Below the pieces are notes generated by a model. That model was not told where the DNA came from. It saw only the letters and a list, made by a program, of their open reading frames with translations, and searched no databases. From positions 1 through 64,000 of the IMG/VR virus record IMGVR_UViG_3300009161_000031: a stretch of DNA of 64,000 nucleotides; one strand, given 5' to 3'. How positions within the stretch are numbered: the first letter of the stretch is position 1; the number at the start of each line of letters is the position of its first letter. This DNA is from a virus. The position numbers and the translations under genes are program-made. Positions 1 to 64,000 of the stretch are shown piece by piece.

Positions 1-4
1 ATAT

Positions 5-676
5 TTGGATGGATTTTATTTTGTAATAACCGCTAAACATACTAATGCCGCAACAGATAAAAATGTGTTTACTGAAATACAAAACACAAATCAAGAAAGT
101 TTGTTTAGCGACATTCAAAAAGATGGTGCGTGGCAGCATGATAGACCTAAAGCGACTGCATCTATTGGTGCAGTCATCGCTAGAGCGTCTTTTGTAATAT
201 CAGGTCAGGCAGTTCCGGTTGCGGCTACTGGCTATAAATGGCTTAATGAAGGTGATTCAGTAGCATGGGATGTTTATACTTATGTTGCCAATAACAATAA
301 AGACTTACTGAGTTCACCTGAGCGCAATTATGGACGCATTGTAATGAATTCACGACAAGCTTCTTCCGTTGCCATGGGGTATGGCTCTCCTAGATTGTAT
401 AAATATGGTGGAGCCTCGGGAACTAGCGCAACTGTACCATCTACCGCCATTGACTACCCATCGGCTTCACCAAGCGCCGTCAATGCCACTAATAACTATA
501 AAACTATATCTACTATCATTGCTCCCAATGATGACAGCAACAGGTCTTCTTTGCTGATGATTTCTTTTGTCGGTCAGGGGGGCATGCCGGGAATTGGTTC
601 TATGACAGGGTCTTTGGAGAAAGATTTAAATGAAGAAATTCTGTATGGAGAACAAGGTATAGCCTACGAGGTATAA
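5..676 (+). CDS. Hypothetical protein, probably the C-terminal part of a virion/minor tail protein truncated by the window edge
   Basis: Open frame from the window start, Ser/Thr/Ala/Gly-rich; no recognised motif. Confidence 0.35.
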   Translation: MDGFYFVITAKHTNAATDKNVFTEIQNTNQESLFSDIQKDGAWQHDRPKATASIGAVIARASFVISGQAVPVAATGYKWLNEGDSVAWDVYTYVANNNKDLLSSPERNYGRIVMNSRQASSVAMGYGSPRLYKYGGASGTSATVPSTAIDYPSASPSAVNATNNYKTISTIIAPNDDSNRSSLLMISFVGQGGMPGIGSMTGSLEKDLNEEILYGEQGIAYEV

Positions 677-677
677 T

Positions 678-1109
678 ATGGGTGGGCTAATATCAAGACG
701 CGCAGATATAACATGGGGTGCCAAATCTCAAGAAGGTTCAGATAACCCCAACTTTAAGGGCGGGAAATATATTGATGACAAAGGCTATGTCAGAGTATTA
801 AGGCCCGATCACCCCAACGAAAATCATGGATATGTATATGAACATAGGCTTGTGATGGAACAATTCTTTGGAAGAATTCTCCAAGTGACTGAGTCGGTAC
901 ACCATGTCAATGAATTAAAATTAGATAATCGCCTAGAAAACCTCTTTCTTACTACTAGATCAGAGCATTCTGCTTTACACGCAGAGGGAAAGGTGGTATC
1001 ATTAGAGCGTCGAACGGCGTTGCGAAATAAAGTCCGAGAAAAAAGAAAACAAGAGGGGCCTCGTCAGAGGGACTCATCCGGGCATTTCATTAAAAAGGAT
1101 ACTGAATAA
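678..1109 (+). CDS. HNH homing endonuclease (HNH_3-like)
   Basis: YVYEHRLVME...VHHVNELKLDNRLENL...HSALH motif. Confidence 0.85.
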   Translation: MGGLISRRADITWGAKSQEGSDNPNFKGGKYIDDKGYVRVLRPDHPNENHGYVYEHRLVMEQFFGRILQVTESVHHVNELKLDNRLENLFLTTRSEHSALHAEGKVVSLERRTALRNKVREKRKQEGPRQRDSSGHFIKKDTE

Positions 1110-1115
1110 TATATT

Positions 1116-2363
1116 ATGAGCACACAACCATGGTTGGAAGAACAGACACTAAAGAATATCTATGATCTCCCTGAGATTAATACAGATTTAGATGTGGTTC
1201 ACTACTTTAAAGACCGTGGAGTTGTTGTAGCTAGAAGAACCATTGCAGATGCCAGAGTAAAGTTTGGCATTCCTACTTCCAAGCCCAAAGGGGCATATAT
1301 GACAGATACAGAGGATGCAAGTCTAGAGAAAAGAGTCATCAGATTAGAGCGAGAATTGATGACGGCCAGAAGTGAGAGGAACACCGCACGACAGGCTCAC
1401 AAGGTGGCAGAGCAGGACACTGTTAAGTATAAGGCAGCTAATGATGTCCTACTTAAAGCTAGTAAGTTATCGGTGCAGAGCGCACCTTGGTCTAAATCAA
1501 AAGTGCGCCGCAAGGGTGCAGCTACAGCCCTCATCATGCTTTCCGATTTACATCTTGATGAAATAGTCAAGCCATCTGAGGTAGGCGGCTTGAACGCCTA
1601 TAACCGTGAGATAGCCCTACAGCGCCTTCAGAGGACTGCTGAGGGTGCGGTCAACATGGGCAAGAACCTTATGGGCGGTTTTGAGTATGAAGGCGCAATA
1701 GTCATTCTGGGCGGAGACATGGTTGCAGGGAATCTGCATGATGATGACATCTTCAATGAAGAGTCTTCAATGATACCAACGGTAGATTTCTGGGTAGACC
1801 ATCTAGCCAAGTTTTTAGAAACAATTGCTGATGCCTATGGCTCTACGCACGTTGTATCGGTTGTTGGAAACCATGGAAGGCTGTCGATGAAGCCCCGCAT
1901 GAAAGGGCGCACTGAAGATTCCTGGGACCACTTATTGGCTCTTATGCTACAGCGTCATCTTAAGGGAGATAAGAGATTTACTTGGAATATCCCGTTGTGC
2001 GCTGATGCCTATGTAGAAATTTATGGACGTAGAATGTTGATCACTCATGGCGATCAGATGAAAGGCGGGGGAGGTCTAGCTGGTCTAGTAAATCCTGCTT
2101 CTATCTTCGATGCGCGAAAGCGTAAGCGTAATGCTTCTATGGGCGATGAACACGATCATATGTGGGTGGGCCATTTCCATTCTTATACTCGCACAGGCAA
2201 GGTAACTGTTAATGGTTCGCTTAAAGGTTTAGACGAGTATGCATTTCTGGGTAACTTCGCTTATGAAGAACCTATCCAGGCATTTGCAGTAATTACTCGG
2301 GAACACGGCGTTACTCTTGAAGCTGGCATCTATTCTGTAGATCGCATTGCTGAGGGCTGGTAG
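1116..2363 (+). CDS. Calcineurin-like metallophosphoesterase with N-terminal coiled coil
   Basis: Motifs SDLH, GGDMV, GNHG, THGD, GHFH. Confidence 0.85.
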   Translation: MSTQPWLEEQTLKNIYDLPEINTDLDVVHYFKDRGVVVARRTIADARVKFGIPTSKPKGAYMTDTEDASLEKRVIRLERELMTARSERNTARQAHKVAEQDTVKYKAANDVLLKASKLSVQSAPWSKSKVRRKGAATALIMLSDLHLDEIVKPSEVGGLNAYNREIALQRLQRTAEGAVNMGKNLMGGFEYEGAIVILGGDMVAGNLHDDDIFNEESSMIPTVDFWVDHLAKFLETIADAYGSTHVVSVVGNHGRLSMKPRMKGRTEDSWDHLLALMLQRHLKGDKRFTWNIPLCADAYVEIYGRRMLITHGDQMKGGGGLAGLVNPASIFDARKRKRNASMGDEHDHMWVGHFHSYTRTGKVTVNGSLKGLDEYAFLGNFAYEEPIQAFAVITREHGVTLEAGIYSVDRIAEGW

Positions 2364-2423
2364 CGCTTTATTAAGAATTACTATAAATACATTATAGTAT
2401 GTAATATAAATTAAAGGAGAAAT

Positions 2424-2714
2424 ATGGATAATTCAAGTATGTTTTTACTAATTGTTGCTGGTATGATTGCTACTCCGTTAGTTTCTTTCCTAAAAGGAAA
2501 CTCATGGCCAAGCAATGTTAAGGTGGCATTCTCTATGGCCTTTTGTCTAGTAATTGCTCTTGCTGGAGCCTTTCTGGGCGGTACGCTAAATTCGTTGAGT
2601 GATGTTGTTTCCAACTTTGCTATTGTATGGGCTTCATCGCAAGCTTTGTATTCTACTTGGTTTGCTGACACAAGTGCTAATGACAGCCTTTCGTCTATGA
2701 AAGTATTAGGCTAG
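2424..2714 (+). CDS. Putative holin / small membrane protein
   Basis: 96 aa, 2-3 hydrophobic helices, good RBS (AAAGGAGA). Confidence 0.55.
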   Translation: MDNSSMFLLIVAGMIATPLVSFLKGNSWPSNVKVAFSMAFCLVIALAGAFLGGTLNSLSDVVSNFAIVWASSQALYSTWFADTSANDSLSSMKVLG

Positions 2715-2721
2715 GATTAGT

Positions 2722-2943
2722 TTGTTGCAAGGGTTTGGTGGCTTTTGGTGTAAAAGATGTGACGGTAGAGTTTTTTTTGATGAAGTCTATTGGGAGCCAG
2801 AGTCGCTAAACAGTACGCAAAAAATTAAAAAAGTAGAACTTGTATGTACAATGTGTGGAAAACGCGGTCGTTGTACATATAAAGAATATCAACACTTGCT
2901 TAAAGAGATTGCTAATGTTCTTAGAAAACAGAAATCAAGCTAA
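2722..2943 (+). CDS. Small zinc-finger protein
   Basis: CKRC...CTMC. Confidence 0.5.
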   Translation: MLQGFGGFWCKRCDGRVFFDEVYWEPESLNSTQKIKKVELVCTMCGKRGRCTYKEYQHLLKEIANVLRKQKSS

Positions 2944-3382
2944 ACTAATTAAAAATAGATTATTCTTTAATGATAAGAATGATTTAATTAGAATAATTTC
3001 TATTGTCAAACGTGAAAATATTATTCATATATTTGACTATTCTAAGTTTGATAAACAGATTATTGAATACGATACTGCTGCATATTATCTAACACCTGTT
3101 TTTAGGATTGGTGAAGTATCTCGCATTATTGATAAGAAACCAGATACTATTAGAAAATATGAGCAAACTGGAGTAATACCGAAAGCTCGCAAAGTTTCTT
3201 TGAATATTGAAGGATCATCTTCGATTAGAATATATAGCCTAAGAGATGTATATGATTTACTTGAGATCTTTGCTACTAGAAGCAAAGCGGGTCGTCCGAA
3301 GCAACATGCTAGTATTAACCAAGTTGATGCAATTAAACGCATCAATGCCAGATTCCAAAAAATTAAAAATGTTGGAGCCTAG
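2915..3382 (+). CDS. MerR-like HTH DNA-binding protein
   Basis: FRIGEVSRIIDKKPDTIRKYEQTGVIP...RIYSLRDV; start placed at ATG 2915. Confidence 0.75.
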   Translation: MFLENRNQAKLIKNRLFFNDKNDLIRIISIVKRENIIHIFDYSKFDKQIIEYDTAAYYLTPVFRIGEVSRIIDKKPDTIRKYEQTGVIPKARKVSLNIEGSSSIRIYSLRDVYDLLEIFATRSKAGRPKQHASINQVDAIKRINARFQKIKNVGA

Positions 3383-3466
3383 TCTCGGTGACAACTTGCG
3401 CTCGCTCAACTGAGGGTGTATAGTGGCTCATCGGGGCTAAGGCCCAACCACAGACAGGAGAATAAA

Positions 3467-3679
3467 ATGGGTAAAAAAGGAACAATCAACGTAACCGTAG
3501 GACTTACTCGCAACTTAGGTAACTACCAGTCGCTACGAATTGATGCAGGTATGACTGTAGACTCAGACGACGTAATGTCTGACTCCGAGTGGGCAGATGC
3601 TTGGCAGAAAGTAGAACTAGAAGTTGAGCGTCGTCTCGCTGAACTAGACGGAGAACTGTCTAGTGGGGCTTCTAAGTAA
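3467..3679 (+). CDS. Conserved phage hypothetical protein
   Basis: RBS AGGAG; VTVGLTRNLGNYQSLRID; upstream promoter-like TTGCGC-17-TATAGT. Confidence 0.55.
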   Translation: MGKKGTINVTVGLTRNLGNYQSLRIDAGMTVDSDDVMSDSEWADAWQKVELEVERRLAELDGELSSGASK

Positions 3680-3974
3680 CGTATCTTGGATGGGCAAGGC
3701 TGCTTGCATTGACGAGAGCCATCGTATTTTTATTTCATACGAAACCCATGACATAACTAGAGCAAAAGCGATATGCTCCCAATGCCCAGTGCGAGTGCCA
3801 TGCCTAGAGCAATATGCGGATATTTCCTGCGTTGCTGGCGGGTACTCACATCATGATAGACTTATGGCCTCATGGCAAAGGATAAGTGATACCAATGACT
3901 CTAACTGGAGAAGTTCTGCTTACTTACTTCGCAGACTCAGCCGAGAGATCAAAGAAAATATACTTCCAGACTGA
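3663..3974 (+). CDS. whiB: WhiB family transcription factor
   Basis: WMGKAAC...AKAICSQCPVRVPCLE...VAGG four-Cys pattern. Confidence 0.75.
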   Translation: MGLLSNVSWMGKAACIDESHRIFISYETHDITRAKAICSQCPVRVPCLEQYADISCVAGGYSHHDRLMASWQRISDTNDSNWRSSAYLLRRLSREIKENILPD

Positions 3975-4224
3975 GAAGGATGATACCAACGCAGAGCGCA
4001 TGGTTAAGTTCTTTGCTCGTGAAGGAGGAGTAGATATATGCAAGGATGCAATTGATAGATTTATTGCATCAGAAAAGCAGCCGGTAGTATTCCTGCACGA
4101 TTTTGTGGTTAAGTTAGGATCTATTGTCGAATCCATAAATCTAGAGAACAAAGATAGAGACGAGTTCCGTCGCCTAGTTCAGCAAACCAAAGATCGCATG
4201 GAGAGTGATTCTAATGAATTATGA
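3886..4224 (+). CDS. Hypothetical protein upstream of helicase
   Basis: ORF coupled to the helicase start. Confidence 0.45.
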   Translation: MIPMTLTGEVLLTYFADSAERSKKIYFQTEKDDTNAERMVKFFAREGGVDICKDAIDRFIASEKQPVVFLHDFVVKLGSIVESINLENKDRDEFRRLVQQTKDRMESDSNEL

Positions 4225-5431
4225 AATGAGTTTGCTTAATAGCCTCATTGATGCGGAGAGTATCATCTCAGCAGTGGAGCAAAATGTAGATGAGTCTTTT
4301 GTGGACCATAAAGATATCTGGGAGTTCATTCATGGATATTATTCCAAGTACTCCAAGCTTCCTACTAAGGCGATTGTTAAAAATCAATTTCGTGAGTTTG
4401 AGTTTATTGACACAACCACTGCGCCCCTACAGTTTTATGTAGACGAAGCTAGGAAGCACGCTCTATCTGAGAATGTTAGAACTACATTGCACGACACTAT
4501 TCAGATATTGAGAGATAGCGGTCCTAATGCTGCTCTTAACTTTGTTGCTATGAATAGTCTCCGCTTGATGAAAAATACTGGAGCGCTTAAAGACACAAAC
4601 CTTGCTGGAGATTTTGCGGATAGGGTTGGAGACTACAAAGAACGTCACGACGACCCTACTAAGAACATTATGGGTATCCCTACAGGCTTTAGTGTCATTG
4701 ATAAGCATTTTGGGGGCTGGCAGAAAGGTGACTTTATTGTCATACTTGGCTGGACAGGTTCTGGTAAGAGTTGGCTAGCTAGGCTATTTGCTGCAAACGC
4801 ATGGCAGGCTGGCTATAGCCCTCTTATTATCTCTCTTGAGATGAACAAAGAACAAGAGGGATATCGCTTTGACACTATCCTCAATCAGGGTGAGACATTT
4901 AAGAACTCTGACCTGATGTTCGGTAGGGGAGTAAATCCTGAGGCATATAATGAGTGGGCTGAGAGAACTTTTAAGGACAAGCCACCTATACATCTTGTGA
5001 CTTCAGATGGCATTGAGGCTGCTAATCAAAATGTTGTTGAAGCAAAAGTTGAACAATATCAGCCTGATCTGCTAATATTAGACTATCATGGTTTATTCGA
5101 TGATGCTAAAAAAGGTAACACAGAAACTGAGAGGGCCAAAAATCTCTCTAAAGATTTTAAGCGCATAGCAGTGCGCCATAATATACCCGTAATCGACATT
5201 GCTGCTGTTACTATGGATGCGAATCACGGAGAAAGGGCACCGGCATTGGCTGAGGTGGCATGGAGCAAGCAACTTGCTTATGACGCTGACTTAGTTATGG
5301 CGGTTCATCGAAATGCAGAGTCGCAACTTTTTGAAGTGGTTAGTCGCAAAGTTCGAAGAGGTCATCCTTTTGCTTTCTATCTTGAGTGGGACTTGGACAC
5401 GGGCAAGCGAAAAGAATTGTTTGATGCCTGA
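4214..5431 (+). CDS. dnaB: DnaB-like replicative helicase
   Basis: GIPTGF..ID; Walker A GWTGSGKS; SLEM; LILDY; YDADLV. Confidence 0.93.
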   Translation: MNYEMSLLNSLIDAESIISAVEQNVDESFVDHKDIWEFIHGYYSKYSKLPTKAIVKNQFREFEFIDTTTAPLQFYVDEARKHALSENVRTTLHDTIQILRDSGPNAALNFVAMNSLRLMKNTGALKDTNLAGDFADRVGDYKERHDDPTKNIMGIPTGFSVIDKHFGGWQKGDFIVILGWTGSGKSWLARLFAANAWQAGYSPLIISLEMNKEQEGYRFDTILNQGETFKNSDLMFGRGVNPEAYNEWAERTFKDKPPIHLVTSDGIEAANQNVVEAKVEQYQPDLLILDYHGLFDDAKKGNTETERAKNLSKDFKRIAVRHNIPVIDIAAVTMDANHGERAPALAEVAWSKQLAYDADLVMAVHRNAESQLFEVVSRKVRRGHPFAFYLEWDLDTGKRKELFDA

Positions 5432-5592
5432 TGAGGATAGAGAAGCAGACCATATAATCGATGGTGAAGCCAAAGATCAAGAAACTATAATCAGGCAACG
5501 TAGCCATATTGAAGAATTTGTTACAGATACAATAGCGCCGTTTACTCGAAGTAAATTATACTGGGATATGACTGACAGAGGAACATTCCATT

Positions 5593-6555
5593 TTGAACTC
5601 CATTTTTGGTTTAAATAATAGCAAAACTATTGACATGTTTGTCAATCAGTATCTGACTGTAGTCAGCGAGTTGCCAGACGAGTATGCCTGTTATTGCCCA
5701 TTTCACTCCAACACCTCTAGCCCAGCTTTTTATGTAAATAAGAAAACTGGACTATGGCATTGTTTCAATCCATCTTGCGCTCGCAAGGGGTCGTTTGTGA
5801 CATTGGCAAAAGAATTGTCTGGAGAAGAGATTGCTTGGAATCATGCTCCAAGCTATTCTAGCGATGATTTGCTCAGCATGCTTAACGACGATGATATAGT
5901 TGTTGATATATCTCAGAATTGGGATGAGGCATTAGATCGTATTGTTATTGATTACGACAATGAAGAAGAATGTTTGTCTAAGCTATCGTACCTGATAGAT
6001 AGAGGATTTGACTTAGATGTATTAAAACATTTTGGAGTGGGATATTCCAAGAGTCAAGGCAGGATAGTCATCCCAGCTAGAGACGAGTACTATTCTGTAG
6101 TGGGGTTTATTGGAAGAGGAACATCGTCTTCGCAGTTCCCTAAATATCTATATTCAGATAAGTTTCCTAGGCGCTCGACTTTGTTTAATCTACAAAATGC
6201 TAAAGCATATAGCGAGGTAATTTTAACTGAGGGAAGTTTAGATGCTATTAGAGTGCATCAGGCAGGATTCCCAAATGTAGTAGCAACTCTTGGTGCCTCT
6301 ATTCCAAAAGAGCATCACGAAATCCTCAATAGGCACTTTGATAGTTTAGTCTTATTTTTTGACAATGATGAGGCTGGACATTCGGCTATGCGTGCTATAA
6401 TGGAGGGTAATCCCCGAAAAGATCTTTGGATTGTTCCATATCCGTCTGGAATCAAAGACCCGGGAGAAATGACGGAACAACAAATTACACACAGCATAAA
6501 CAACAAGGTAAACTACCTTGATTGGTTATTTCAAACTAAGGAGAAAATATCATGA
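5593..6555 (+). CDS. dnaG: DnaG-like DNA primase
   Basis: CPFH...HCF...C zinc finger; KYLYS; TOPRIM EGSLD, FDNDEAG, KDPGE. Confidence 0.92.
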   Translation: MNSIFGLNNSKTIDMFVNQYLTVVSELPDEYACYCPFHSNTSSPAFYVNKKTGLWHCFNPSCARKGSFVTLAKELSGEEIAWNHAPSYSSDDLLSMLNDDDIVVDISQNWDEALDRIVIDYDNEEECLSKLSYLIDRGFDLDVLKHFGVGYSKSQGRIVIPARDEYYSVVGFIGRGTSSSQFPKYLYSDKFPRRSTLFNLQNAKAYSEVILTEGSLDAIRVHQAGFPNVVATLGASIPKEHHEILNRHFDSLVLFFDNDEAGHSAMRAIMEGNPRKDLWIVPYPSGIKDPGEMTEQQITHSINNKVNYLDWLFQTKEKIS

Positions 6556-7202
6556 CTGTATATAACACACTTGCAAACCTAAAGAATAAAGTAGAGAATG
6601 AGTCTCGTGGCTCTGGTGGAAAGAAGTTCTTGACACTCAAAGACCGAGATGCACATAAGATTCGGTTCCTCCAGGAATTAACAATTGATAGTAAGAACTA
6701 CAACGAAGAGCGTGGAACCGCAGCTATTGTTGCCGTACACAAGTCTCCTCTTGATTTCAAGAAGCAGATGGCCTGTACCGCAGATAGCGAGGAACTTGGA
6801 TTTAAGTGCTGGGCCTGTGAGCAGACAGTAAAAGATCCAAAGTGGCGTGCACAAACTCACTTTGTAGTTAATGTGGCTGTCCTAGACGATAACAGCAATT
6901 GGACTACGATGGTACTAGACCAGACGTTTAACCAGCGTCATATCGGTGCAACTCTGGTAGAGTATGCTACCGAGTTTAGTACTATCACTGATCGTGGATA
7001 TAAGGTCGGTCGTACCGGCTCTAAGATGCACGATACTAACTATACATTGATCCCCATTGACATTTCAGAAGAGCCTAAAGAGTTCTCAGACCTTGAGATG
7101 CATGATGTCAATAGCGTTTATCGCATGCTTCCATACAACGAGCAAGGCGAGTTTATGACTTCCGTTGAGGAATCCGGTAAGACCAGCTCTTCTAGCTGGT
7201 AA
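6552..7202 (+). CDS. Single-stranded DNA-binding protein (gp32-like)
   Basis: KIRFL, Cys/His cluster, RTG...DTNY, acidic C-terminus; follows primase. Confidence 0.65.
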   Translation: MTVYNTLANLKNKVENESRGSGGKKFLTLKDRDAHKIRFLQELTIDSKNYNEERGTAAIVAVHKSPLDFKKQMACTADSEELGFKCWACEQTVKDPKWRAQTHFVVNVAVLDDNSNWTTMVLDQTFNQRHIGATLVEYATEFSTITDRGYKVGRTGSKMHDTNYTLIPIDISEEPKEFSDLEMHDVNSVYRMLPYNEQGEFMTSVEESGKTSSSSW

Positions 7203-7265
7203 CTAAAGGGAGGTTGGGGGCCAGGTATTTAGCACATCGCAAAGAATATCTGGCCCCCTTCTACT

Positions 7266-7745
7266 ATGATTATTGGAATTACACTTGATGGAATCATTAG
7301 CAATCAATATCTTTATGATGATATTGTAGATGATGACCTCTATTGCTTGAATCAAACCGCTACTGAAAGTGGTTGGTATGCTTCTAATCGCTGGTTTGCT
7401 AAAGGGCACGATGTTTTCTTTATGACATCTCGCTCTAATAGCACTGCAACTAATCGCTGGTTAGATGAATGGAATCTCACATTCAATAATGTTTTCTACA
7501 ATGTTGATAAAAATATGCATGCTGTCTATGCACAATCTCTTAAGTGTGATATTGTTGTATTAGACCATGTGGATCATGCCCCAAAACTTCCTTTATCGTG
7601 TATTTCATTCTTGCTTGCAGAGACTGCTGCAGCTAATGTTACTACTCCCCACTTATATAAGCTAAGTAGCTTAAATGATTTAGATAGGGTTATAAATAGA
7701 TGGCCAACATGCAAAAAAGATTTCACTGTGTCTCCTGTCGCATAA
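7266..7745 (+). CDS. HAD-fold protein (nucleotidase-like, degenerate motif I)
   Basis: IGITLDG, FMTSR, VLD. Confidence 0.45.
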   Translation: MIIGITLDGIISNQYLYDDIVDDDLYCLNQTATESGWYASNRWFAKGHDVFFMTSRSNSTATNRWLDEWNLTFNNVFYNVDKNMHAVYAQSLKCDIVVLDHVDHAPKLPLSCISFLLAETAAANVTTPHLYKLSSLNDLDRVINRWPTCKKDFTVSPVA

Positions 7746-7850
7746 AGCAAGATATTGCCGACATTCATCGTAGATATGAATGGTCTGACGAAGAATCTAT
7801 ATGGTACAGAGTTTACGAATGTGGACGATGCGGAATAGAAATTACTCGCA

Positions 7851-8294
7851 ATGCCCTATAGCCCAATGAACGCCATTTTTTACGGCAGCGACGATTGGAA
7901 AGATGAGCAGGCTATTTGGCTTATCCTTTGGGGCCTTTATGAAATTGTAGATAACCGTGATGATATATTGACCATAATTCACGGTGGCGATGTAGATGAA
8001 GAACTATATCGGGGAGTTAGCTTCTTAGCGGAAAAATGTGTCAAGAAACTAAACTACTTGACAAACAAGCAACTGAGGGCTGACTGCATACATACTGTAG
8101 AATTCCCGTTAAGCCCAGGAAGTTTGGGCGGCTCTGCAGAGTATATTCGCAATCAGACTATGATTAATGAAGGCAAACCGGATATAGTGTTTGTGTTTTC
8201 AGAGTCTTCTGACCCCAATCCTGTGGCACTAAATATGTTAGAATTGTGTAGAGAGTATAAAATACCATCGTATCTTATAAAGAGGTATAGTTAA
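7851..8294 (+). CDS. SLOG/YspA-like (DUF2493-like) protein
   Basis: IIHGG...IRNQTM...PDIVFVF. Confidence 0.55.
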   Translation: MPYSPMNAIFYGSDDWKDEQAIWLILWGLYEIVDNRDDILTIIHGGDVDEELYRGVSFLAEKCVKKLNYLTNKQLRADCIHTVEFPLSPGSLGGSAEYIRNQTMINEGKPDIVFVFSESSDPNPVALNMLELCREYKIPSYLIKRYS

Positions 8295-8479
8295 AATGAT
8301 TAATCAAGAAGAATCTTTTTTTGTTTATTTAGACGGATTGTCTGATGGCATAGATTCATGGACTAATGCGTATAATGCATACATTAAATCCGGCAATAAA
8401 TTTGCTTACGCTAAAGGCATAGAAAAGTTATTTAAAATAGAGTCTAAAATATCTAAACTGAAAGTGGAGATGATATTAC

Positions 8480-8893
8480 ATGCGACCGAGTTGGGATGAA
8501 TATTTCTTAAGCATTGCCGCTGCTGTATCTGAGCGCGCCACCTGCCCCTCCAGAAAAGTTGGTGCGGTGCTGGTGGATCAAGAAACTAATGCTATCCTGT
8601 CTACGGGATACAATGGAGCGCCTCGTGGTGGCAACCATTGTCCCGATCACGAAGCTGGTTCGCCAGATTGCATTGCAACTCACGCTGAGTTAAATCTGTT
8701 GCTCAACGCGTGCTTCAATGGAATAAAAACTCGCAATGCTTGTTTGTATATAACATGCACACCCTGTATCGAATGCGCTCCGCACATCTTGAGCGCAGGT
8801 ATTTCTAGGGTAGTATGCGGGGGAGAGTATCGTAGTTTAGAGGGTTTCAACTACTTGGTTGATTCTGGAGTATCAATTCGCATTGGAGCGTAA
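8480..8893 (+). CDS. dCMP deaminase
   Basis: RPSWDEYF, RATC, VGAV, GYNG, HAE, PCIEC. Confidence 0.92.
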   Translation: MRPSWDEYFLSIAAAVSERATCPSRKVGAVLVDQETNAILSTGYNGAPRGGNHCPDHEAGSPDCIATHAELNLLLNACFNGIKTRNACLYITCTPCIECAPHILSAGISRVVCGGEYRSLEGFNYLVDSGVSIRIGA

Positions 8894-11800
8894 TGTCAGA
8901 CTTTGTTCACCTTCATGTCCATAGTGAGTATTCACTATTAGACGGAATGAGCAGGCCAGAGGAAATTGCTCAAATTGCAAAACGCAATAATCAGTCCGCA
9001 TGCGGAATTACTGATCACGGAACTATGGCTGGAACATTGCAGTTTCAGCAGGCTTGCACTAAGCATGGAATAAAACCCATCTTTGGTTGCGAGTTTTATT
9101 ATGTTCCGACCCTTGCTGCCGACAGTGAGGATAAAAAAGCAGAGCGATTTCATCTCATTATTCACGCCAAAAATCAGACAGGTCTGCATAAGTTATTTCA
9201 GATCATGCAGAAATCATGGACTACTGGTTTCTACCACAAGCCTAGAATTGAGTGGGCTGATTTAGAATTTCTTGCTGGCGATGTAGTTGTTTTATCTGGA
9301 TGCATGGGTTCTCACCTGAGCAAGCAAATTATGAATGGCGAAGAAGCCAAAGCTGAAGCAACTGCCAAGCAGTTCTATGATCGCTTTGGTAATGACTATT
9401 ATCTAGAACTTCAGCCATGGAATGATGCCAACCTAAATAAGACTTTGTTGTCGTTTAGTGACGCTATGGGCATTAAAGCAGTAGGAACTCTTGACTGTCA
9501 TTATCCAACATTGTCTGATAGGGGCATTGAGGAAGTTCTTTTATGCGTTGCTCAGGTTCCGAGCATGAATGCCTCTCAGGATAGGCACTTAAGAGCTACT
9601 GCCGATTCTGCCAAGAAAGAGCGTGATCTCGTTAAGAGAATGAATATGTTGTTCCCAGATCGCAGGCTTAGGTTTGATGATATTCACCCTTATCTTATGG
9701 GCACCGACGAGGTTGCTGAATATTTTGCCGAGCATGGTTGGCCTCAACCATTCTTGCTGGAGAATACTCTAGAAGTTGCAGATAAATGCAATGCTGAGAT
9801 TGAGATGGGGCGTAAGTTGCTGCCTTCTTATTCAAAGATTCTAGATAGCTCAGACTATTTATCAGAGTTGGCTGAGTGGGGCCTTCGAGAGAAGGGCTTG
9901 AATGAAGCCGATGGGTACATGGAAAGACTTAATGAAGAACTCGGGATAATCAAGAAACTTGATTTCTCTGATTACTTTTTGATTATCTGGGACATTATCA
10001 AGTGGGCTGACTCTCAAGGCATCGCCAGAGGGCCCGCTAGAGGCTCCGTAGGAGGCTCTCTGTTGGCGTATGCGCTCGATATAACATCTGTTGACCCTCT
10101 GGTGCACGATTTGCTATTTGCACGCTTTATAAGCGATGAGCGCAACGATTATCCAGACATTGACTTAGACTTTGATGATAGAAAAAGATATTTAATCAAG
10201 CAATATATCAAAGATAAGTGGGGCAACGACAATGTTGCATCTATCTCAACATTTGGTGAGTTTAAAGCCAAGTCTATCATCAAGGACGTAAGCAGAGTCT
10301 TTGGTGTCCCATATAGTGATGTCAACAAGATGACACCATTGTTTGAAACTCTTGGTGAGTTTCAAGATAAGTGCGGCAAATTTGCGGACGAGTATCCAGA
10401 TATATTGACTATTGCTCGCAGGATTGAAGGCAGGATTAGAACTGCTGGTGCCCATGCTGCTGGGGTCGTGGTATCCAATGTTCCCTTATGGCAGGTGTGC
10501 CCTATTGAGAGTAGATCAGACCCCAGCGCAGATGGTCGTGTAGAAGTAATAGCCTATGACATGGTTCAGGCTGAACAGTTAGGGCTAATCAAATTTGATA
10601 TTCTTGGAGTCAAGGCTATTGCTGTGGTCGATGACACTATTCAAGCTATCAAGCAGCGACATAATATTGATGTCTCTAAAGACTCAGTTACCTTAGACGA
10701 TGCAAGAGTCTATGCTGAGTTGCGTAATGGGAATACTCTTGGAGTATTTCAGGCAGAAGCCTCTGCCTATACTCGCCTGCTATTAGACTTGGAAGTGCAG
10801 AACTTTAGTGATTTAACTGCGTCTAATGCTTTGGTAAGACCTGGAGCTATGTTAACTCAGGGTGAGCAATACATTGCTTGCAAGAATCACGGAAGAGTTG
10901 TTGAGTATCATCACCCCATGCTTGAGGGAATCCTTAAAGACACCTATGGAACTTTCATCTATCAAGAGCAACTGATGCAAACAGTAGTTATGCTTGCTGA
11001 CTTCTCTTGGTCTGAGGCCGATAAGCTTCGTAAAATCATTGGTAAAAAGCGAGATGGAAGCGGATTCGATATCTATAAAGATAAGTTCTTAGATAATGCA
11101 TCTAAGCACATTGAGCGCAAAGCCGCAACTAAGATGTGGGATGACTTTGAGAAAGCAGCATTATATAGCTTTAACAAGAGCCATGCTGTGGGATATTCTA
11201 TATTAACATATCAGACTATGTGGCTAAAAATCAATTATCCGCTAGAATATATGTGGGCACTGTTAGCCAATGAGAATGAAAAAGAGAGAATCTCCACTCT
11301 ATTGCTTGAGGCTAATAGGCTTGAAATTGATATACAGATGCCTGACATCAATAAGTCGGAGATAAGCTTCTCACTAGATGGAGACAGCATTCGTTTCGGT
11401 CTTAGCAATGTTCTCGGTGTCGGTAAAGGAGCATTAGATGAAATCTTGCGTAATAGACCTTTTAGTTCATTCGAAGAATTTAATGGCAAGTGTCGCAAAA
11501 CCTATGTTAGATCCAATGTTATCGAGAATCTCTCACGAGTTGGCGGTTTCACGAGCATTGGCTATAGCGGAGATTACGACACGAAGCAATACTATTTGTC
11601 GATTCTAAATTATCCAATTCATGCAAATGATGACAAAACTTTTGCTGACCTATTGACTAACTGTTCAGAGATTGATATAGATACTAACGAGTATCATTTC
11701 ATGCGTGGCATTACTAAAAGCACAGCAAGAAAGCCTCATTATTTCAGGGTAGAGATTGAAGATTCAACTTCATCTATTACAGGTTTTGGGGATATTGAGA

Positions 11801-12300
11801 TGAACCTAAAGACTCGTGAGCACATATACGCATTAGTTGGAGATAAATCTCTCATTGCTTACTGCGCTACAGATGAACCTCAGAAGTGGTTGGACTCTAC
11901 AATCAATGATTTAATTCATGGGTCTATGCTAGATACTGAAAAGTTTGCGATATTTCTCAATCTTTTAAACTCTGGGGCCTTTGATGAATTAAGTAAATCT
12001 CTATCTGAACACGGTGTTGGTGACTTTGATGAAGAGAAAAGTCTGGGCATAGTTATGCGCTGTAGGATTTTTACTACGAAAACTGGAAAGAAGATGGCAT
12101 CGCTTTATATTTATGATCCAATGAAGAATAAAGTGTTTAAGATAGTAATCTTCAATAAGACTTTGAATTCAGTAATTCATGTCGTTCGACATACATTTTG
12201 GCCACTGATTTATCGAAAATCTGTACGCAACTCTGATATAATTTTCGAAGATGCGATCTCTTTAGATAAATTCAAGGAGATCAAAGGAATAACCAGTTAA
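8893..12300 (+). CDS. dnaE: DNA polymerase III alpha subunit (DnaE-like)
   Basis: PHP domain HLHVHSEYSLLDG; RGSVGGS; PDIDLDF; HAAGVV; KFDILG; FNKSHA. Confidence 0.97.
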   Translation: MSDFVHLHVHSEYSLLDGMSRPEEIAQIAKRNNQSACGITDHGTMAGTLQFQQACTKHGIKPIFGCEFYYVPTLAADSEDKKAERFHLIIHAKNQTGLHKLFQIMQKSWTTGFYHKPRIEWADLEFLAGDVVVLSGCMGSHLSKQIMNGEEAKAEATAKQFYDRFGNDYYLELQPWNDANLNKTLLSFSDAMGIKAVGTLDCHYPTLSDRGIEEVLLCVAQVPSMNASQDRHLRATADSAKKERDLVKRMNMLFPDRRLRFDDIHPYLMGTDEVAEYFAEHGWPQPFLLENTLEVADKCNAEIEMGRKLLPSYSKILDSSDYLSELAEWGLREKGLNEADGYMERLNEELGIIKKLDFSDYFLIIWDIIKWADSQGIARGPARGSVGGSLLAYALDITSVDPLVHDLLFARFISDERNDYPDIDLDFDDRKRYLIKQYIKDKWGNDNVASISTFGEFKAKSIIKDVSRVFGVPYSDVNKMTPLFETLGEFQDKCGKFADEYPDILTIARRIEGRIRTAGAHAAGVVVSNVPLWQVCPIESRSDPSADGRVEVIAYDMVQAEQLGLIKFDILGVKAIAVVDDTIQAIKQRHNIDVSKDSVTLDDARVYAELRNGNTLGVFQAEASAYTRLLLDLEVQNFSDLTASNALVRPGAMLTQGEQYIACKNHGRVVEYHHPMLEGILKDTYGTFIYQEQLMQTVVMLADFSWSEADKLRKIIGKKRDGSGFDIYKDKFLDNASKHIERKAATKMWDDFEKAALYSFNKSHAVGYSILTYQTMWLKINYPLEYMWALLANENEKERISTLLLEANRLEIDIQMPDINKSEISFSLDGDSIRFGLSNVLGVGKGALDEILRNRPFSSFEEFNGKCRKTYVRSNVIENLSRVGGFTSIGYSGDYDTKQYYLSILNYPIHANDDKTFADLLTNCSEIDIDTNEYHFMRGITKSTARKPHYFRVEIEDSTSSITGFGDIEMNLKTREHIYALVGDKSLIAYCATDEPQKWLDSTINDLIHGSMLDTEKFAIFLNLLNSGAFDELSKSLSEHGVGDFDEEKSLGIVMRCRIFTTKTGKKMASLYIYDPMKNKVFKIVIFNKTLNSVIHVVRHTFWPLIYRKSVRNSDIIFEDAISLDKFKEIKGITS

Positions 12301-12344
12301 GCGTCTGGTTTGCAAACGCTACTAAATCAAAATAGGAGAAAAAA

Positions 12345-13298
12345 ATGTTAAGAATTAATCGCGGAGAACGTATGCCGCTACACGATATAATCCCGACTCC
12401 TTCAGTCGGACTAAACCATGTATTGGGTGGAGGACTTTGGACTGGACGATTCAGTTTAGTTTGGGGCACTCCCTCTGCTGGGAAAACAACTATGTTGTTA
12501 CATCTTCTAGCTAATGCTCAGAAGAAAGGGTATACCGCAGTCATTGTAGATACCGAAGGGTCTATTACCGACAATTGGGCAGAAAAATGCGGAATAGATT
12601 TAACAAATAGAATCTTGCTTCAAAGTCGTATTGCTGAAGATATCCTGAAGCACATCATCCCCATGATGCAAGAGCCTGATAGCAAGTATATTTTTCTTAT
12701 TGACAGCATCAATGGCATTGCCTCTGAGTCTTTCTATAAATCAGACGAGGGGGGCGGGGGAATTGCCTCGCAGGCTAGGTCTAGGCGTTTGATGTATCAG
12801 AAAATGTCTGAGTATCTTAGCGTAGACAATGCTGTTATTATGGTGGCTCAACAGACTATGGACTTAAGCGGCAATCATCCTCGCCTAATGGCTAAGATCG
12901 GCAATGCTGAGTTACATTGGACTACAAATATTGTAAACCTATTTGCTTCGGCGGCTAAGGACTCTATCGAACGTGCAGGGGATTCTAACCTTATTGTCAA
13001 TAGAGAGGTTAGATGGACTATTGAGAAGTCTAAGCAGTCTCCAGTAGAGGGAACTCGTGGTTCTTATTGGTTCTCACCTCAAAATGCCGATATTGACATT
13101 AAGATGGAGCTAATTGATTTGGCGGTAATCAATGGAATTATTGAGAAGCGTGGTGCATGGTTCTATATCGGAGAAACAAAATTTCACGGTATGAAAAACT
13201 TAGTTGAAGGGGCCACCGATGAGCTAGTTCTTGATATCAAGAATAAGTTGGAGAATGGACTACTAACAACGGACAGTGGCAGCGCAGATGCCACATAA
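12345..13298 (+). CDS. recA: RecA-like recombinase
   Basis: LGGGL..GR; GTPSAGKTT; DTEG; IDSI; IEKRGAWF. Confidence 0.9.
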   Translation: MLRINRGERMPLHDIIPTPSVGLNHVLGGGLWTGRFSLVWGTPSAGKTTMLLHLLANAQKKGYTAVIVDTEGSITDNWAEKCGIDLTNRILLQSRIAEDILKHIIPMMQEPDSKYIFLIDSINGIASESFYKSDEGGGGIASQARSRRLMYQKMSEYLSVDNAVIMVAQQTMDLSGNHPRLMAKIGNAELHWTTNIVNLFASAAKDSIERAGDSNLIVNREVRWTIEKSKQSPVEGTRGSYWFSPQNADIDIKMELIDLAVINGIIEKRGAWFYIGETKFHGMKNLVEGATDELVLDIKNKLENGLLTTDSGSADAT

Positions 13299-13590
13299 AA
13301 AAGATAAGCTTGAGTCTAAAGAGGCCGCTAAAGATGGTGCATCGCTTGTTGCAAATTCTGGAAGAGGTAAAGACAAAGGTGACGCAAGGTTGCCGGGTTA
13401 TCTGCTAGACTACAAGCATAATGAAAAAACATTTACCATCACTGCAGAGAACTGGTCTAAGCATCGTAAGGATGCTTGGAAAGATAGATACAGGGAGCCT
13501 GTTATCTCTGTAGTTTTTGGTGATGGAACAAAGTTGGCAATAATCGATTGGCAAATTTTTATGGACTTTATAGGAGAAAACAATGAGTGA
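13288..13590 (+). CDS. PD-(D/E)xK Holliday junction resolvase-like nuclease
   Basis: NSGRG..KGD...LLDYK, then P..SVVF; follows recA. Confidence 0.6.
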   Translation: MPHKKDKLESKEAAKDGASLVANSGRGKDKGDARLPGYLLDYKHNEKTFTITAENWSKHRKDAWKDRYREPVISVVFGDGTKLAIIDWQIFMDFIGENNE

Positions 13591-13921
13591 AGATATTAGC
13601 ATGACCGTAGAGCAGCTTCGTGAAAGCCTGGGCGAAGATGCTGAAGAATTTATTGAGGTAATGGCTGTCGTACAAGACATTATTGACAATCCAAATAGTT
13701 ATCATTCTACTAAAGCAGTTAAGTACGCCGCTATTCTAGCAGCTTATAGATATAAGGTTGGCATTAAAGCGCAGCACTATAAAACTTCAGGCAATAGTAG
13801 CATTATCAATCGCAGGCGTAAGGATGTTTTTCAGACTATGTATCACGCACTTGAGGAGAATATTAATACGCTCAAATTGCTCGGACGTATCGACGCAGTT
13901 TCTGCTGGCATCCTTCGATGA
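13583..13921 (+). CDS. Conserved phage hypothetical protein
   Basis: Translationally coupled within the recombination operon. Confidence 0.5.
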   Translation: MSEDISMTVEQLRESLGEDAEEFIEVMAVVQDIIDNPNSYHSTKAVKYAAILAAYRYKVGIKAQHYKTSGNSSIINRRRKDVFQTMYHALEENINTLKLLGRIDAVSAGILR

Positions 13922-14667
13922 GGAAACTTGTCGATTTAATGGCCTTGGCTCCAGTAAAAACTGCCAAGCCTATTGTAGTCGCTGAGCCTAGTCAGATGGA
14001 AGAAGATTTAGTTGCGGCCATTGATGCTGCGATTACTGAGAAGTATATTGTAGAGCGCACTCGTAAGATAGGCGGGTTTCATCCAAGCACAACTAATGAG
14101 TGCGGTAGATATGCTGTCTATCTTTTTAGGGGTGTAACCTATCAGCCTAAGTATGATGCCAGAACTCAGCGCATCTTTGACAACGGCCATGCTACTCACG
14201 ACCGCATCTACAAATATCTAGATGATATGGGCATTTTGCTTGAGTGCGAAATACCTCTTTCATATTCTGAGCCCCCCATTGAGGGAACTGCTGATGGGAT
14301 TATTGAGTGGAATGGCAGAAAGTTAATTGAGCTTAAGTCTATCTCAGACCAAGGCTTTATGATTAGAAAAGCTCATCATAAGCCAAAAGATGATCACTAC
14401 AGACAGGCTCAGATTTATATGAGATGCCTAGATTTAGATGGCGGCTTTGTAATATATGAAAATAAGAACAATCAAGAAATCCTGCCACTGTATCTTGAGC
14501 GTAATGATGAGTTTATTGATAAGCTTTTCAAGAAATATGGTAAGATATATAACATGTATACGGAAGGCAGCCTACCAAAGCGCCCATATAAGCAAATTAC
14601 CTCTGCTACTTGCAGGATGTGTGATATATCAAGTATGTGCTGGGCTGATAAGGACGATGGAATATGA
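13918..14667 (+). CDS. Cas4-like PD-(D/E)xK exonuclease
   Basis: HPS...C; G...H; GTADG; IELKS; QAQIY; C-terminal CRMC....C. Confidence 0.85.
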   Translation: MRKLVDLMALAPVKTAKPIVVAEPSQMEEDLVAAIDAAITEKYIVERTRKIGGFHPSTTNECGRYAVYLFRGVTYQPKYDARTQRIFDNGHATHDRIYKYLDDMGILLECEIPLSYSEPPIEGTADGIIEWNGRKLIELKSISDQGFMIRKAHHKPKDDHYRQAQIYMRCLDLDGGFVIYENKNNQEILPLYLERNDEFIDKLFKKYGKIYNMYTEGSLPKRPYKQITSATCRMCDISSMCWADKDDGI

Positions 14668-14968
14668 TGTAATATTATGTGGCGAATGTGGTGTAGAGTT
14701 TTCACCTAAAGCACATAATGGTAAGTATTGTTCAGTAGATTGTCGCAAGGTTGCCACTAATAAAAAAGTTCTAGACAGATACTATGAAAATAAAGATAGA
14801 CGGTCTGGAAAAAATCAACAAAAATGCAGCAGAAAAGGCTGTACGACAATACTGAGCCGATATAACGCCGAAGATATATGCGAGGCCCACAAAATAGATC
14901 GTTTTGCTAAGAGATTAGGAAAATGGGGATGGGATGAGCAAAAAATTAGAGAAGAGTATAGCATATGA
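14657..14968 (+). CDS. Cys-rich zinc-binding protein
   Basis: CGEC, YCSVDC, CSRKGC, CEAH. Confidence 0.55.
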   Translation: MEYDVILCGECGVEFSPKAHNGKYCSVDCRKVATNKKVLDRYYENKDRRSGKNQQKCSRKGCTTILSRYNAEDICEAHKIDRFAKRLGKWGWDEQKIREEYSI

Positions 14969-15528
14969 GCCTGTCTGCAGCAATGCATTCAGGCACTGTG
15001 CTTTCTATAGACCCTTCGACTAAATCTCTTGCTTTTGCGGTTGTGGAGCGAAACGGTAATAGTATTTCACTTAAAGCTAAGGGCAAGATACTCTTTACCG
15101 GCGAGGATGATATTCAGTCAAAACTCAAGTTTATCGGCAGGGTGCTGCCCGAGTTAATTAAGTATCATACTCCTAAGTATGTGGTAATTGAACAAACAAT
15201 TTATATTCAGAATCCTCAGACTAGCAGGCTATTGTCTTATGTTGTTGGACACATGATAGGTTTAAGTTTAATGCACAACATAAAGACTATTGATGTCGGC
15301 CCTATTACTTGGAAAAGATGGCTTGGATATAAGAACGTATCCAAGGGTGAAATTGCTGCATGGTCTGCGGACATTGGCGAGAAAGAAGCGAAGAAAAAAG
15401 CATCTTTTGAAAGAAAAAATCGTGTCAAGATAATACTTGAAGAGCGCATACCAAATCTTGATGAGTCAGACTATGACATTCTGGATGCTATTGCAATTGG
15501 CGTATGGGCTGCTAGTACGGTCTTTTAA
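14965..15528 (+). CDS. ruvC: RuvC-like Holliday junction resolvase
   Basis: SIDPS; VVIE; DILDAIAIG. Confidence 0.8.
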   Translation: MSLSAAMHSGTVLSIDPSTKSLAFAVVERNGNSISLKAKGKILFTGEDDIQSKLKFIGRVLPELIKYHTPKYVVIEQTIYIQNPQTSRLLSYVVGHMIGLSLMHNIKTIDVGPITWKRWLGYKNVSKGEIAAWSADIGEKEAKKKASFERKNRVKIILEERIPNLDESDYDILDAIAIGVWAASTVF

Positions 15529-15537
15529 GGAGTTAGT

Positions 15538-15834
15538 ATGGAACCATATAAACAAAAAGAATGGCTTTATGCTCATTACGTTCAAAAACGCATGAACTTG
15601 AAGGATATTCAAAAGTTGCTGAAGGATAGCTACAATGTCAGCATAACCGTTCAGGCTTTATATAACTGGGTAGAAAGATATGATCTACTTAAGTTCAGAG
15701 GCAAGGGCCGCAATTTGCGGGCTAAAACTCAACATAAGAACGCTGCCCCAAAGTCTCCGATGCAATTAAAAATGGAGGCATTGAAGAGAGAACAGCGCAG
15801 GCGGCAGAGAATGAACAAAGACAAAAGACGCTAG
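15538..15834 (+). CDS. Small basic HTH-like protein
   Basis: KEWLYAHYV..MNLKDI...ALYNWV; basic tail. Confidence 0.5.
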   Translation: MEPYKQKEWLYAHYVQKRMNLKDIQKLLKDSYNVSITVQALYNWVERYDLLKFRGKGRNLRAKTQHKNAAPKSPMQLKMEALKREQRRRQRMNKDKRR

Positions 15835-15931
15835 TTTTAAAAAAAACTAAGAAAAATTGCGTTTTTGTAACAAATCATGTATTAGACCTGATAATATATT
15901 TTTTGCTTACCCCCCTACAAGGAGATTTAAA

Positions 15932-16900
15932 ATGACTACAGTAATGGAATATCTCTCAGATAGAGATACCAACACCACCCACAAGCGCTTTATGCTTGGG
16001 GATATGAAGTATGAGAACAATGCGATTGTATACCAGGATGAAAGATATAACCTTTCAGACAATGCTTTTGGTCAGGTCTGCGATCTATTGAGCGTTCCTA
16101 AGGCATATGCTGAGAGGTGTCCTGAGGACATTAAATCAGTAACTATGAATTATTGGCTGAACCTTAGAAGTGAGATGATGTGGGCTGGACTGTTTGAAGG
16201 CTCTACGCTTCGTTCATTGATGAGTCCTTCTTATGCCTATGTTCCCGCTATCCAAATTTTTGAGACTGTTGAAGATTCTATTGAGGGCAGTCTTGAGATT
16301 GGTGAATGGAGCGTCAAGGGAGATACTATCGAGTATGTAGGATTTTCACCTAAGTATGATACTCACATTGTAGACTCAGAGGTTAGAGCCGGGTTAAGAG
16401 TTGTCTATTCAGATGCTTGGTCAGTCTTTCCAAAGTTTGATAGTTATCTCTGTAGAATTGCTTGTCTAAACTCTGCTGTTACTCCGATTGTGAGTCGCAA
16501 GTTTAGGGTTAATGGGAAATCATCTAGTGAACTAATTGAGCAGTCTCGTGAGTATATTACCTCAGCGGTTGGGCAAATTCAGCCAATGTTAGATGGCTTT
16601 GCTAATCTTGCGAATATTGAGATTACTAACTTTATCTCTTTGATTGGGAAGATTTGTACAGAGAATGGTCTGCCAAATAAACTTAAGAATCTTATTCTTG
16701 AATCGGTAGACAATCAGCAGTTTAAATCTACTGTGTCTGGTGAGATGCGTACTATGTATGATGTCATCAACCTTTTAACTTGGGTTGCTTCACACGCTAA
16801 TTTGACTGATGCTCATCGTGAGCATTTATTCGCTATTGCAGGCTCCGCTATGGTTCACAACACTACTCGCTGTGATTCTTGCGGAGGGTCTGTTGAGTGA
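15932..16900 (+). CDS. DUF932-like phage protein
   Basis: AFGQVC..L.VP..Y; RSLMS..Y; RIACLN; RBS AAGGAG before ATG 15932. Confidence 0.55.
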   Translation: MTTVMEYLSDRDTNTTHKRFMLGDMKYENNAIVYQDERYNLSDNAFGQVCDLLSVPKAYAERCPEDIKSVTMNYWLNLRSEMMWAGLFEGSTLRSLMSPSYAYVPAIQIFETVEDSIEGSLEIGEWSVKGDTIEYVGFSPKYDTHIVDSEVRAGLRVVYSDAWSVFPKFDSYLCRIACLNSAVTPIVSRKFRVNGKSSSELIEQSREYITSAVGQIQPMLDGFANLANIEITNFISLIGKICTENGLPNKLKNLILESVDNQQFKSTVSGEMRTMYDVINLLTWVASHANLTDAHREHLFAIAGSAMVHNTTRCDSCGGSVE

Positions 16901-17248
16901 TTTACAAATAGGCAAGATGTATCTGCCTCCAAGAGGTGATGATATAATGCGCTCTCTTAAATCTGAGAACCCAGATGTTTGGCGCAGAATGCAGAGATTG
17001 CTGGATGCCTTTCAGATGGAGACGGTAGGAGCAGAGTATAGTAGATATTTTTCTGCAGATGTCATGAAACTGATTGAGGGCGGACTAATGAAGCCGGTAG
17101 TGAGCATAAATCCAGACTCCGGTGACGCAGATGTGCATTTTGTGGTATGGTCATATCTTTCTCCTGAATACAAGGTAATAGAGGATATGGAAGATGAAGA
17201 GTTTGACATCGTAGATGCGATGTTGGAATATTTTGGAAGGATGAATTA

Positions 17249-17632
17249 ATGGAACACGAAGATTTAGTCAAGTTTTGGTATGCCTTAGACGCTAAGGTAT
17301 CTAGCATCGGGTCAGCTACTCATGCGAGAAAATGTCGCAACAGATACTTTGCCTCTGATATTACCGATGAGCGCTACGAAAAAATATATGCAATTGTAGC
17401 CACTGAGGTGCGTCAGGCTATGGAATCAGAGTTTGAGAAGTGGAATGTATCTCCAGATGATTTAGAGGCGGTGTCTAGGATTAAGCGCTCTAGGATGCCT
17501 AAGCCACCTAAGGCTACCGAGTGGGCTACTACAGCGCCTTCTAAGGCCCCTACAGGCTCCGTAAAGAGGCGTAAGTCATCTTCGGGTCTAGTTGTTCGGG
17601 ATGCTGAAATGCCTTCTGAATTTGACGAATAG
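17249..17632 (+). CDS. Hypothetical protein
   Basis: ORF in operon context. Confidence 0.45.
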   Translation: MEHEDLVKFWYALDAKVSSIGSATHARKCRNRYFASDITDERYEKIYAIVATEVRQAMESEFEKWNVSPDDLEAVSRIKRSRMPKPPKATEWATTAPSKAPTGSVKRRKSSSGLVVRDAEMPSEFDE

Positions 17633-17657
17633 CCATGTTTAGTGATACAATAGACTT

Positions 17658-18257
17658 ATGAGTCAAGAAATAGAAAAAGCTGGACTTGGACTTTCCGATG
17701 AACTTCGGTTAGTCGAAGAGGCTGGCACTTTATCTATCAAGGGCTACAACTATAGCAATATAGCTGAACTTCTAGAGATTAGCCCGTACAAGGCTAAGCA
17801 ATATGTCAAGGAATATTTTCGAATAGTTCGGGATCAAGCCGATGAAGATCCATATTTCCTAGAAAGAGTCCAGCAAAATACACTAAGATTTCTCAATGAA
17901 CTAGATGAAATCTCTAAAGAGGCATGGGAGACTGTCAATGTAGCCACCGATAATGGTATGGTTACGGCAAGAACTCAGGCTTTAAAGCTTGCATTAGAAG
18001 TCACAGTTAAGAAAGCCCAGCTTCATCAGCTAATGGGTGGCACTAAATCTGACTCAGAGTATATTGCAAGAATGCAAAAAGCAGAATCGGTAAATCAGAT
18101 TCTGTCATCAGTTTTACGTGATGTAATTTCCGACTGCGAAAGGTGTCGGGATATGGCTCGCATAAAACTTGCTGAAGCGTTTTCTCTTATGGATAGCGCC
18201 GATAGCGAACCCGTTGATGAGGCTGAACTAGCCGATGACGACGACCTTGACGTATGA
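17658..18257 (+). CDS. Terminase small subunit (putative)
   Basis: HTH-like N-terminus, helical, overlaps the terminase large start; upstream TTGACG-18-TACAAT. Confidence 0.6.
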   Translation: MSQEIEKAGLGLSDELRLVEEAGTLSIKGYNYSNIAELLEISPYKAKQYVKEYFRIVRDQADEDPYFLERVQQNTLRFLNELDEISKEAWETVNVATDNGMVTARTQALKLALEVTVKKAQLHQLMGGTKSDSEYIARMQKAESVNQILSSVLRDVISDCERCRDMARIKLAEAFSLMDSADSEPVDEAELADDDDLDV

Positions 18258-19981
18258 CAGATTTTTGGGGACTTAACTTTAATTACGAGGACTTTGACCG
18301 CCTTCTTAAGAAAGAAGAGCTGGAAGAAGAGCCTGTGTCTTTGGAGGTTTTTGTACAAGATAGGAAATATCTTGGACTACCTCCACTCTCTGAAGTTCAG
18401 ACTGAGATTGCGAAACACATAACTCAGATATTTAAGCCTCATACTCTAGTTCAGTTGCATGGTGAAGAAAAAGGCTTAGAGCTATATGAGAAATATACTG
18501 TAAACGAAGTCATTTGTATGCTAGGTAAGGGTTCTGGTAAAGACCATACCTCTAGAGTTTCACTCGCATACATCACATACTTGCTTCATTGCCTGAGAGA
18601 TCCGCTGGAGTATTATAATAAAGCTCCTGGTATCTATATTGACCTTCTAAACCTTGCTGTTAATGCTCAGCAGGCTCAGCGAGTCTTTTTCGAGCCGTTT
18701 AAGAACCTTCTGCTGCGTTCTCCATACTTTAATGAAGTTGGATTTGAGCCTAGAGTTGGAGAAGTATTTTTCTTTAGCCGCCCTATTCGCTGTTTCTCTG
18801 GTCACTCGGAGTCAGAAGGTTGGGAAGGATATGAAGTTATGGTTGTAGTCTTGGACGAGATTGCAGCATTTAAGACGGATATAGAACTTAAGGGCGAATC
18901 TAGGGCTAAAGGCTCTGCTTCTGCTATCTATAAGATGAGTAAGGCTTCTATTATGTCTCGTTTCCCAGCAGTTGGTAAAGTAGTATTGCTTTCTTTCCCT
19001 CGCTTTAAGGGTGACTTTATTGAAGAACGCTACTATGGCTCAATTGCTAATAACGAACCTAAAACTTGGGGAATTAAGAAAGCAACTTGGGAAGTAAATC
19101 CGACTATCACTAGAGAAGATTTAGATTCCGAGTATATTCGCAACCCTCAAGAAGCAAGGTCGAGGTTTGAGTGTGAGCCTCCAGAGATGGAAGATGCTTA
19201 CTTTAAGGAACCAGATAGGGTTAGAGCTGCTTTTAATTATGCAGTTAGTCCGGTAGAGGAGAATGGAACTTGGAAGCCGTGGTTTAATGGCACAGATAAC
19301 TTCCCAAGATTTATTCACGTTGACCTTGGACTTAAGCGAGATAAAGCAGCGCTATGCATGGTTCATATGTCTGGAATGAAGGAAGTCAATACGGGAAACC
19401 ATATTGAAACTTTACCCATCATTAACATGGACTATATTACTTCGTGGAAAGCGGCGGTCAACTCTGAGGTTCCATTCGCTGAAGTTCGTGGAATGATTAT
19501 GGAACTATGTCGCAAATTTAATGTAGCGGCTGTTACTTTCGACTATTGGCAGAGTGCTGATATGATTCAGTCACTTAGACATAATGGCATTAATGCAGAT
19601 GCATTCACCGTAAAGAAATCTGCATACGATACATTGTCTACAACTATTTATGACGGAAGACTTCGTGGATATTGGAGTGAACAACTTGTTGAAGGTGAAA
19701 TCCTGAAATTACGTCTAATCAACAATACTAAGATTGACCATCCGTCTAAGGGTGAAAAGGATATGGCCGATGCACTTGCTGGAGCGGTCTATATGTGTAT
19801 GACTAATTTTGGAGTAGTGCAGGATATAGATATTGAAATTTGGGGTGGGGATGATCTCGATTATGAGAAATATGATGGCGAAGCGGCGATTGAGGCAATA
19901 AGCACTTTCCTACCAAATAAGCAGGAACCGATGAGAGCTATTCCTAGTGATTTAGAAGAGTGGTTAATAGAAATGATATAG
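18254..19981 (+). CDS. terL: Terminase large subunit
   Basis: Walker A GKGSGKD; Walker B VVVLDE; nuclease HVDLG, FDYW, DHP...KDMADA. Confidence 0.9.
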   Translation: MTDFWGLNFNYEDFDRLLKKEELEEEPVSLEVFVQDRKYLGLPPLSEVQTEIAKHITQIFKPHTLVQLHGEEKGLELYEKYTVNEVICMLGKGSGKDHTSRVSLAYITYLLHCLRDPLEYYNKAPGIYIDLLNLAVNAQQAQRVFFEPFKNLLLRSPYFNEVGFEPRVGEVFFFSRPIRCFSGHSESEGWEGYEVMVVVLDEIAAFKTDIELKGESRAKGSASAIYKMSKASIMSRFPAVGKVVLLSFPRFKGDFIEERYYGSIANNEPKTWGIKKATWEVNPTITREDLDSEYIRNPQEARSRFECEPPEMEDAYFKEPDRVRAAFNYAVSPVEENGTWKPWFNGTDNFPRFIHVDLGLKRDKAALCMVHMSGMKEVNTGNHIETLPIINMDYITSWKAAVNSEVPFAEVRGMIMELCRKFNVAAVTFDYWQSADMIQSLRHNGINADAFTVKKSAYDTLSTTIYDGRLRGYWSEQLVEGEILKLRLINNTKIDHPSKGEKDMADALAGAVYMCMTNFGVVQDIDIEIWGGDDLDYEKYDGEAAIEAISTFLPNKQEPMRAIPSDLEEWLIEMI

Positions 19982-20066
19982 CCCACCTTGACTTGCTTCA
20001 CGCTGCCGTGTACGGTGGCACCAGTTAGTCACGGAGTCCTGCCATAGTCCACCACAAGGAGACACG

Positions 20067-20387
20067 ATGAACAATAGACATCACATAGAAGCATTGTCTG
20101 AATCCAACAGCGATTGGATGAAAGACGCTAAGTGTAGGAGCGAGCAGAAAGCCACTTCACATTTCTTTGAAGAGTTTGAACGGGCTGGTCATTTTGTAAA
20201 AAAAGAATTAGTGACGTTCTGCAACAGTTGCGAAGTTATAACTAATTGCTATGACCACGCTAAAGCAGTTGGAGAAACAGGACTCTGGGGTGGCACTTAC
20301 TTCACATCAGGGAAGCCAAAGAATCCAATGAAGGCAAGATACCTTGAGACACAAAGAGATATTGCGTCAACGGTTAAGGAAAAATAA
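20067..20387 (+). CDS. whiB: WhiB family transcription factor
   Basis: WMKDAKC...FF...CNSCEVITNC...GLWGG; promoter TTGACT-17-TACGGT upstream. Confidence 0.85.
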   Translation: MNNRHHIEALSESNSDWMKDAKCRSEQKATSHFFEEFERAGHFVKKELVTFCNSCEVITNCYDHAKAVGETGLWGGTYFTSGKPKNPMKARYLETQRDIASTVKEK

Positions 20388-20503
20388 GTCTAGGCATTAA
20401 TAAAAAATAATGGCTCCGACTTGAAATCGCAGTTAGGGCCATGTAAGGTAACTACCACTAGCCTCCGACATCGGGTCGGAAGCAAGAAAATATAGGAGCA
20501 ATC

Positions 20504-20761
20504 ATGGATATTAAAGACGTAACAGAACTTCCACCTCTTGTTCGTGGAGGAGGCAAGCGTACTTCAGAAGAGACTCGCCACCTTCAGGAGCTTCTTCAGA
20601 CTTTTAAGCCTAAGGCGATTGAGAATGTTGAAGAAGGCAGGGCTTACAATTCGCTATCGCAGCGTATTCGTACAGCAGCAAAGGCTATTGGTATTACTGT
20701 AGAGATTCGCTACCGCAAGGATGAGCAGACTCTATATTTTCAGGGAAAGCAATCTAACTAA
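20504..20761 (+). CDS. Small basic putative DNA-binding protein
   Basis: Own promoter TTGAAA-17-TAAGGT, RBS, downstream hairpin 20781-20827. Confidence 0.45.
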   Translation: MDIKDVTELPPLVRGGGKRTSEETRHLQELLQTFKPKAIENVEEGRAYNSLSQRIRTAAKAIGITVEIRYRKDEQTLYFQGKQSN

Positions 20762-20890
20762 GATTACATAGTTATTGTTCTAATAGGGGTGGCCTGTATA
20801 TATATCCCCATCAGGCCACCTCTATTATTATATATAGGAGAAATATAGAATACAGCAAGTTAGTCACATTAGTTGACGGAAGGAGAAAAT

Positions 20891-21406
20891 ATGAGAGAAG
20901 TTATAAATACTATATTATTGTTATTGATGGTAGGATGGACTGCTGTGACAGGAAGTCATAGTCAGGAAAGTCCAAAGAAACAGACTGCACTTGGGGTGCA
21001 GCAAGATTATCAGATAGTTAAACCACCGAAAGTAATAACAGCCGCACAGCAAGCAAAGATAGATGCAGATGCTGCGCTGGCACAGGAAGTATTAAATGAA
21101 GCAGGCAGTCGCCTTGCGAAACAGAGGGAATATGATGCATTGATTGCATCAGCCGGTCGCACCGGAGTCAATTGGGACGGAATTGCTCGTTGTGAAACGG
21201 GTGGCGATTGGAGCGTCAGGGGTCCAATATACTCAGGGGCGCTTGGTATGAGAAATGACGGCTGGCGACAGTCAATAAAAGATTATTGGGATGGCTGGTT
21301 CCCTTCAGATGCGGGATTGGCCAGCAAAGAGCAGCAGATAGTTGTTGCCGAATGGCAGCACGATGGGACTGGACTTAGCGGCTGGGGCTGTAAAGCATAC
21401 GGGTGA
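20891..21406 (+). CDS. Secreted resuscitation-promoting factor (Rpf)-like lytic transglycosylase
   Basis: N-terminal signal peptide; VNWDGIARCETGGDW...ASKEQQIVVA...GW.C. Confidence 0.85.
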   Translation: MREVINTILLLLMVGWTAVTGSHSQESPKKQTALGVQQDYQIVKPPKVITAAQQAKIDADAALAQEVLNEAGSRLAKQREYDALIASAGRTGVNWDGIARCETGGDWSVRGPIYSGALGMRNDGWRQSIKDYWDGWFPSDAGLASKEQQIVVAEWQHDGTGLSGWGCKAYG

Positions 21407-21471
21407 TACATTGGCACTATTTGCTGGTAACCTATGGTGAATAAGTTACCATCTTGATTTAAGGAGCAATA

Positions 21472-21858
21472 ATGTTACAGCATGGAGATAGAGTAGAAAT
21501 CTATTGGAACCTTCATAAACATTGTTACAGCATCAAAGCCTGCGACGGACCTAAGAAGGGTCGGGTCGTACAATATGTTTGGAGTTTTAATCTTAGTGAT
21601 GCCAAGTTTGTTGTGCGACCTGCAGGCCGTGAAAAAGTTCGCAAAGAAGGCCGCAAAAATGTTCACGCTTTTGTGCGAGGATACTGGAATAAAGAGCTAG
21701 AGTATAGCAAGAAAATTCCGGTGACTTATAATCCTTATAAGAATGATACCTTTGTATCCAGGTTAGATGCATCGCCTATAACTTTTTCTAAGAAAGTTTG
21801 CGGCTGGACTTGCTTCGAGCAATCTAAGCCTGTAATGTACGCAGCACCAACCAACTAA
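21472..21858 (+). CDS. Conserved phage hypothetical protein
   Basis: YWNLHK..YS, GREKVRKEGRKNVHAFVRG, YNPYK. Confidence 0.6.
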   Translation: MLQHGDRVEIYWNLHKHCYSIKACDGPKKGRVVQYVWSFNLSDAKFVVRPAGREKVRKEGRKNVHAFVRGYWNKELEYSKKIPVTYNPYKNDTFVSRLDASPITFSKKVCGWTCFEQSKPVMYAAPTN

Positions 21859-23060
21859 GGAGAAACCAATGGAACTTGAAGCCTTTGACGCAGACACAGA
21901 CCGTAAGCACTCACTCTACGAACTAGAGCATCTCTCATTCGATGATTTAGTAAATCGTGTGTATGCACTAGAGAATCGACCTAACCTGCCTGATGTAGTT
22001 ATAACAGTAAGAGGCGGGGTAGCGGTAGTTGCAAAATGTCCCGATGAAATCTTTGTCCAAATTATAGATTTAGATTGATATATAGTTATGGAAAACGAAA
22101 AACTAATAAAAATGCGTATCGAAGCGGAAGAAGCATCGGCGTTAGCAGAAACTTATCAAGCGCTCTACGAAACGGCGCTTAAAAAATACTACGCAGCGAA
22201 ATCCGCTACGTACTGGGGACGCGAGATTGACGAGGAGATATAAAATGGCAATGCCCGGAGAAACCATTAATTTAGGCGCACCAAGCACTTGTGAAGATTG
22301 TGGGGTACATGTGCAGCTAGAAGTATTAAGAAGCGCTGCTGGCTCATATATAGGCACTCAATGCAACTGTGGCCCATACTCTAGAGAGTCGGGATACTAT
22401 GCAAACTCTTCAGATGCTAGGGATGCCTTAGAAACAGACACTTGGATTAGGAGATAACATAATGACTGAACCAGAAATTACTTCATGGCCAGTAGGACAG
22501 AAAATAGTAGCAATAAACTACCTACGTCCTTCCATATTTGAGAAAGAAGGATGGGAACAAAGATTGTCACATCCTGGAGTTGAAATAGTATTAGAAGATG
22601 GGTCTGTTCTTTACCCGAGCGCAGATGATGAAGGTAATGGAGTAGGCGCACTATTTGCAATAGATAACTATGAGCGTTCAGTAACTATTCACGGACTAAA
22701 GGAGTAAGATTATGAAAATATTATTTGAGGATTGGTACGAAAGCACAGCAATTACTATTACAGAGATACCATTAAAAGACAGAGCAATGAGAGGATATTG
22801 CCTTACATGGTCAGAGCCATTTAATGAAGATAGCACCGAATATTATTCTTCACTTCCTGTGGTTATGATGAGAGCTGCGGCTTTGATGAAATGTGTTGAA
22901 GTTGAAGGAATGTTCAAGCAAGGCGAGAATGGATTTAACATTATGGCAGATAACTTCTTTAGCAAAACTGTAGAAGGAACTGCTTGTCCAACTTGCCACC
23001 AGAAAGTAAAAGGTGGCCTATAACTTGACATTCTGCGGGCATATGTGAGATACTTTATAT

Positions 23061-23309
23061 ATGAGAGTATGGATAGATCAAGACTTATGTACCGGAGATG
23101 GGCTATGCGTAGAAATAGTGCCACCCGTATTCGTGATGATGGACGACGGATTAGCTTACGTTAAAGAAGACGATAAGATATTTGCTGCTGCCTTAGGGAA
23201 CCCTGAAGGCGCTCTAGGTTTGGCTATCGTACCGGCAGGCTTGGAAGAATCTGTAATAGAAGCAGCCGACGAATGTCCAGGCGAATGCATATTTATCGAA
23301 ACCGATTAA
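23061..23309 (+). CDS. Ferredoxin (single-cluster, actinobacterial type)
   Basis: IDQDLCTGDGLC...ECPGECI. Confidence 0.9.
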   Translation: MRVWIDQDLCTGDGLCVEIVPPVFVMMDDGLAYVKEDDKIFAAALGNPEGALGLAIVPAGLEESVIEAADECPGECIFIETD

Positions 23310-23447
23310 TTTTCTAATAACTTAAAAAGCAAAATTTAATCCGCATTCCATTTCGTGTCACACTTGCTTCCAAGTGAGGTTACTGTAGCAATACAAAAAA
23401 TGGTCGCTGTGATCCGTATTCAAGTTTAAAAAGTTTTCCCCCTCCAT

Positions 23448-23494
23448 GAGGGGAGGGCGTAGCCGTCGAGCGGTTGCTCCCTCCCCCTTTTTTT
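23448..23494 (+). terminator. Rho-independent terminator
   Basis: GC-rich stem GGGGAGGG...CCCTCCCC followed by T7. Confidence 0.75.
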
Positions 23495-23952
23495 GTCTTT
23501 ATTTGTATTGTTCAATAATTAATTTCAATAATTGTTTTTGATAAAAATTTGCAACTTCTATTGCAATATTTATATTCGACATCTAACTTCGAGCTCTATA
23601 GATTAGACATAGATTAGACATAGCACAATTAGCGCAACCGATATCCAAACTGCTATACTAACATCTAACACCCAATCTCTAACCGATAATTATTAAGGAT
23701 AAGAATAATAACTAATAATTAGTTATTATCTTGTCCTTTTTTGTATTTTAAGAAAGGTATAAATATTTTATGAATATATATAAATGTCAATTCTGTGATA
23801 ATCAAGTTTCTGAAGCAAGATTTAATTTAGGATACGAATGGTGTATGACTAAGTTATGTGTTTATAAAGGTCTATATCCAGCAAGACAATCTTATGTGTT
23901 AGTTAATAATCATAAAAGTAATTATGAGCCTATGAGATTAAGGAGATAATGA

Positions 23953-26342
23953 GTGGAATCAGATATAAAGTTATTTGCTAGAGCAATGTTAACAAGTATG
24001 GTTGGTGAGAATAGAAATGAAGATATGGAAATGTTGTTACCAACATTAGAAGATATTTTTGAAGATGCTCAAGAAGCATTAAACTTATTATTTGCAGTAG
24101 TAGATATTACATTGTCTATTGCTTATGGTGCAGCGTATATGCTTGAGTTAGAGCCAACAGAAATATTCAGATTAGAAGCAATAGATAGTATGGAAAAGGA
24201 GATTATAGATAATGGATAATGATGGTGAACTATGTTCAGAGCATGGAGTTCTATTAACTGAAGGTTGTTATTTTTGTGACCCTGATGACTATGTGCAAAT
24301 TGATGGACATTGGATTCAGAAATTTTTAATGTTTGCTCAAGAAGAAATGGAAAACTAAATGGAAAATGAAGACTACTATATTGATGAAAGACCTATAATT
24401 AATTATTGGGATGGGTCTTATTGTATGATATGTCAAGATAATTATGGAGATGCAAATGATACTTGTGTTGAGAATTTTCTTTGTACATATTGTATGACTT
24501 CTATTCGTAATGGAAACATTAAACAAAGAATGACTTTGCTAGAAAAATCGTCATCGCCATCTTTAAATTTAATGGCTAAAAATGTATTGTTTATAATGGA
24601 AAATGGAGAAGATGAATAATGAATTATAGTTTGCAAGAGAGAATAGATAGAGCTGAAGATATTGCTAAGAATATGACTATTAGTAAACGTCATAATTTTG
24701 ATAACGCTAGTCGAGAAGAGTTAATTGGATATATTAATTCTATGGAACATGATTATAGAAGTATTGTTCAAGATTATCAGCAAGTAATTTTGAATATCAA
24801 AATTGATTCTGCTCCCAAAAAAGATATTGGATATAACTTGAACTTTGAGATTCGCACCAATATTGAGATGGATTTAGATCCTATTATTGATAAGATTCTA
24901 AATGTTGTAGATGATGAAAATGTTACATACTTTGACCTAATAACCGTAACACCTAAAAATAAGGAGATAGTATAATGACTATGACACCCGAAGAAATTAA
25001 TGACATTAGAGAAGGTAGACTTATTAATTACAAGCTTTTAAGTACAGATTATCTTGCTAATAAACTTATTGAAATTGAAGATGAGTTGGCTAAGCAAAAA
25101 ACTTATGCTCACGATAGAATAAATAATCTACAGTCAATTGTTTATGATGAGCAAAGGCTTTTTAGAAATTTCAAAGAAGAAGCAGTTACTGTTATTATGG
25201 ATTCAGATGCTCTTGATGATGGTGAAAAAGTTGAACTATTAGAGCAACTTGGTCTTGAGCCTCCTGTTAGAACTTATACTATTAGTTTTACTGTTGAAAT
25301 TGGTCATACTGTTAATATTGATGATGTTGAGTCTAGTATGATTGATGCTGTTTATGGTTGCCAAGATGATGATATTGATATTGATCATTATGATACAAGT
25401 GAGGGATAAGCAATGGCTAATGTGTTAGTGTCTTCTATTGACTCTAAACGAGTTGAGAATATTCTCAAAAAGCATGGAACTCAGTTTAAGGTTATTAGAA
25501 AAGCTGGAGCTTTAGATTTTATTGGTTCTAGTTTTTTAACTAATCAGAATGAGTTTAATATGATTGAGTGTAAATGTTGTGAACCGCCTGTTGGTTATTG
25601 GGTTTCACATAATGAGGCTAAAATTACTTATGAGACTGGAGAAAATTATAATGACAAGTAATAAAGATAATAATCTTAATGAATGGGCTAAAGATAGCAT
25701 TGCTACTGCAGATATTATTGCTAAAATGCATATCAATAATGATGCAGCAGAGCGTAGGTTTAATAATTTTCTTATTGACAATGTTGCCTGTAATAGGCGT
25801 ATAGATGAGATAACTCGTAGAGATATTATGGAAGCATCAAATGTAGATATTCCTAAGCAGGGTTTTCTAATTACATATAGTATTGAATGTAGTTGGGATA
25901 CAGACCCATCTAAGAAAGAAGAAATTATAGAAAAATTGAATGATGCTGTTATCGATCTTCATTTAGATGAGATATATGAAATTCTAATAGAAGATGTTAC
26001 GCCATTTGAAGGTTGGTCAGAATCAGCAATATCTAATAGTGATTTGATTCAATAATGACTTTAAGTAATTATCCCCCAGGAATGAAAGATAGTGATATTC
26101 CAGGTTGGTTTGATATTGAGAAAGAGATAGAGGGTAATTGTGAGTCTTGTGGTTTTGAGGGTTCTCAATTTGTTACTACTGATAATGACCCATCTAAATC
26201 TACTCATCTTTATGAATGGGAATGCCCTAAGTGTGGAGTAATTACTGAGGGTGAAGAAGATGATGATATGGAATATGATGGTGGAGATTTTGATGATGAT
26301 GTCAAAGTTCCTAGAAGTTGGTCTAATAATGATTGGATTTAA
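23953..26342 (+). other. Cluster of about 8 small acidic hypothetical ORFs
   Basis: Coupled ORFs with RBSs (23953, 24359, 24619, 24975, 25413, ~25651, 26055); several CxxC pairs. Confidence 0.55.
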
Positions 26343-27211
26343 TAGATATGTTATCTAATTTAAATGCAAGACATATAACTGATATATCTACTGCTAAAGA
26401 GATATATACAGAAGTGCGTAAAGATTGTGGCTTTAAAGAATCTAATGGTAGTTGGGTTACTCCTCCTGCTAGTTCTCATAAGTTTAGTCATACATTATTT
26501 CCTACATATGGTTGGTCTGGTTTGCCTAATACATTATCTAGTCGTATGGCTAAAGACTTAGGTTTATTAAATAAATATCCTAGTCTGCGTGGACTTAATA
26601 CTTGTGGTAATAATTCTACTGAATGTACTAAATTGTGTATTAATTTGTCAGGGTCTGGAGTTTATCCTGCTGTTCAGAAGTCACGATTGGCTAGAACTAT
26701 TGTGTTTGCTGAATATTTTGATGCATCTATATCTTTAACTATTAATGCTATTGATAAGATGTTGAGGAAGCATACAGATGTAGCATATAGACCTGATGTT
26801 TTTACTGACACTAGGTGGGAAGATAAATATCCTGAGTTATTTGATATGTATCCTACTGTTAATTTCTATGGTTACACTAAGCATTGGGATAGGGTTCCAA
26901 ATCCAGCTCCTAATTATAGTTTGACTTTTTCTGCTGATGAGCGTAGAAGTTTATCTGAGATTAGAGATAAAGTATCTCAAGGTCATAATGTTGCTGTAGT
27001 AGTAGATATTAAATCTAAATCTCCAAAGCCTGATATTTGGGCTGGAATGAATGCTGTTGATGGTGATGACCCTATTAGAGGAGATTCAAGATTTTTAGAC
27101 CCTAAAGGAGTTGTTGTTCTTTTATCGCCTAAAGGTAAAGCAAGACATTTAAAGCATAGAGATTCTAAATTTATTTGGCCGGTTAATCCTGAATTAAATG
27201 GAAGAGGTTGA
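26333..27211 (+). CDS. Phage Gp88-like protein (Cys cluster)
   Basis: NTC....EC..LC; RPDVFTD..W; FYGYTK; NYSLTFS; VDGD...D.RFLD. Confidence 0.65.
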   Translation: MDLIDMLSNLNARHITDISTAKEIYTEVRKDCGFKESNGSWVTPPASSHKFSHTLFPTYGWSGLPNTLSSRMAKDLGLLNKYPSLRGLNTCGNNSTECTKLCINLSGSGVYPAVQKSRLARTIVFAEYFDASISLTINAIDKMLRKHTDVAYRPDVFTDTRWEDKYPELFDMYPTVNFYGYTKHWDRVPNPAPNYSLTFSADERRSLSEIRDKVSQGHNVAVVVDIKSKSPKPDIWAGMNAVDGDDPIRGDSRFLDPKGVVVLLSPKGKARHLKHRDSKFIWPVNPELNGRG

Positions 27212-27212
27212 T

Positions 27213-28715
27213 ATGACAAAATATATTCGCTTTAGCAATGAAGCAAATGATGTACCTAGAATTCGTTTGGAGAAGATGGGGATATCTTCTAAACGTGGTG
27301 ATGAGAATACTGTTGGACAATTTGGTTCAGGTGCAAAATTGGCTCCTGTTGCTGCTGTTCGTAAAGGTTGGGAATGGATTTGCCTTGGTACAGATGTTAG
27401 AGGTAATTATAAGTTAGAGTATGTCTCTAAAGAAGTTGATGGTTATGATATTGTTTACTATCGTTATACTGATAATATTGGTACAGATAATGAGATAGTT
27501 ACAGATATTCCATCTTCTTTTTCTCTTGATGCTGGTATATTGTCTTGGGATACTAATTTCCAGATATATCGTGAAGCATTTGCTAATGCTTTTGATGCGT
27601 TTACAGAGTTTGATGCTCAATATACTATTGATGTTGTTGATGAAGTTGTGTTTAGACCTGGATATTTTGAGGTATATTTAACTGCTTCTGATGAACTATT
27701 AGATATTTATAACAATCAAGATGTATATTTTAAGCATGATGCTATTGCTGATTATGTTGTGCCTGAGCATAGTTATGGCGCTCGTGGTGCCAAACTATAT
27801 AAAAATTATTATATGCCAACTGAAAATGATTCGCACGAAGAAATTATCTTTGACAAAGAATCTAAGTTATATGGTAAAGCTGGCATTTGGGTAGGCGATA
27901 TAATGCACGAATTTTCTTTATTCTCATATCAGTATAACGATTTTACTTTAAATGAAGAAAGACGTTTGTCTCAACCATATCAAGTAGATTCACTTATTAC
28001 TGCTTGTTTAAAAAATCTTGATGATATGAGTATCATTTCTGAGATTATAAAAATTGACTCTATGGATATAGACACTATCTCAGTTAAAGAGTTTGATATG
28101 CCAAGTTATCTCTTTAATGGTATAGATAGCAGCAATGCGTGGGGTGATACATTTAAATCAATGTATGGAGATAAATGTGTCCCATTATGTCAAAGTTCAA
28201 GTACGGGACTATTCTCAAGTGAAATTATTATCAAGTTAAATATGCGAAACTACACTCATAAAGAAATTACTACTGAAGCAGTCTACGATTTAATTACAGG
28301 TAGTCACCCTATGATAGAGCAAACAGTTAGTGCTGTTCTTGGAGTTGATGCAGATTTTGATATTGTAGATAGTCTTCCAAATAGCCTACAAACAATATTT
28401 GATAAAGCATTGAAAATTGTTAATACATATGAAAATATGCCTAGCAATCTAGATATAAAAGTGTTTGATAATAGAGGATATCAAGAGAAATTAATGGGAA
28501 TATATATACCACCAAAAATTGGTGCGGATAATGAGCGTATTCTTCTTTCTCTATTGACATTAGAAGCTGGAATAGAGTCTACTGTAACTACTTTAATTCA
28601 TGAAATAGATCATCTAGTTACTGGACATTCAGATACCGATAGAGAATTCCGTGATGTTGCAGATAGGCGCATAGGTAGACTTATTATGCGTCTAGCGGAA
28701 GTAGATAACATATAA
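27213..28715 (+). CDS. GHKL-type ATPase-like N-terminal domain fused to HExxH metalloprotease-like C-terminus
   Basis: MGISSK...VGQFGSGAK; REAFANAFD; TLIHEIDHL..GHSD. Confidence 0.55.
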   Translation: MTKYIRFSNEANDVPRIRLEKMGISSKRGDENTVGQFGSGAKLAPVAAVRKGWEWICLGTDVRGNYKLEYVSKEVDGYDIVYYRYTDNIGTDNEIVTDIPSSFSLDAGILSWDTNFQIYREAFANAFDAFTEFDAQYTIDVVDEVVFRPGYFEVYLTASDELLDIYNNQDVYFKHDAIADYVVPEHSYGARGAKLYKNYYMPTENDSHEEIIFDKESKLYGKAGIWVGDIMHEFSLFSYQYNDFTLNEERRLSQPYQVDSLITACLKNLDDMSIISEIIKIDSMDIDTISVKEFDMPSYLFNGIDSSNAWGDTFKSMYGDKCVPLCQSSSTGLFSSEIIIKLNMRNYTHKEITTEAVYDLITGSHPMIEQTVSAVLGVDADFDIVDSLPNSLQTIFDKALKIVNTYENMPSNLDIKVFDNRGYQEKLMGIYIPPKIGADNERILLSLLTLEAGIESTVTTLIHEIDHLVTGHSDTDREFRDVADRRIGRLIMRLAEVDNI

Positions 28716-30906
28716 ACATTACTGATATACTTATTTCATTATATTCAAAAATATATAACAGAATTGGTGGTATCAGTAATGAATGTAGGCATATTTTTTA
28801 GATATTTGTTTGTAGGAATTTTGCTATTCTTTGCAGCTGGATTATCTATATCTATTCTAGTTATAGGTTGGCCATTGTTTCTATTGCTATTGTTTATATG
28901 AGAGGTATAAAATGTCACAAGAAAAAAATTATTGGGTAGTAGAATATAGGTTTCCTATTGTAGTAGGAGAAGCGGCTTCTGTTGAAGAAGCAGCAAAAAC
29001 AGCGAAAGAAAGTTTCTCTAAGGAATTTGGATTTAAGCCATCTTCTTGGTATACCAGAGTATTTGAGTATGGCCCATCGTTAGATATTGTTGGTCCAATT
29101 AATGAATATTTCTGTAATCCTACTGGAGCAACTTTTAGGATATTAGATAAGAATGATGAAGCACACGGAAGAATGTATCACGAATCAGTTGATGGAGAAA
29201 ATGATAATGAATGATGAAATGATCGATGTAGAAAAAATGGATCATAAGATTGCTAGAAATAGTGCAATTCTTAAATTGGCTAATGACGGAGTATCTTATA
29301 CAGATATTGGAAAGCAGTTTAATTTAACTAAGGCTAGGGTATCTCAAATTGCTATAGATGCTGGATATAAGAAACGAACTAAAGCAGTAAAAGATATTAA
29401 TCTAACTGATGAAGTTATAGCCTCTTAAATATATTCCAGATTAGAGTCATAATGAGACTAAAGTTGCTGGGCGTTAGATATTATCGAAAATATCATTTCA
29501 TAATATCTAGCGCCCACACTTTATCGGCCAATAGCTGGACTTAAATCTTAATCTAAACAACAACACTTATAGATTAGATAGAGCACAATTAGACACACAA
29601 ATAGCATTTGTGATAGTGTTCCTGTTATCGTAACATTAGTCCCTACAGAAAGAGTCAATTATGAGTGAAGTTATTATTTCTAATAATATTGAAGATTATA
29701 AAAAATATATTGGAATTACATTACGCAATAAATCTGGTTTTCCTATTGCCAATATTGTTGATGTTATTTCTTACACTAATACTTGGAATGTTAATAAAGC
29801 AGTATTTGTGTTAGATAACGGCAAAAAGGTATTTGTTAATAATACAAAAATGGCTAGGCGTATTCGTTCAGTTAATACTGCGATGAAAGTATCGAGAAAA
29901 GTATCTGTTCACGATACAGTTTGTAATCGCACTTTAGATGTTAGTTCACCTTTTGCTATTGGTAAAAGTTTTTACAGAGATGGTGAATATGTTGGAACTA
30001 TTGTTTCTAAAGGTTGTGACGATAAAGGTTCTTATGTTCAGTTAAATAATGGACATAAGATTTCTACTGTTAATTCATCAAAAGATGAGTTTATTGACCC
30101 ACTATTGTTTGAGAATGGAGATGATTACTAATAATGAAAATACCTATGGAAGATAGAGTTGAAGAAGTATTAATCAGATTAACATTGTCTGATGTATTAG
30201 GCATTGCTGCTTTGATTGATGAAAAAGTAATAAATCAAAGAAACAACAATGAAGATATAAAAGACATTATGCCTAATATGAAACTATGGCATAAAATTGT
30301 TCCTGATTATTTAAAATTAGACGATTAGAAAAGAGGCGATTAATAATGAAAATAATTAAACATTCAGAACGCATTGTTGATGAATTCAATAATGTTGATT
30401 ACACTGATGCTATTGGTGAGTGTGATGATTGTAAATCAGAAGTTCATTTATTTCAAGATGAAATGACAATTGTTTGTCCATTATGTCTTGCTAGTTACAA
30501 TGTGTTTGGACAAAGATTGAAAGAACAGTTTACTCCAGATGTTTACGATAGAGGAGAAGATGACTAATGCCTAATGTTAATGAAACAGACTTTCTGATTA
30601 TTAAAGATGATGGAACTATCATTACCAAATCAGATACTTATAATATAGATGTTTATCCAAAAGATGCTGAAGAAGAATTAATTTATAATTCTGATTTTAC
30701 TTCTACTAGTGATGAAAAAGCAATTAAGTATGGACAAAAAAATGCTGTTAGATATATAGATAGTCTATGGCTTAATGATTATGATATGTATACTTTAGAG
30801 TTTAAAGTTACTAATTATGTATGGAGCTCAGAAAAAGGCTATTCTCTTGGTAGTAGAATAGTTCATTGTGGTATGTTAATGGATGGCGTAACCGAAAGGG
30901 ATTTTA

Positions 30907-31419
30907 GTGAGTATATGTAAAAATTGTAACTTAGAGACTGTTGGTAAATCTAAATATTGTGCTGAGCATAAAGTAATTGCTCATAAAGCATTTAATGAAA
31001 TGATTGCCTCTAAAAAGAATGATAAAGAAACTCAGTTGAAAGATTATCAAAATCTTTTGGATAGTGCTATTACTGCTGGTGAGATTGCTGCTAGTAATTG
31101 TGTTCCTAAACCAATGATTGTTGTTCAAAGAGAATCAGTTTGGGATGATAATTCTCCCATTGTTGAAGTTTTTGAACCTGTTATGGGTGGAGTTTGTGGG
31201 TTTGCTTGGGTTACGATTAAACCTGCTAATTCTGCTTTTGCTAACTTTATAAAGAAGCAAACTTATATTCAGTCTCATAAAGCCTATAAGGGTGGACTTA
31301 GTATTTGGGTTAGTGCTTATGGTCAAAGTATGGAATTAAAGCAGGCTTTTGCTAGTGCGTTTGCTAAAGTTCTTAAAGATGCCGGTATTAATGCTTATTC
31401 AGAATCGAGGATGGATTAA
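30907..31419 (+). CDS. Conserved phage hypothetical protein
   Basis: GVCGFAWV...QSMELK.AFA.AFA.VL...GI.A..ESRMD. Confidence 0.55.
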   Translation: MSICKNCNLETVGKSKYCAEHKVIAHKAFNEMIASKKNDKETQLKDYQNLLDSAITAGEIAASNCVPKPMIVVQRESVWDDNSPIVEVFEPVMGGVCGFAWVTIKPANSAFANFIKKQTYIQSHKAYKGGLSIWVSAYGQSMELKQAFASAFAKVLKDAGINAYSESRMD

Positions 31420-32211
31420 TTATGAGTAATACAGGAAAAATATTTATTGGTGGTCAAGGTGAGTTTATAGTTGGTGAAACCTTTACTTCTGCTGATGAGT
31501 GGTGGTTAAGTCAAACTGTTATTGCTACCGTTAGAGGTGGGAAATGGCTTGATACTATTGTTCCTGATTGGGAATTTAAAATTAATATTGATAACCTTGA
31601 CCTTTCTGACCCAAAAATGTGTATTGCTGGTCAGTTGTTTATGGATAAAGTAAGTAGTGTTACTAATGGATATGTTATTTACGATTGTAATAATGGTTTT
31701 GATTATGCATCACGCCTTTTGGCTAACAATCAAGTTGATGTTGAAAGTGATGATTTTTTAGACAGCGACATTGAACTTGAGAATAAAGCCTGTTATTACG
31801 GTTTTGAAGATTATGTTAATGGTCTTAGAGATGTTGAAGAATATGATGGTGATTTCTATGACGAATATCAAGACTATGTTCTTCCTACAGAGAAAGAAAC
31901 TATTGAAGTTTCTGAAGTAGAGAAAATGTTTGAGTCTGGATATAATCCTTGGGCTTATTCTGATTACAGTGTTTTTCAAAAATCTAATGATAGATATGAA
32001 GAACTTGCCAAACTATGGATTGCCCTTATTATTACAAAACGAAAACTTAAAGGAGTTAGATAATGCCAGCATTTCCTAATAAACTAATTGAGCAGAAAAA
32101 AGATAATAACGATAAAGTTATTTCAGAAGTTTGGGAAACTCCTTGGGGTACTCTTACTTTTGATTTTATTAAGAATGTATCTAAACTCGATAAAGAAACG
32201 GAGTATAAGTA

Positions 32212-32538
32212 ATGCCTATTATTTATAAAGACTTTTATGATGTATCTTTGCCTAGTCGTAAAGATGTTTGCTATAGGTGTAGTGGTAATGGTTCTATTGC
32301 TAATCCTGTTTATGATGGTATGAGTGTTGCAACTATTGTTGAGAATGACCCTTATGATGAGACTGGTTTTTTAACTATGTATGCTAAGGGTGATTTGAAT
32401 ATTGTTTGTGATGTTTGTTTAGGTCAGAATGTTATTGATTCTCCTGACTTTGATTCTTTTACTAAAGAAGAGTTTGAGCTTTGGAGTGATGCTGAAGAAC
32501 GTAATTACCAATCACAACAGGCAAATCTAGAGTATTAA
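32212..32538 (+). CDS. DnaJ-type zinc-finger-like protein
   Basis: CYRCSGNG...CDVCLG. Confidence 0.45.
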   Translation: MPIIYKDFYDVSLPSRKDVCYRCSGNGSIANPVYDGMSVATIVENDPYDETGFLTMYAKGDLNIVCDVCLGQNVIDSPDFDSFTKEEFELWSDAEERNYQSQQANLEY

Positions 32539-32545
32539 CATAAAA

Positions 32546-32617
32546 GTCCCTATCGTCTAACGGTTAGGACATTAGACTTTCAATCTGAAAATAGGAGTTC
32601 GATTCTCCTTAGGGATG
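32546..32617 (+). tRNA. tRNA-Glu (TTC)
   Basis: Acceptor GTCCCTA/TAGGGAT; anticodon loop CTTTCAA; T-loop GTTCGATT. Confidence 0.9.
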
Positions 32618-33020
32618 CTGTAATTATTAACCAAACAATGAAAGGAAGTGATATGGAATCTGAAATTGTATATTCTATATATCCAAAAAATAAACAATAT
32701 CCAGATGTTTATTGTGACAATTGTAATGAGTATATGCCTAGAGATGATACTGAGAATTTACCTCAGGCTTTAGGTATTGTATTTGTTGGTGGATATGGTT
32801 GGTTTATTGACTCTTTAGTTAGCAATCTTGAAGCCACTATTTGTTTCAAATGCATTATGGTATTGAAAAATTCAATGCCAGGTCTATTTAAAGTACTTAT
32901 TAGTGATGGCATTGATATGTCTAGTGGTCACGTTCATAATGGTGAGTATTCTAGTGTTAATTATATGGACTGTTTAGAATGTTCTATCAGTCGTCACCCG
33001 TCTAATGGAGGTAAATAGTA

Positions 33021-33581
33021 ATGCCTAATTGGTGTGAGAATACAGTATCTATTTTTGGTTCTAAGGAAGTATTAGAATCTGTTATGGAGTTTGTTAAGCC
33101 TAATGCTTCTAATATGGCTGTATTAGATGAGGCTGAGCCAAGTGCTATGTCTTTGCAGTCAATATTTCCAATGGACACTGAGTTACTTAATGGAGATGCT
33201 TTTACTTCTGATAGTACGGGTTGGTATGATTGGAGAGTTGAGAATTGGGGTACTAAATGGGATATAAAAGCAGAAGCAAGTGAATTACATTCATATCAAG
33301 GTGTTTATTCTGTAGATTATACTTTCGATAGTGCTTGGGCTCCACCTACTGAAGTGTTTGTTAAGTTGTCTAAAACATTTCCAGAAATAGTAATTCATTT
33401 ATCTTATGATGAACCTGGAATGGACTTTTCAGGTTATGCTGTTATAAGTAACGATGAAATTTTTGAAGAACAGCAATTCGACAATAGTTATCAAAGTATG
33501 TCTGTTTGGTTAGATGCTTATAGGTGTATGGAATATACAGATTTAAACCTTGATGAAATTATTAATGGAAAGGTTGAGTAA
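33021..33581 (+). CDS. YubB/DUF1281-like ferredoxin-fold protein
   Basis: MPNWCEN; WYDWRVENWGTKWD; FDSAWAPP; YDEPG. Confidence 0.75.
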   Translation: MPNWCENTVSIFGSKEVLESVMEFVKPNASNMAVLDEAEPSAMSLQSIFPMDTELLNGDAFTSDSTGWYDWRVENWGTKWDIKAEASELHSYQGVYSVDYTFDSAWAPPTEVFVKLSKTFPEIVIHLSYDEPGMDFSGYAVISNDEIFEEQQFDNSYQSMSVWLDAYRCMEYTDLNLDEIINGKVE

Positions 33582-34252
33582 TGGGATACAATGTTAGAAT
33601 TGAAGAATCTACTTTCAATATTCCTCATTTTTATTTAGACAAGGCTTATAAAGCAATGTGTGATTTAAATAAAGATAATAGTAAGAAACGTGGTGGTTCT
33701 GGTAATATTCTTGAGCTTCAGAAAAGCAATGAGTATAGTGATAGTATTTGGTTTGCTTTTATGGTTCCTGATTATCCTAATCATTATGCTAATGCTGCTG
33801 ATATCTTTTATTCTTTGGGGTTTGATATAACTCTAGATTTAAGAGGATTGAATATTATTGGCTATGACAATAAACAAGGTCAGGAAGATTTATTTCTAGA
33901 AGCAGTTGCTCCATATGCTAATGGTTTTATTATCTGGAGAGGTGAAGATGGTGAAGTTTGGCGTAACGTATTTTCAGATAATAAGTTATTGACTCAACCA
34001 TCTGAGTTAACATTTGTTGTTGATAAAGAAATGGTTTATAATCATTGGTATTATGATTCTGTTACTGTTACTCTTGTTGCTGACTATTTTACTTTGACTA
34101 CTACAGTAAACATAGATACGCATAGTAATGTTGATGAAGAACATAGTGTTGAAGATTATATCTTTGAAGAAGTATGTCGTCAGTTAAAAAGTGAATATGG
34201 TTTTGATGTTACATATTCTATGATTAACGATATTGAGTATTCTTTTGAGTAG
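33581..34252 (+). CDS. Conserved phage hypothetical protein
   Basis: MGY...; YDNKQGQEDLFL..VAPY...WRGEDGEVW. Confidence 0.5.
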   Translation: MGYNVRIEESTFNIPHFYLDKAYKAMCDLNKDNSKKRGGSGNILELQKSNEYSDSIWFAFMVPDYPNHYANAADIFYSLGFDITLDLRGLNIIGYDNKQGQEDLFLEAVAPYANGFIIWRGEDGEVWRNVFSDNKLLTQPSELTFVVDKEMVYNHWYYDSVTVTLVADYFTLTTTVNIDTHSNVDEEHSVEDYIFEEVCRQLKSEYGFDVTYSMINDIEYSFE

Positions 34253-34262
34253 CCATCACAAT

Positions 34263-34517
34263 ATGGGTTCTAAAGATAGAAGAAAACGTAGGTCTGCTTT
34301 GTTAAAACAAGATGGTAACATATGTTTCTATTGTAGAGAAATCAAATCTAAAGATAGTTTACAAATGGATCATGTTATTCCTAGGTCTAAAGGTGGGAGT
34401 AATGGTATGGATAATCTAGTTTTATGTTGTAGAGAGTGTAATACTCTTAAAGCAGATAGTTTTATGTCCGCAAATGAAATCCAACAAAAGAAAAGAGAAT
34501 CAGAATGGAAAATGTAG
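34263..34517 (+). CDS. HNH endonuclease
   Basis: CFYC...DHVIPRSKGG...NLVLCCRECN. Confidence 0.88.
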   Translation: MGSKDRRKRRSALLKQDGNICFYCREIKSKDSLQMDHVIPRSKGGSNGMDNLVLCCRECNTLKADSFMSANEIQQKKRESEWKM

Positions 34518-35112
34518 AACAGTTAGTAGAGTTAGCAACCCTATTTGAGTTTGATAATGTTACTTTAAAGAATGATGGTTCTCCATATATGAATGCTTTG
34601 CTAGAATTGACAAAGTATGCTAATGATGCTGAGAGTATTCTTTATATTATGAATGACTTTCAGGCTCAGGCTCGTTTTAAGATTAAATATGGAGAGAGGT
34701 AATGATAACTAATAAAAAGTTTGCAGTTGAACTTAGTCGTACAGATTGGGTTATATTAGAAGATATTATCCAAAAAGAGGCTGATGTTTATTTTGATAAA
34801 ACAGGCATTGCTGCTGAGTCTTATAGATATAAATTAACTAAGATGTTAAAAGTAATTAAGAATACAGTCCATAATGACAATCGTTATACATTTTAACTAA
34901 GGAGATAAAAATGGAACTTACGAAACACGCAATTGTTACACCTAATGATGGTGTAATTGGACATAGAGCAAGGCAAGTAATAGAAAAGCATGGTAATAGA
35001 TTTATTGCTGTTACTGAACAAAGTGGAACTATTATTACGTTATTGCTAGATGGTTCTACTGGAGTTCTGTTTAGTGGTAAAGAAGCGTCTTGGAGAATTG
35101 TAGATGCAGATC

Positions 35113-35367
35113 ATGTTGAATAACAATATACCTATTTCATTTACTAGGGTAGTTACTATTACTGATAGCAGCAATATTGATGTTATTAAGTATGACCCTA
35201 ATACAAATAATATGACTGTATCTTTTTTAACGGGTGCTACATATCTTTATAATCCAGTTAATAATGTTTTATTTGGAAGTATTGTTTCTGCTGATTCTGT
35301 TGGAGCATTTTTTGCTGCTTCTATTAGAGGCAATAAGAATATTTCCTTTGTTGAGTATACTGAGTAA
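35113..35367 (+). CDS. KTSC domain protein
   Basis: SSNI..IKYD....MTVSF..G..YLY..V......SADSVGAFF...IRG. Confidence 0.8.
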   Translation: MLNNNIPISFTRVVTITDSSNIDVIKYDPNTNNMTVSFLTGATYLYNPVNNVLFGSIVSADSVGAFFAASIRGNKNISFVEYTE

Positions 35368-35379
35368 GTATTGAAAATT

Positions 35380-35541
35380 TAATAGGGGTCACGAAATGTA
35401 CATTCGTGACTTAATGTGAGGTATATATATAGTGATGTATATAGCCTATAAGATGCTAGAGGTTGAATACAAGAATACCTTATGATGCTAGAAAACCTCA
35501 ATATGTGTTGAATAGGTTTCAAGAGAAACCTCTCCCTATTA
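35380..35541 (+). ncRNA. Candidate structured ncRNA upstream of tRNA-Leu
   Basis: Closing stem TAATAGGG/CCCTATTA enclosing several hairpins. Confidence 0.4.
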
Positions 35542-35547
35542 GTTTTT

Positions 35548-35628
35548 GCTCCTGTGGCGGAATGGCATACGCAATTGACTTAAAATCAATGATCGAAAGA
35601 TATATGGGTTCGAATCCCATCAGGAGTA
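35548..35628 (+). tRNA. tRNA-Leu (TAA)
   Basis: Acceptor GCTCCTG/CAGGAGT; anticodon loop CTTAAAA; variable arm; GGTTCGAATCC. Confidence 0.9.
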
Positions 35629-36503
35629 CCCTATAAATATAAATAGAAAGAGGAAGCAATGGAAATATCACAAAAAGACATTATTGCATTAGCAGATGAT
35701 TTAGTTACTTTTAGTTGGCAAAGACATTGTCCAGAGAAAAGTATTATATATATGGAATCAGGAGTCATTTTTTATGTTCCTGAAGCGCAAGAAGAATTTG
35801 ATAAGATTGTCGATATTATTGAAAATGCTTTAAACCTATAATAGAAAAGAGATGATATGAAAGAGTTTGAGTATAAACCTTTATGTGTTGTTATTAATGA
35901 AGAGTATTGGTGTTTTAGTTGCGCCGATGGAAATAAATGGTTATTGAACGATATTATATTCAATACAGATGAATGGTATGATAGCGATAAAGCTAGAGTT
36001 CTTCAAACTCTAGTTTGTGTTGTTTGTGATAAAGAGTTAGATAGTTATGTTTATGGTTGCGAGTGTGGAGAATGTACAAAATGTCTAATAGATAGGATAG
36101 CAAATTGAGTTTAAACTTTAACTTTACAAATTGTGATGTAGATAAAGATACGTTGTGGCATAAGGTTACTGATATGTTTGGGGAGCAGGAAGATTTAACT
36201 GCTATTCCTAAAGTATTAGTATTTACTGCTATGGCTATTGGTGTTCCTAATATTAGTGAAGCGAATAAAGATGAGTTTTGGCGTAGGACTGAGATTCATC
36301 AAGATATTGTTGGTTCCTTGTTTAATTATGTTGACAAAGAGACTAATGATTTAGTTCCTATTCTTCTAACTCAAGAAGATGTCTATAAATATGTTGGAAT
36401 GAAAACTAACTCTAATATTAAAACTAAGACTGAGTTTAGGAATAAGATGAGAAAAGAGCAAGAATACTATTCGAATAGTTCAACATTGGGGAGTGTATAA
36501 GAT

Positions 36504-37004
36504 ATGGCAAATGATGTTATAACATCAAAGATTCGTGTAGCATTTACTAATGCAGGTGATATTACTGCCTGTCTATGTTCAATAACTGAAGTATGTTTAA
36601 TTCATAATATATATGATGAGAATCGTACTAATCATGATGTTATTGCTGATTGGGTTCAACGCTTAAGAAGTGGTGATTATCTTCAAGGTAAGGAAAATCT
36701 TAGAACTGATGATGATTGTTATTGTTGTCTTGGTGTATTGGCTGATATTGTTGCGCCTAAGGGTTGGCTTGAAGATACAACTGAAGAAACATATATCTTA
36801 AATGTTATTAGTGATGGCAATGGAATATTCTTGCTTCAAGATATAATTGATGCGTTAGGTATTGAAGATTGGACTCAGCGAATTTTAGCGAGTCTTAATG
36901 ATATAGGTATTTCTTTTGATGAGATTGCTGATTGTATTGAGGCTAATTCTTTTGCTAGTCTTGTAAAAGATATTCCTGAGTTGGCACAAAGAGAAGGGTT
37001 CTAA
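36504..37004 (+). CDS. Phage hypothetical protein, paralog 1 of tandem pair
   Basis: LRS..Y.QG...LRT..D.YCCLGVL.DI...LND.G.SFD.IADCIE. Confidence 0.6.
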   Translation: MANDVITSKIRVAFTNAGDITACLCSITEVCLIHNIYDENRTNHDVIADWVQRLRSGDYLQGKENLRTDDDCYCCLGVLADIVAPKGWLEDTTEETYILNVISDGNGIFLLQDIIDALGIEDWTQRILASLNDIGISFDEIADCIEANSFASLVKDIPELAQREGF

Positions 37005-37005
37005 T

Positions 37006-37509
37006 ATGAAAGATATTACAGATATATACAATTCAGATGCATATGGCAGACTTTTTAATACTGTTGCTGATATATATGAATGTGAATGTGAAGAAGATTT
37101 AGTATGTGTTGCTCATAATATTTACAATGAGAATAGAACTAACCACTATACTATCCAAGATTGGATTCTTAATTTAAGAAGTAAAGAATATGAGCAAGGT
37201 ATGCAAGCCTTAAGAACTTTAGATGATAAATATTGTTGTCTTGGAGTATTGTGTGATATAACTCCTAACAATGTTTGGTTTGAAGATGGAAATTTAGACC
37301 TTAGAAGTAATTATACAAATCAGAGTGGTACCTTGCTAGATAATGATATTCTTCATGATTTAGGTATTGCTGATGTTACTCAAAAGATTCTAGCTGGTCT
37401 TAATGATATGGGTACTTCTTTTGATGATATTGCTGATTGCATTGAGGCTAATTCTTTTGCTTCATTGTTATTTCATGCTCCAGAGTTTAATAAGAAAGGT
37501 AGTGAATAA
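37006..37509 (+). CDS. Phage hypothetical protein, paralog 2 of tandem pair
   Basis: Same motifs as 36504-37004. Confidence 0.6.
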   Translation: MKDITDIYNSDAYGRLFNTVADIYECECEEDLVCVAHNIYNENRTNHYTIQDWILNLRSKEYEQGMQALRTLDDKYCCLGVLCDITPNNVWFEDGNLDLRSNYTNQSGTLLDNDILHDLGIADVTQKILAGLNDMGTSFDDIADCIEANSFASLLFHAPEFNKKGSE

Positions 37510-38889
37510 TATGAGTGGCGTTACTTATAAGTCAATGGTTATGTTTGAGAATAATTGGGGTGTGTATGGATATCAGTCCCACAACTTGGGAATGTTTACC
37601 TGTATTGAATGTACTCCGAAAAAGAATATAGATTCGTTAGATGTATTTGAGGTAAATTCTGATACCCGTTGGGCTATTGATGATGAAGATACACAAGGGT
37701 TACAAGGATTAGAATGTTATGATTGTGGGGAAGTTTTATGTGTAGCATATGTACCTTATACTAACGAACAAAACTTGCGTTCTAACTTGCCTGATTTAGA
37801 TTTATTGAATAAAGCATTTGAGTTATTAGTAGAAGCAAACCAAGCCACTAGTGATTGGACTTATTTAAGCATACCAAAGGAGTTAACATAATGGGTGACG
37901 ATTGGATTTGGACTAGTTATCCAGAAACTATGACGTTAGAAGAATATCGTAAGAATAGAGATAAAGTTGAGCCTAAGAACTCTGAGTTTGTTTCGGCATT
38001 GTTTCCTATTGAGGCTACACTTAAAGAAATGGGAGAAAAATGAGTAATGGTAATGTAGTTATTGTCCAGCCTAAGATTGATGATGAGCATATAGATAGTT
38101 ATTGGTATGATGGTTTAATTGCTCATACTATTGATTATGAATTATATGCTCGTGGTGAGATTAAGATTATGATGGTAGATGAAGATGGTAATTATGTGGG
38201 TATGTATGATGGTAAGGCTAGAGATAATTATCGTAAACCATTGAATGACAATGACTTGAAGAAAGTCTATGCTTGTGAGGGTGGCTATATTACTGATAAT
38301 AATAACTGGTTTGAAATCAATATAATCAATGAACCAGACTTTGGGGTTATTGTTGATACCTATGATGAGGGTATCGAACGTCTAATAGAAATGAGTGGTA
38401 AGTAATGAGTATATTTAATAATGACACATATGTGATATTTAAAGATTCAATCCTTGACGAACTTTTTGAGGAGACTAATGGCTCTGTTCATATTGTTTGG
38501 TATGGTGGTAATATGTTTAATGTTTTTATAGACAATGTTGAGATTGACGTATTTACCTATGGTGGAGTTCCTGAGATTACTTTCGATATTGCCTATGCTT
38601 TATGTCAAGATCATTTTGATGAAATAAAGCAAGAATGGAACAGTGAAAATGAGTGAGGGCTATTCTCATATCTTATGGCTCGATGCTATTCTCAAAGACT
38701 TATTGGAGTCAGATGTACAACCAATTCATCCAGATTGGGATAGTAAAGAAAGTTATAAATCTGTTCAGTTAGCGAGAGCAACTTCAGATTTTAGTAATCT
38801 ATCAGGCCAAGAAAAGAGAGATATTTTTCTCTTTTTGTGTGGTTGGGTATTAGACAAACATAGCGGGTTAGATTTAGAGGAAAAAGAAA

Positions 38890-39210
38890 ATGATGAGTAA
38901 TCACGAAACTAAAGAATCATTGAAGAAACAGTCTGAGTATTCAGATTTATCTAGAGCATTGTTAATGGCTAGGTCTATGGAAGATACAGAAATGGTTGTT
39001 GGGCTACTTAAAGAAGTAGATGTAATTCTAGATTCCAACCCTGTAGATAGACTTATTATGCTTGGGTGTCTAGTTAATCTTTCACATTCGTGTGCTAGTG
39101 GAATGGCTGCACTTCTTGATATAGAAATTGCGGATATTGTATTAATGGATGCTACTGCTCAATATCATATTGAAGCTGAGACTATGAATAACTTTACAGA
39201 TGAGGCTTAG
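38890..39210 (+). CDS. Hypothetical protein, last gene of the AT-rich + strand block
   Basis: ORF followed by about 1.4 kb with little coding capacity. Confidence 0.5.
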   Translation: MMSNHETKESLKKQSEYSDLSRALLMARSMEDTEMVVGLLKEVDVILDSNPVDRLIMLGCLVNLSHSCASGMAALLDIEIADIVLMDATAQYHIEAETMNNFTDEA

Positions 39211-40960
39211 TATTTAATGTAAGCAATGTGGTGTTTTAAAGATGTTGAAATAGGGCTAGCGGGTTTTTTCCTTTCTGTCGTGATGGGAAACCTGCACTAT
39301 TTGTTGTAATAGTGTTTACTAACCAGAGTTGTTTGTTGTCTTACTTTTCTTAAGATAATGGGAAAGGTTTCCCGCCCTATTTCTACTTTTTATATTCTAA
39401 GTATATCCATAATCTGTAAACTATATATCGTTAGGATATTAATAAAACTATTTTACAATCATATTGTTATTTTCGGGGGTTTTTAGAGAGTCTAATATCC
39501 CTATATAGAATAGAATCTAAGGGGTCTAGAAGGCTAGCTGATGGCCTTTGTTATTCGGGCGGGACATTGGGATATCATATCTCCCTAGTAAGAGAATAAG
39601 ATAAGAGGCAAGCCAAAAAAGATACCTACCAACAAGGAGAAAAGAATGTTAACGATAATAACAATACTATTCATAATAACCCTAAGCATACTAATAACAA
39701 AAGTTAGTTAAAACAAACATAAAGACAGAGAACAAGGTTCCGCTATGATAACGGAACTAATGACGGGGGTCTGCTGTGCCATAATGTGCATTCTATTTGA
39801 GAGTTTTTTGATATAGAATAGGCTATTTCTAGCTGTTTGTAGATGATATTCGCCTATATATAAAAGAATTTAATATAAAACACTCCCTTATATAACCCTT
39901 ACTAGGAGAATATAAGAGTCGTTTAGACCCGCCGGTTATGGGTTTTGTTGGTGTTTGGTTCATATGTATAGTATATCAAGATTATTGTAAAGTTAGAGGT
40001 TGAGTATCTCCCTCCGCAAATATGATATTAAATTATTTTATTTGTGTTTTTGTAGAAAAAGTCAAAATTTGTTCCGCTGGCGTTTTTTACATATAATGTT
40101 TCTTTATAGGTAAGTTGGCGATAATTGTTGGCGGTATTTGTTGTATTCAGTTATTGCCCGCAAATATCCTCAACAATTGTGGCATTCTTTAACTCCATAA
40201 ATAAAAAAGAAAAATATCTTTTCATAAATTCGGGACTCTATTGTTTTCCTCTATTCTTAGAGTAATTAAAACAATAAATACTAACCGTTATATCCCCGCA
40301 AATAGTTTAGACGGGATTTGAAGAATTTATCCTCTAGTCTAAACTCATATATCTACCAGCAAGTAATTACTCCAAGGTTAGACTGTCACTTTTGTGGCAG
40401 CCGAATCTGGAGTATTTTTTTTGCCCTCATTTAACGCAGTAAAAAAAAGTTTCTTTTTTCAGTTTTAGAATCAAAAACTCGAGAAAATATAAAGTTTATT
40501 TATTTCCAAATAGGTAGACGTTAAAATAACCCCAACATCTAACACCAGATAAAACGGTCGTTTTTTGCTCCTTCGTCGCAAAAAGGGACGACCGCCTAAT
40601 GTGGCTGTCTGATGTTGATGTTTGTGTGTGCGGTATTTATTACACATCCCATTTGTTATCGCACCAGAGGAGGCTGTTGTTCCAAAACAGCCGCAGGCTG
40701 TTTTGGAACAACAGGCCAACAGCTATTAGACAAAAAAAAGGGGAGAGGCTGAGGGAACGTGAAACCCCCAACCTCTCCCCTAATCTTATTTAGAAGTTTA
40801 CGTCTTTTACGCTAACTCCAACATTTACGAGATTAGTTTCATCATTTAGAATCCCACTCATTTGAGCGGTAACTAAATCTTCCATTTCTCTATCTGTAAG
40901 CATTTTTCCTTCATCGCATTCCATACCGATTATCATTGTAAATAGTCTTAGTGTTTTCAT

Positions 40961-41260
40961 TTAGAAGTCCTTTCCAAAGTGTTCATTTATTTTATAGGCT
41001 AGGTATTCTTTATTTCCATTAGCGGGGTGATTCTTTATGCTGTTTTCTAATGATGACTCTTCAGCCAACTTTACTTCAGACTTATTACCGTAAGTCTGAA
41101 CATAAAGTTGATGCCAAGCACTTTCTGCTTCTGATTTGAGAATGTCAATCTCAAACTCTAAGTCTGCTATCTTTCCATCTTTCTTACCTTTACCCATAAG
41201 GTATCCGGCAAGAACAGAACCCATCATTAGTACTACCTGAAACCAAAATAGATTTCTCAT
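40961..41260 (-). CDS. Hypothetical membrane-anchored protein
   Basis: N-terminal hydrophobic helix, then coiled coil. Confidence 0.55.
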   Translation of the reverse strand: MRNLFWFQVVLMMGSVLAGYLMGKGKKDGKIADLEFEIDILKSEAESAWHQLYVQTYGNKSEVKLAEESSLENSIKNHPANGNKEYLAYKINEHFGKDF

Positions 41261-41550
41261 TGAATAAAATCTCCCGTCAACTCAAACAAACCATCTAGTT
41301 TGTTATTTACAACAATAAGCACTCTCTTTAGTTGAGCATTTTGTTCTTCTAAGTCATAAAGATTATTTAGTTTTTTGTGTATCTCTTCCATAGTTCTTGT
41401 TATTCTGGCAATCTCAACATCTTTCTCTACAACAGTCATTTCTAAAGAAGTAATCACTTCTGCTAACTCAAAGTTAGAATAGTTCTCTAACTCAAAGATT
41501 CTTGCTTGTCTAACACTACTAGGAATAAATACTTCTTCTCTATTCTCCAT
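41257..41550 (-). CDS. Hypothetical coiled-coil protein
   Basis: ORF with RBS; heptad pattern. Confidence 0.55.
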   Translation of the reverse strand: MENREEVFIPSSVRQARIFELENYSNFELAEVITSLEMTVVEKDVEIARITRTMEEIHKKLNNLYDLEEQNAQLKRVLIVVNNKLDGLFELTGDFIQ

Positions 41551-41967
41551 TTTTATTTCCTATCTATTAGGCCCGATTAGTCGGGGGTAAGGGGTGGAAC
41601 CGATAAGGCCACCCTAGCACACTCTCCCGCTTGTCTCGCATTGGCAAACTAAAAAAGAAAAAACCAAAATTTTGATCCGGGGAATAGTTCTACATAATGT
41701 TTTCGCATAGAGATGTTTGAGATTATTATTGTTGATTATTGTTGCCGTTAGTTATTCGCTTATTTATTCCAGTTTATTGTTGAGATAAGACGAAGAGATG
41801 CTGGCGTGCCAAAATCGCCGGAGGCGATTTTGGCACGCCAGCCCTGAAGCGGACGCGTCAAGGGGAGGGGCCGTCGCCCCTCCCCTATTCGCCGCAGACC
41901 TTCGGTGCCTGCCTTCCCTTCGGGTCGGGGGCTTGTTCCCCTACCCGCTACTAGTAACCATCGCAGG

Positions 41968-42234
41968 CTAGGCTCTCACCCGTACTTGGGCGAAACCCTC
42001 GGGCGAGAAGTCTACGCGGCACTCTCCCGCTTGAACCTCCGCCCAATGCTTGCGAATGGTTGCGGACACCGTAGGCCGGTCGCTTTTGGCGACAGCGCCG
42101 AATGTCCCCTTGAGGGCTACGCCTTGCTTGGGGGTAACCTTCGCAAGAGTCTCAAGAAGTTCTACAATAAGAACCTTCTTACGACCTCGTGGGGAAACCT
42201 GTACGGAATCCGCTGAAATGAACTCATCGTTCAT
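41968..42234 (-). CDS. Cassette protein, 'SPRGRKK' family copy 1
   Basis: RBS GGAGGTG; near-identical to 43042-43308 and 44662-44928. Confidence 0.8.
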   Translation of the reverse strand: MNDEFISADSVQVSPRGRKKVLIVELLETLAKVTPKQGVALKGTFGAVAKSDRPTVSATIRKHWAEVQAGECRVDFSPEGFAQVRVRA

Positions 42235-42507
42235 TTGTCTAATCACCTCCCGTCTTGAGCCGTTGCTCTTAGTGTTTCGAAGAATCCGAACTTTACCGGA
42301 TTACCTGACAAAGAACAGACTACCGGCCTAGAGCTATTGAGTCCACTTCTGCTCATTCTTTTATTTTTATTCTCAATAACTAACCTACTAAAAAAGCCTC
42401 ATTATTTGACACCACTAGATGCTGTCGTGCCAGGATCGCCTGCGGCGATTTTGGCACGACAGCCCACTCCGTAGCCTCGGGGGTTTCCCCCCGAGGATTT
42501 GCGGAAC

Positions 42508-42717
42508 TTAGACGTACTGCTTCTCACATAGGCAGCATTTGTCGTTGTAGTAAAAATCTGATTCCTTGCGCTGTTTGATGGTCTGCCTGCGAACGATTAG
42601 GGGTATGTAACTACCGCCTTTGGCTCGGGGGTCATTGTGAAAACAGTCGTGACAGACTAAGCCGTTACCGCCTAGGCGATGAACAAAATAACAGCCTTTG
42701 AGTTTTGGAGAAGTCAT
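42508..42717 (-). CDS. Cassette protein, small Cys-rich zinc finger
   Basis: CHDC...CCLC; own promoter and RBS. Confidence 0.65.
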   Translation of the reverse strand: MTSPKLKGCYFVHRLGGNGLVCHDCFHNDPRAKGGSYIPLIVRRQTIKQRKESDFYYNDKCCLCEKQYV

Positions 42718-43041
42718 TATGAGCCTTTCGGACTAGGGGACTTGATTACATACTGAAATCTACTAGCTAACGGCCTGCGAGTCAAGCCTTAGCGAGTATT
42801 TATTCTATTTATTTATTTATCTAACCCCAAGCAATGCTGGCGCTCCAAATCGCCGGAGGCGATTTGGAGCGCCAGCCCCGAGCGCGACAAGGCCCGCTCT
42901 GAGGGGGCAGAGCGGGCCTTGAGCTAGAGTAATTCGGGGGAGAGGTTCGCACCTCTCCCCCTACGGCTGCGGCTATCGGGATTGCCGCTGGCACCTCGCA
43001 CCCCGTAGCAAGCGGGGGGCGCTACTGATACGATTCATCCG

Positions 43042-43308
43042 CTAGCGGATACGCACCTGCGCGTATCCCTCCGGTGAGAAATCAATACGGCATTCGCCGC
43101 TTTGTATAACGCACCAGTGCTTCCGAATCGTTGCTGCTACCGTCGGGCGGTCACTCTTGGCGACTACTCCAAAGGTTCCCTTAAGCGCAACACCCTGCTC
43201 GGGTGTGACGTTCGAGAGAGTGTCAAGCAAATCCTGAATAAGAATTTTCTTGCGCCCTCGCGGGGATACCTGTACGGCATCAGCAGGTAGAAATTCATCT
43301 GCTGGCAT
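43042..43308 (-). CDS. Cassette protein, 'SPRGRKK' family copy 2
   Basis: RBS GAGGTG; paralog. Confidence 0.8.
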   Translation of the reverse strand: MPADEFLPADAVQVSPRGRKKILIQDLLDTLSNVTPEQGVALKGTFGVVAKSDRPTVAATIRKHWCVIQSGECRIDFSPEGYAQVRIR

Positions 43309-43580
43309 AATAATCACCTCGATTCTTGGGCCGTTGCCCGATAGTTACGATGGGAACCTTGCCGTTCCCTGCTGACAAAGACCAAACTAATCGCGATGCC
43401 GTTCCCAGTCAATTTCTGTACGTCATTATTACCTCAAGAAACTTATCATTTGCGCACATTCCATAAAATGTAAATACCGCTACGACTTGACACGGGCGTG
43501 CCTTTTTGCGAGAGCAAAAAGGCACGCCCGCCCTGAGCAACCGGCATCAGGGCGAGCGTACGGCCTTTGGAGGCTCGCTG

Positions 43581-43871
43581 TTAGGCGAAATCCTCGGGGG
43601 TGATGGAGTCCCAATCCATTGCGTCTACGACTTCCTCGGGGCTAATCCCGAGGAGTTCGGTCACCTCTAGGTGACTAACGCCTAAATCTAGCGCTCGGGC
43701 GATAATGGCGGGGCCGAGAGCGTCAAAGGCGCGTGACATAAGAAGCACACCCGTTATGGCGTGACGGATAGAGTCGGGGTCGCCATTGACGACCAACTCG
43801 TGAAGGTTAAACATTGCCTGTACGCTTACCTCTAGCGTTTCTGTTAGTAGATTACGCTCTTGCTCGTTCAT
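43581..43871 (-). CDS. Cassette protein with C-terminal HTH-like segment
   Basis: ARALDLGVSHLEVTELLGISPEEV. Confidence 0.6.
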   Translation of the reverse strand: MNEQERNLLTETLEVSVQAMFNLHELVVNGDPDSIRHAITGVLLMSRAFDALGPAIIARALDLGVSHLEVTELLGISPEEVVDAMDWDSITPEDFA

Positions 43872-44089
43872 TCGGTGGAGCCTCTCTGTTAGGTGACTTG
43901 CTTACAAAAGAGAAACTACTAGCTATTGGCCTGCGAGTCAAGTCGGAGCGGGGATTTATTCTATTTTATTTACAATGCCAAGCCAAGAGATGCTGGCGCT
44001 CCAAATCGCCGGAGGCGATTTGGAGCGCCAGCGCATAGCAAAGCCCCCACCGTTGCCGGTAGGGGCTTTTATTGCTAAGGCGGGGTGGC

Positions 44090-44446
44090 TTAGTTATCCA
44101 GCCCCTTAAACGTGCGTTCGATGTCTCGGATTGTCTGCGCTGCCCACGCATAGGCGAGTCCCTGTAACTCGTCTGCGATAGGCTCCCCCACTAGAAGGCA
44201 GAGAGCGATTCTCAAGCCCTCTTGCTCTCCCTCTATTTTTAGGGCTTCGGCATTGTGCGGGTAGTTAAATGCGTCTAGGCGTAACTCGCTTATTCCTAGT
44301 CGAATGGCTATGGCCTCAACAGCCGATTTGAGGTCTTTAACCCTTTCCATTATCGGATAATGGAAACCTGCCTGATAGTGAAAAAAGTTAAAGATCGCGT
44401 CTTTAAGTTTTTTTTCGTATGCTTCTGCGCTAGTCGCGATGTCCAT
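44090..44446 (-). CDS. Cassette hypothetical protein
   Basis: Lies between promoter 44487-44515 and a terminator hairpin. Confidence 0.65.
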   Translation of the reverse strand: MDIATSAEAYEKKLKDAIFNFFHYQAGFHYPIMERVKDLKSAVEAIAIRLGISELRLDAFNYPHNAEALKIEGEQEGLRIALCLLVGEPIADELQGLAYAWAAQTIRDIERTFKGLDN

Positions 44447-44661
44447 TGGGAGAGCCTTTCGGTTGGGTGGCTTGGGTACAAATGAGAAACTACCAGCTCA
44501 CGGCCTGCGAGTCAAGCCGGAGCGGGTATTTATTCTATTTATTTTTGTTAGCGATACCAGATAATGCTGGCGCTCCAAATCGCCGGAGGCGATTTGGAGC
44601 GCCAGCGCATAGGAAAGCCCCCGCCTCACGGCAGGGGCTTTCCCGTATTCCGCTAAGGGGG

Positions 44662-44928
44662 TTAGCGGATTCTTACCTGAGCGTATCCCTCAGGCGAAAA
44701 GTCAATACGGCACTCTGAAGCCTGAACCTCGCTCCAATGCTTGCGGATAGTCGCCGCAACCGTTGGCCGGTCAGACTTAGCAACCTCACCGAACGTACCT
44801 TTGAGAGATACGCCTTGCTTTGCGGTTACTTTCTTTAGTGTTGCGAGTAGGTCGGGGATTAGGATTTTCTTTCGACCTCGGGGCGATACCTGAACATCGC
44901 TAGCGTCAATAAACTCATCTACGGGCAT
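44662..44928 (-). CDS. Cassette protein, 'SPRGRKK' family copy 3
   Basis: RBS AAAGGAAAG; paralog. Confidence 0.8.
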   Translation of the reverse strand: MPVDEFIDASDVQVSPRGRKKILIPDLLATLKKVTAKQGVSLKGTFGEVAKSDRPTVAATIRKHWSEVQASECRIDFSPEGYAQVRIR

Positions 44929-45198
44929 TTGGCACTTTCCTTTTCTTAGTAGGTAGTTAGAGTAGAAAGTCTCCGCTCCAACAGAGATAAATCTACTCCT
45001 CCCTACTAAGTGAGTCAAGTTGGAGCGAGAGTTTTTCTAGAAACTTTTTGAGTAGCTGTCGGCCCGAGCGTTTATTCCACCTAACATAAAACCTAAGACG
45101 ACTTGACACGGGCGTGCCTTTTTGCGAGGAACGAGCAAAAAGGCACGCCCGCCCTGAGCAACCGGCATCAGGGCGAGCGTGCGGCCTTGCGGAGCGGA

Positions 45199-45426
45199 CT
45201 AGATAATCACGCCCTCCATCAGGTTTACCAACGCATCAGCCGTAGTTACCGGAGCGTAGCCGTAGGCAATAGCGGCGATTATTTCTCTATCGCCATTTTT
45301 TGCGGCGACTCTTAGAACGTGAGAGATAATGGCGACGACATTAGAGTCATTGCTTATCTTATGGGCGATAGAATCGGTGCGATTTATTAGAGCGCTTCTT
45401 ATGGCTTGAGTTTGTTCAGGATTCAC
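45199..45426 (-). CDS. Cassette hypothetical protein
   Basis: GTG start after a GAAAGGCTC leader. Confidence 0.6.
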   Translation of the reverse strand: MNPEQTQAIRSALINRTDSIAHKISNDSNVVAIISHVLRVAAKNGDREIIAAIAYGYAPVTTADALVNLMEGVII

Positions 45427-45712
45427 GTTGGAGCCTTTCGGTTAGGCGACTTGCTTACAAGAGAGAAACTACCAGCTATTGGCCTACGAGTCAAGCCGGA
45501 GAAGGTATTTATTCTATTTTATTTTAGAACTGATACCGAGCAATGCTGGCGCTCCAAATCGCCGGAGGCGATTTGGAGCGCCAGCCCTGAACGCAACAAA
45601 GCCCGCTCTGAGGGGGCAGAGCGGGCTTTGCGATAATGGCGGCCCCCCACGCCCCGTATGCGGGCGTAATGCCTTCAGCAAACCCAACGGGTTATGCGGG
45701 GGGGGCCACGAA

Positions 45713-45853
45713 CTAGAAGTTGAGAGACTCAATCCACGCTGCGACAATCGGCAGGACTATGAACGCCGAGATGCCGAGCAGATACGGGAAGACCTGCCTC
45801 CACCTATCTTGGAGACTAAAGAATACCTCTACGCTATCGAAACGACGGTTCAT
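45713..45853 (-). CDS. 46-aa membrane peptide (not in the ORF track)
   Basis: MNRRFDSVEVFFSLQDRWRQVFPYLLGISAFIVLPIVAAWIESLNF; TGATG overlap with the upstream ORF. Confidence 0.55.
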   Translation of the reverse strand: MNRRFDSVEVFFSLQDRWRQVFPYLLGISAFIVLPIVAAWIESLNF

Positions 45854-46008
45854 CAGATTACCTTTCCGATTAGTGTGATGACTAGAGCGCCTAGACCTAT
45901 TAGGGCTAGGAATCCTAGCGTTATTAGGGTCACGCCGAGTAGCCCTGCGGCCACCTCTGCGAAACTATCTTCGCGAACATTCTTGAACCACACGTTAGAT
46001 AGTTTCAT
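45853..46008 (-). CDS. Small membrane protein
   Basis: RBS AAAGGAAAA; long hydrophobic C-terminus. Confidence 0.6.
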   Translation of the reverse strand: MKLSNVWFKNVREDSFAEVAAGLLGVTLITLGFLALIGLGALVITLIGKVI

Positions 46009-46234
46009 AGTTTTCCTTTGCTCGGGGTTGGTTTCCATAGTTAGAAACTACTAGCTGATGGCCTGCGAGTCAAGTCTATTTGGTTATTTATTCTAAGTTT
46101 ATCTAATACCGATACCAGCCTTTGCTGTCGTGCCTCACATTTATGTGAGGTGTCGTGAGGCACGACAGCCCGATAGGTTTCCGGGCGCGAAAAAGCCCCC
46201 CTTGCGGGGGGCTTCTGCCGACTCTCCGAGGCCG

Positions 46235-46576
46235 CTAGGCGACCTCGGGGCGGTCTTCCCGGCAGTCGTGATGCCCGCTGTAGCAAAACTCGTCGCTATC
46301 GAACTCTATAGAGTCATCGCCCTCAACGAAAATAAGCATCCCTGCGGCCATAGCCTCGTAATGCCCCTCGGGGTTCTGAATGATAGCCATGTAATCCCTG
46401 TCCGTTTGAGGGTCAAGCGCCTCAACGGCATAACCGATTAGAGCAGTTTTATCCGCCCAGTCCGCGTCCCAAAAGTTTCGAGACTCAATAAAGCGCATAA
46501 GTCTCCATTCTTTGACATCAAGTAAGCCGCCAAAGTGAAAATCTAGCAAGTGGCGAACGGTTTCGATGGTCTCCAT
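46235..46576 (-). CDS. Cassette protein, paralog of 46832-47179
   Basis: IETVRHLLDFH...NPEG.YEAMA.GML. Confidence 0.75.
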   Translation of the reverse strand: METIETVRHLLDFHFGGLLDVKEWRLMRFIESRNFWDADWADKTALIGYAVEALDPQTDRDYMAIIQNPEGHYEAMAAGMLIFVEGDDSIEFDSDEFCYSGHHDCREDRPEVA

Positions 46577-46831
46577 TTTTTCCCCTTAGATCGGGAGTGC
46601 GGGGTGCGCTCCAACAAGGACAAAACTAATCGCGTTACCTATTTGAGTCAAGTTATAGAGGCAAATTGAGGAAAAGAATAGGTTCACTCTAAGTAGCCAA
46701 AAGCTATCACCACTCAACGCTGGCGTGCCTCACATTTTTTTGTGAGGTGCCGTGAGGCACGCCAGCCCGATGGGTTTCCGGGCGCGAAAAAGCCCCCCTT
46801 GCGGGGGGCTTCTGCCGACTCTCCGAGGCCG

Positions 46832-47179
46832 CTAGGCAGCCTCGGGGCGAGATTCCCGGCAGTCGTCGTGCTGGTCGATACAAAACTCATCAAGGTCGAA
46901 ATCTAAGATACCTGAGGATTCTATGTGGCTAAGCATACCGACAGCCATCGCTTCGTAGTATCCCTCGGGGTTATTCATAATGACCTGATAATCATCGGCG
47001 GTCTGAGGGTTGATAACGCTCACCGCAAAACCGATAAGCGTCATTTTGTTTTCCCAATTTGCTTCCCAAAAGTTACGAAACATAATGGCACGCATTAGTT
47101 TCCATTCATCGTGGAATGGCATAGTAAATGAATCCTGATGAAAATCTAGCAAGTGGCGAACGGTTTCGATGTTGTCCAT
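46832..47179 (-). CDS. Cassette protein, paralog of 46235-46576
   Basis: Tandem duplicated cassette. Confidence 0.75.
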   Translation of the reverse strand: MDNIETVRHLLDFHQDSFTMPFHDEWKLMRAIMFRNFWEANWENKMTLIGFAVSVINPQTADDYQVIMNNPEGYYEAMAVGMLSHIESSGILDFDLDEFCIDQHDDCRESRPEAA

Positions 47180-47422
47180 TTTGTCCCCTTAGGTTGGGAG
47201 TGCCGGTTGCGCTCCAACAAGGACAAAACTAATCGCGTTTCGGTTTTGAGTCAACTTCTGCTAACGATTTGAGCAAAAGAATAGGTTCACTCTAAGTGGC
47301 CACCAGCTACCACCAGACCCAGCGGGCGCACGCTACGAGGAACGAGTAGCGGGCAGCGTGCGCCCGCCCCCGAGGGGGAGTCACGGAGAGTGGTTGCCCA
47401 CCCTCCGTGACCCGACCGGCCC

Positions 47423-47728
47423 CTACAGGTAGTCGTGGGCGATGTTGCGGATTATGTCGTTTACCCAACGGTCGGGCCAATCGAGGTAATCCTGAGACTC
47501 TGCGAATACGTCCACCGCATTGGCAAATGTGGTCACGCCTACGATAGCGTGCGGGAATCCCATACGGACTAAGGATAGGCTCTGAGTCCATTCCATAGAG
47601 TCTAGGGCTAGGATAAGGGGCATTAGGGCATCTATTGAGTGAACAGATCGCGCCTCGCCGCTGGCGTGAGCCTCAATGAGGCTAAGGCGTAGCGCCTTGC
47701 CCTCTGCGTCTAGTGAGTAATTCGGCAT
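47423..47728 (-). CDS. Cassette hypothetical protein
   Basis: Fits between promoter and terminator hairpin. Confidence 0.65.
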   Translation of the reverse strand: MPNYSLDAEGKALRLSLIEAHASGEARSVHSIDALMPLILALDSMEWTQSLSLVRMGFPHAIVGVTTFANAVDVFAESQDYLDWPDRWVNDIIRNIAHDYL

Positions 47729-47973
47729 AATCGTGGAACCTTTCAGGTGAGGTGCGCCGGTTGCGCTCCAACAAGGACAAACCTACTAGCGTTCCGAATC
47801 TGAGTCAAGGCGGGAGAGCAAATTGAGGAAACAATGATGTTCACTCTAAGTGGCCAAAAGCTACCACCACACTCAGCGGGCGCACGCTACGAGGAACGAG
47901 TAGCGGGCAGCGTGCGCCCGCCCCCGAGGGGGGGTCACGGAGAGTGGTTGCCCACTCTCCGTGACCGGGTCGG

Positions 47974-48219
47974 TTAGAAATCGCACTCGTGGTTTACGTC
48001 GTGGTCGTCAAGGTTGGGAAGTTCGTGCCTCCACGCTTGGTAGAGAATCGCTTCCTCTAGCGCTGCTGCGCTGTAGTTTAGGATTGTGTAATCGAGCCAC
48101 TTAGCGCCCGACTCTGCGGAAATCGTGCGAGAAATCTCGCAACGAAATGCGCGAACTAATGGGGCAAGTGCCGAACGCGACGCGGTTTCGGCGGCTAGGA
48201 CTTTCTGTGTGTTGGTCAT
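47974..48219 (-). CDS. Cassette hypothetical protein, predicted leaderless mRNA
   Basis: ATG 6 nt after the -10 box TAGATT. Confidence 0.65.
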   Translation of the reverse strand: MTNTQKVLAAETASRSALAPLVRAFRCEISRTISAESGAKWLDYTILNYSAAALEEAILYQAWRHELPNLDDHDVNHECDF

Positions 48220-48430
48220 AAGAGAAATCTACCCTAGATTAGATTCTGAGTCTAGTTATGCGGCTAAAGATTGTCTCAAGATGTTGAGGTTAGAATACTC
48301 ACTCTAAGTGGCCAAAAGCTATCACCAGCCGTTGCGGGCGCACGCTACGAGGAACGAGTAGCGGGCAGCGTGCGCCCGCCCCCGAGGGGGGCCACGGAGA
48401 GTGGTTGCCCACTCTCCGTGACCGGGTCGG

Positions 48431-48643
48431 TTACTCCTCCCAGCCGACGATGCGGTCGGGGACTTCCCAGTCCTCAACGTCGCCGTCGTCCTCGCTGCGG
48501 ACAGAGCGGGCGTAGACCTCGGGGTCATCGAAACTGAATTCGTAAACCTTGACCTCGATAGGAGCGCCCCACTGAATTCCAGAGAGGGCCGCGTCCCACT
48601 CCATTGCCAATTCGCTTGCGGTCTTGCCAGAGACGTTCGGCAT
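48431..48643 (-). CDS. Cassette acidic protein
   Basis: C-terminal EDDGDVEDWEVPDRIVGWEE shared with 49546-49731. Confidence 0.7.
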   Translation of the reverse strand: MPNVSGKTASELAMEWDAALSGIQWGAPIEVKVYEFSFDDPEVYARSVRSEDDGDVEDWEVPDRIVGWEE

Positions 48644-48911
48644 CTGCCAAATCCATTCTCTCAGGGAGTCCGCCGGTTGCTCGCTCCAATAAGTACAAAC
48701 TACTCGCGTTCGGAATCTGAGTCAACTTCTGCGTGCGAATTGAGGTAAAAATGATGTTCACTCTAAGTGGCCAAAAGCTATCACCACACAACGCTGGCGC
48801 ACGCTACGAGGGACGAGTAGGCGGCAGCGTGCGCCAGCCCGGGCCAAGGTCACTCTGAGTGATGAGGGGGGAGCGCCCCGACCCTTGCGGGCCGGGGCTT
48901 GACCCCTAGAC

Positions 48912-49220
48912 TCAGATTGAGAGTCTAAAGACCCTGGCTAGGTCTATGATTTCATCGCAAGCGGCTATTGCCTCGGTGCGAGGGACATCGTCGCCGCGTA
49001 GTGGGGCTAGGTCACCCAACACGCTTTGCATAGCGTGGCTGTAGGGGTTATCCATTCCCCAAATGCCGGTGGTCATGAGCACGTTGAAGATAACGTGAGC
49101 GTTCATGAACGTGCACCCCCACAATTCCTGTATCCGTTCCTTAATAAGTACGGAATTGGTGCTTACGGTTACCGCCGCATCGGTTGTCGCGGTTGCGACC
49201 TCTCCAGAGAAGTTCGGCAT
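48912..49220 (-). CDS. Cassette protein, paralog of 50028-50336
   Basis: MPNFSGEVATA...RI.ELW. Confidence 0.7.
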   Translation of the reverse strand: MPNFSGEVATATTDAAVTVSTNSVLIKERIQELWGCTFMNAHVIFNVLMTTGIWGMDNPYSHAMQSVLGDLAPLRGDDVPRTEAIAACDEIIDLARVFRLSI

Positions 49221-49545
49221 GTGGCCAAATCCATTCTCTCGGGGAGGGAGCCGGTTGCTCTCTCCAATAAGTACAAACTACCAAACATCAGTATGCGAGT
49301 CTATTTGTGCGCCTAATTATTACCTCAAGATTAAAAAAAGAATCCAAAAAAAACCAGCTCCCGGCTTGACACGGGCGAGCGGGTGTGATTTGTTCTGCGG
49401 CCACTCTAAGTGACATTTTTTCCCATACCAGCCAACGCGGGCGAGCTTAGCACACGGTAGATCGTGTGTGCGTATGGGGCGGCTCGCCCGCCGAACCCCA
49501 AAGGGGAGGGGAGAGGCTGGAGCCTCTCCCCTTTGCCCCCGGGAG

Positions 49546-49731
49546 TTACTCCTCCCAGCCGGTGATGCGGTCGGGGACTTCCCAGTCCTCAACATCGCCG
49601 TCATCCTCAAGCGGGAACCGGTCGGGGCTGACCGTGTGGAGGATGCTGTCCAACTGTCCGAGCGGATGCCCGAACATGTGTTCTATCAAGCCGCGTGCGT
49701 CAAACGCGGGGCTAGCAGAGAAGTTCGGCAT
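49546..49731 (-). CDS. Cassette acidic protein (chimeric)
   Basis: MPNFS start as in 48912-49220; C-terminus as in 48431-48643. Confidence 0.7.
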   Translation of the reverse strand: MPNFSASPAFDARGLIEHMFGHPLGQLDSILHTVSPDRFPLEDDGDVEDWEVPDRITGWEE

Positions 49732-50027
49732 GTGGCCAAATCCATTCTCTCGGGGAGGGAGCCGGTCGCTCTCTCCAATAAGTACAAACTACCAGCTAAT
49801 GGCTTGCGAGTCTATTTCTGCGGGCTATTTCTTTGCATTATTTCTTTTTTTATTTGTGAGCAGAACTTGACAGCGTACTAAACTTGTACTAGACTACCCC
49901 ACCACTCTGCGCTGGCGCACGCTACGAGGGACGAGTAGGCGGCAGCGTGCGCCAGCCCGGGCCAATGTCACTCTGAGTGATGAGGGGGGGGGGAGCGCCC
50001 CGACCCTTGCGGGCCGGGGCTTGACCC

Positions 50028-50336
50028 CTAGGCTGCGTCTACCCAATCCATCATTAGGTAAACGATTACCTCGGAGGCAATCATCGCCTCGGAGTGTGGA
50101 GTATTAGTCCGACGCAGGCCGATTAGTGAGGCCATTACTCTCTCGCCTGCGGTATGGGCCATTCCCTCGGTTGCCCAAATCATAGTGGACGATAGGGCTC
50201 CGAATACCGCTTGAGCGGTTCTTGAGTCAACATTCCACAATTCTTTGATGCGCTTAGTGATTGCTATTGAGCAAGGCGCTACGGTTACCGCCGTATCGGT
50301 TGCCGCGATTGCGACCTCTCCAGAGAAGGTAGGCAT
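50028..50336 (-). CDS. Cassette protein, paralog of 48912-49220
   Basis: MPTFSGEVAIA...RIKELW. Confidence 0.7.
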   Translation of the reverse strand: MPTFSGEVAIAATDTAVTVAPCSIAITKRIKELWNVDSRTAQAVFGALSSTMIWATEGMAHTAGERVMASLIGLRRTNTPHSEAMIASEVIVYLMMDWVDAA

Positions 50337-50654
50337 TTGGCCAAATCCAGTCTCTCGGGGAGCGAGCCGGTTGCTCTCTCCAATAAGTACAATTTACCAA
50401 ACATCAGTGAGTGAGTCTATTTCTGCGCCTCATTGTTTCCTCAAGATAATAAAAGAAATCCAGCTCCCGGCTTGACACGCAGCCGCGGCTGTGATTTATT
50501 CTGCGACCACTCTAAGTGACCAAAAATGCCAAACCAAGCCGAGCGGGCGAGCTTAGCACACGAAGAGCGTGTGTGCGTATGGGGCGGCTCGCCCGCCGAA
50601 CCCCAAAAGGGGAGGGGAGGGGCCGGAGCCCCCCCCCCTTGCTCCCCCGGAGGG

Positions 50655-50948
50655 TTACTCCTCGTCTCGGAAGACGGGGTACCAACGCTCACCCTCGGGG
50701 GTGACGATGAGAACATCGGCAGCCTCGGCAGCGGCGACGAGAATGTCCACCGTCGCTTCGAGTATTAGCAACTCGAAGGTTGTGGTGAACGAGGTGACCG
50801 CGTCAAGCGCCTTGTCCGTAGCCTTGAACGCGTCGGCCAACTCTTGCGCCTCGTAGCGGTTCACGTAGAACCCCTCTAGGCGTTTCGCGAGAACCGTCGC
50901 GTCGGCTACCGCGGGTGCGGTCTTGCTAAGAGAGAGAATCGGCTTCAT
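50655..50948 (-). CDS. Cassette hypothetical protein
   Basis: Start MKPILSLSK chosen by leader alignment (alternative ATG 50960). Confidence 0.65.
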   Translation of the reverse strand: MKPILSLSKTAPAVADATVLAKRLEGFYVNRYEAQELADAFKATDKALDAVTSFTTTFELLILEATVDILVAAAEAADVLIVTPEGERWYPVFRDEE

Positions 50949-51270
50949 GCCGTAGTCCATTCTCTTGGGGAGTCCGCCGGTTGCTCGCTCCGATAAGTAC
51001 AAACTACCAAACACGCCTATGCGAGTCCATTTCTGCGCCTCATTTTTTCCTCAAGATAAAAAAAAGAATCAAAAAAAAACTAGCTCCCGGCTTGACACGC
51101 AGCCGCGGCTGTGATTTATTTTATGACCACTCTAAGTGACCAAAAATGCCAAACCAAGCCGAGCGGGCGATCCTAGCACACGGTAGATCGTGTGTGCTTG
51201 GGCGGCTCGCCCGCGTGACCCCAAAGGGGGAGGGGAGAGGCCGGAGCCCCTCCCCTTGTTCCCGGCTCCC

Positions 51271-51480
51271 TTAGACTTCGTACCCGTGGCGGGTAAGAAT
51301 GTCCCGGGTCATTGAGACGATTGTCTCGTTGAGGGCAACCATCTCAGCCCCGAACGATTCGCCGTGAGAGCGAATGTTGATGTCAATCCCCGCATTGCGG
51401 ATTGACATTCTCAGCCGGGACTCAGCGTCGCGAACGAAGTCGCGAAGCACACTTGCCCCACTCTCGGTTATTCCGGCCAT
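51271..51480 (-). CDS. Cassette hypothetical protein
   Basis: RBS AAGGAGA before MAGITES. Confidence 0.65.
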   Translation of the reverse strand: MAGITESGASVLRDFVRDAESRLRMSIRNAGIDINIRSHGESFGAEMVALNETIVSMTRDILTRHGYEV

Positions 51481-51802
51481 AACTGTCTCCTTAGGTTCGT
51501 GGAGCGAACCGGTTGTTCCCTCCAACAAGTACTAACCTATCGCGTCCCCGTGTGCGAGTCCACTTCTGCGCCTAAATGTTTCCTCAAGATAAAAAAAAGA
51601 ATCGAAAAAAAACCAGCTCCCGGCTTGACACGGCGGCGCGCCTGTGATTTATTCTGCGGCCACTCTAAGTGACATTTTTTCCGCCCCCAGTTCTCGCGGG
51701 CGATCCTAGCACACGGTAGATCGTGTGTGCTTGGGCGGCTCGCCCGCGTGACCCCAAAGGGGAGGGGAGGGGCCGGAGCCCCCCCCCCTTTTCCCGGGAA
51801 GT

Positions 51803-52048
51803 TTACTTTGTCCACTTAATGGCAAAGTCGATTGCCTTAGGCAACATCACTTGGATGTCGTACTCATCCTCGGTGTAGTAGTCTGTGATGAGGTACTGTA
51901 GCGCCTCACTTATGACCTCGGGGGAGAGTGTGGCAACAAACTCCATGGCCGCCTTGACGCACATGATAGGCATGTGAATCGGGTCAAGGCTAACGGCCTT
52001 GGCGTGTGCCGCGATTGCGGCCTTGCTAAGAGAGAGAATCGGCTCCAT
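51803..52048 (-). CDS. Cassette hypothetical protein
   Basis: MEPILSLSK N-terminus shared with 50655-50948. Confidence 0.65.
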   Translation of the reverse strand: MEPILSLSKAAIAAHAKAVSLDPIHMPIMCVKAAMEFVATLSPEVISEALQYLITDYYTEDEYDIQVMLPKAIDFAIKWTK

Positions 52049-52331
52049 GCCGTAATCCATTCTCTAGGGGAGTCCGCCGGTTGCGTGCTCCGATAAGTAC
52101 AAACTACCAAACACGCGTAGGTGAGTCCACTTCTGCGCCTCATTATTACCTCAAGATAATAAAAAAAATAAATCCGGCTCCCGACTTGACACGGGGCCGC
52201 GGCTGTGATTTATTTCACGGCCACTCTAAGTGGTCAAAAAAGCGTATCCATATTTAGCGGGCGATCCTAGCACACGAAGAGCGTGTGTGCTGTCCGGGCC
52301 GCCCACGTAACTGTTGTTCTGGGGGGCCGCT

Positions 52332-52441
52332 GGGCGCGGCGAGCCGCGATGTGGGGCGCGGCGAGCCGCGATGTGGGGCGCGGCGAGCCGCGATGTGGGG
52401 CGCGGCGAGCCGCGATGTGGGGCGCGGCGAGACGCGATGTG
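52332..52441 (+). repeat. Tandem repeat, 5 x 22 bp GGGCGCGGCGAGCCGCGATGTG
   Basis: Read directly; last copy has one mismatch. Confidence 0.95.
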
Positions 52442-52538
52442 GGGTACGTCAAGCTGACTCCAGGCCAGAACCAGGGCTCGGGCCTGGGCGCGCAGAGGGG
52501 GGAGAGGCCGGAGCCCCTCCCCCGCCTCGCCTGCGGGG

Positions 52539-52652
52539 TTATGCGATGCAGTAGATTAGGAAGCAGAGCAGCTCTGCCCTGCGCTCTTCGCTCAAGAGCG
52601 GGGTCGTGTGGTACGTGTAGTCGAGCAACATAATCAGTTCGCCGTGTGTCAT
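52539..52652 (-). CDS. 37-aa cassette peptide (not in the ORF track)
   Basis: MTHGELIMLLDYTYHTTPLLSEERRAELLCFLIYCIA; RBS AAAGGAAAA; promoter 52694-52722. Confidence 0.6.
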   Translation of the reverse strand: MTHGELIMLLDYTYHTTPLLSEERRAELLCFLIYCIA

Positions 52653-52848
52653 AGTTTTCCTTTTTTCGGGGAGCCGGTTGCTCCGATAAAGATAACTTAT
52701 CACCGGCCCTAGTGTGAGTCAAGTTGGAGCGGGTATTTCTTTTATTTTATTTATCGGGCCGCGCTGTTGGCCGCGCTGTCGGGGTAGGTCGCGTGGTGTG
52801 TGCTGTTGTGTGAGTAGGGCAGGGCGGGTACGCCCTGCTGGCTCTGCC

Positions 52849-52946
52849 CTGGCCTGACCCAGGGTCGCGAGCTGGCCTGACCCAGGGCCGCGAGCTGGCC
52901 TGACCCAGGGCCGCGAGCTGGCCTGACCCAGGGCCGCGAGCTGGCC
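52849..52946 (+). repeat. Tandem repeat, about 4.3 x 23 bp CTGGCCTGACCCAGGGCCGCGAG
   Basis: Read directly; first copy has one mismatch. Confidence 0.95.
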
Positions 52947-53072
52947 GCGTCCTGGCCTACACGCGACAACGCCGCGACCCACGCTATCGGGTCGCGGTGT
53001 TCGCCTATGGCGGTACGATAACCCGCACCCCTTGAGACTCTCGCACTAGGCGAGAGTCTCGCGGGCTACGTG

Positions 53073-53294
53073 CTAGGCGCTTAGGGCTATTAGTTCGGTT
53101 GCGACGTTACCGGCGTTGGCGATTGTGTGGACTAGTGCGGCCTCAAGCGCGGTAGTCTGTCCATCGGTCGCAAGCATTAGCAACATCTCGCGGATAGTCC
53201 GGTCGGCGTTGGAATGGCCAAGAATCGCCTCGGTCACTCGGCGCGTTATTTCGTCAAGCCGTATTTCTACTGCGCGGTGCTGGTGGTGATTCAT
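53073..53294 (-). CDS. Hypothetical protein
   Basis: RBS AAAGGGGA; followed by a 64-bp repeat with hairpin. Confidence 0.6.
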   Translation of the reverse strand: MNHHQHRAVEIRLDEITRRVTEAILGHSNADRTIREMLLMLATDGQTTALEAALVHTIANAGNVATELIALSA

Positions 53295-53382
53295 TATGTC
53301 CCCTTTGGTTGGTTGGTTGGTGGTACGGTAACCCGCACCCCTTGAGACTCTCGCACTAGGCGAGAGTCTCGCGGGCTACGTG

Positions 53383-53664
53383 CTAAACGCTTACGTGGTG
53401 GAACGCTATCACCGCGTTCGCGTTCTCGGCACCGATTACGTTCCCACCGATTACGTGACCGGCGAGACGCGCAAGCCATACGCGGCGCTCTTTAGTTGGC
53501 ATCGCGGCTATTGCTATCGCGGCACCACGTAGGCGAGGCTCTGACTCAAACAGTAGGGCCGCGTTTGCCTTGAGGCGGAGACTCAAGGCATCTTGCTCCC
53601 CTACTACTTGCGCGCGGTCCGCGTTGCCACCGGTGTCCGGTAGGTCTAGCGTGGAATCGAACAT
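53383..53664 (-). CDS. Hypothetical protein
   Basis: RBS AAAGGGGA before MFDSTL; followed by the same 64-bp repeat. Confidence 0.6.
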   Translation of the reverse strand: MFDSTLDLPDTGGNADRAQVVGEQDALSLRLKANAALLFESEPRLRGAAIAIAAMPTKERRVWLARLAGHVIGGNVIGAENANAVIAFHHVSV

Positions 53665-54100
53665 TTGTTCCCCTTTGGTTAGATTCCGAGCGGGTGTCTC
53701 CCGCTCGGCCTTGCCCCTAAAGCGTACCGCGTCGCGGGTGCCGCGCATAGCATCGGGGCCGCGATTAGGCGAAGAATCGGGAGCTTGACCGCGCAGCGTG
53801 GCCAGCTATGGGCCGATTCTCACGCCGCGTGGTCGTTGGAGGTCGTTCTGGCAGATGGTGCGCCAGCACGACAGACTTCTCCTAATATTTATTCAATTTT
53901 TCAAAAATATGTATTCAAGTTTTTGAATTCTTGCATTCAAGTTTTTGAATTTTTGGGTTGTTGTATATTTATGATGAAAGGGGGGCTTTTGGGGTTGTTT
54001 GGTTATATTTATTGGTATGTAGGCACTCTCTGTAAGGTTCGCATGTTTCGTCGCTCTACGGGGCACACAGGGGGCTCTCCGGGGATTGTACACGCCTATA

Positions 54101-55108
54101 TCATGGGCCTGTTTGCATACCTATTGTTGCTTTGTTGTGTTTGATGATTTGGCTTGCTACCCATTGGGCGACGGGTGCTGCGATGCCGTTTCCGATCATG
54201 CGGAGTCTGGGTGTATCTTTGACGGCTCTGCCGTCTGCGAGCGTGGCGCAATGGCCTTCGGGCCAGCCCATGAGTCGTTCGCATTCCAATGGGCTAAGCC
54301 GCCGGAGTTGATGGGTCCCGCCCGTTTCGGGTCTGAGGTTATCGACCGCAATGAGGGTCGATTCGCGTTCATGGGTGCTCGCGACCAATGATGGGGCTAT
54401 TGTTCCTTCGCCGTATTTTCCATATCCTGTTGATACAAAGATGCTTGGCGCTGGAGGATCTCCAAGAGTTGTTCCGGGATCGGGGCGTTGCGGCTTTGAA
54501 TTCGTTTCATGATGCCTGCGCAAGCTTTTGGGCTGAGGGTATATCGTGGGTGCGGACTCTCCTCCAGCATGGAAATCAGCGATGAGAAAGACTCTTCGCC
54601 TGCGTTGGGATAAGCCGAAGTTTTGAGCATCCAGGATTCGCCATTCGATTGCCATTGCCCCCAGCCCAACCATACTTTCGAGTACACGGAGAAATGACTG
54701 TCCATGTTCGGCACTAAGGAGTCCAACAACATTTTCTGCAACGGCGTATCGGGGATAAATTCCATCTGTGGCCTCTCTCATTTCTCGGATAATGCGGGCC
54801 GCTTCAAAGAAGAGAACTGACCGCTGACCTTTAAAGCCCTGCCGGGTGTCACCATAGACACCAGCGTTGCTTACATCCTGACAGGGGAACCCAAATGTGA
54901 TGATATCAACAGGCTCTATGTCATATCCGTTGATATCAACTATATCACCATATCTAGTGACGTTAGGCCAATGCCGTTCTAGGATGCTAGTGCAGCGCTC
55001 GTCTTTTTCGACTTGCCACTTGCATTCTAGTCCCGCAGCATCAAAGCCTAAATCTAATCCACCTACTCCAGCAAAAAGTGACCCATAGGTCATTGTTTTA
55101 GATATCAA
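54101..55108 (-). CDS. DNA (cytosine-5) methyltransferase
   Basis: SLFAGVGG; GFPCQD; ENV; QRRRRVF; RRLSPLECERLMG; IGNG. Confidence 0.93.
   Translation of the reverse strand: MISKTMTYGSLFAGVGGLDLGFDAAGLECKWQVEKDERCTSILERHWPNVTRYGDIVDINGYDIEPVDIITFGFPCQDVSNAGVYGDTRQGFKGQRSVLFFEAARIIREMREATDGIYPRYAVAENVVGLLSAEHGQSFLRVLESMVGLGAMAIEWRILDAQNFGLSQRRRRVFLIADFHAGGESAPTIYPQPKSLRRHHETNSKPQRPDPGTTLGDPPAPSIFVSTGYGKYGEGTIAPSLVASTHERESTLIAVDNLRPETGGTHQLRRLSPLECERLMGWPEGHCATLADGRAVKDTPRLRMIGNGIAAPVAQWVASQIIKHNKATIGMQTGP
54397..54765 (-). CDS. Nested alternative-frame ORF resembling the M.EcoHK31I beta polypeptide
   Basis: SSL..MLE...PRYTLSPKACAGIMKR motif, lying inside the MTase gene. Confidence 0.6.
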   Translation of the reverse strand: MEFIPDTPLQKMLLDSLVPNMDSHFSVYSKVWLGWGQWQSNGESWMLKTSAYPNAGEESFSSLISMLEESPHPRYTLSPKACAGIMKRIQSRNAPIPEQLLEILQRQASLYQQDMENTAKEQ

Positions 55109-55350
55109 GTGTTTTACTTAGTATAGAAAAGACCGCTCGGCCCCTGAGGACCCGTAGGTCCAATCGGACCAGTAACATATTCAATTTTATCAGAAATAGT
55201 TGCTGGAATATTGTTTATATTCGAACGGCTATCTACATATATAAAAATACCAACTGCAACAATAATTAAAAGAAGCGCTATTGTTAATACATCGTTTAGA
55301 CGTTCACTGTTATAGAGTAACCAGTTTTTCATATTTCCATCCTTTGTCTA

Positions 55351-55698
55351 TCAGGGCATATAAGCTTTTGCATACCCTTTTACTATCATATGACTATTGA
55401 CAGATCGACCTTGAAGGTGGGGGAACAATAGTTCGTCTAAAACAAGCGTTCCTAGGATGCGCCCATATTTCTCTGTCTTGTCTTTCGATGATTTCAAAAT
55501 TACAGGTGTCCCAACGGGGATAAGTTCTTTGAGGTAAGTCTTGGAAACTATGCCCTCGGGGGTAGAAATTTCTGGAGCATTGATTCCAATAAGTCTAACA
55601 GGTGTCTTGCGCAATATGACATTAAAACCTAAATCAATGTCTAATTTTACTGTATCCCCATCAGTTACTGAAGCAACAGTTGCGTAATACTCATACAT
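55351..55698 (-). CDS. Thermonuclease (SNase-like)
   Basis: VTDGDTV...VRLIGINAPE...EKYGRILG. Confidence 0.88.
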   Translation of the reverse strand: MYEYYATVASVTDGDTVKLDIDLGFNVILRKTPVRLIGINAPEISTPEGIVSKTYLKELIPVGTPVILKSSKDKTEKYGRILGTLVLDELLFPHLQGRSVNSHMIVKGYAKAYMP

Positions 55699-55982
55699 TA
55701 CTGAGCAGCGCGCCAGATTGTCTTGCGGAAAGGCCAGCGGCCTTTAGCAAATTCTGTAATCCGTTCGGCTTCATTGTCCTCGTTGATTACGTCAATAGTT
55801 TCAGTCTGAGGGAAAGTGCTCAAGAGTCTGGTGATTGCGTAGTTGCGAGTCTTAAAACCTTCTTCGCTGGCTCCAACTGTCTTCCAGTTTCCACCACGAG
55901 CAACAAAACGCCACTCTCCTGCATTGTCTGTGTATACCTGTGCATTGCGTACTCTAATCATATTGAGATTATAGCACATCAA
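55698..55982 (-). CDS. YegP/DUF1508-like protein
   Basis: VYTDNAGEWRF...N..TVGASEEGFKTR..A. Confidence 0.6.
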   Translation of the reverse strand: MMCYNLNMIRVRNAQVYTDNAGEWRFVARGGNWKTVGASEEGFKTRNYAITRLLSTFPQTETIDVINEDNEAERITEFAKGRWPFRKTIWRAAQ

Positions 55983-56888
55983 ATTTGGGATTTAGGTGAT
56001 TGCAACCACAATTCTTTGGAGAATGTTTTACCAACTTTGACAACTCATTATTCTTAACGGTCAAAATCTGGACATTATTCTCCAATTCAGCAATTTCTCG
56101 CTTCAACATAAGAATTTCAGTGTAACTGGTAGCAAAAATATCTTGATTCATTATTTCTCCTTGTCGCACAATAGACCAAAATTGGCAATAGCCCACAATA
56201 TACATAGAATGCCAATGTAGGAAACTCCAAAAAATATCTCCCAAAAAATATCACTCATCGTCTTCATCCTCATCTGCATCGGGGTCTTCATAATCCTCTG
56301 GAAAGGCGCTCCAGAATTTTCCAAGATTTTTCATCCTAAACTCTTCATCCCACATATAGGGTAGAGCTTCTTCGTTTGCATCTGAGTTAAACATGTAGTT
56401 TACTTCACGAGCTATCTTTAAATCGACAAGCATCTGACGCTGAAGAATATTTACAATAATCTGCCAAGATAGAGCATTATCTAAATGACGGGCAGTCTCA
56501 ACTATCTCAAGAAGAGATTCGCCATTATCCAACCAAGGAGGTACCCAATCACCAATCTGTGAATCGCCCATTTAGAAAGAGTCATCCTCGTCGTCCTCAT
56601 GTCTTGCACCGTTGACAAGATGATCTCGCATAATTTCTAGGGCACCATTCAACATGCCATATATAGCCCAACCTTCAGAGAAACTGCCGATGTCGTAATC
56701 GATTTCGAGGTCGCCTGTTTCTTCATCTAGTGTGATGGTAACAATCTTGATGTCAGGCATTCCGTCTAATCGTTGCATCGGTTCCTCCAAACTGGACTTG
56801 CTTTTCTTTGTCTCGCTTTGGTCTATATACAAACTTCGTGTTCTGCCGTCTAGCCTCGGGACTAAAAGACTCATTAATATCATTGATA

Positions 56889-57590
56889 TTAACGAATAGA
56901 GATGTTGTAGACCATAAGCGAGCGAGACTTGGGTCCCACAATACCATCAGGCACGAGCCTCCAGAACCGTTGAAAATCTTTGGTCGCCGCAGTGGTTTGC
57001 GGGCCGAAGGAACCATCTCCAATAAGATGTGTCCCATTGGCATAGTTCAACGCACACTGCCAATACTTGACCTCTTCATTTTGGGACCCTCCCTTAAGAA
57101 TAGGACCATCTTTAACTTTATTAATAAGATCACCTTTAAGAACATCACTCGCTTTAATTTGCGGGACATTATATGTAACACCAGGAACGAGGCATGCATT
57201 AGTCCAAGGACGATTATAAGCAGACCAGGAGCCAACACCATATGCTGTTCCGCGGGCTTCTGCGGTACTACCATTCCCTAGCGATATGGCTACATGCCCA
57301 GAAGGACCATACCCAGAGTATCCGCTGTTCGCTCCCATAAAGAGCAATGCTCCGGGAGTATGGATAGCTTGGTCGATAGAGATTAACGTATGGTTATCTC
57401 TTCCCATGATTGCTTGATTCCAACTCCCATTCGGAAGTGATACCCCATTTCGACCAAAAACCCAATGGGTATATCCAGAACAATCAAAAGAACGAGGATT
57501 ACGAACTGAAACAGCAGGGGCAGACGCATAGACATATGGCTTCCCGAACTGAGATCTTGCTGTATCAACAATTTGATTTGGTGTTGTCAT
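56889..57590 (-). CDS. Endolysin: NlpC/P60 peptidase plus peptidoglycan-binding domain
   Basis: GKPYVY...FDCSG...GHVAI; C-terminal DGSFGPQT..A..FQ...DGIVGP. Confidence 0.88.
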   Translation of the reverse strand: MTTPNQIVDTARSQFGKPYVYASAPAVSVRNPRSFDCSGYTHWVFGRNGVSLPNGSWNQAIMGRDNHTLISIDQAIHTPGALLFMGANSGYSGYGPSGHVAISLGNGSTAEARGTAYGVGSWSAYNRPWTNACLVPGVTYNVPQIKASDVLKGDLINKVKDGPILKGGSQNEEVKYWQCALNYANGTHLIGDGSFGPQTTAATKDFQRFWRLVPDGIVGPKSRSLMVYNISIR

Positions 57591-57924
57591 TATTCTCCTT
57601 TTACCATGTCACTTGACATTGGCTACAACGATAGTGTTCCCAAAGTACAGGAAACTCACATTTACATTTATCTGACTCCTCATCACAAAGAATGCAATGA
57701 TGAGACTGTTTACCCATTTTACCGCAATTCCAGCAAATGAGCAAGTGCTCAAATACTGACATAGTCGGTATATTCAAAAAGTTCCATTTGAACATATCCT
57801 TGCTGAACAAATAAAGTGGCACATTGCTTATGCACTATCCGATTGCCTGTATTTAATAAACACCATGATATCCTGTTTTCAACTCTAAGACCACACAAAT
57901 TACAGAAAAAATCTGTAAGGGGTA

Positions 57925-58245
57925 TCACTTATTTAAGCCAGTCTCTTTTTTTTTATCAAGGCTTATCATATATAGAACTAGATATCCAATGAGATCAATG
58001 ATAACATCTTCGTCTTCATCCGACTGACTAGAGGCAACCCGAGAAATCTTGTCATCAATTCGGACCTTAAGCTGCTCTGCGGGATCAGCCTTAGAGAAGA
58101 TTCGCACTGGCGAGAGGGCAGAGTCGCCATAGCGACGATTTTTCTCAATCAACAATGCTTCTATCTTATCTAGAGTAGCAATAATTGCATATTGAGTATC
58201 AGTCTTAAGACCGTTAACATAACCTACTGAATAATCAGACAGCAT
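57925..58245 (-). CDS. Nucleotide-modification-associated domain 1 (DUF1599-like) protein
   Basis: KNRRYGDS...RIDDKISR...DLIGY. Confidence 0.7.
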   Translation of the reverse strand: MLSDYSVGYVNGLKTDTQYAIIATLDKIEALLIEKNRRYGDSALSPVRIFSKADPAEQLKVRIDDKISRVASSQSDEDEDVIIDLIGYLVLYMISLDKKKETGLNK

Positions 58246-58972
58246 TGCGTTTACCTTGTCTTTTAAAGAAACGAAGAAGCATTTTATACAATAAACTTTC
58301 AGCTTCTGGCGATGAATAGTATACTCTCATATATGCATAATGAGTAATATTGTCTAAAAACACACAATCATCATTGTGACATTGATATATTACTTTAAAA
58401 TCCATAGGGTTGTTTTCAATATGGCAAGTGGTTTCAATAATCAACGCCTGCTCACAATGTGGGCAGTATCTATCTGGATAAGGAAATCCGGGGATTCTAT
58501 GCGGAATGGCAATTCCGCCATTGTCAAGTATTGAACCCATTATCAAAAATCTCCAAGAGTTGCTCCATTTTATATTTTGCAGTTGTTATTCCCAATATCA
58601 AACTTTTAAATTCTTCAATCTCAACATCCCGATCTGGAATGGATAGAAAAAAAGTTGATAGATAATCATCGTTATCTTTAAATACCTTTACAGATATTGC
58701 AAGGCTATTATCTGTTTCAATATGATCAGCTGAGGAAAATTCACTCACTGGAGAATGTTCCTTTAACTACCGTGTAAACCAACCTTGCAGTCAGTAAAGC
58801 GCTGATGGTTAAAGAATATGAAATTTTATATTGAAGAGCCCCTAGGGTTAACATTGTGATCCATGCCACAAAAAATACATATAGCAAATATGATATTGCA
58901 ATTGCCGCTACATTAGGTTTTTCCATATTTAAATCCTATCATATTTAGTAGTACAAAATGAATAATTGCAAA

Positions 58973-59341
58973 TTAATCTTCAATAGGGTGTTGCTGAATT
59001 TGCAGAGAGCCTGAAATTTTGTCTTGATTGATAGATAGTCTATCTACACATATCTGAAGGTGCCTAATTTCAGTAGTAAGTTTTTTGTTACTTTCGTCAC
59101 ATCTGTACATCTCTGCTCTAATGGCATCTAACGCATTCTGGAGTCTAGTGACTTCTGTTTGAAGATTCTGAACAACATCGTTATACGCTGCAAACAGAGT
59201 TGTGTCGGCTTCTACTTCAACTTTTTCTTTTACCCCACGCCAATTTATAATGGAAGAAATTGCGGCTACAATAATAGAACTGCTGGCTGCAATAATCGCG
59301 ACATTTGTGGTTGACATAGCTGCGAAAAAGAGGTGTGACAT
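58973..59341 (-). CDS. Membrane-anchored coiled-coil protein (possible lysis accessory)
   Basis: One TM helix, then heptad repeats. Confidence 0.5.
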   Translation of the reverse strand: MSHLFFAAMSTTNVAIIAASSSIIVAAISSIINWRGVKEKVEVEADTTLFAAYNDVVQNLQTEVTRLQNALDAIRAEMYRCDESNKKLTTEIRHLQICVDRLSINQDKISGSLQIQQHPIED

Positions 59342-59365
59342 AGATAAATTATGACATAGATATTG

Positions 59366-60046
59366 CTATACAGCAACCCTGCCAAATTCAAGAAATGACT
59401 GGTGAGTGACTGGCATAATTTGACTAAAAAGATATTCTATGGCTGAAGCAAACTCTCTGATTTCAAGCATGGCTTCTGGGGCATTTCTAAGGGAGACAAA
59501 GTTCATTAAACTTCTAGCATTGATGCTCCAATAAAATTCTGTATAAGTTCCTACTGGGAGAACAATGCGAGCAATTTCTTTTGCTACGCCTTGAGCCAGA
59601 AGTTGCTTGTAAGTTTGATGAGCAAAATCATAAACTTCTTGAACTTGACGTTGACTAAAACCTACCTGTCCAGTGGAGTCGTCCATTGGTTCAAAAGTAT
59701 AAGAACCAGGCTTCCCTGTTTGAGTTCTAAAGTGATCTATTTCTGGCATATAAAATTCTGACTCTGAAACAGAGTAACGCATGCTGAACTCATTGAAACT
59801 TCCGATCCGATGACGCATCCATTCTCTAGCTACGAAGATTGGGGTCTTGATATGAAATCTGAAAAAGTTATGTTCAAATGGAGTCCCGTGACGATTTTTC
59901 ATCAGAAATTTTATCAGTCCAACGTCAGATTCATCCATGAAATCTTTTTTCTGACCGAACGATACGCGCGCGGCATTCACTACGCTAAGATCAGTAGCCT
60001 CATAGCCATCTAGCCTTACAAAACCCTTATGTATATCTATCTTCAT
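59366..60046 (-). CDS. thyX: Flavin-dependent thymidylate synthase
   Basis: AARVS; HGTPFEH; REWMRHR..SFNEFSMRY; NARSLMNF..LR. Confidence 0.95.
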   Translation of the reverse strand: MKIDIHKGFVRLDGYEATDLSVVNAARVSFGQKKDFMDESDVGLIKFLMKNRHGTPFEHNFFRFHIKTPIFVAREWMRHRIGSFNEFSMRYSVSESEFYMPEIDHFRTQTGKPGSYTFEPMDDSTGQVGFSQRQVQEVYDFAHQTYKQLLAQGVAKEIARIVLPVGTYTEFYWSINARSLMNFVSLRNAPEAMLEIREFASAIEYLFSQIMPVTHQSFLEFGRVAV

Positions 60047-61776
60047 TAGTAGTTAGTATCCTTAGAATGGAGGCCAGTCTATATCTAGCTGGCTAGCTAG
60101 TATAAGAGCAGAGTATCAGAGATTTTTGCTCGGCGCAAGCGAAACGAGAATTTTTTTTTGTCAAACTAGTTGATCGGCTGGTTTGGAACTGCTATCATTG
60201 CCTTGATGGACAAGAGCGCTGCTATTCAAATTTTGTTAAATGAAATCAACAATACCGTCTTTCACGATGAGCGTACTTTGATTGTAGCAACCCGTATTTG
60301 GATGTCAAAAAACATACTCAATAATTAACTGGAGATAAAACATGCAATTAAGTTTTTATAATACTGATGCATTTCAATATTCTGGAGTAATTGATATTCC
60401 AGACAATCTTGCTTTATCTATTGAAAAATTTGCAGAGCAAGCCGGATTAAATATAGAAGATTATATTATATATTTGCTTACAGCTCATTTTGAGTCTTTA
60501 ACTCAAGAATAAAATAAACTGCTATGTTAATAGACAATCAAAGAATAGTTTTTGAAAAAGAATTTGAAATCTCTGTTGCAAATGCAGCAAAAATGCTTGA
60601 CGGAGAATTTATTCCCGAAGGCACTGAAGATGCTTACCTAGACTGCTGGGAAGATATACACCATTGCGGTACCTGCATCACTCGCGAAGTTTTGAATACC
60701 GTTTGGCCCTCAGTGGAAAAATATATTGACTCCCTTGAGTTTATAATTAATCAATTAGATCCTTCCGATGTCTTGAGTGCGTTAAAAAAAAAGAAAGATA
60801 TGTTGACGCACCAGCTCCCTGAGTGATGTATGCTGCCTTGCAACATCCACACCACCCGCCCAAAGGGGACTAAGTGACTATCAATCAAGAAATATCAGAA
60901 TTTTTAATGACCGAGCTTGCTCAAACTCGTTGCGATTTTGAAGACGATAGTAGTTTTTCATATAGTGTAATTGTTAACATTGCAATTTTAGGAAATACTA
61001 TTTCCGAATCACTTATTGAATTGTATCTTGTGCCAATTAAAGATGTTATCTCTGAAGAGTTAATTATGGGTACTTTATCTTATTTTCATGGTGCGGAGTT
61101 ATTAGTTGTTGCTTGTGATTGCTCATCTAGAAATACAAAGTGTTTAGTTTCAGATATTGAGTCTACATCTTGGCATCTATTTGGCCGTGGAGAAAAAATA
61201 GCTAAATCAGAATTTTATGACAGAGCTGCTCTAGATATTTTAGAATTAAGAGAAAGTCTTTTTGACGGTGGATGAAATAAATTCTATTGCATCTGATTGG
61301 TTTATTGAGATGCATGAGTGTGGACATATTGTCCATTGGCCTAATGATTGGCCAGAAGGTCACGGACAATCTGCTCCTAGGTTTATAAACTCTGTAGTCA
61401 GATGTCCAGGTTGTTATAAGGGACCAAAGAATTGGTTTGAGTATAGGAGAGTCAAAGCTTTGGCTATTCGTCCAGATTTATTGGGTAACAGTAAAGTATA
61501 ATCTTTGCTATATACTAAAACTGTGGTAACATAGTCTCATGGCTATTACTACAGGTACGATAGGAGCAGGCGGTGGGGGAATCAAAAATCCCCAGCAAGC
61601 ATCTTCTTCTAATAAACCAAAGGCAATAGATGTTACCCCTCAGAAGGTGTCTGTTGTTACAATTAAAAAATAGTCGATAAGTTTTAGCTTATGCTAAAAT
61701 ATGCTTACTGATTAGGTTTGCATACCCCAATTGCTGGGGACTCCCCCGAATTGCTCGGGGACTTTGGAGAAATATT

Positions 61777-62034
61777 ATGGCTGCTTATGCTGGCATTAAA
61801 GTACTTTACAAGACAGAGGCAGGATTTATTCCTGCTACGACTGTAGCTCACCGTACAGGAGCAACTGCTGCTGCTTCGGTGATTGCTGATGTTGCTATTA
61901 GTGGTGCAACATTTGTTGACATCGTTACAACGGGCTATCAGCCCACTCGCATTACGGCTGCGCCTGTTGCTGCAGCGTCGACCTTTGCTGCTCGACTTAC
62001 GAATGCCGTTGGAAGCGTTTGGCTTCCTGCGTAA
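61777..62034 (+). CDS. Small Ala-rich hypothetical protein
   Basis: RBS GGAG; followed by terminator. Confidence 0.55.
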   Translation: MAAYAGIKVLYKTEAGFIPATTVAHRTGATAAASVIADVAISGATFVDIVTTGYQPTRITAAPVAAASTFAARLTNAVGSVWLPA

Positions 62035-62061
62035 TTTAATTTAAGGTTCCGCTACCTTATG

Positions 62062-62091
62062 AGAAGCCCGCTGGAAACGGCGGGCTTTTCT
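62062..62091 (+). terminator. Rho-independent terminator
   Basis: AAGCCCGC-loop-GCGGGCTTTT. Confidence 0.75.
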
Positions 62092-62131
62092 ATGCCTTGA
62101 CTCAAAGTCATTTATTTGATAATATAGAGAT

Positions 62132-63109
62132 ATGGCAGAAACTTGGTATAATCATCTTGGCCTATGCGCCGACTATTCAACAGCAAACCTTGATTTAGCA
62201 GCCAGTATTGGCGCTCAGTGGATACGCACATCACCCGAGTATGGGTGGAATATTTCTGCCGCTATTATCAAAACTCAGACCGACGCTATACGTGCTAAAG
62301 GTATGAAGCATCTTGCTGTAGTTCAATATAACTCTGGGGGAACTCAAACTCATAACTACGATAATATGTTTACTGCTCCAACAATAAGAGCATCTTTTAT
62401 TAGTTGGGTAGCATCGTTAGCACCATGTTGCGATGCTATAGAAATTGGCAATGAATGGAATTTGACTGCAGTATTCTGGCAAGGCACTTTTGATAAAACA
62501 TGGAAGCAGCAAGCTCAACTTATGTATGACGTTGCCGTTGCTTGCAAAAAAAAGAATCCTGATATCATTCTCGTTACCGCAGGAATGTCGCCATATGGCA
62601 ACGATGACGGTGGTACTACCAACAAGTGGCCTCAGTCAGCGTTACCGCTACTTATTGCCGAGATAGACCGTCTTGCGAAGGCCGGAGGGCTAACAGGGTT
62701 TAGCGCCCTATTTGGTGGCATAGGACAGCATCTTTATGAGACAAAATATAATCCGAAGTCTGGCCCAGACGCTAACCATCCCGGTTGGTGGGCTGTCAAG
62801 CGTAACCGTACAGTCTGGTTTGGTGGAACCGCTAAAGGAACTTCAGGAACGTGGATTTGGCCGGGAATAGCAAAATATGGTGTCCCTATCTGGAACACAG
62901 AGTTTGGACAAAAGCGTATAGACTTTGCTAGTGGGGCGACTGCTGCAACTCATATGGGTTATTACTTTGAGGAGTATGAATCTCAGAAGGCTGCGGGTAT
63001 AAAGATAGCGATGCACGTTGTCATTTCCAAGAAAGCTTTTGATGGCGATTGGACGCTTGATCCTGATACCAAATTGCGTATCAAAACACAATCACTGAAG
63101 GCTTGGTAA
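62132..63109 (+). CDS. Clan GH-A glycoside hydrolase
   Basis: GAQWIR; acid/base IEIGNEWN; HLY; nucleophile PIWNTEFG; promoter TTGACT-17-TAATAT. Confidence 0.75.
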   Translation: MAETWYNHLGLCADYSTANLDLAASIGAQWIRTSPEYGWNISAAIIKTQTDAIRAKGMKHLAVVQYNSGGTQTHNYDNMFTAPTIRASFISWVASLAPCCDAIEIGNEWNLTAVFWQGTFDKTWKQQAQLMYDVAVACKKKNPDIILVTAGMSPYGNDDGGTTNKWPQSALPLLIAEIDRLAKAGGLTGFSALFGGIGQHLYETKYNPKSGPDANHPGWWAVKRNRTVWFGGTAKGTSGTWIWPGIAKYGVPIWNTEFGQKRIDFASGATAATHMGYYFEEYESQKAAGIKIAMHVVISKKAFDGDWTLDPDTKLRIKTQSLKAW

Positions 63110-64000
63110 ATAATATTATGAGTCAATCTGAAACTGAAACTAGATGTGTTTGTGCTAGGTGTGGACTAATTGCAATTGTCCCCAGCGACGGACGTTCAAT
63201 ATGGAGACTGGGCACTTGCCCTAGTTGCGATATGGTTGCATGGGTTGCCGATGAGTCAACTGCATAGTTATATTATATAAGTTATTTATAGCTATATTTT
63301 TTGATGTAACGTATAATAGCTTTATGTATGTTAGCTATTTTATTGGTGGACCATTGCATAGAAAAAAAACTAACAGCCGTGTAGTTCCAGCTGTAAAAAT
63401 TGTATTTAAAGATTCAAATAAAGTTATTCATATTTATGACAAGCTTAAAGTAACTAGCAATGAATTTCATGCGTGTTATCGATATGCTGGCGTATCTAAG
63501 ATCTAATGGTAAATACGTCACCACAAGTTGTGGTACACTGTTTCTCGGAGGATAGTAAATGAGATGTATTAAGTGTGGAAATTTTGCGTCATCTAAAGTA
63601 GAGATGCATGATGATTATCGATTTAAGATGCGCTATTACTGTACTCCTTGTCTTAAAATCTCTAAAAAAGGTGAACTTTTAAAATGGCAAATAAAAATAA
63701 GCTTGTTAGACCAATCAACTTAAGTATTCACGCTATTGAAGATAGTCGTGGAGGTTATACTGTTGATACATACTTTGGTGACCGAAAGATAAGAATTAAT
63801 TCTAATTTATATGAGACATCTGATATTGCATTAGATATGGCTGAACGTATTTTGTCTGTTGCTTTTGAGCGAATCTTAACTAAGACTCTTGGCTCTGTTG
63901 ACCTATAATTTTCTATCTGTTTTTGCTTTTCATTTAGCGATGGTATAATGTGATTATGGATTTAGAGATAGTGTGTATTATTAATTGTGACGATTGTGGA

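Follow-up and report, generated by a model that had tools for sequence, protein, structure and literature searches.

Twenty head-to-tail small-gene cassettes and their boundary palindromes in a freshwater phage of actinobacteria

The array and its genomic setting

The window analysed here, a 64-kb stretch of viral DNA, belongs to a complete 101-kb siphovirus genome with terminal repeats. Between 41.8 and 52.7 kb it carries 20 head-to-tail units on the - strand (Table 1), each with the same order of parts: an AT tract, a predicted promoter (T[T/G/A]GACT-N17-TA[G/A]NNT), a leader that often has a small stem-loop of its own, one cargo ORF of 37-118 aa (two in cassette 13), a terminator-like GC hairpin and a long palindrome of 38-55 bp. 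The pattern TNGACT-N17-TARNNT matches the window 22 times, where shuffled sequence gives 1.5 +/- 1.15; 20 of these matches lie on the - strand at 42345-52722, 440-627 bp from their neighbours and with a 17-bp spacer in every one, and the whole genome holds only three further matches on both strands. A preliminary description made from this DNA had proposed the repeating architecture, the constant spacer (20 of 20 array promoters) and self-contained units, and all three hold up. The promoters (TTGACT-N17-TAGNNT) are predicted to be of the sigma-A/sigma-70 type, and we infer promoter and terminator activity from the form of these elements. Folding as DNA gave z = -4 to -10 in five of the six stretches folded; the first hairpin lacks a T run in some cassettes (types B and C).

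The genome contains two WhiB genes, which mark it as that of an actinophage. Its nearest cultured terminases are those of Streptomyces and Gordonia phages, and its gene order resembles that of phage Annadreamy, with two glycosyltransferases followed by ribonucleotide reductase; the source is a freshwater phage of actinobacteria.

Table 1. Coordinates of the array, its borders and the phage recombination genes (window positions)
Feature	Position	Strand	ORFs	Palindrome	Other elements
Mre11/SbcD-like exonuclease	1116-2363				counted among recombination genes
SSB	6552-7202				counted among recombination genes
Recombination genes outside array	12345-15528	+			
UvsX/RecA-like recombinase	12345-13298				
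Cas4/RecE-like exonuclease	13918-14667				
RuvC-like Holliday-junction resolvase	14965-15528				
Upstream border	52723-54100	-	53383-53664, 53073-53294		GC-rich, without consensus promoter; identical 37-nt hairpin after each ORF (53339-53375, 53029-53065); 23-bp tandem repeat x4.3 (52849-52946)
Cassette 1	52130-52722	-	52539-52652 (37 aa)	~52257-52306, degenerate type C	-35 at 52722; 22-bp tandem repeat x5 (52332-52444)
Cassette 2	51563-52129	-	51803-52060 (85 aa)	~51696-51747, type C	
Cassette 3	51030-51562	-	51271-51480 (69 aa)	~51163-51214, type C: 8-bp outer stem, internal loop, inner stem	
Cassette 4	50420-51029	-	50655-50960 (101 aa)	~50543-50596, type C	
Cassette 5	49815-50419	-	50028-50336 (102 aa)	49911-49956	
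Cassette 6	49304-49814	-	49546-49731 (61 aa)	~49437-49491, type C	
Cassette 7	48726-49303	-	48912-49220 (102 aa)	48793-48838	
Cassette 8	48255-48725	-	48431-48643 (70 aa)	48334-48379, type B	
Cassette 9	47809-48254	-	47974-48219 (81 aa)	47876-47921, type B	
Cassette 10	47255-47808	-	47423-47728 (101 aa)	47322-47367, type B	metatranscriptome contig 47435-47699
Cassette 11	46652-47254	-	46832-47179 (115 aa)	46719-46766	
Cassette 12	46074-46651	-	46235-46576 (113 aa)	46124-46169	
Cassette 13	45495-46073	-	45853-46008 (51 aa, hydrophobic), 45713-45853 (46 aa)	45545-45585, perfect, 41 bp	
Cassette 14	45019-45494	-	45199-45426 (75 aa)	45109-45151	metatranscriptome contig 45228-45450
Cassette 15	44516-45018	-	44662-44928 (88-aa family)	44566-44606	terminator 44612-44643
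Cassette 16	43942-44515	-	44090-44446 (118 aa)	43992-44032	terminator 44040-44069
Cassette 17	43413-43941	-	43581-43871 (96 aa)	43493-43530	
Cassette 18	42786-43412	-	43042-43308 (88-aa family)	42836-42876	hairpins 42934-42963, 42888-42921; metatranscriptome contig 42991-43362
Cassette 19	42346-42785	-	42508-42717 (69 aa, Cys-rich)	42421-42463, flipped loop (GCA)	
Cassette 20	41800-42345	-	41968-42234 (88-aa family)	41800-41842	metatranscriptome contig 42086-42328
AT-rich terminal unit	40672-41799	-	41257-41550, 40961-41260, 40790-40960 (GC3 0.24-0.33)	40672-40716, AT-richer, same class as array's	without consensus promoter; canonical terminator 40739-40781

Cargo genes and palindromes across relatives

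The cargo ORFs are mostly unrelated to one another, as had been described. The exceptions are the paralog sets of cassettes 5 and 7 (41% aa identity), 11 and 12 (56%), and 15, 18 and 20, together with two pairs that share an end: the first 15 aa of the cassette 2 ORF are common to that of cassette 4, and the last 20 aa of the cassette 6 ORF to that of cassette 8. Pfam gave no match for any cargo ORF (20 scanned), nor did PHROG among the 10 scanned. Cassettes 15, 18 and 20 encode an 88-aa family with 139 homologs in metagenomes, for which fold prediction was of low confidence and found no structural match. Its paralogs show dN of ~0.15 with saturated dS, so they are old and, given the homologs as well, real genes. 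Four contigs of one metatranscriptome, a library that may contain DNA, give RNA support on cargo ORFs (Table 1). The host-type promoters suggest that the cargo genes are early genes; strong expression and a putative role in host takeover or anti-defence had also been proposed for them.

Such an array is present in all relatives examined that span the region (68-70% terminase identity). Five of these (G002-G006), all with AT-rich genomes, have the 88-aa family in two to three copies apiece, located in an island of raised GC together with palindromes of the array's class. The same GC step recurs in four more long contigs (L087, L094, L099 and L104). G006 was found through the palindrome alone and also carries the 88-aa family, which accompanies the palindromes in every genome examined. 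Relatives have ~5-10 boundary palindromes against ~21 in this phage, which bears out the suggestion that the array is expandable.

The genome has 30 long palindromes, 25 of them in 40.67-53.4 kb, and the phage's other genes do not use them. They share a conserved 10-bp base, GC[T/G]G[G/T]CG[C/T]TC, that is kept across phages without other DNA similarity, and their interior covaries freely. This rests on 41 non-redundant copies from at least 14 contigs; in the 14 copies that are 41 nt long, pairing covers 98.5% of cells and 11 of 19 pairs have changed on both sides. No G-U pair occurs among the 266 paired cells, although this selection effect is partly due to the choice of near-perfect palindromes. 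The loops are mostly C-GNA-G, a very stable DNA triloop, on one or other strand; they are flipped between copies, and their orientation is not tied to the direction of transcription. The site of the palindrome is after the ORF and first hairpin and before the next promoter, on either strand; it is the sole hairpin of some cassettes in contig L097, and in L104 the genes switch strand whereas a conserved motif beside the palindrome stays in one DNA orientation. Plain recombination homology explains neither the conserved base nor the Watson-Crick interior, and the palindrome must therefore have a function of its own. Its action is most likely exerted as DNA: it could form a cruciform or hairpin, or offer a symmetric site with a conserved base that a clade-conserved protein would read. 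Its role would be that of a boundary or regulatory element, and recombination a by-product. In our reading, this boundary palindrome would be of a new kind.

Cassette exchange and its possible mechanism

Comparison of cassette order and content among related contigs revealed variation, including a whole cassette moved between diverged phages. Contig L085, from another sample, has the same cassettes, with ORF15 100% identical, but in the order 8-10-9, and replaces cassettes 11 and 12 with a single cassette bearing a third allele (53-55% aa identity). A 1650-bp contig from run X4 has the same joint in the 11/12 slot; a contig of that run may also skip cassette 5 (joint 49812->50508, weak). The 9/10 order difference could be assembly ambiguity, since cassettes 8, 9 and 10 are followed by scaffolds of 92-94% identity and the Logan contigs are interrupted at each scaffold; more generally, the order of cassettes with 90-100% identical scaffolds rests on short-read assembly. 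L104 has one extra cassette relative to L101, flanked by palindrome-containing direct repeats, and G002 and G004 share one complete cassette at 96% identity within flanks that are unalignable or 70-75% identical.

The scaffolds are mosaics. Neighbouring scaffolds had been thought the most alike, which is partly so, but the non-adjacent pairs 5>/7>, 13>/16> and 14>/17> are also mutual best matches. Several homology blocks stop at palindrome edges: the 3' edge is exactly where the block common to 11>12 and 12>13 ends, and the 5' edge exactly where that common to 13>14 and 16>17 begins. Crossovers nevertheless fall at differing distances from the palindrome, as general homologous recombination predicts: those in the window lie at 0, +11 and +35 nt, those of the L101/L104 pair ~40-50 nt to either side, and those of G002/G004 at +45/+65 nt. 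The dedicated shuffling system that had been proposed is not borne out, given these varying positions and the phage's own RecA-like and RuvC-like genes, which would suffice.

We consider it probable that the array is a hyperplastic early region shuffled by homologous recombination, similar to the promoter-early stem-loop (PeSL) cassettes in hyperplastic regions of T4-type phages (Arbiol et al. 2010, PMC2839356; Comeau et al. 2014, PMC4122927), with boundary palindromes in addition. The region would comprise ~20 moron-like units of genes dependent on host RNA polymerase. The repetition of the regulatory scaffolds, with the palindrome as the only part that dissimilar scaffolds have in common, could allow general homologous recombination to delete, duplicate, reorder or replace cassettes. 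The phage RecA-like recombinase, exonucleases and RuvC-like resolvase may carry this out, and the same process would pass whole cassettes between co-infecting relatives.

The palindrome invites two other explanations. It might work as RNA, acting as a further terminator, fail-safe or bidirectional, or giving RNase III a hairpin for processing or stabilisation, in an array of insulated transcription units whose shuffling is incidental. Its constant place past the first hairpin and ahead of the next promoter, the L097 cassettes without other hairpins, the several first hairpins without a T run and a stem whose 19-20 bp would suffice for RNase III are consistent with this. We nevertheless think it unlikely, given the lack of G-U pairs (with the selection effect noted above), loops oriented independently of transcription, a stem base kept across diverged phages where terminators need no such conservation, the L104 motif that ignores the gene strand, and the absence of the palindrome from the phage's other genes. 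Alternatively, the palindrome might be a dedicated structure-specific joint, extruded as a cruciform or hairpin whose base is recognised and cut by the RuvC-like resolvase, the Mre11-like nuclease or a clade protein such as the 88-aa family, so as to allow integron-like exchange without a recombinase. Homology blocks ending exactly at palindrome edges point this way, but are also expected if the palindrome is the only conserved patch; junction positions are not fixed in the window or in either pair of relatives, and the candidate 88-aa protein has a low-confidence fold and no structural match. This explanation appears to us quite unlikely, even though it would accommodate the conserved outer 10 bp, the covarying interior without G-U pairs, the flipped C-GNA-G loops, the confinement of the palindromes to the array, a phage-encoded resolvase and hairpin nuclease, and the constant company of the 88-aa family, G006 included.

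The composition of the block raises the further question of whether it is foreign, acquired recently from a donor of high GC or joined chimerically in assembly: its GC is 52-62%, while the backbone has ~40% and the adjoining 24-40 kb 31-34%, cargo GC3 reaches 0.79 against the low values of the adjoining terminal unit (Table 1), and in run X2 cassette contigs reach a depth of 37-56, about double the 25.8 of the backbone. This is largely refuted and in our view very improbable. A 90,384-bp contig from that independent run passes from backbone into array at both 42859 and 53356 with 100% identity, which shows that the array is not a chimera; the same kind of island stands at the GC step in all five relatives and the four further contigs; and the 88-aa paralogs are old and common to the clade.

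Comparison with known systems

Integron arrays (attC plus IntI) likewise present small, mostly unrelated ORFs in a row, with imperfect or perfect palindromes between them whose ends are conserved and whose interior varies. An integron-like machine is rejected here: the complete genome has no integrase of any kind, with no tyrosine, serine or Y1 recombinase (PF00589, PF00239 and PF01797 not found), and the palindrome ends are not the RYYYAAC/GTTRRRY of attC R boxes, both as the preliminary description had it; junction positions vary, each cassette has its own promoter, and the palindromes are strictly symmetric where attC has defined extrahelical bases. The SPO1 host-takeover module and the T5 pre-early and early regions are likewise rich in small early genes, packed closely together with many strong promoters of host type and many terminators, and resemble the array in this respect; we know of no description of boundary palindromes or cassette exchange in them. 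Morons, found in lambdoid and other phages, are promoter-gene-terminator insertions between phage genes, often of deviant base composition, and the cassettes share both this modular build and a composition unlike the backbone. Morons are, however, scattered single insertions, often expressed from the prophage, whereas here 20 units follow one another head to tail, with scaffolds and boundary palindromes in common, in a phage that looks lytic.

The closest parallel is with PeSL cassettes, as defined, with their mechanism, in PMC2839356. There too a variable region holds small ORFans set between copies of a composite repeat made up of a stem-loop, an AT-rich tract and a host-type promoter; ORFans are inserted, deleted and replaced among close relatives, and crossover points vary within the repeat without a site-specific recombinase. 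The PeSL carriers are T4-type myoviruses, whereas the present array, a GC island, is far denser, with 20 consecutive units, and has beside the terminator hairpin an extra perfect or near-perfect 38-55 bp palindrome with a clade-conserved 10-bp base and covarying interior. It would represent the PeSL mechanism of T4-type phages at work in a siphovirus of Actinobacteria.

The carrier phage and the architecture of its array

The complete record is 101,003 bp long with direct terminal repeats, and the window forms its first 64 kb. Its packaging and structural genes are those of a siphovirus (portal, head protease, major capsid protein, a 2557-aa tape measure protein, a 2145-aa tail protein and terminase), and its replication genes include a 1135-aa DNA polymerase (PHROG family 405), a DnaB-like helicase, a primase and a ribonucleotide reductase. 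Because it carries two WhiB genes, because its closest cultured terminases are those of Streptomyces and Gordonia phages (38% identity), and because its gene order is similar to that of the Streptomyces phage Annadreamy (two glycosyltransferases, then ribonucleotide reductase), we identify it from its gene content as an actinophage; among the control genomes, the WhiB family found matches in Corynebacterium only. Every run that contains the phage is a metagenome from freshwater, lake or sediment. Neither the array nor the 1-20 kb region had a megablast match among GenBank phages, and the left end of Annadreamy has no such array.

GC content changes in blocks, from 41% at 1-23 kb and 31-34% at 24-40 kb to 52-62% in the array (42-54 kb), with about 40% elsewhere. 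An AT-rich accessory region with two tRNA genes abuts the array on one side, and a methyltransferase gene lies on the other (see table). This gene may be a chimera, since a GC-rich 3′ half follows a 5′ part of backbone-like GC content; the endonuclease next to it is possibly Vsr-like.

Features in and around the cassette array
Feature	Position	Remarks
WhiB gene	3687-3812	
WhiB gene	20115-20297	
Accessory region	24000-40000	16 kb, AT-rich (30-34% GC); small genes on the + strand
tRNA-Glu	32546-32618	inside AT-rich 24-40 kb block
tRNA-Leu	35547-35631	inside AT-rich 24-40 kb block
Array-flanking protein	37006-37509	
AT-rich terminal unit	40.8-41.55 kb	three ORFs, GC3 0.24-0.33
Scaffold type A	42.3-46.1 kb	perfect 41-43-bp palindrome, 3-nt loop
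Scaffold type B	46.7-48.8 kb	outer stem 13-15 bp, large interior loop
Scaffold type C	49.4-52.3 kb	8-bp outer stem, internal loop, inner stem
Tandem repeat, promoter-distal side of cassette 1	52332-52444	22 bp x5.1, GC-rich, 98% matches
Tandem repeat, promoter-proximal side of cassette 1	52849-52946	23 bp x4.3, GC-rich, 98% matches
Cytosine-5 DNA methyltransferase gene	54101-55108	directly upstream of array
Small endonuclease	55351-55698	PHROG family 452; adjoins methyltransferase
Array-flanking protein	56889-57590	

The array itself was read directly as 20 units, each consisting of a promoter, a leader, one ORF of 37-118 aa (two in cassette 13), a GC hairpin and a long palindrome, in agreement with the single repeated architecture proposed in the preliminary description. 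Matches to the predicted promoter, T[TGA]GACT-N17-TA[GA]NNT, number 20 on the - strand between 42345 and 52722, with only three more elsewhere in the 101-kb genome on either strand; the 22 matches in the window compare with 1.5 +/- 1.15 expected from dinucleotide-preserving shuffles. A promoter-like site is present in every cassette, as had been claimed. When aligned, these sites have TnGACTC in common, often with a TGn extension ahead of a -10 element that reads TAGTTT, TAGATT or TAGGTT. Actinobacterial sigma-A promoters have the form TTGACN/TAGRRT, which the array consensus matches. The leaders of many cassettes contain a small conserved stem-loop (GGAG...CAACCGG...CTCC), and DNA folds of the GC hairpin and palindrome gave z = -4 to -10 against shuffles in five of the six stretches folded. 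The interval 40.67-53.4 kb holds 25 of the genome's 30 long palindromes. Their position is constant, just past the hairpin of the ORF, and the distance from there to the -35 element varies (10, 27, 50, 67 or ~130 nt). The cargo has a GC content of 46-61% and GC3 of up to 0.79; none of the 20 ORFs scanned against Pfam had a significant match, and none of the 10 scanned against PHROG had any.

Several smaller features accompany the units. The sequence CACT[T/C]AGAGTG occurs in 11 copies (47288-52222), about one per type B or C cassette, between palindrome and promoter and nowhere else in the genome. In the GC-rich cassettes (for example 49234-49170, with equivalents across cassettes 5-8) the cargo ATG has no clear Shine-Dalgarno sequence. 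A conserved GAGAGAATGGATTTGGCCAC stands ahead of it, and the ATG within this sequence starts a short upstream ORF of about 21 codons that is out of frame. In the public sequencing run X4 the second tandem repeat differs in copy number, with a 69-nt skip (52848->52918); a further skip lies at 52386->52758.

The junctions between array and backbone were recovered independently. In run X2, from a sample and study other than those of the best holder, a single 90,384-bp contig represents the rest of the genome and enters the array at 42859 and at 53356 with 100% identity. This contig thus links the GC-rich block physically to the AT-rich backbone at either end, which disposes, at these junctions, of the misassembly that the preliminary description had allowed for. 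Array contigs break at each repeated scaffold (the stretch between neighbouring ORFs), so that where scaffolds are nearly identical (cassettes 8, 9 and 10) the cassette order derives solely from the original short-read assembly. The k-mer depth of cassette-sized contigs in X2 (42849-52361) was 37-56 compared with 25.8 for the 90-kb backbone contig; this excess, absent in runs X3 and X4, could be due to GC bias, to extra copies or to the presence of another genome that has identical cassettes. Four contigs of a lake metatranscriptome (X11) match the cargo ORFs of cassettes 20, 18, 14 and 10 at 100% identity, which is a hint of cargo expression; the RNA covers only these four ORFs, and absence of cover elsewhere carries no meaning.

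Cassette exchange and the clade that carries it

The scaffolds of the window are mosaics, in that the terminator-palindrome half and the promoter-leader half have different best partners. The scaffold between ORFs 11 and 12 is 94% identical to that between ORFs 12 and 13 as far as the palindrome's final base, with no identity beyond it, and the 13>14 and 16>17 scaffolds are 87% identical starting at the first base of the palindrome, with none before it; several scaffolds have the palindrome alone in common. ORFs 14 and 17 are unrelated, yet their 3′ modules are 93% identical. Some ORFs are themselves chimeric: ORFs 2 and 4 have the same first 15 aa, and ORFs 6 and 8 the same last 20 aa.

Comparison with related contigs showed that cassette content, and apparently also cassette order, varies, as expected of the shufflable cassettes on a conserved scaffold that had been postulated. 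Contig L085, from another sample and 90-100% identical to the window, has the order 8-10-9-X-13-14-15 where the window has 8-9-10-11-12-13-14-15; ORF15 is 100% identical in the two. Cassette X, with flanks at least 95% identical to the window, represents a third allele of the 11/12 family, at 53-55% aa identity. The same 11/12-slot joint (46291->47139, with 244 other letters between) is found on a 1650-bp contig of run X4, in which most joints, like those of X3, have short sides (36-39 nt) and are weak. Contig L104 exceeds L101 by one cassette, which is bounded by ~130-bp direct repeats that contain the palindrome. Between the diverged genomes G002 and G004, one complete cassette (promoter region, 47-aa ORF, hairpin, palindrome and ~65 nt past the palindrome) is 96% identical, with flanks that are unalignable or 70-75% identical. 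Taken over these cases, junctions fall at 0, +11, +35, ~+40 and +65 nt from the palindrome, close by but at no fixed nucleotide.

A family of 88-aa cargo proteins, represented here by cassettes 15, 18 and 20, travels with such arrays. The three paralogs are ~80% identical as proteins and, since dN is ~0.15 with dS saturated, are best read as old duplicates under purifying selection. A tblastn search of GenBank phages found none, and a related-locus search of IMG/VR with the trio gave no confirmed relative; later single-record profile searches did find the family, and a metagenome protein collection holds 139 homologs, often two per contig. Contigs fetched in this way have a like unit architecture (L097, L104) and like palindromes. 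At 68-70% terminase identity, three complete (G002, G003, G005) and two partial (G004, G006) relatives each carry two to three copies of the family in a GC-raised island holding 5-10 such palindromes; G006 was retrieved by the palindrome pattern alone, and its three copies were seen afterwards. The step from GC-rich array to AT-rich backbone recurs in L087, L094, L099 and L104. Because relatives and further contigs have the same island and step, the GC island is, on this comparative evidence, ancestral and maintained rather than a recent insertion. The present array is the largest seen, and its ~21 palindromes against 5-10 in relatives bear out the suggestion that the array is expandable.

Other parts of the locus are less widely conserved. 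The exact promoter pattern had no match in IMG/VR and its strict form is absent from G001-G005, where the arrays use other promoter sequences. Relatives at 68% terminase identity yielded neither of the two array-flanking proteins, which makes locus synteny unusable. The relatives' arrays contain GTAAnnTTA[C/G] in 18-76 copies, at up to 18 per kb (for example G003, locus L284, 8300-13000; also L283 of G002, L285 of G005 and L286 of G004), with almost none in the remainder of each 20-kb locus. These sites stand directly ahead of start codons, past stop codons and within the arms of big palindromes; the cassette common to G002 and G004 has both its ends at TGTAATATTACA, and the equivalents are TAACGTTA in G006 and CCGATCGG in contig L088. 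This looks like a dense lineage-specific motif for protein binding or recombination. A dense short palindromic motif of this kind was looked for in the window's array and not found.

The boundary palindrome and the mechanism of exchange

The palindrome base GC[T/G]G[G/T]CG[C/T]TC is common to 41 non-redundant copies from at least 14 contigs and takes the form GC[G/A]GG[C/T]GTAA in relatives; the inner 8-11 bp are freely variable yet complementary. Across 14 gap-free 41-nt copies, 98.5% of cells were paired, a figure that is partly by construction because the copies were chosen as near-perfect palindromes. The same does not apply to the double changes (11 of 19 pairs changed on both sides) or to the conserved base, whose seven outermost invariant pairs showed no variation. 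There were no G-U pairs, and most loops have the sequence GNA within a closing C-G pair when read from one of the two strands, with an orientation that flips among copies. In view of the double changes, the conserved base, the lack of G-U pairs and the flipping loops, we think it more likely that the palindrome acts as DNA, in the form of a cruciform, hairpin or symmetric site, than as folded RNA.

Several identities for the palindrome were set aside. Pattern scans yielded mostly chance, non-palindromic matches: 596 Gb of bacterial genomes gave scattered single matches only, with few true palindromes, and true members of the class lay at only 2-3 IMG/VR viral loci and a handful of single genome loci. 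With no multi-copy host matches, a host REP-like element was therefore rejected. A LexA box would need a different spacing, and a Chi reading was dropped, GCTGGTGG occurring only four times in the genome. On L104 (9600-12800), where cassettes lie on both strands, the motif GGGCAYACATTCCAG stands ~25 nt left of the palindrome in a DNA orientation that is constant regardless of gene direction; some promoters there are only ~10 nt from the palindrome, giving near-leaderless starts.

The preliminary description had proposed shuffling without an integrase, and no match to PF00589 (tyrosine recombinase) was found in the complete genome, although control genomes matched; PF00239 (serine recombinase) and PF01797 (Y1 transposase) also had none. 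Genes for homologous recombination are present, encoding an SSB, a UvsX/RecA-like recombinase, a Cas4/RecE-like exonuclease, a RuvC-like resolvase and an Mre11/SbcD-like nuclease. The simplest account of the shuffling would be homologous recombination between repeated scaffolds, as in the promoter-early stem-loop (PeSL) cassettes of T4-type phages, where crossovers map to one of three places: the loop, the AT tract, or the interval separating the -10 element from the ribosome-binding site (PMC2839356). Exchanges would cluster at the palindrome because it is the patch shared among otherwise unlike scaffolds, and cutting of hairpins or cruciforms by phage nucleases may contribute too. A more elaborate reading, which we consider rather unlikely, makes the palindrome a purpose-built DNA joint: it would extrude as a cruciform, a clade-specific protein would recognise its conserved 10-bp base, and cassettes would be exchanged within and between actinophages through cutting or resolution at this site. 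The protein could be the RuvC-like resolvase or the 88-aa family, a candidate for binding the base by co-occurrence only. The model of the latter (pLDDT 65.7) has a basic PRGRKK N-terminus; its fold has no match in the PDB at E <= 0.001, and its weak likeness to subdomains of KH/R3H and RNase E/G is no more than a lead. Were such a joint to exist, it would be an integrase-free analogue of the integron, and the conserved GC island would likewise be accounted for, either by its recombination through GC-biased repair or by a pool of cassettes held in common. Homologous recombination between scaffolds remains our preferred account.

Comparison with known systems

The integron differs from the array in each defining trait that can be compared. 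An IntI-type tyrosine recombinase lies beside integron arrays and none is present here; integron cassettes are promoterless and use a common Pc promoter, whereas each cassette here has a promoter-like site; and the attC R''/R' boxes (RYYYAAC...GTTRRRY), already reported as not evident, contrast with palindrome ends of GC[T/G]G[G/T]CG...CG[C/A]C[A/C]GC. Judged from its sequence, the array lacks all testable defining features of an integron. REP/RAYT host palindromes come in many host copies with a Y1 transposase, whereas the matches here are single, mostly imperfect genome matches and PF01797 is absent. N4-type hairpin promoters were rejected because there is no virion RNA polymerase, the two giant ORFs being the tape measure and tail proteins. 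The array does resemble an array of morons.

The closest likeness is to PeSL cassettes, in which small ORFans are likewise separated by a composite repeat of stem-loop, AT-rich tract and sigma-70-like promoter. They too occupy a hyperplastic region, and close relatives there have ORFans inserted, deleted or replaced at these repeats. Their carrier is a T4-type myovirus, whereas here it is a siphovirus with two WhiB genes. The array works like a PeSL system outside the T4-type set, and would add a clade of uncultured freshwater actinophages to the carriers of modular shuffling of this type, which until now has been documented in T4-type myoviruses alone. With ~20 fast-turnover ORFans per genome, it is a natural hunting ground for host-takeover or anti-defence proteins of phages on abundant lake Actinobacteria. 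Against the literature searched, what is new is the host group, the phage type, the density of the array, a separate long palindrome with a clade-conserved base and covarying interior, a conserved GC island of 15-25 percentage points, and a conserved, multi-copy 88-aa family that travels with the array.

Follow-up and report, generated by a model that had tools for sequence, protein, structure and literature searches.

Promoter-early stem-loops (PeSLs) are mobile regulatory cassettes of the hyperplastic regions of T4-type phages (Arbiol et al. 2010, PMC2839356; Comeau et al. 2014, PMC4122927). The GC-rich region of an uncultured freshwater phage with a genome of ~101 kb is likewise a hyperplastic accessory-gene array, built of ~20–22 small single-gene units. 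Its units also recall morons, reportedly described by Juhala and colleagues and by Hendrix and colleagues in 2000, which are said to be autonomous promoter–gene–terminator units, found in lambdoid and other phages, whose composition is deviant.

Organization of the array

The array occupies 41800..53750 on the minus strand of the window (the whole 64,000-nt stretch of DNA analysed), where ~22 expression units of 52–62% GC are packed into 12 kb. It is flanked by an AT-rich backbone gene (O0, 41257–41550) and by a C5 DNA methyltransferase gene (54101–55108). GC3 is split three ways within the one genome: 60% in the cassettes versus 39% and 18.5% in two backbone zones. The genome is closed by a 123-bp terminal overlap and its replication module comprises DnaE-type Pol III alpha, DnaB and DnaG with a bacterial-type RecA; the RecA homologue is phage-encoded and full-length (12345..13298, plus strand). 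The complete genome gave no matches to PF00589, PF00239 or PF01797 (tyrosine, serine and Y1/HUH recombinases, respectively); the PF00589 search recovered its target in 14 of 14 control genomes. None of 20 scanned cassette ORFs matched Pfam and none of a subset of ten matched PHROGs, and for family F2 (O9 and O10) no relatives were found among 1.8 billion representative proteins.

Nineteen units, O1 to O19, all on the minus strand, share an identical grammar. An AT-rich spacer is followed by a TTGACTC-N17-TAGTTT promoter-like motif, an SD leader, the ORF, a terminator-type hairpin and a long perfect palindrome. Every unit comes with a promoter-like motif and a terminator hairpin of its own: in 19 of 19 a TTGACTC-like −35 motif, 17 nt and a TAGTTT-like element are present, and a GC-rich hairpin stands at the end of the upstream gene. 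The −10-like TAGTTT matches the E. coli consensus TATAAT at three of six positions, and a generic promoter scan did not pick up most units. Promoter and terminator activity is predicted from these motifs, and each small ORFan would form an insulated minus-strand expression unit. Lake metatranscriptome contigs fall within single units (O1, O3, O7 and O11), a weak sign of expression unit by unit.

The intergenic blocks are 200–320 nt long and are each a mosaic of five sub-parts. On folding, all seven 3′-block classes gave two tandem hairpins (z-scores −5.7 to −11.9). The palindromes (36–55 nt; ~41 nt in the forms with 19-bp arms) are separate from the terminator hairpin and are perfect, with ends GCTGKCG...CGMCAGC. 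In 24 distinct palindromes from six lineages the outer stem GCTGKCGYTC is kept, while the inner 8–9 bp vary and stay perfectly complementary. All 20 perfect hairpins with arms of at least 12 nt in the 101-kb genome lie within 40.5–53.5 kb, in the array or in the AT-rich sequence immediately below.

Scaffold blocks and their cargo

The preliminary description had reported identical or near-identical palindrome and terminator blocks behind unrelated ORFs, and every repeat that it listed was recovered at its position. The 41-nt palindrome GCTGGCGCTCCAAATCGCC-NNN-rc (P1) is 41/41 identical in all four copies, at 42836–42876 (unit O3, 42836..43493), 43992–44032 (O5, 43992..44565), 44566–44606 (O6, 44566..45109) and 45545–45585 (O8, 45545..46123). 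In O3 and O8 the same hairpin, GCCCGCTCTGAGGGGGCAGAGCGGGC, comes next (terminator Ta, about 42892–42917 and about 45601–45626, respectively) and the cargo differs: O3, which also has its own 3′ UTR, carries SPRGRKK paralogue B (43042–43308), and O8, with a type-A promoter and nearly leaderless, carries two overlapping small membrane ORFs (45853–46038 and 45713–45853). A common block with terminator Tb lies 3′ of O5 (ORF 44090–44446; type-A promoter and leader) and of O6 (SPRGRKK paralogue C, 44662–44928; unique leader). The repeat reported at 43493 and 45109 is a common palindrome and hairpin block (palindrome Pb, 43494–43529 and 45110–45150; terminator Tc) 3′ of the unrelated O4 (43494..43991; ORF 43581–43871) and O7 (45110..45544; ORF 45199–45426), each with type-A promoter and leader. 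At the end of the array, O1 (41800..42420; palindrome Pa′, 41800–41842) contains SPRGRKK paralogue A (41968–42234) and, in its 3′ region (41843–41967), the GGGGAGGGG hairpin. O2 (42421..42835; palindrome Pa″, 42421–42463; type-A promoter, 42757–42785, and leader) encodes a Cys-rich protein of 69 aa (42508–42717).

The same pattern was found in the units O11, O12 and O13 (47322..48792; ORFs 47423–47728, 47974–48219 and 48431–48643), which are unrelated in cargo. Their 46-nt palindrome Pd (47322–47367, 47876–47921 and 48334–48379) is 46/46 identical and their terminator Te is 83–96% identical; terminator and palindrome are followed by a spacer with CACTTAGAGTG at its end. Units O9 and O10 (46124..47321; ORFs 46235–46576 and 46832–47179) both have palindrome Pc (46124–46169 and 46719–46766) and terminator Td. 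Units O14, O15 and O16 (48793..50542; ORFs 48912–49220, 49546–49731 and 50028–50336) have leaders that are 92–98% identical to one another; O14 and O16 are paralogues (family F3) with identical palindromes Pd′ (48793–48838 and 49911–49956). GGGGAG-type terminators, palindromes Pe/Pe′ (50543–50596, 51163–51214 and 51696–51747) and long spacers with CACTTAGAGTG and a plus-strand TTGACA-type motif characterize O17, O18 and O19 (50543..52256; ORFs 50655–50963, 51271–51480 and 51803–52060), and the intergenic regions here are mosaic.

Observed palindrome identity (100%) compares with a mean of 53% and a 99.5th percentile of 65% in shuffled sequences, so the sharing of blocks is far beyond chance. 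The ORF pairs that share blocks have nucleotide identities of 49–55%, which is the null level, and gave no match to each other in blastp. Blocks are shared regionally, by units 1–5 apart inside three zones, and not array-wide.

Some details of the preliminary description were modified. The three SPRGRKK paralogues, said to sit each on a different terminator block and leader, do have three different terminator blocks, but only the leader of O6 is unrelated; those of O1 and O3 are 67% identical, with homology extending 29–32 nt beyond the ATG. Homology breaks had been placed at or near start and stop codons. Such breaks are enriched (of 124 distinct block ends, 35 fall within 15 nt versus 13.7 expected) but make up only about a quarter of the total. 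The two palindrome edges are equally enriched (30 versus 14.3 expected), and the remaining ends are scattered, including positions 5–20 codons within ORFs and 50–130 nt 3′ of stop codons. The proposed exchange of ORFs as units is therefore only part of the picture, since breaks are equally common at palindrome edges and after CACTTAGAGTG and some are inside ORFs, as in the chimeras O13/O15 (homology of O15 to O13 is limited to the last 20 codons) and O17/O19. The unit moved in the related contig L001 is a whole expression unit, from promoter through terminator.

The core of that description, mix-and-match of scaffold parts by recombination and not simple tandem duplication and divergence, is upheld. 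Congruent trees for all parts, the pattern that it had associated with simple duplication, are not what the parts show: ORFs and flanks are incongruent. ORF similarity is uncorrelated with that of every flanking part (Mantel r −0.17 to +0.09). Among the 12 unit pairs with a palindrome identity of 94% or more, only two have homologous ORFs, and only two of six pairs with homologous ORFs share a terminator. Scaffold similarity was correlated with physical proximity (r 0.33–0.52 for spacer, terminator and palindrome); r was 0.21 for the leader and 0.13 for the promoter, not significant. In one quartet of aligned intergenic regions the 28 informative sites formed seven runs and supported all three groupings (P<5e-5); in a second, 15 sites formed six runs (P=0.02). 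The parts also differ in apparent age. Synonymous sites of the SPRGRKK paralogues are saturated (pS 0.79–0.90, pN 0.14–0.16), yet the palindromes behind O3 and O6 are 41/41 identical, and O9 and O10 have a dS of 1.67 yet a terminator Td that is 98% identical. Part of this block identity could reflect strong purifying selection for an exact regulatory sequence.

Natural variants and the origin of the mosaic

Variants were compared among metagenome and Logan contigs, in which breaks or mis-joins at repeats are possible. The cassette order is O13-O11-O12-O9′ in L001 versus O13-O12-O11-O10-O9 in the window, and O10 is absent from L001. The points at which the two orders part map directly behind CACTTAGAGTG and inside the terminator/palindrome block. 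Between L001 and the window, the core of the O9 ORF shows ~55–60% identity, with flanks of 80–100%. Contigs from the sediment run X4, which as a sample may not be independent of L001, show further deletions and new adjacencies (O8 adjoins O2, O16 is skipped and a single O9/O10 hybrid is present). L010 and L013 represent a distant lineage; a single additional cassette in L010 lies between ~133-nt direct repeats, and the repeat is present only once in L013. The indels, replacements and rearrangements in these three comparisons have their endpoints in repeats. Relative to contig L005 the backbone is 88–96% identical and only ~7% of the array matches; the array has turned over almost completely beside a conserved backbone.

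We consider it likely that the array has been shaped by homologous recombination and gene conversion between the repeated intergenic blocks. Because these fall in few sequence classes, they act as dispersed direct repeats. Recombination between them would join any block to any cargo and, with gene conversion, would homogenize blocks within a neighbourhood. Whole units or ORF cores would be deleted, duplicated, reordered or replaced, through exchange both within one genome and between co-infecting relatives. Strand exchange would probably be performed by the phage's own RecA homologue, and the palindromes may stimulate recombination, for example through hairpin-induced breaks.

Conservation of the outermost 10 bp of the palindromes in distant lineages hints at sequence-specific recognition, for which plain homologous recombination has no need. 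A dedicated hairpin-directed, integron-like cassette exchange would use the palindromes or CACTTAGAGTG as sites for an unrecognised array-encoded protein, for example SPRGRKK. The confinement of the 20 perfect hairpins to the array region and the retention of their outer stem while the inner stem varies are consistent with this, as is SPRGRKK being the only cassette protein kept in every related array (1–3 copies). Two changed 5′ junctions in L001 also lie directly after CACTTAGAGTG, but the positions of the junctions are about as expected (roughly 0.2) for random crossovers in identity tracts of 23 and 46 nt, and the winged-helix-like resemblance of the SPRGRKK model is weak and non-significant. 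Such a system appears improbable: the complete genome yielded no recombinases of the three families, and the attC core GTTRRRY is not overrepresented (117 matches versus 121 expected). In contrast to integron cassettes, all units contain promoter-like motifs of their own, and breaks are spread over spacers and the interior of ORFs as well as start and stop codons and both edges of the palindromes. A more elaborate form of the idea is similarly doubtful: the 41-nt palindromes (GCTGKCGYTC outer stem, free self-complementary inner stem and 3-nt loop) would be recognition hairpins of an undescribed cassette-exchange or insulation system, with SPRGRKK as its factor and without a known recombinase family, and very frequent GC-biased gene conversion would have made the array GC-rich as a side effect.

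Long perfect palindromes stall replication forks, and one is present at every unit boundary. RecA-independent copy-choice (replication template switching) between hairpin-forming repeats would yield deletions, duplications and chimeras, and would fit the direct repeats that flank indels and the junction identity tracts of down to ~23 nt. We nevertheless regard it as an unlikely cause. Slippage is hard to square with an O9 core that has given way to an allele of 55% identity or with near-complete array turnover between phages of 88–96% identical backbone, both of which need exchange between different genomes; moreover, RecA is present in the phage.

Tandem duplication has contributed, since O9/O10 and O14 with its flanks/O16 are whole-unit tandem duplicates, and the fall in scaffold similarity with distance along the array also agrees with it. 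As the sole cause, with regulatory blocks kept by selection and ORFs diverged beyond recognition, it is very unlikely and already contradicted: quartet groupings conflict in adjacent segments, SPRGRKK ORFs are kept beside unrelated flanks and type-A units show the reverse, blocks of 41–46 nt are 100% identical beside genes with saturated synonymous sites, and close relatives differ in cassette order and by allele replacement. An assembly artefact (AT-rich phage sequence fused to that of a GC-rich organism in a chimeric contig, or repeats that the assembler collapsed or shuffled) might be suspected from the breaks of short-read contigs at repeated palindromes and the sharp GC contrast between the island and the rest of the genome, but is highly improbable given the same array–backbone junctions in independent contigs (L005, L010, L011, L007 and L002), the methyltransferase, array and backbone in one piece in L005, the presence of 92–93% of the sampled words of the stretch in two further runs and the terminal overlap that closes the genome.

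Comparison with known systems

The array was compared with integrons (intI, attI, attC). In both, single-gene cassettes stand in tandem and terminate in an imperfect or perfect palindrome, and both show cassette gain, loss and reordering. The present array differs in having no integrase (PF00589) in the complete 101-kb genome and no attC core sites, GTTRRRY being absent from the palindrome ends. Its palindromes are perfect and without extrahelical bases, its cassettes have their own promoter-like motifs, in contrast to promoterless cassettes under a common Pc, and its breakpoints are not restricted to one site. REP/RAYT or IS200/IS605-type hairpin elements were rejected as candidates because PF01797 (Y1 HUH transposase) gave no match in the genome.

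Like morons, the cassettes are small single genes with their own promoter-like and terminator-like elements and a composition unlike that of neighbouring phage genes. Morons are usually lone insertions between essential genes with unrelated flanks, whereas here ~20 tandem units have common recombining scaffold blocks.

The likeness to PeSLs is broader. Repeated composite terminator/promoter blocks lie between ORFans in a variable region; they are present in many copies, and in 19 units a sigma70-like promoter is combined with a stem-loop terminator (by motif, with a −10 element that is weak relative to the E. coli consensus). Each gene is a transcriptionally insulated unit, here as predicted from sequence. 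Between close relatives ORFans are inserted, deleted, replaced or reordered, the endpoints lying in the repeats, and the proposed cause is homologous recombination by the phage's own machinery. The phage is not a T4-type myovirus: it has DnaE-type Pol III alpha, DnaB, DnaG and bacterial-type RecA, and because of this non-T4 replication module the array is filed as a PeSL-like variant that stands outside the T4 PeSL set. Its blocks differ in adding a separate palindrome of 36–55 nt, with a lineage-conserved outer stem in the ~41-nt forms, to the terminator hairpin and in being five-part mosaics of 200–320 nt, and the entire array is a compositional island. Such arrays house fast-evolving phage accessory genes, often for anti-host-defence or host takeover, and rules of exchange are useful for finding and dating these genes. 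The record is unusually clean, with all five scaffold sub-parts mosaic and with cassettes swapped, lost or replaced between near-identical genomes. With it, the known range of recombination between repeated regulatory cassettes widens from T4-type phages to freshwater phages of ~100 kb that form an unrelated family. The setting is new as well: the phage has a DnaE-type polymerase, the island a GC3 of 60% and the 41-nt palindromes a lineage-conserved outer stem.

Organization of the array

The full virus record is 101,003 bp long, with the window as its first 64 kb. The two ends of the record share a 123-bp overlap, and IMG/VR lists it as 100% complete, with direct terminal repeats. Backbone genes encode a DnaB-like helicase, a DnaG-type primase, a large terminase, ThyX, an endolysin-like protein, a DnaE-type Pol III α subunit with a PHP domain (8893–12300) and a full-length RecA homologue of bacterial type (12345–13298; E 4e-26 to solved RecA structures). 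The putative exonuclease at 1116–2363 is without a match among PDB sequences or Pfam families, so an SbcD/Mre11 identity is not claimed. Three compositional compartments lie within this single circularly closing genome (window 1–64000 and genome 64001–101003): the backbone (GC ~41%, GC3 39%), a zone at 23–41 kb with small plus-strand ORFs and two tRNAs (GC ~32%, GC3 18.5%) and a zone at 41.8–55.1 kb (GC 52–62%, GC3 60% in cassette ORFs) in which the cassette array sits. The contrast between array and backbone recurs in related phages, with arrays of up to 80% GC. Megablast searches with array and backbone queries against 50,697 phage records gave zero matches.

The island ORFs are on the minus strand, and 19 well-defined expression units were numbered (O1–O19). 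Read on that strand, the intergenic order is constant: stop codon, GC-rich terminator-type hairpin, palindrome (36–55 nt, perfect arms of 9–20 nt), spacer, promoter-like motif (TTGACTC-like, 17 nt, TAGTTT-like), leader with a Shine–Dalgarno sequence, and ATG. Two tandem hairpins were predicted for all seven classes of 3' block (z −5.7 to −11.9 versus shuffled sequence). A generic scan for σ70 promoters and terminators recovered few unit promoters because TAGTTT scores poorly. The spacers of O2–O8 are AT-rich; those of O9–O14 and O16–O19 contain CACTTAGAGTG, which the O15 spacer does not.

The spacers of O14 and O16–O19 also carry a plus-strand TTGACA-type motif. Promoter-like TTGACA-N17-TTTATT motifs were observed in long spacers at 49340–49420, 50450–50520, 51070–51140, 51600–51670 and 52165–52235, directed into CACTCTAAGTG and the palindrome; they may give rise to an antisense small RNA against the 3' end of the adjacent unit. 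The generic scan scored the TTTATT run, taken together with the GC hairpin in the spacer of the motif, as terminator-like.

None of 20 cassette ORFs scanned matched Pfam, none of the ten from this subset scanned against PHROGs found a match, and the array region gave no Rfam family above threshold. The ORF families are O1/O3/O6 (SPRGRKK, at 41968–42234, 43042–43308 and 44662–44928; 77–80% amino-acid identity), O9/O10 and O14/O16. O13 and O15 have only their last 20 residues in common, and O17 and O19 only their first 17. A homology search with the O9 family yielded nothing outside the family itself. Contigs from a lake metatranscriptome run fall inside four units (O1, O3, O7 and O11), a weak hint of expression; strand, transcript ends and absence of DNA carry-over are not derivable from these contigs.

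Further elements were noted at both ends. Two GC-rich intergenic tandem arrays flank O20 (52310–52476 and 52826–52963; unit lengths of 22 and 23 nt, with ~6 and ~5 copies, respectively). A 76-nt block lies on both sides of O21 (53008–53083 and 53318–53393; copies 95% identical) and includes the palindrome GAGACTCTCGC-N5-GCGAGAGTCTC; the block represents another class of cassette, located at the array's methyltransferase end. Array-type elements are already present outside the island in AT-rich DNA (40555–40785), with a 41-nt palindrome at 40674 (19-nt arms, CTGTTGTTCC...GGAACAACAG) resembling one in the related contig L010, and a GGGGAGAGG hairpin.

Mosaic structure of the units

The preliminary description had reported palindrome-plus-terminator blocks joined to different ORFs, and every block that it named was recovered in place. 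Four identical copies of P1, a 41-nt palindrome, are located at 42836, 43992, 44566 and 45545, after O3, O5, O6 and O8, respectively; those following O3 and O8 are combined with terminator Ta, those following O5 and O6 with Tb. Likewise, unrelated ORFs precede the Pb+Tc block (O4 and O7) and the Pd+Te block (O11, O12 and O13). The palindrome identity of 100% compares with 65% at the 99.5th percentile of shuffled controls, and the nucleotide identity of ORF pairs that precede shared blocks is at the null level. The three SPRGRKK paralogues had been placed on different blocks and leaders; this holds for their terminators (29–55% pairwise, null mean 48%) but not for the leaders of O1 and O3, which are related (67%).

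Pairwise identity matrices were computed for spacer, promoter, leader, ORF, terminator and palindrome. The parts are incongruent, in agreement with the mixing of parts that had been proposed: Mantel correlations of ORF similarity with each scaffold part ranged from −0.17 to +0.09. ORF similarity was also uncorrelated with array position (r = +0.02). Similarity of spacer (r = 0.52), terminator (0.33) and palindrome (0.44) tracked array proximity (P ≤ 0.002), and the array therefore consists of three regional scaffold zones (O2–O8, O9–O13 and O14–O19) over unrelated cargo. Palindrome identity reaches 94% or more in 12 unit pairs, of which two have homologous ORFs; a terminator is common to two of six homologous-ORF pairs.

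Site patterns inside aligned intergenic regions are mosaic. The regions 5' of O14, O16, O17 and O18 have 28 informative sites, which form seven runs that back all three groupings in turn; 0 of 20,000 shuffles reached as few runs. The regions 5' of O2, O4, O5 and O7 gave six runs from 15 informative sites (P = 0.02), and the Ta hairpin is present in just two of them. Divergence clocks also disagree between parts. Synonymous sites are saturated between the SPRGRKK paralogues (pS 0.79–0.90, pN 0.14–0.16), yet O3 and O6 are followed by palindromes identical at 41/41 positions, and O9 and O10 have a dS of 1.67 versus terminators that are 98% identical. The mosaic site patterns and the clock mismatch cannot both result from uniform divergence after duplication; recent copying between blocks can yield both. 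Mosaic recombination has taken place in the array.

Related loci and natural variants

Searches of viral_contigs and of 185,579 prokaryote genomes with an SPRGRKK profile were negative; relatives of the protein are confined to metagenomes. In JGI metagenomes, 16 loci from six lineages were identified, of which two (L010 and L011) are on contigs of ~97 kb. At all of these loci a GC-rich array (50–80% GC) adjoins an AT-rich backbone, SPRGRKK is present in one to three copies close to the backbone end of the array, and blocks of ~90–250 nt are repeated at cassette spacing. The common architecture shows the array to be genuine and characteristic of the family rather than chimeric.

Contig L001, from a close relative, is 90–100% identical to the window. 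Its cassette order is O13-O11-O12-O9' versus O13-O12-O11-O10-O9 in the window, with slot-specific spacers in the same order. The changed junctions lie directly after CACTTAGAGTG on their 5' side and inside the terminator/palindrome block on their 3' side. O6 and O7 are 98–100% identical between the two; the ORF core of O9 is just ~55–60% identical, with flanks at 80–98%. Palindromes at L001 140–185 and 1151–1196 combine outer arms of the Pd class with inner segments of Pd' or a third variant, so mosaicism extends inside the palindrome. L005 shares 88–96% DNA identity with the window in backbone genes (97% at the protein level for O0, the adjoining backbone gene, and 98% for the ORF next to it). 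It covers a complete array, but nothing in this array can be recognised beyond the SPRGRKK genes and an O8b-like gene in inverted orientation. L010 and L013 belong to a distant lineage; a single additional cassette in L010 lies between direct repeats of ~133 nt, of which L013 has just one copy.

The cassettes beyond the SPRGRKK genes in L010 (10700–14386) are on the opposite strand to those genes, and the O8b-like gene is inverted relative to them in L004 and L005 (~3400–3600); orientation is therefore variable in the family. Contigs from a sediment run, compared with the window, have O8 directly beside O2 with five units skipped, a 695-nt deletion that takes out O16, and a single O9/O10 hybrid. 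As assembled contigs, these variants are supporting evidence, short of proof. An apparent joint from 52250 to 50542 was rejected as an artefact, since the stretch compared ends within a repeat.

Breakpoints, mechanism and known systems

Homology had been proposed to break at or near start and stop codons, with ORFs exchanged as units. Only about a quarter of the breaks fit: among 124 distinct homology-block ends, 35 have a start or stop codon no more than 15 nt away, versus 13.7 expected. By the same criterion, 30 others are close to a palindrome edge, versus 14.3 expected, giving 65 versus 28 expected for the two combined (P < 2e-4). Breaks also recur directly after CACTTAGAGTG and fall within ORFs in the chimeric pairs O13/O15 and O17/O19. 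Homology of type-C leaders continues 5–10 codons into the ORF (MPNFSG... N-termini), and several ORFs have a private 3' UTR of 50–130 nt ahead of a shared terminator. Mosaic recombination stands, but the exchange unit and its breakpoints are broader than an ORF from start to stop.

Homologous recombination and gene conversion, with the repeated intergenic blocks as partners, are the best-supported mechanism; they would act inside one genome as well as among co-infecting relatives. The phage has a RecA gene of its own. Identity tracts at junctions are 23–130 nt long, and breaks occur at many positions. The L001 junctions were considered as evidence for a fixed site after CACTTAGAGTG. Differences between the spacers are limited to the part upstream of an identical tract of 23 nt, which gives the combination of endpoints a chance of ~0.2 under random crossovers; these junctions are therefore no argument for such a site. 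The integron core motif is unenriched.

A dedicated system directed by the hairpins appears improbable, given the wide spread of breaks and the outcome of searches of the complete genome for a tyrosine recombinase, a serine recombinase and a Y1 HUH transposase, none of which was found. What speaks for it is the palindrome itself. All 20 hairpins in the genome with perfect arms of at least 12 nt are at 40.5–53.5 kb, in the array and the AT-rich stretch below it. Among 24 distinct palindromes from six lineages (window 41800–53400 and loci L002, L008, L010, L011, L014 and L015), the outer stem GCTGKCGYTC...GARCGMCAGC is kept, while the inner 8–9 bp vary yet stay complementary; the loop is mostly 3 nt. 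Plain homologous recombination does not need hairpins to be selected for a base of specific sequence, so that a dedicated factor could be involved.

The exact P1 palindrome had zero matches in IMG/VR. A degenerate pattern matched 31 contigs, among which only L036 (19-nt arms) and perhaps L038 (16-nt arms) have a full palindrome; L036 has an SPRGRKK-like ORF (32% identical) near it. The remaining contigs have only the ends imposed by the pattern and look like chance matches in GC-rich DNA. SPRGRKK is the sole cassette protein kept in all related arrays, in one to three copies, and is under strong purifying selection (pN 0.15, pS saturated). Its AlphaFold model (pLDDT 74.6) is predicted as helix-helix-helix-β-hairpin with a low-confidence PRGRKK arm; comparison with the PDB gave nothing significant, with weak winged-helix/MarR rows at E 0.3–1. 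The conserved palindrome, the composition of the island and the multi-copy SPRGRKK gene are worth follow-up.

Homologous recombination and gene conversion between repeated intergenic blocks are also the mechanism described for the promoter-early stem-loops (PeSLs), mobile regulatory cassettes of T4-type phages (Arbiol et al., PMC2839356; Comeau et al., PMC4122927), for which mini-circles were detected via inverse PCR (PMC2839356, PMC4122927). The array, known from assembled contigs, works alike; it differs from the PeSLs in its host phage, which is outside the T4-type group, and in its extra parts.

Follow-up and report, generated by a model that had tools for sequence, protein, structure and literature searches.

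Mosaic small ORFs in a promoter and stem-loop cassette array of an uncultured phage, probably formed by recombination between repeated modules

T4-type phages carry promoter-early stem-loop (PeSL) cassettes in their hyperplastic regions (Arbiol et al. 2010, PMC2839356; Comeau et al. 2014, PMC4122927). PeSL regions hold small ORFans in rows, flanked by a stem-loop terminator, an AT-rich stretch and a sigma70-like promoter. Close relatives differ there by deletion, insertion or replacement of ORFs, with crossovers in the repeated regulatory modules, and the phages encode recombination proteins of their own. Promoter and terminator activity and excised mini-circles were studied by reporter fusions, 5′ RACE and inverse PCR with infected cells (PMC2839356). 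In Cluster K mycobacteriophages, a conserved start-associated sequence (SAS/ESAS), sometimes with an inverted repeat, is found at the translation starts of many unrelated non-structural genes within one phage, which would make it a common signal for translation initiation or regulation (Pope et al. 2011, PMC3203893).

In integron arrays, small, mostly unknown genes run in one direction, an imperfect palindrome follows each, and cassette content varies among close relatives. Gene conversion, or concerted evolution, among tandem paralogs leaves near-identical short tracts inside diverged copies. The array described here works, by analogy, like the PeSLs, of which it would be an independent instance.

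The window, i.e., the whole stretch of 64,000 nt that was analysed, belongs to an uncultured phage that gave no match in a megablast search of the phage collection. Unlike the phages in which PeSLs were defined, it is not a T4-like myovirus: its complete genome measures 101,003 bp, with direct terminal repeats of 123 bp, and its polymerase is DnaE-like, with best matches of 36–38% identity in Streptomyces phages. Like the PeSL phages, it encodes its own recombination proteins. A UvsX-like recombinase (12345..13298, plus strand; phrog_97, E 1e-34) is a candidate trans-acting recombination function, and an exonuclease of the SbcD/Mre11-like class by PHROG (1116..2363, plus strand; phrog_284, E 2e-42) is a further candidate. 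Searches of the complete genome returned no tyrosine recombinase (PF00589; controls positive), no serine recombinase or resolvase, and no reverse transcriptase (PF00078).

The array, of about 22 one-gene cassettes, extends over ~12 kb of the minus strand (41780..53950) and is a GC-rich island, at 52–59% GC versus 31–44% elsewhere in the phage. The order within a cassette is promoter-like hexamers, leader, small ORF and GC-rich hairpins. The ORFs, c08 and c10 among them, are small, acidic ORFans. The regulatory DNA of the cassettes is 80–95% identical from one to another over 100–300 nt. The hexamers, T(T/A)GACT-N17-TAGTTT, are sigma70-like with an AT-rich stretch alongside, and 20 of the 23 array ORFs have [TA][TAG]GACT-N16-18-TA..T. 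in front of them, an AT-rich stretch upstream of this motif, and GC-rich hairpins past the previous stop. The composite that marks PeSLs, i.e., stem-loop, AT-rich stretch and sigma70-like promoter between ORFs, is thereby found here too. On the minus strand, the strict motif occurs 13 times, always within the array; one occurrence lies elsewhere in the 101 kb. The −10-like TAGTTT matches TATAAT at only three of six positions, and for this reason a generic promoter scan calls few array promoters. The hexamers are candidate early promoters for the host RNA polymerase, the hairpins putative terminators, and the products putative early anti-host or anti-defence proteins.

Most upper-array units with a GGAG...CTCC leader have a 5′ leader hairpin with an (A/G)ACCG loop, and its pairing is kept through GAGC/GCTC, GAAC/GTTC and CGC/GCG variants; the loop is ACCCC in c14, and the hairpin does not fold in the c10 leader. 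In c08–c10, pairing with the leader can give a small hairpin (UUUGGC/GCCGAA) whose loop holds the start codon. Compared with PeSLs, the scaffolds between the ORFs are much longer (~250–330 nt), with several hairpins and long palindromes, and the GC-rich island is a further difference. SAS is a 13-bp motif situated 3–7 bp upstream of the start codon, outside the ORF (PMC3203893), whereas the block repeated here spans ~110 nt, includes the promoter-like motif and the 5′ hairpin, and continues 5–19 codons into the ORF.

The mosaic structure is plainest in c08 (49546..49731, minus strand), a 61-aa ORF of pI 4.2 that starts MPNFSAS and has a shared head, a unique body and a shared tail. Its promoter-like hexamers, leader hairpin and first 16 coding nt (49716..49822, minus strand) are 90.7% identical over 107 nt to the c09 unit (49822–49716 versus 49311–49205), and the similarity stops directly after ATGCCGAACTTCTCTG. 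The promoter, leader and head block is also 83% identical to that of c07, and the promoter spacer is of the c16/c19 type, found in the lower array (89% over 27 nt). The last 21 codons, EDDGDVEDWEVPDRITGWEE, with the stop (49545..49608, minus strand) are identical to the c10 tail at 60 of 64 nt (94%). Between head and tail, c08 residues 6–41 align with c10 residues 6–50 below the shuffle mean (Smith-Waterman, z −0.8), and blastn and tblastn searches of the 101-kb genome returned nothing else that resembles the body. The hairpin set 3′ of c08 (49401..49554, minus strand), of type ‘B’, is 85% identical over 159 nt to the set after c06 (50507–50663), the homology beginning 6 nt (two codons) before the stop and continuing through it; the set 3′ of c10 is of type ‘A’. 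Along c08, the best match changes from the c16/c19 spacer to the leader and head of c09, to none in the body, to the c10 tail, and to the c06 hairpin set. The earlier note had claimed for c08 a leader and MPNFS start in common with c09, a unique middle, and a last stretch of ~20 aa nearly identical in DNA to that of c10; each claim agrees with these alignments, which also locate the junctions, as it had proposed, with sharp edges at the head and around the 64-nt tail block.

The acidic, Trp-containing tail, which the earlier note put forward as a possible portable interaction motif or DNA mimic, was found in c08 and c10, and in degenerate form in c12; it was not found outside this phage lineage in the databases searched. 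The probable source lineage is that of c10 (48431..48643, minus strand; 70 aa, pI 4.05), which shows weak but colinear similarity to c12 (47423..47728, minus strand; 101 aa, MPNYS... ...DYLDWPDRW...; BLASTP E 0.001, hhalign E 0.006). The two share a DW(EV)PDR motif that is absent elsewhere in the six-frame translation of the genome. Against sets of 5.8 billion and 1.84 billion proteins, c10 matches only its own cluster and the c08 tail; three further phmmer matches were rejected as compositional artefacts. Only two of the differences between the c08 tail and the c10 tail (EDDGDVEDWEVPDRIVGWEE and stop; 48430..48493, minus strand) are synonymous, and the differences are not adenine-specific. 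A diversity-generating retroelement was considered and rejected on that ground and for want of a PF00078 match.

Exchange inside the ORFs is still under way, and one tail codon has been swapped between strains. In the window c10 has GTC there and c08 has ACC; in three contigs of a sister strain, L001, L002 and L003, the assignment is reversed. One synonymous tail site is also converted between strains, and all four combinations of the tail variants occur in the databases. That a 2-nt variant sits in the opposite paralog in the sister strain suggests that one tail has converted the other; such a swap is a prediction of ectopic recombination or gene conversion, not of ordinary paralog divergence. 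The polymorphism common to both copies, like the heads homogenised within a strain, is as expected for gene conversion among paralogs, but beyond the tract c08 and c10 show no detectable paralogy, so the tract would be a transplanted module rather than part of old copies that were homogenised. The junctions bordering the tail share just 5–10 nt (GAGGA, GAGGAGTAAC), so that c08 may first have gained its tail by illegitimate or microhomology-mediated joining, not by classical homologous recombination.

Head sharing is seen again in c04 (51803..52060, minus strand; 85 aa, MDYGMEPILSLSK...) and c06 (50655..50960, minus strand; 101 aa from the first ATG, MDYGMKPILSLSK... ...RDEE; start at 50948 if the second ATG is used). 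Both have an extra in-frame ATG four codons upstream (MDYGM...). The upstream scaffold and head of c04 (52009..52311, minus strand) are 83% identical over 311 nt to 50909–51219 of c06, rising to ~93% in the last 110 nt, and the alignment ends abruptly 52 nt (17 codons) past the first in-frame ATG. The bodies are dissimilar (z 0.2), as the earlier note had it; pairwise comparison of c04, c06 and a ‘new’ ORF body of the sister strain gives z of 0.2, −1.0 and 2.6. At its 3′ end, c06 has the same GAGGAGTAAC junction into the ‘B’ set as c08.

Five ORFs start MP(N/T)xS, also as claimed: c07 (50028..50336, minus strand; 102 aa, MPTFSGEVA...), c08 and c09 with MPNFS, c10 with MPNVS, and c12 with MPNYS in differing codons. 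c09 (48912..49220, minus strand; 102 aa) is a paralog of c07 at 38% aa identity, and the high-identity 5′ tract reaches ~57 nt into it. The two head types, ATG-CCG-AAC-TTC-TCT and ATG-AAG-CCG-ATT-CTC-TCT, are homologous in DNA and form the 3′-terminal part of the conserved scaffold of promoter and leader. Since the head differences are mostly non-synonymous, persistence of the heads could be due to constraint at the nucleotide level or to concerted evolution of duplicated copies. It can also be explained by a translation-initiation region kept after tandem duplication.

The sister-strain DNA consists of the same three short contigs, from one metagenome, and is ~95% identical to the window where shared (95.1% in ORFs and 95.1% in the non-coding array). 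It is extensively rearranged. The body of c02 is replaced, c03 is absent, and the 3′ leader and body of c05 (51271..51480, minus strand; 69 aa) are replaced: at L003 1250–1492, a novel 80-aa body with the c04/c06 head (type 2) stands behind the c05 promoter and 5′ leader. L003 has no c07 between c06 and c08, which comes straight after c06. The c08 upstream region and head are fused to a c09-like ORF, c11 and c12 are swapped in order (the c12 ortholog, starting MQNYS, precedes c11), and one diverged copy takes the place of c13 and c14. Over residues 1–19, the c07-like and c09-like ORFs are identical in the sister strain and differ at 4–5 sites in the window. The junctions fall inside leaders, heads or hairpin sets, so that relatives differ here, as in PeSL regions, by ORF indels and replacements with junctions in repeated modules. 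Two head combinations of the kind that the earlier note wished to see in relatives are thus present, namely the c05 leader with the c04/c06 head on a novel body, and the c08 head on a c09-like body. Its wider claim of intra-ORF recombination stands for the tail, a sharp 94% block in two ORFs that cannot otherwise be aligned, flanked differently on either side and carrying a swapped 2-nt variant; the re-headed sister cassettes support recombination generally. For the heads it stands only in part, as shared heads might exist without any junction of unrelated genes.

We suggest that PeSL-like homologous recombination, with arms that reach the coding ends, probably yields these in-frame chimeras from real, translated genes. 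Homologous recombination or gene conversion between the repeats would delete, duplicate, permute and replace cassettes, the exchanges probably being performed by the phage’s own UvsX-like recombinase and exonuclease. The repeat homology crosses ORF borders, on the 5′ side by 5–19 codons and on the 3′ side by the last two codons and stop (c06, c08) or the last 21 codons (c08, c10), and exchange within these coding ends would stay in frame and give chimeric proteins. c08 would be such a product, combining a c09-type leader and head, a lower-array spacer, a unique body, a tail of the c10/c12 lineage and c06-type hairpins. Homology at both coding ends is a further difference from PeSLs, as the available text of the PeSL papers describes chimeric PeSLs, not chimeric ORFs.

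This reading presupposes genuine genes and faithful assemblies. Were the array structured non-coding DNA or RNA, with frames held open by high GC and with heads and tails as non-coding modules, one might expect its coding density of 48%, long spurious ORFs on the opposite strand (e.g., 49466–49870), a tail that folds as an imperfect hairpin, and a poor ESM Atlas model for c10 (pLDDT 0.43). Its 23 ORFs have no match in Pfam and two in PHROG, at E ~0.002 and to unnamed families; c04, c06–c10 and c12 have no significant match in either, nor a protein match outside this phage lineage. We nevertheless consider a non-coding array very unlikely. Nine orthologous ORF pairs, pooled, are under purifying selection, with pN/pS of 0.36 in the annotated frame (synonymous excess p 6e-5) versus 1.03 and 1.06 in the other two, from which it follows that the ORFs are translated as a group, a point that the earlier note had left as a possible refutation; c08 and c10 singly have too few substitutions for selection to be judged (Sd 2/Nd 3 and Sd 4/Nd 4). 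In addition, paralog families keep their protein sequence (low dN) at saturated dS, ORF lengths and frames are unchanged in all variants, canonical Shine-Dalgarno sequences precede several ORFs, and codon-position GC is coding-like, GC2 being lowest in 21 of 23 ORFs (the exceptions, c16 and c17, have high GC1). The tail hairpin is no more stable than shuffled sequences (z −0.9 to −2.1). That the repeats misled assemblers into false chimeras and rearrangements has to be asked of a window and relatives that are all metagenome assemblies, in an array full of 80–95% repeats, but the chance is minimal. The 61-aa c08 architecture occurs in three sequence variants from separate JGI and ENA assemblies; c10 and the sister-strain cassettes recur too, the sister-strain protein variants sitting together on a separate 7,824-bp ENA contig. 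The repeats are diverged, not identical, and the swapped codon, 17–19 nt from the unique 3′ flank, lies inside any usual k-mer or read.

More has to be said for ordinary tandem paralogs, duplicated from a single ancestral cassette, whose bodies fast or diversifying evolution made unrecognisable while selection on the translation-initiation region or on a functional C-terminal motif kept heads and tail, with no junctions between unrelated genes. Clear families exist (c07/c09, c13/c14 and c17/c20/c22), the very diverged look of c10 and c12 implies that divergence to the detection limit happens here, the head types are homologous, and the start-codon hairpin of c08–c10 could constrain the first codons at the nucleotide level. 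Even so, this account appears unlikely. It does not fit a tail of such DNA identity beside unalignable DNA and between different 3′ flanks, a tail variant that changes paralog across strains, or sister cassettes that switch leader type in mid hairpin region or place the c08 upstream region on a c09-like body; the largely non-synonymous head differences make no protein-level constraint visible. In a dedicated, structure-specific system, integron-like or acting on hairpins or cruciforms, a specialised enzyme or template switching would drive recombination at the palindromes, and imprecise events would leave chimeras as by-products. Long GC-rich palindromes or hairpins do follow every cassette, as in integrons, and the non-coding half of the array is conserved like the ORFs. 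We hold it improbable, however: the complete genome has no integrase, other tyrosine or serine recombinase, or reverse transcriptase, the cassettes carry their own promoter-like motifs whereas integron cassettes are promoterless behind one common promoter, and the junctions are scattered over leader, head, tail border, stop codon and hairpin sets instead of being confined to one site.

That repeated regulatory modules recombine is known already, and the value of this locus is that of a clear example, not of a new mechanism. A bolder and doubtful idea is that the array is a combinatorial ‘gene nursery’. Here a fixed expression frame, made up of promoter, 5′ hairpin, start codon and first few codons, and one or more portable C-terminal modules, acidic and with Trp, would be joined in frame to arbitrary inserts that are GC-rich and hence poor in stops. 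If so, the phage population would continually make and try new small anti-host proteins, and the high GC of the island would either be needed beforehand, to keep frames open, or result from the process through GC-biased gene conversion. Unknown anti-host and anti-defence proteins of phages come mainly from the early regions, and the origin of new ones is poorly documented. At base resolution and with population evidence, the locus indicates that PeSL-type shuffling also takes place outside the T4-like phages and that it can reach coding DNA, where heads, bodies and tails of unrelated small proteins become joined in one frame. Such joining would be a concrete route to new ORFans, and c08 and c10 are a defined pair for asking if an acidic Trp tail of 20 residues can carry a function from one protein to another.

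The array lies in a complete IMG/VR viral genome of 101,003 bp with a direct terminal repeat of 123 bp; the window covers its first 64 kb. The genome encodes a DnaE-like polymerase, only 36–38% identical to that of its nearest cultured relatives, a DnaB-like helicase, a primase, a UvsX-like recombinase, an exonuclease, and a large terminase. The array, on the minus strand at ~53,950–41,780, is the sole GC-rich part, at 52–59% GC versus 31–44% elsewhere. Composition over the 101,003 bp falls into three compartments: ~41% GC (1–24 kb and 56–101 kb), 31–33% (24–40 kb, where tRNA-Glu and tRNA-Leu sit), and the array. Transcription of the array is opposite to that of the first 40 kb. Directly upstream, on the same strand, is a C5 DNA methyltransferase gene (54101–55108; phrog_116, E 3e-73).

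The array consists of about 22 cassettes in a row, c01 to c22, with 23 ORFs. A typical unit opens with an AT-rich stretch. The motif T(T/A)GACT-N17-TAGTTT is found in 13 copies on the array's minus strand and in 1 copy elsewhere in the genome, and a relaxed form precedes 20 of the 23 ORFs. The leader, ~55 nt, contains a hairpin, GGAG..-(A/G)ACCG-..CTCC, whose upper-stem variation is compensated. The hairpin is recovered in single-sequence folds but not by RNAalifold on a MAFFT alignment of the leaders. The ORFs are 37–118 aa and mostly acidic (pI 4–5), and each cassette has 250–330 nt of GC-rich hairpins and palindromes. The hexamers and hairpins of this scaffold are a putative promoter and terminator. 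An Rfam search of the array, at E up to 1, found no family. An upstream ATG in the leader was considered as the true start of c07–c10 and rejected as not conserved: its distance to the second ATG varies between cassettes (12, 13, or 14 nt), and c07 has CTG in its place.

Some cassettes depart from this layout. The topmost, c01 and c02, are without the promoter-like motif of the others, and each is followed by a copy of a 76-nt repeat, 95% identical, that forms a strong hairpin (53008–53083 and 53318–53393). In c11 (48219–48260) and c15 (46038–46080), just 6 nt separate the end of the -10-like hexamer from the ATG, and the predicted mRNAs would be leaderless, whereas other cassettes have leaders of ~40–75 nt. 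In the sole two-gene cassette, at 45713–46038, short ORFs of 61 and 46 aa, both hydrophobic and membrane-like, overlap by ATGA.

Are the ORFs coding? Nine have colinear orthologues in L001–L003, the contigs of a sister strain obtained from one metagenome scan. Of the differences pooled over these nine, 30 are synonymous and 36 non-synonymous, giving a pN/pS of 0.36 in the annotated frame (synonymous excess, p 6e-5) versus 1.03 and 1.06 in the other two frames. The c13/c14 and c17/c20/c22 paralog families keep their protein sequence despite saturated dS. GC2 is the lowest codon-position GC in 21 of the 23 ORFs; in c16 and c17, GC1 is highest instead. Length and frame are kept in every database variant of c08 (61 aa) and c10 (70 aa). 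Judged by these patterns, the ORFs are translated as a group, with c08 alone having too few substitutions to tell. Pfam matched none of the 23 ORFs, and PHROG gave only two marginal matches. Anti-host and anti-defence proteins are typically small, strongly acidic ORFans of the early type, and the array products may be of this kind.

The coding fraction of the array is only 48%, leaving 52% as scaffold, and between the strains aligned coding and non-coding DNA are both 95.1% identical. Such a large scaffold share is highly unusual in phages, implying a function of the scaffold itself.

The earlier note read several array ORFs as chimeras, new proteins made by intra-ORF recombination, and its sequence observations are borne out. 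From the -35-like hexamer through coding base 16, c08 (49546–49731) is 90.7% identical to c09 (48912–49220) over 107 nt, after which similarity is lost entirely. The last 64 nt of c08, including the stop, match the end of c10 (48431–48643) at 60 of 64 positions. Between this head and tail, the c08 body is unique as claimed, matching only its own orthologue in the genome and related contigs; it shows no similarity to the c10 body (z -0.8) or to c07, c09, or c12. The flanks differ from those of c08's partners. The promoter spacer of c08 belongs to the lower-array type, 89% identical to c16, c18, and c19 and unlike that of c09, and the DNA 3′ of the stop is the "B" hairpin set (85%, common to c06, c05, and c04) versus the "A" set in c10. 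The common leader and head of c04 and c06 also stand: the two are 83% identical over 311 nt, ~93% from the -10-like hexamer on, the block ends 52 nt inside the ORF, and no relation was detected between the bodies past it. The five MP(N/T)xS starts are likewise real.

Where did the tail, the last 21 codons and stop of c08 and c10, originate? c10 and c12 (47423–47728) align weakly but colinearly (BLASTP E 0.001; hhalign E 0.006), including ..MEW..LS..G.P.. and DW(EV)PDR, and six-frame translation of the whole genome limits DW(EV)PDR to c08, c10, and c12. This argues that the tail is native to the c10/c12 lineage and that c08 is likely the recipient. The tail block is bounded 5′ by GAGGA, and its 3′ end is GAGGAGTAAC, a string that c06 likewise carries at its end, at the start of the "B" set; thus, the original joins may have used very short homologies. 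A different origin, by complementary deletion, would make c08 and c10 the halves of a c12-like ancestor. The c10–c12 part of this idea is weakly supported, but c08–c12 rests solely on the MPNxS head (BLASTP E 0.24; body z -0.5), and the idea as a whole is unsupported. An RNA or DNA hairpin module was also rejected as the main cause of tail identity: the tail folds no more stably than shuffled sequence (z -0.9 to -2.1), and no covariation accompanies the GTC/ACC variant described below.

T4 internal proteins carry an N-terminal capsid-targeting or cleavage signal. Such a role for the array heads is unlikely, as they have no (L/I)xE motif and no amino-acid-level conservation. Differences between heads are mostly non-synonymous, and folding indicates that the start codon of c08–c10 can occupy the loop of a small leader-formed hairpin. 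We therefore favor a nucleotide-level role in translation initiation, together with homogenization by conversion, rather than a functional peptide at the N terminus.

Exchange appears to be ongoing. Relative to the window, the sister strain shows at least six cassette-level events within ~7 kb. A different ORF is in the place of c02, c03 is missing, the c05 body is swapped for another, c06 and c08 are directly adjacent, the order c10-c12-c11 is found, and c13 and c14 are represented by one diverged copy. The c03 cassette lies between two GC-rich tandem repeats in array spacers, at 52310–52476 and 52826–52963 (a 22-nt unit in ~6 copies and a 23-nt unit in ~5), part of which is missing along with it. 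Protein look-ups show that the sister variants co-occur with a c07 variant on an independent 7,824-bp ENA contig. The ORF replacing c05 (L003 1250–1492) has the promoter and 5′ half of the leader of c05. After ...GGTTCGCTCC, the leader end and head become those of c04/c06 (MDYGMKPNLSASK), and the 80-aa body that follows occurs nowhere in the window genome. This replacement ORF places a third unrelated body on the c04/c06 head. In L001, the DNA upstream of window c08 including the head (49955–49717, 97.5%) is joined to a c09-like body. At L003 560–600 and 1690–1720, compared with window 52130–52160 and 51040–51075, the AT-rich stretch upstream of the -35-like hexamer is replaced; the sister c04/c06 replacement module carries the palindrome GTGACGCATGTCAC. 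This swap shows that even scaffold sub-modules are exchangeable.

The tails, which the earlier note thought perhaps portable, have a single non-synonymous difference, a 2-nt change of GTC (Val) versus ACC (Thr). The window has GTC on c10 and ACC on c08. The sister strain has the two alleles reversed, and one synonymous tail site of its c08 has taken on the c10 state. Across all database variants, each allele occurs in both c08 and c10. Because the alleles are common to both paralogs, the tail polymorphism reads as a signature of gene conversion. Also pointing this way, residues 1–19 are identical between the c07-like and c09-like proteins of the sister strain but differ at 4–5 positions in the window.

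A megablast of the array against a phage collection found no relatives, and neither did scans of viral contigs with c10, c13, and the c17 family or of genome contigs with the last of these. The leader and promoter DNA patterns and a back-translated EDWEVPDR pattern likewise found no relatives elsewhere. A head-focused protein search (c06 residues 1–40, E up to 10) returned c06 itself only, and the tail and c10 family were absent outside this lineage from every database searched. Structure-based annotation of c10 (Atlas model, pLDDT 0.43) gave no usable match.

How might the chimeras form? The junctions are at several distinct positions, and no tyrosine recombinase, serine recombinase, or reverse transcriptase was found in the complete genome; the array is neither an integron nor a DGR. 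In length and similarity, the repeats would suffice for general recombination, and the phage's UvsX-like recombinase and exonuclease are present. For the PeSL cassettes of T4-type phages, an established model holds that ORFs are deleted, inserted, or replaced when the repeated terminator-promoter modules on either side of them recombine (PMC2839356, PMC4122927). This PeSL-type recombination is the simplest model for the array. As the repeated module here overlaps the ORF at both ends, the products could be in-frame chimeras. The array phage is outside the T4-like set that defines PeSLs, and the scaffold differs in size, composition, and coding overlap. The array works like PeSL-mediated modular shuffling, of which it is a real, unusually legible, and population-backed case that introduces no new principle.
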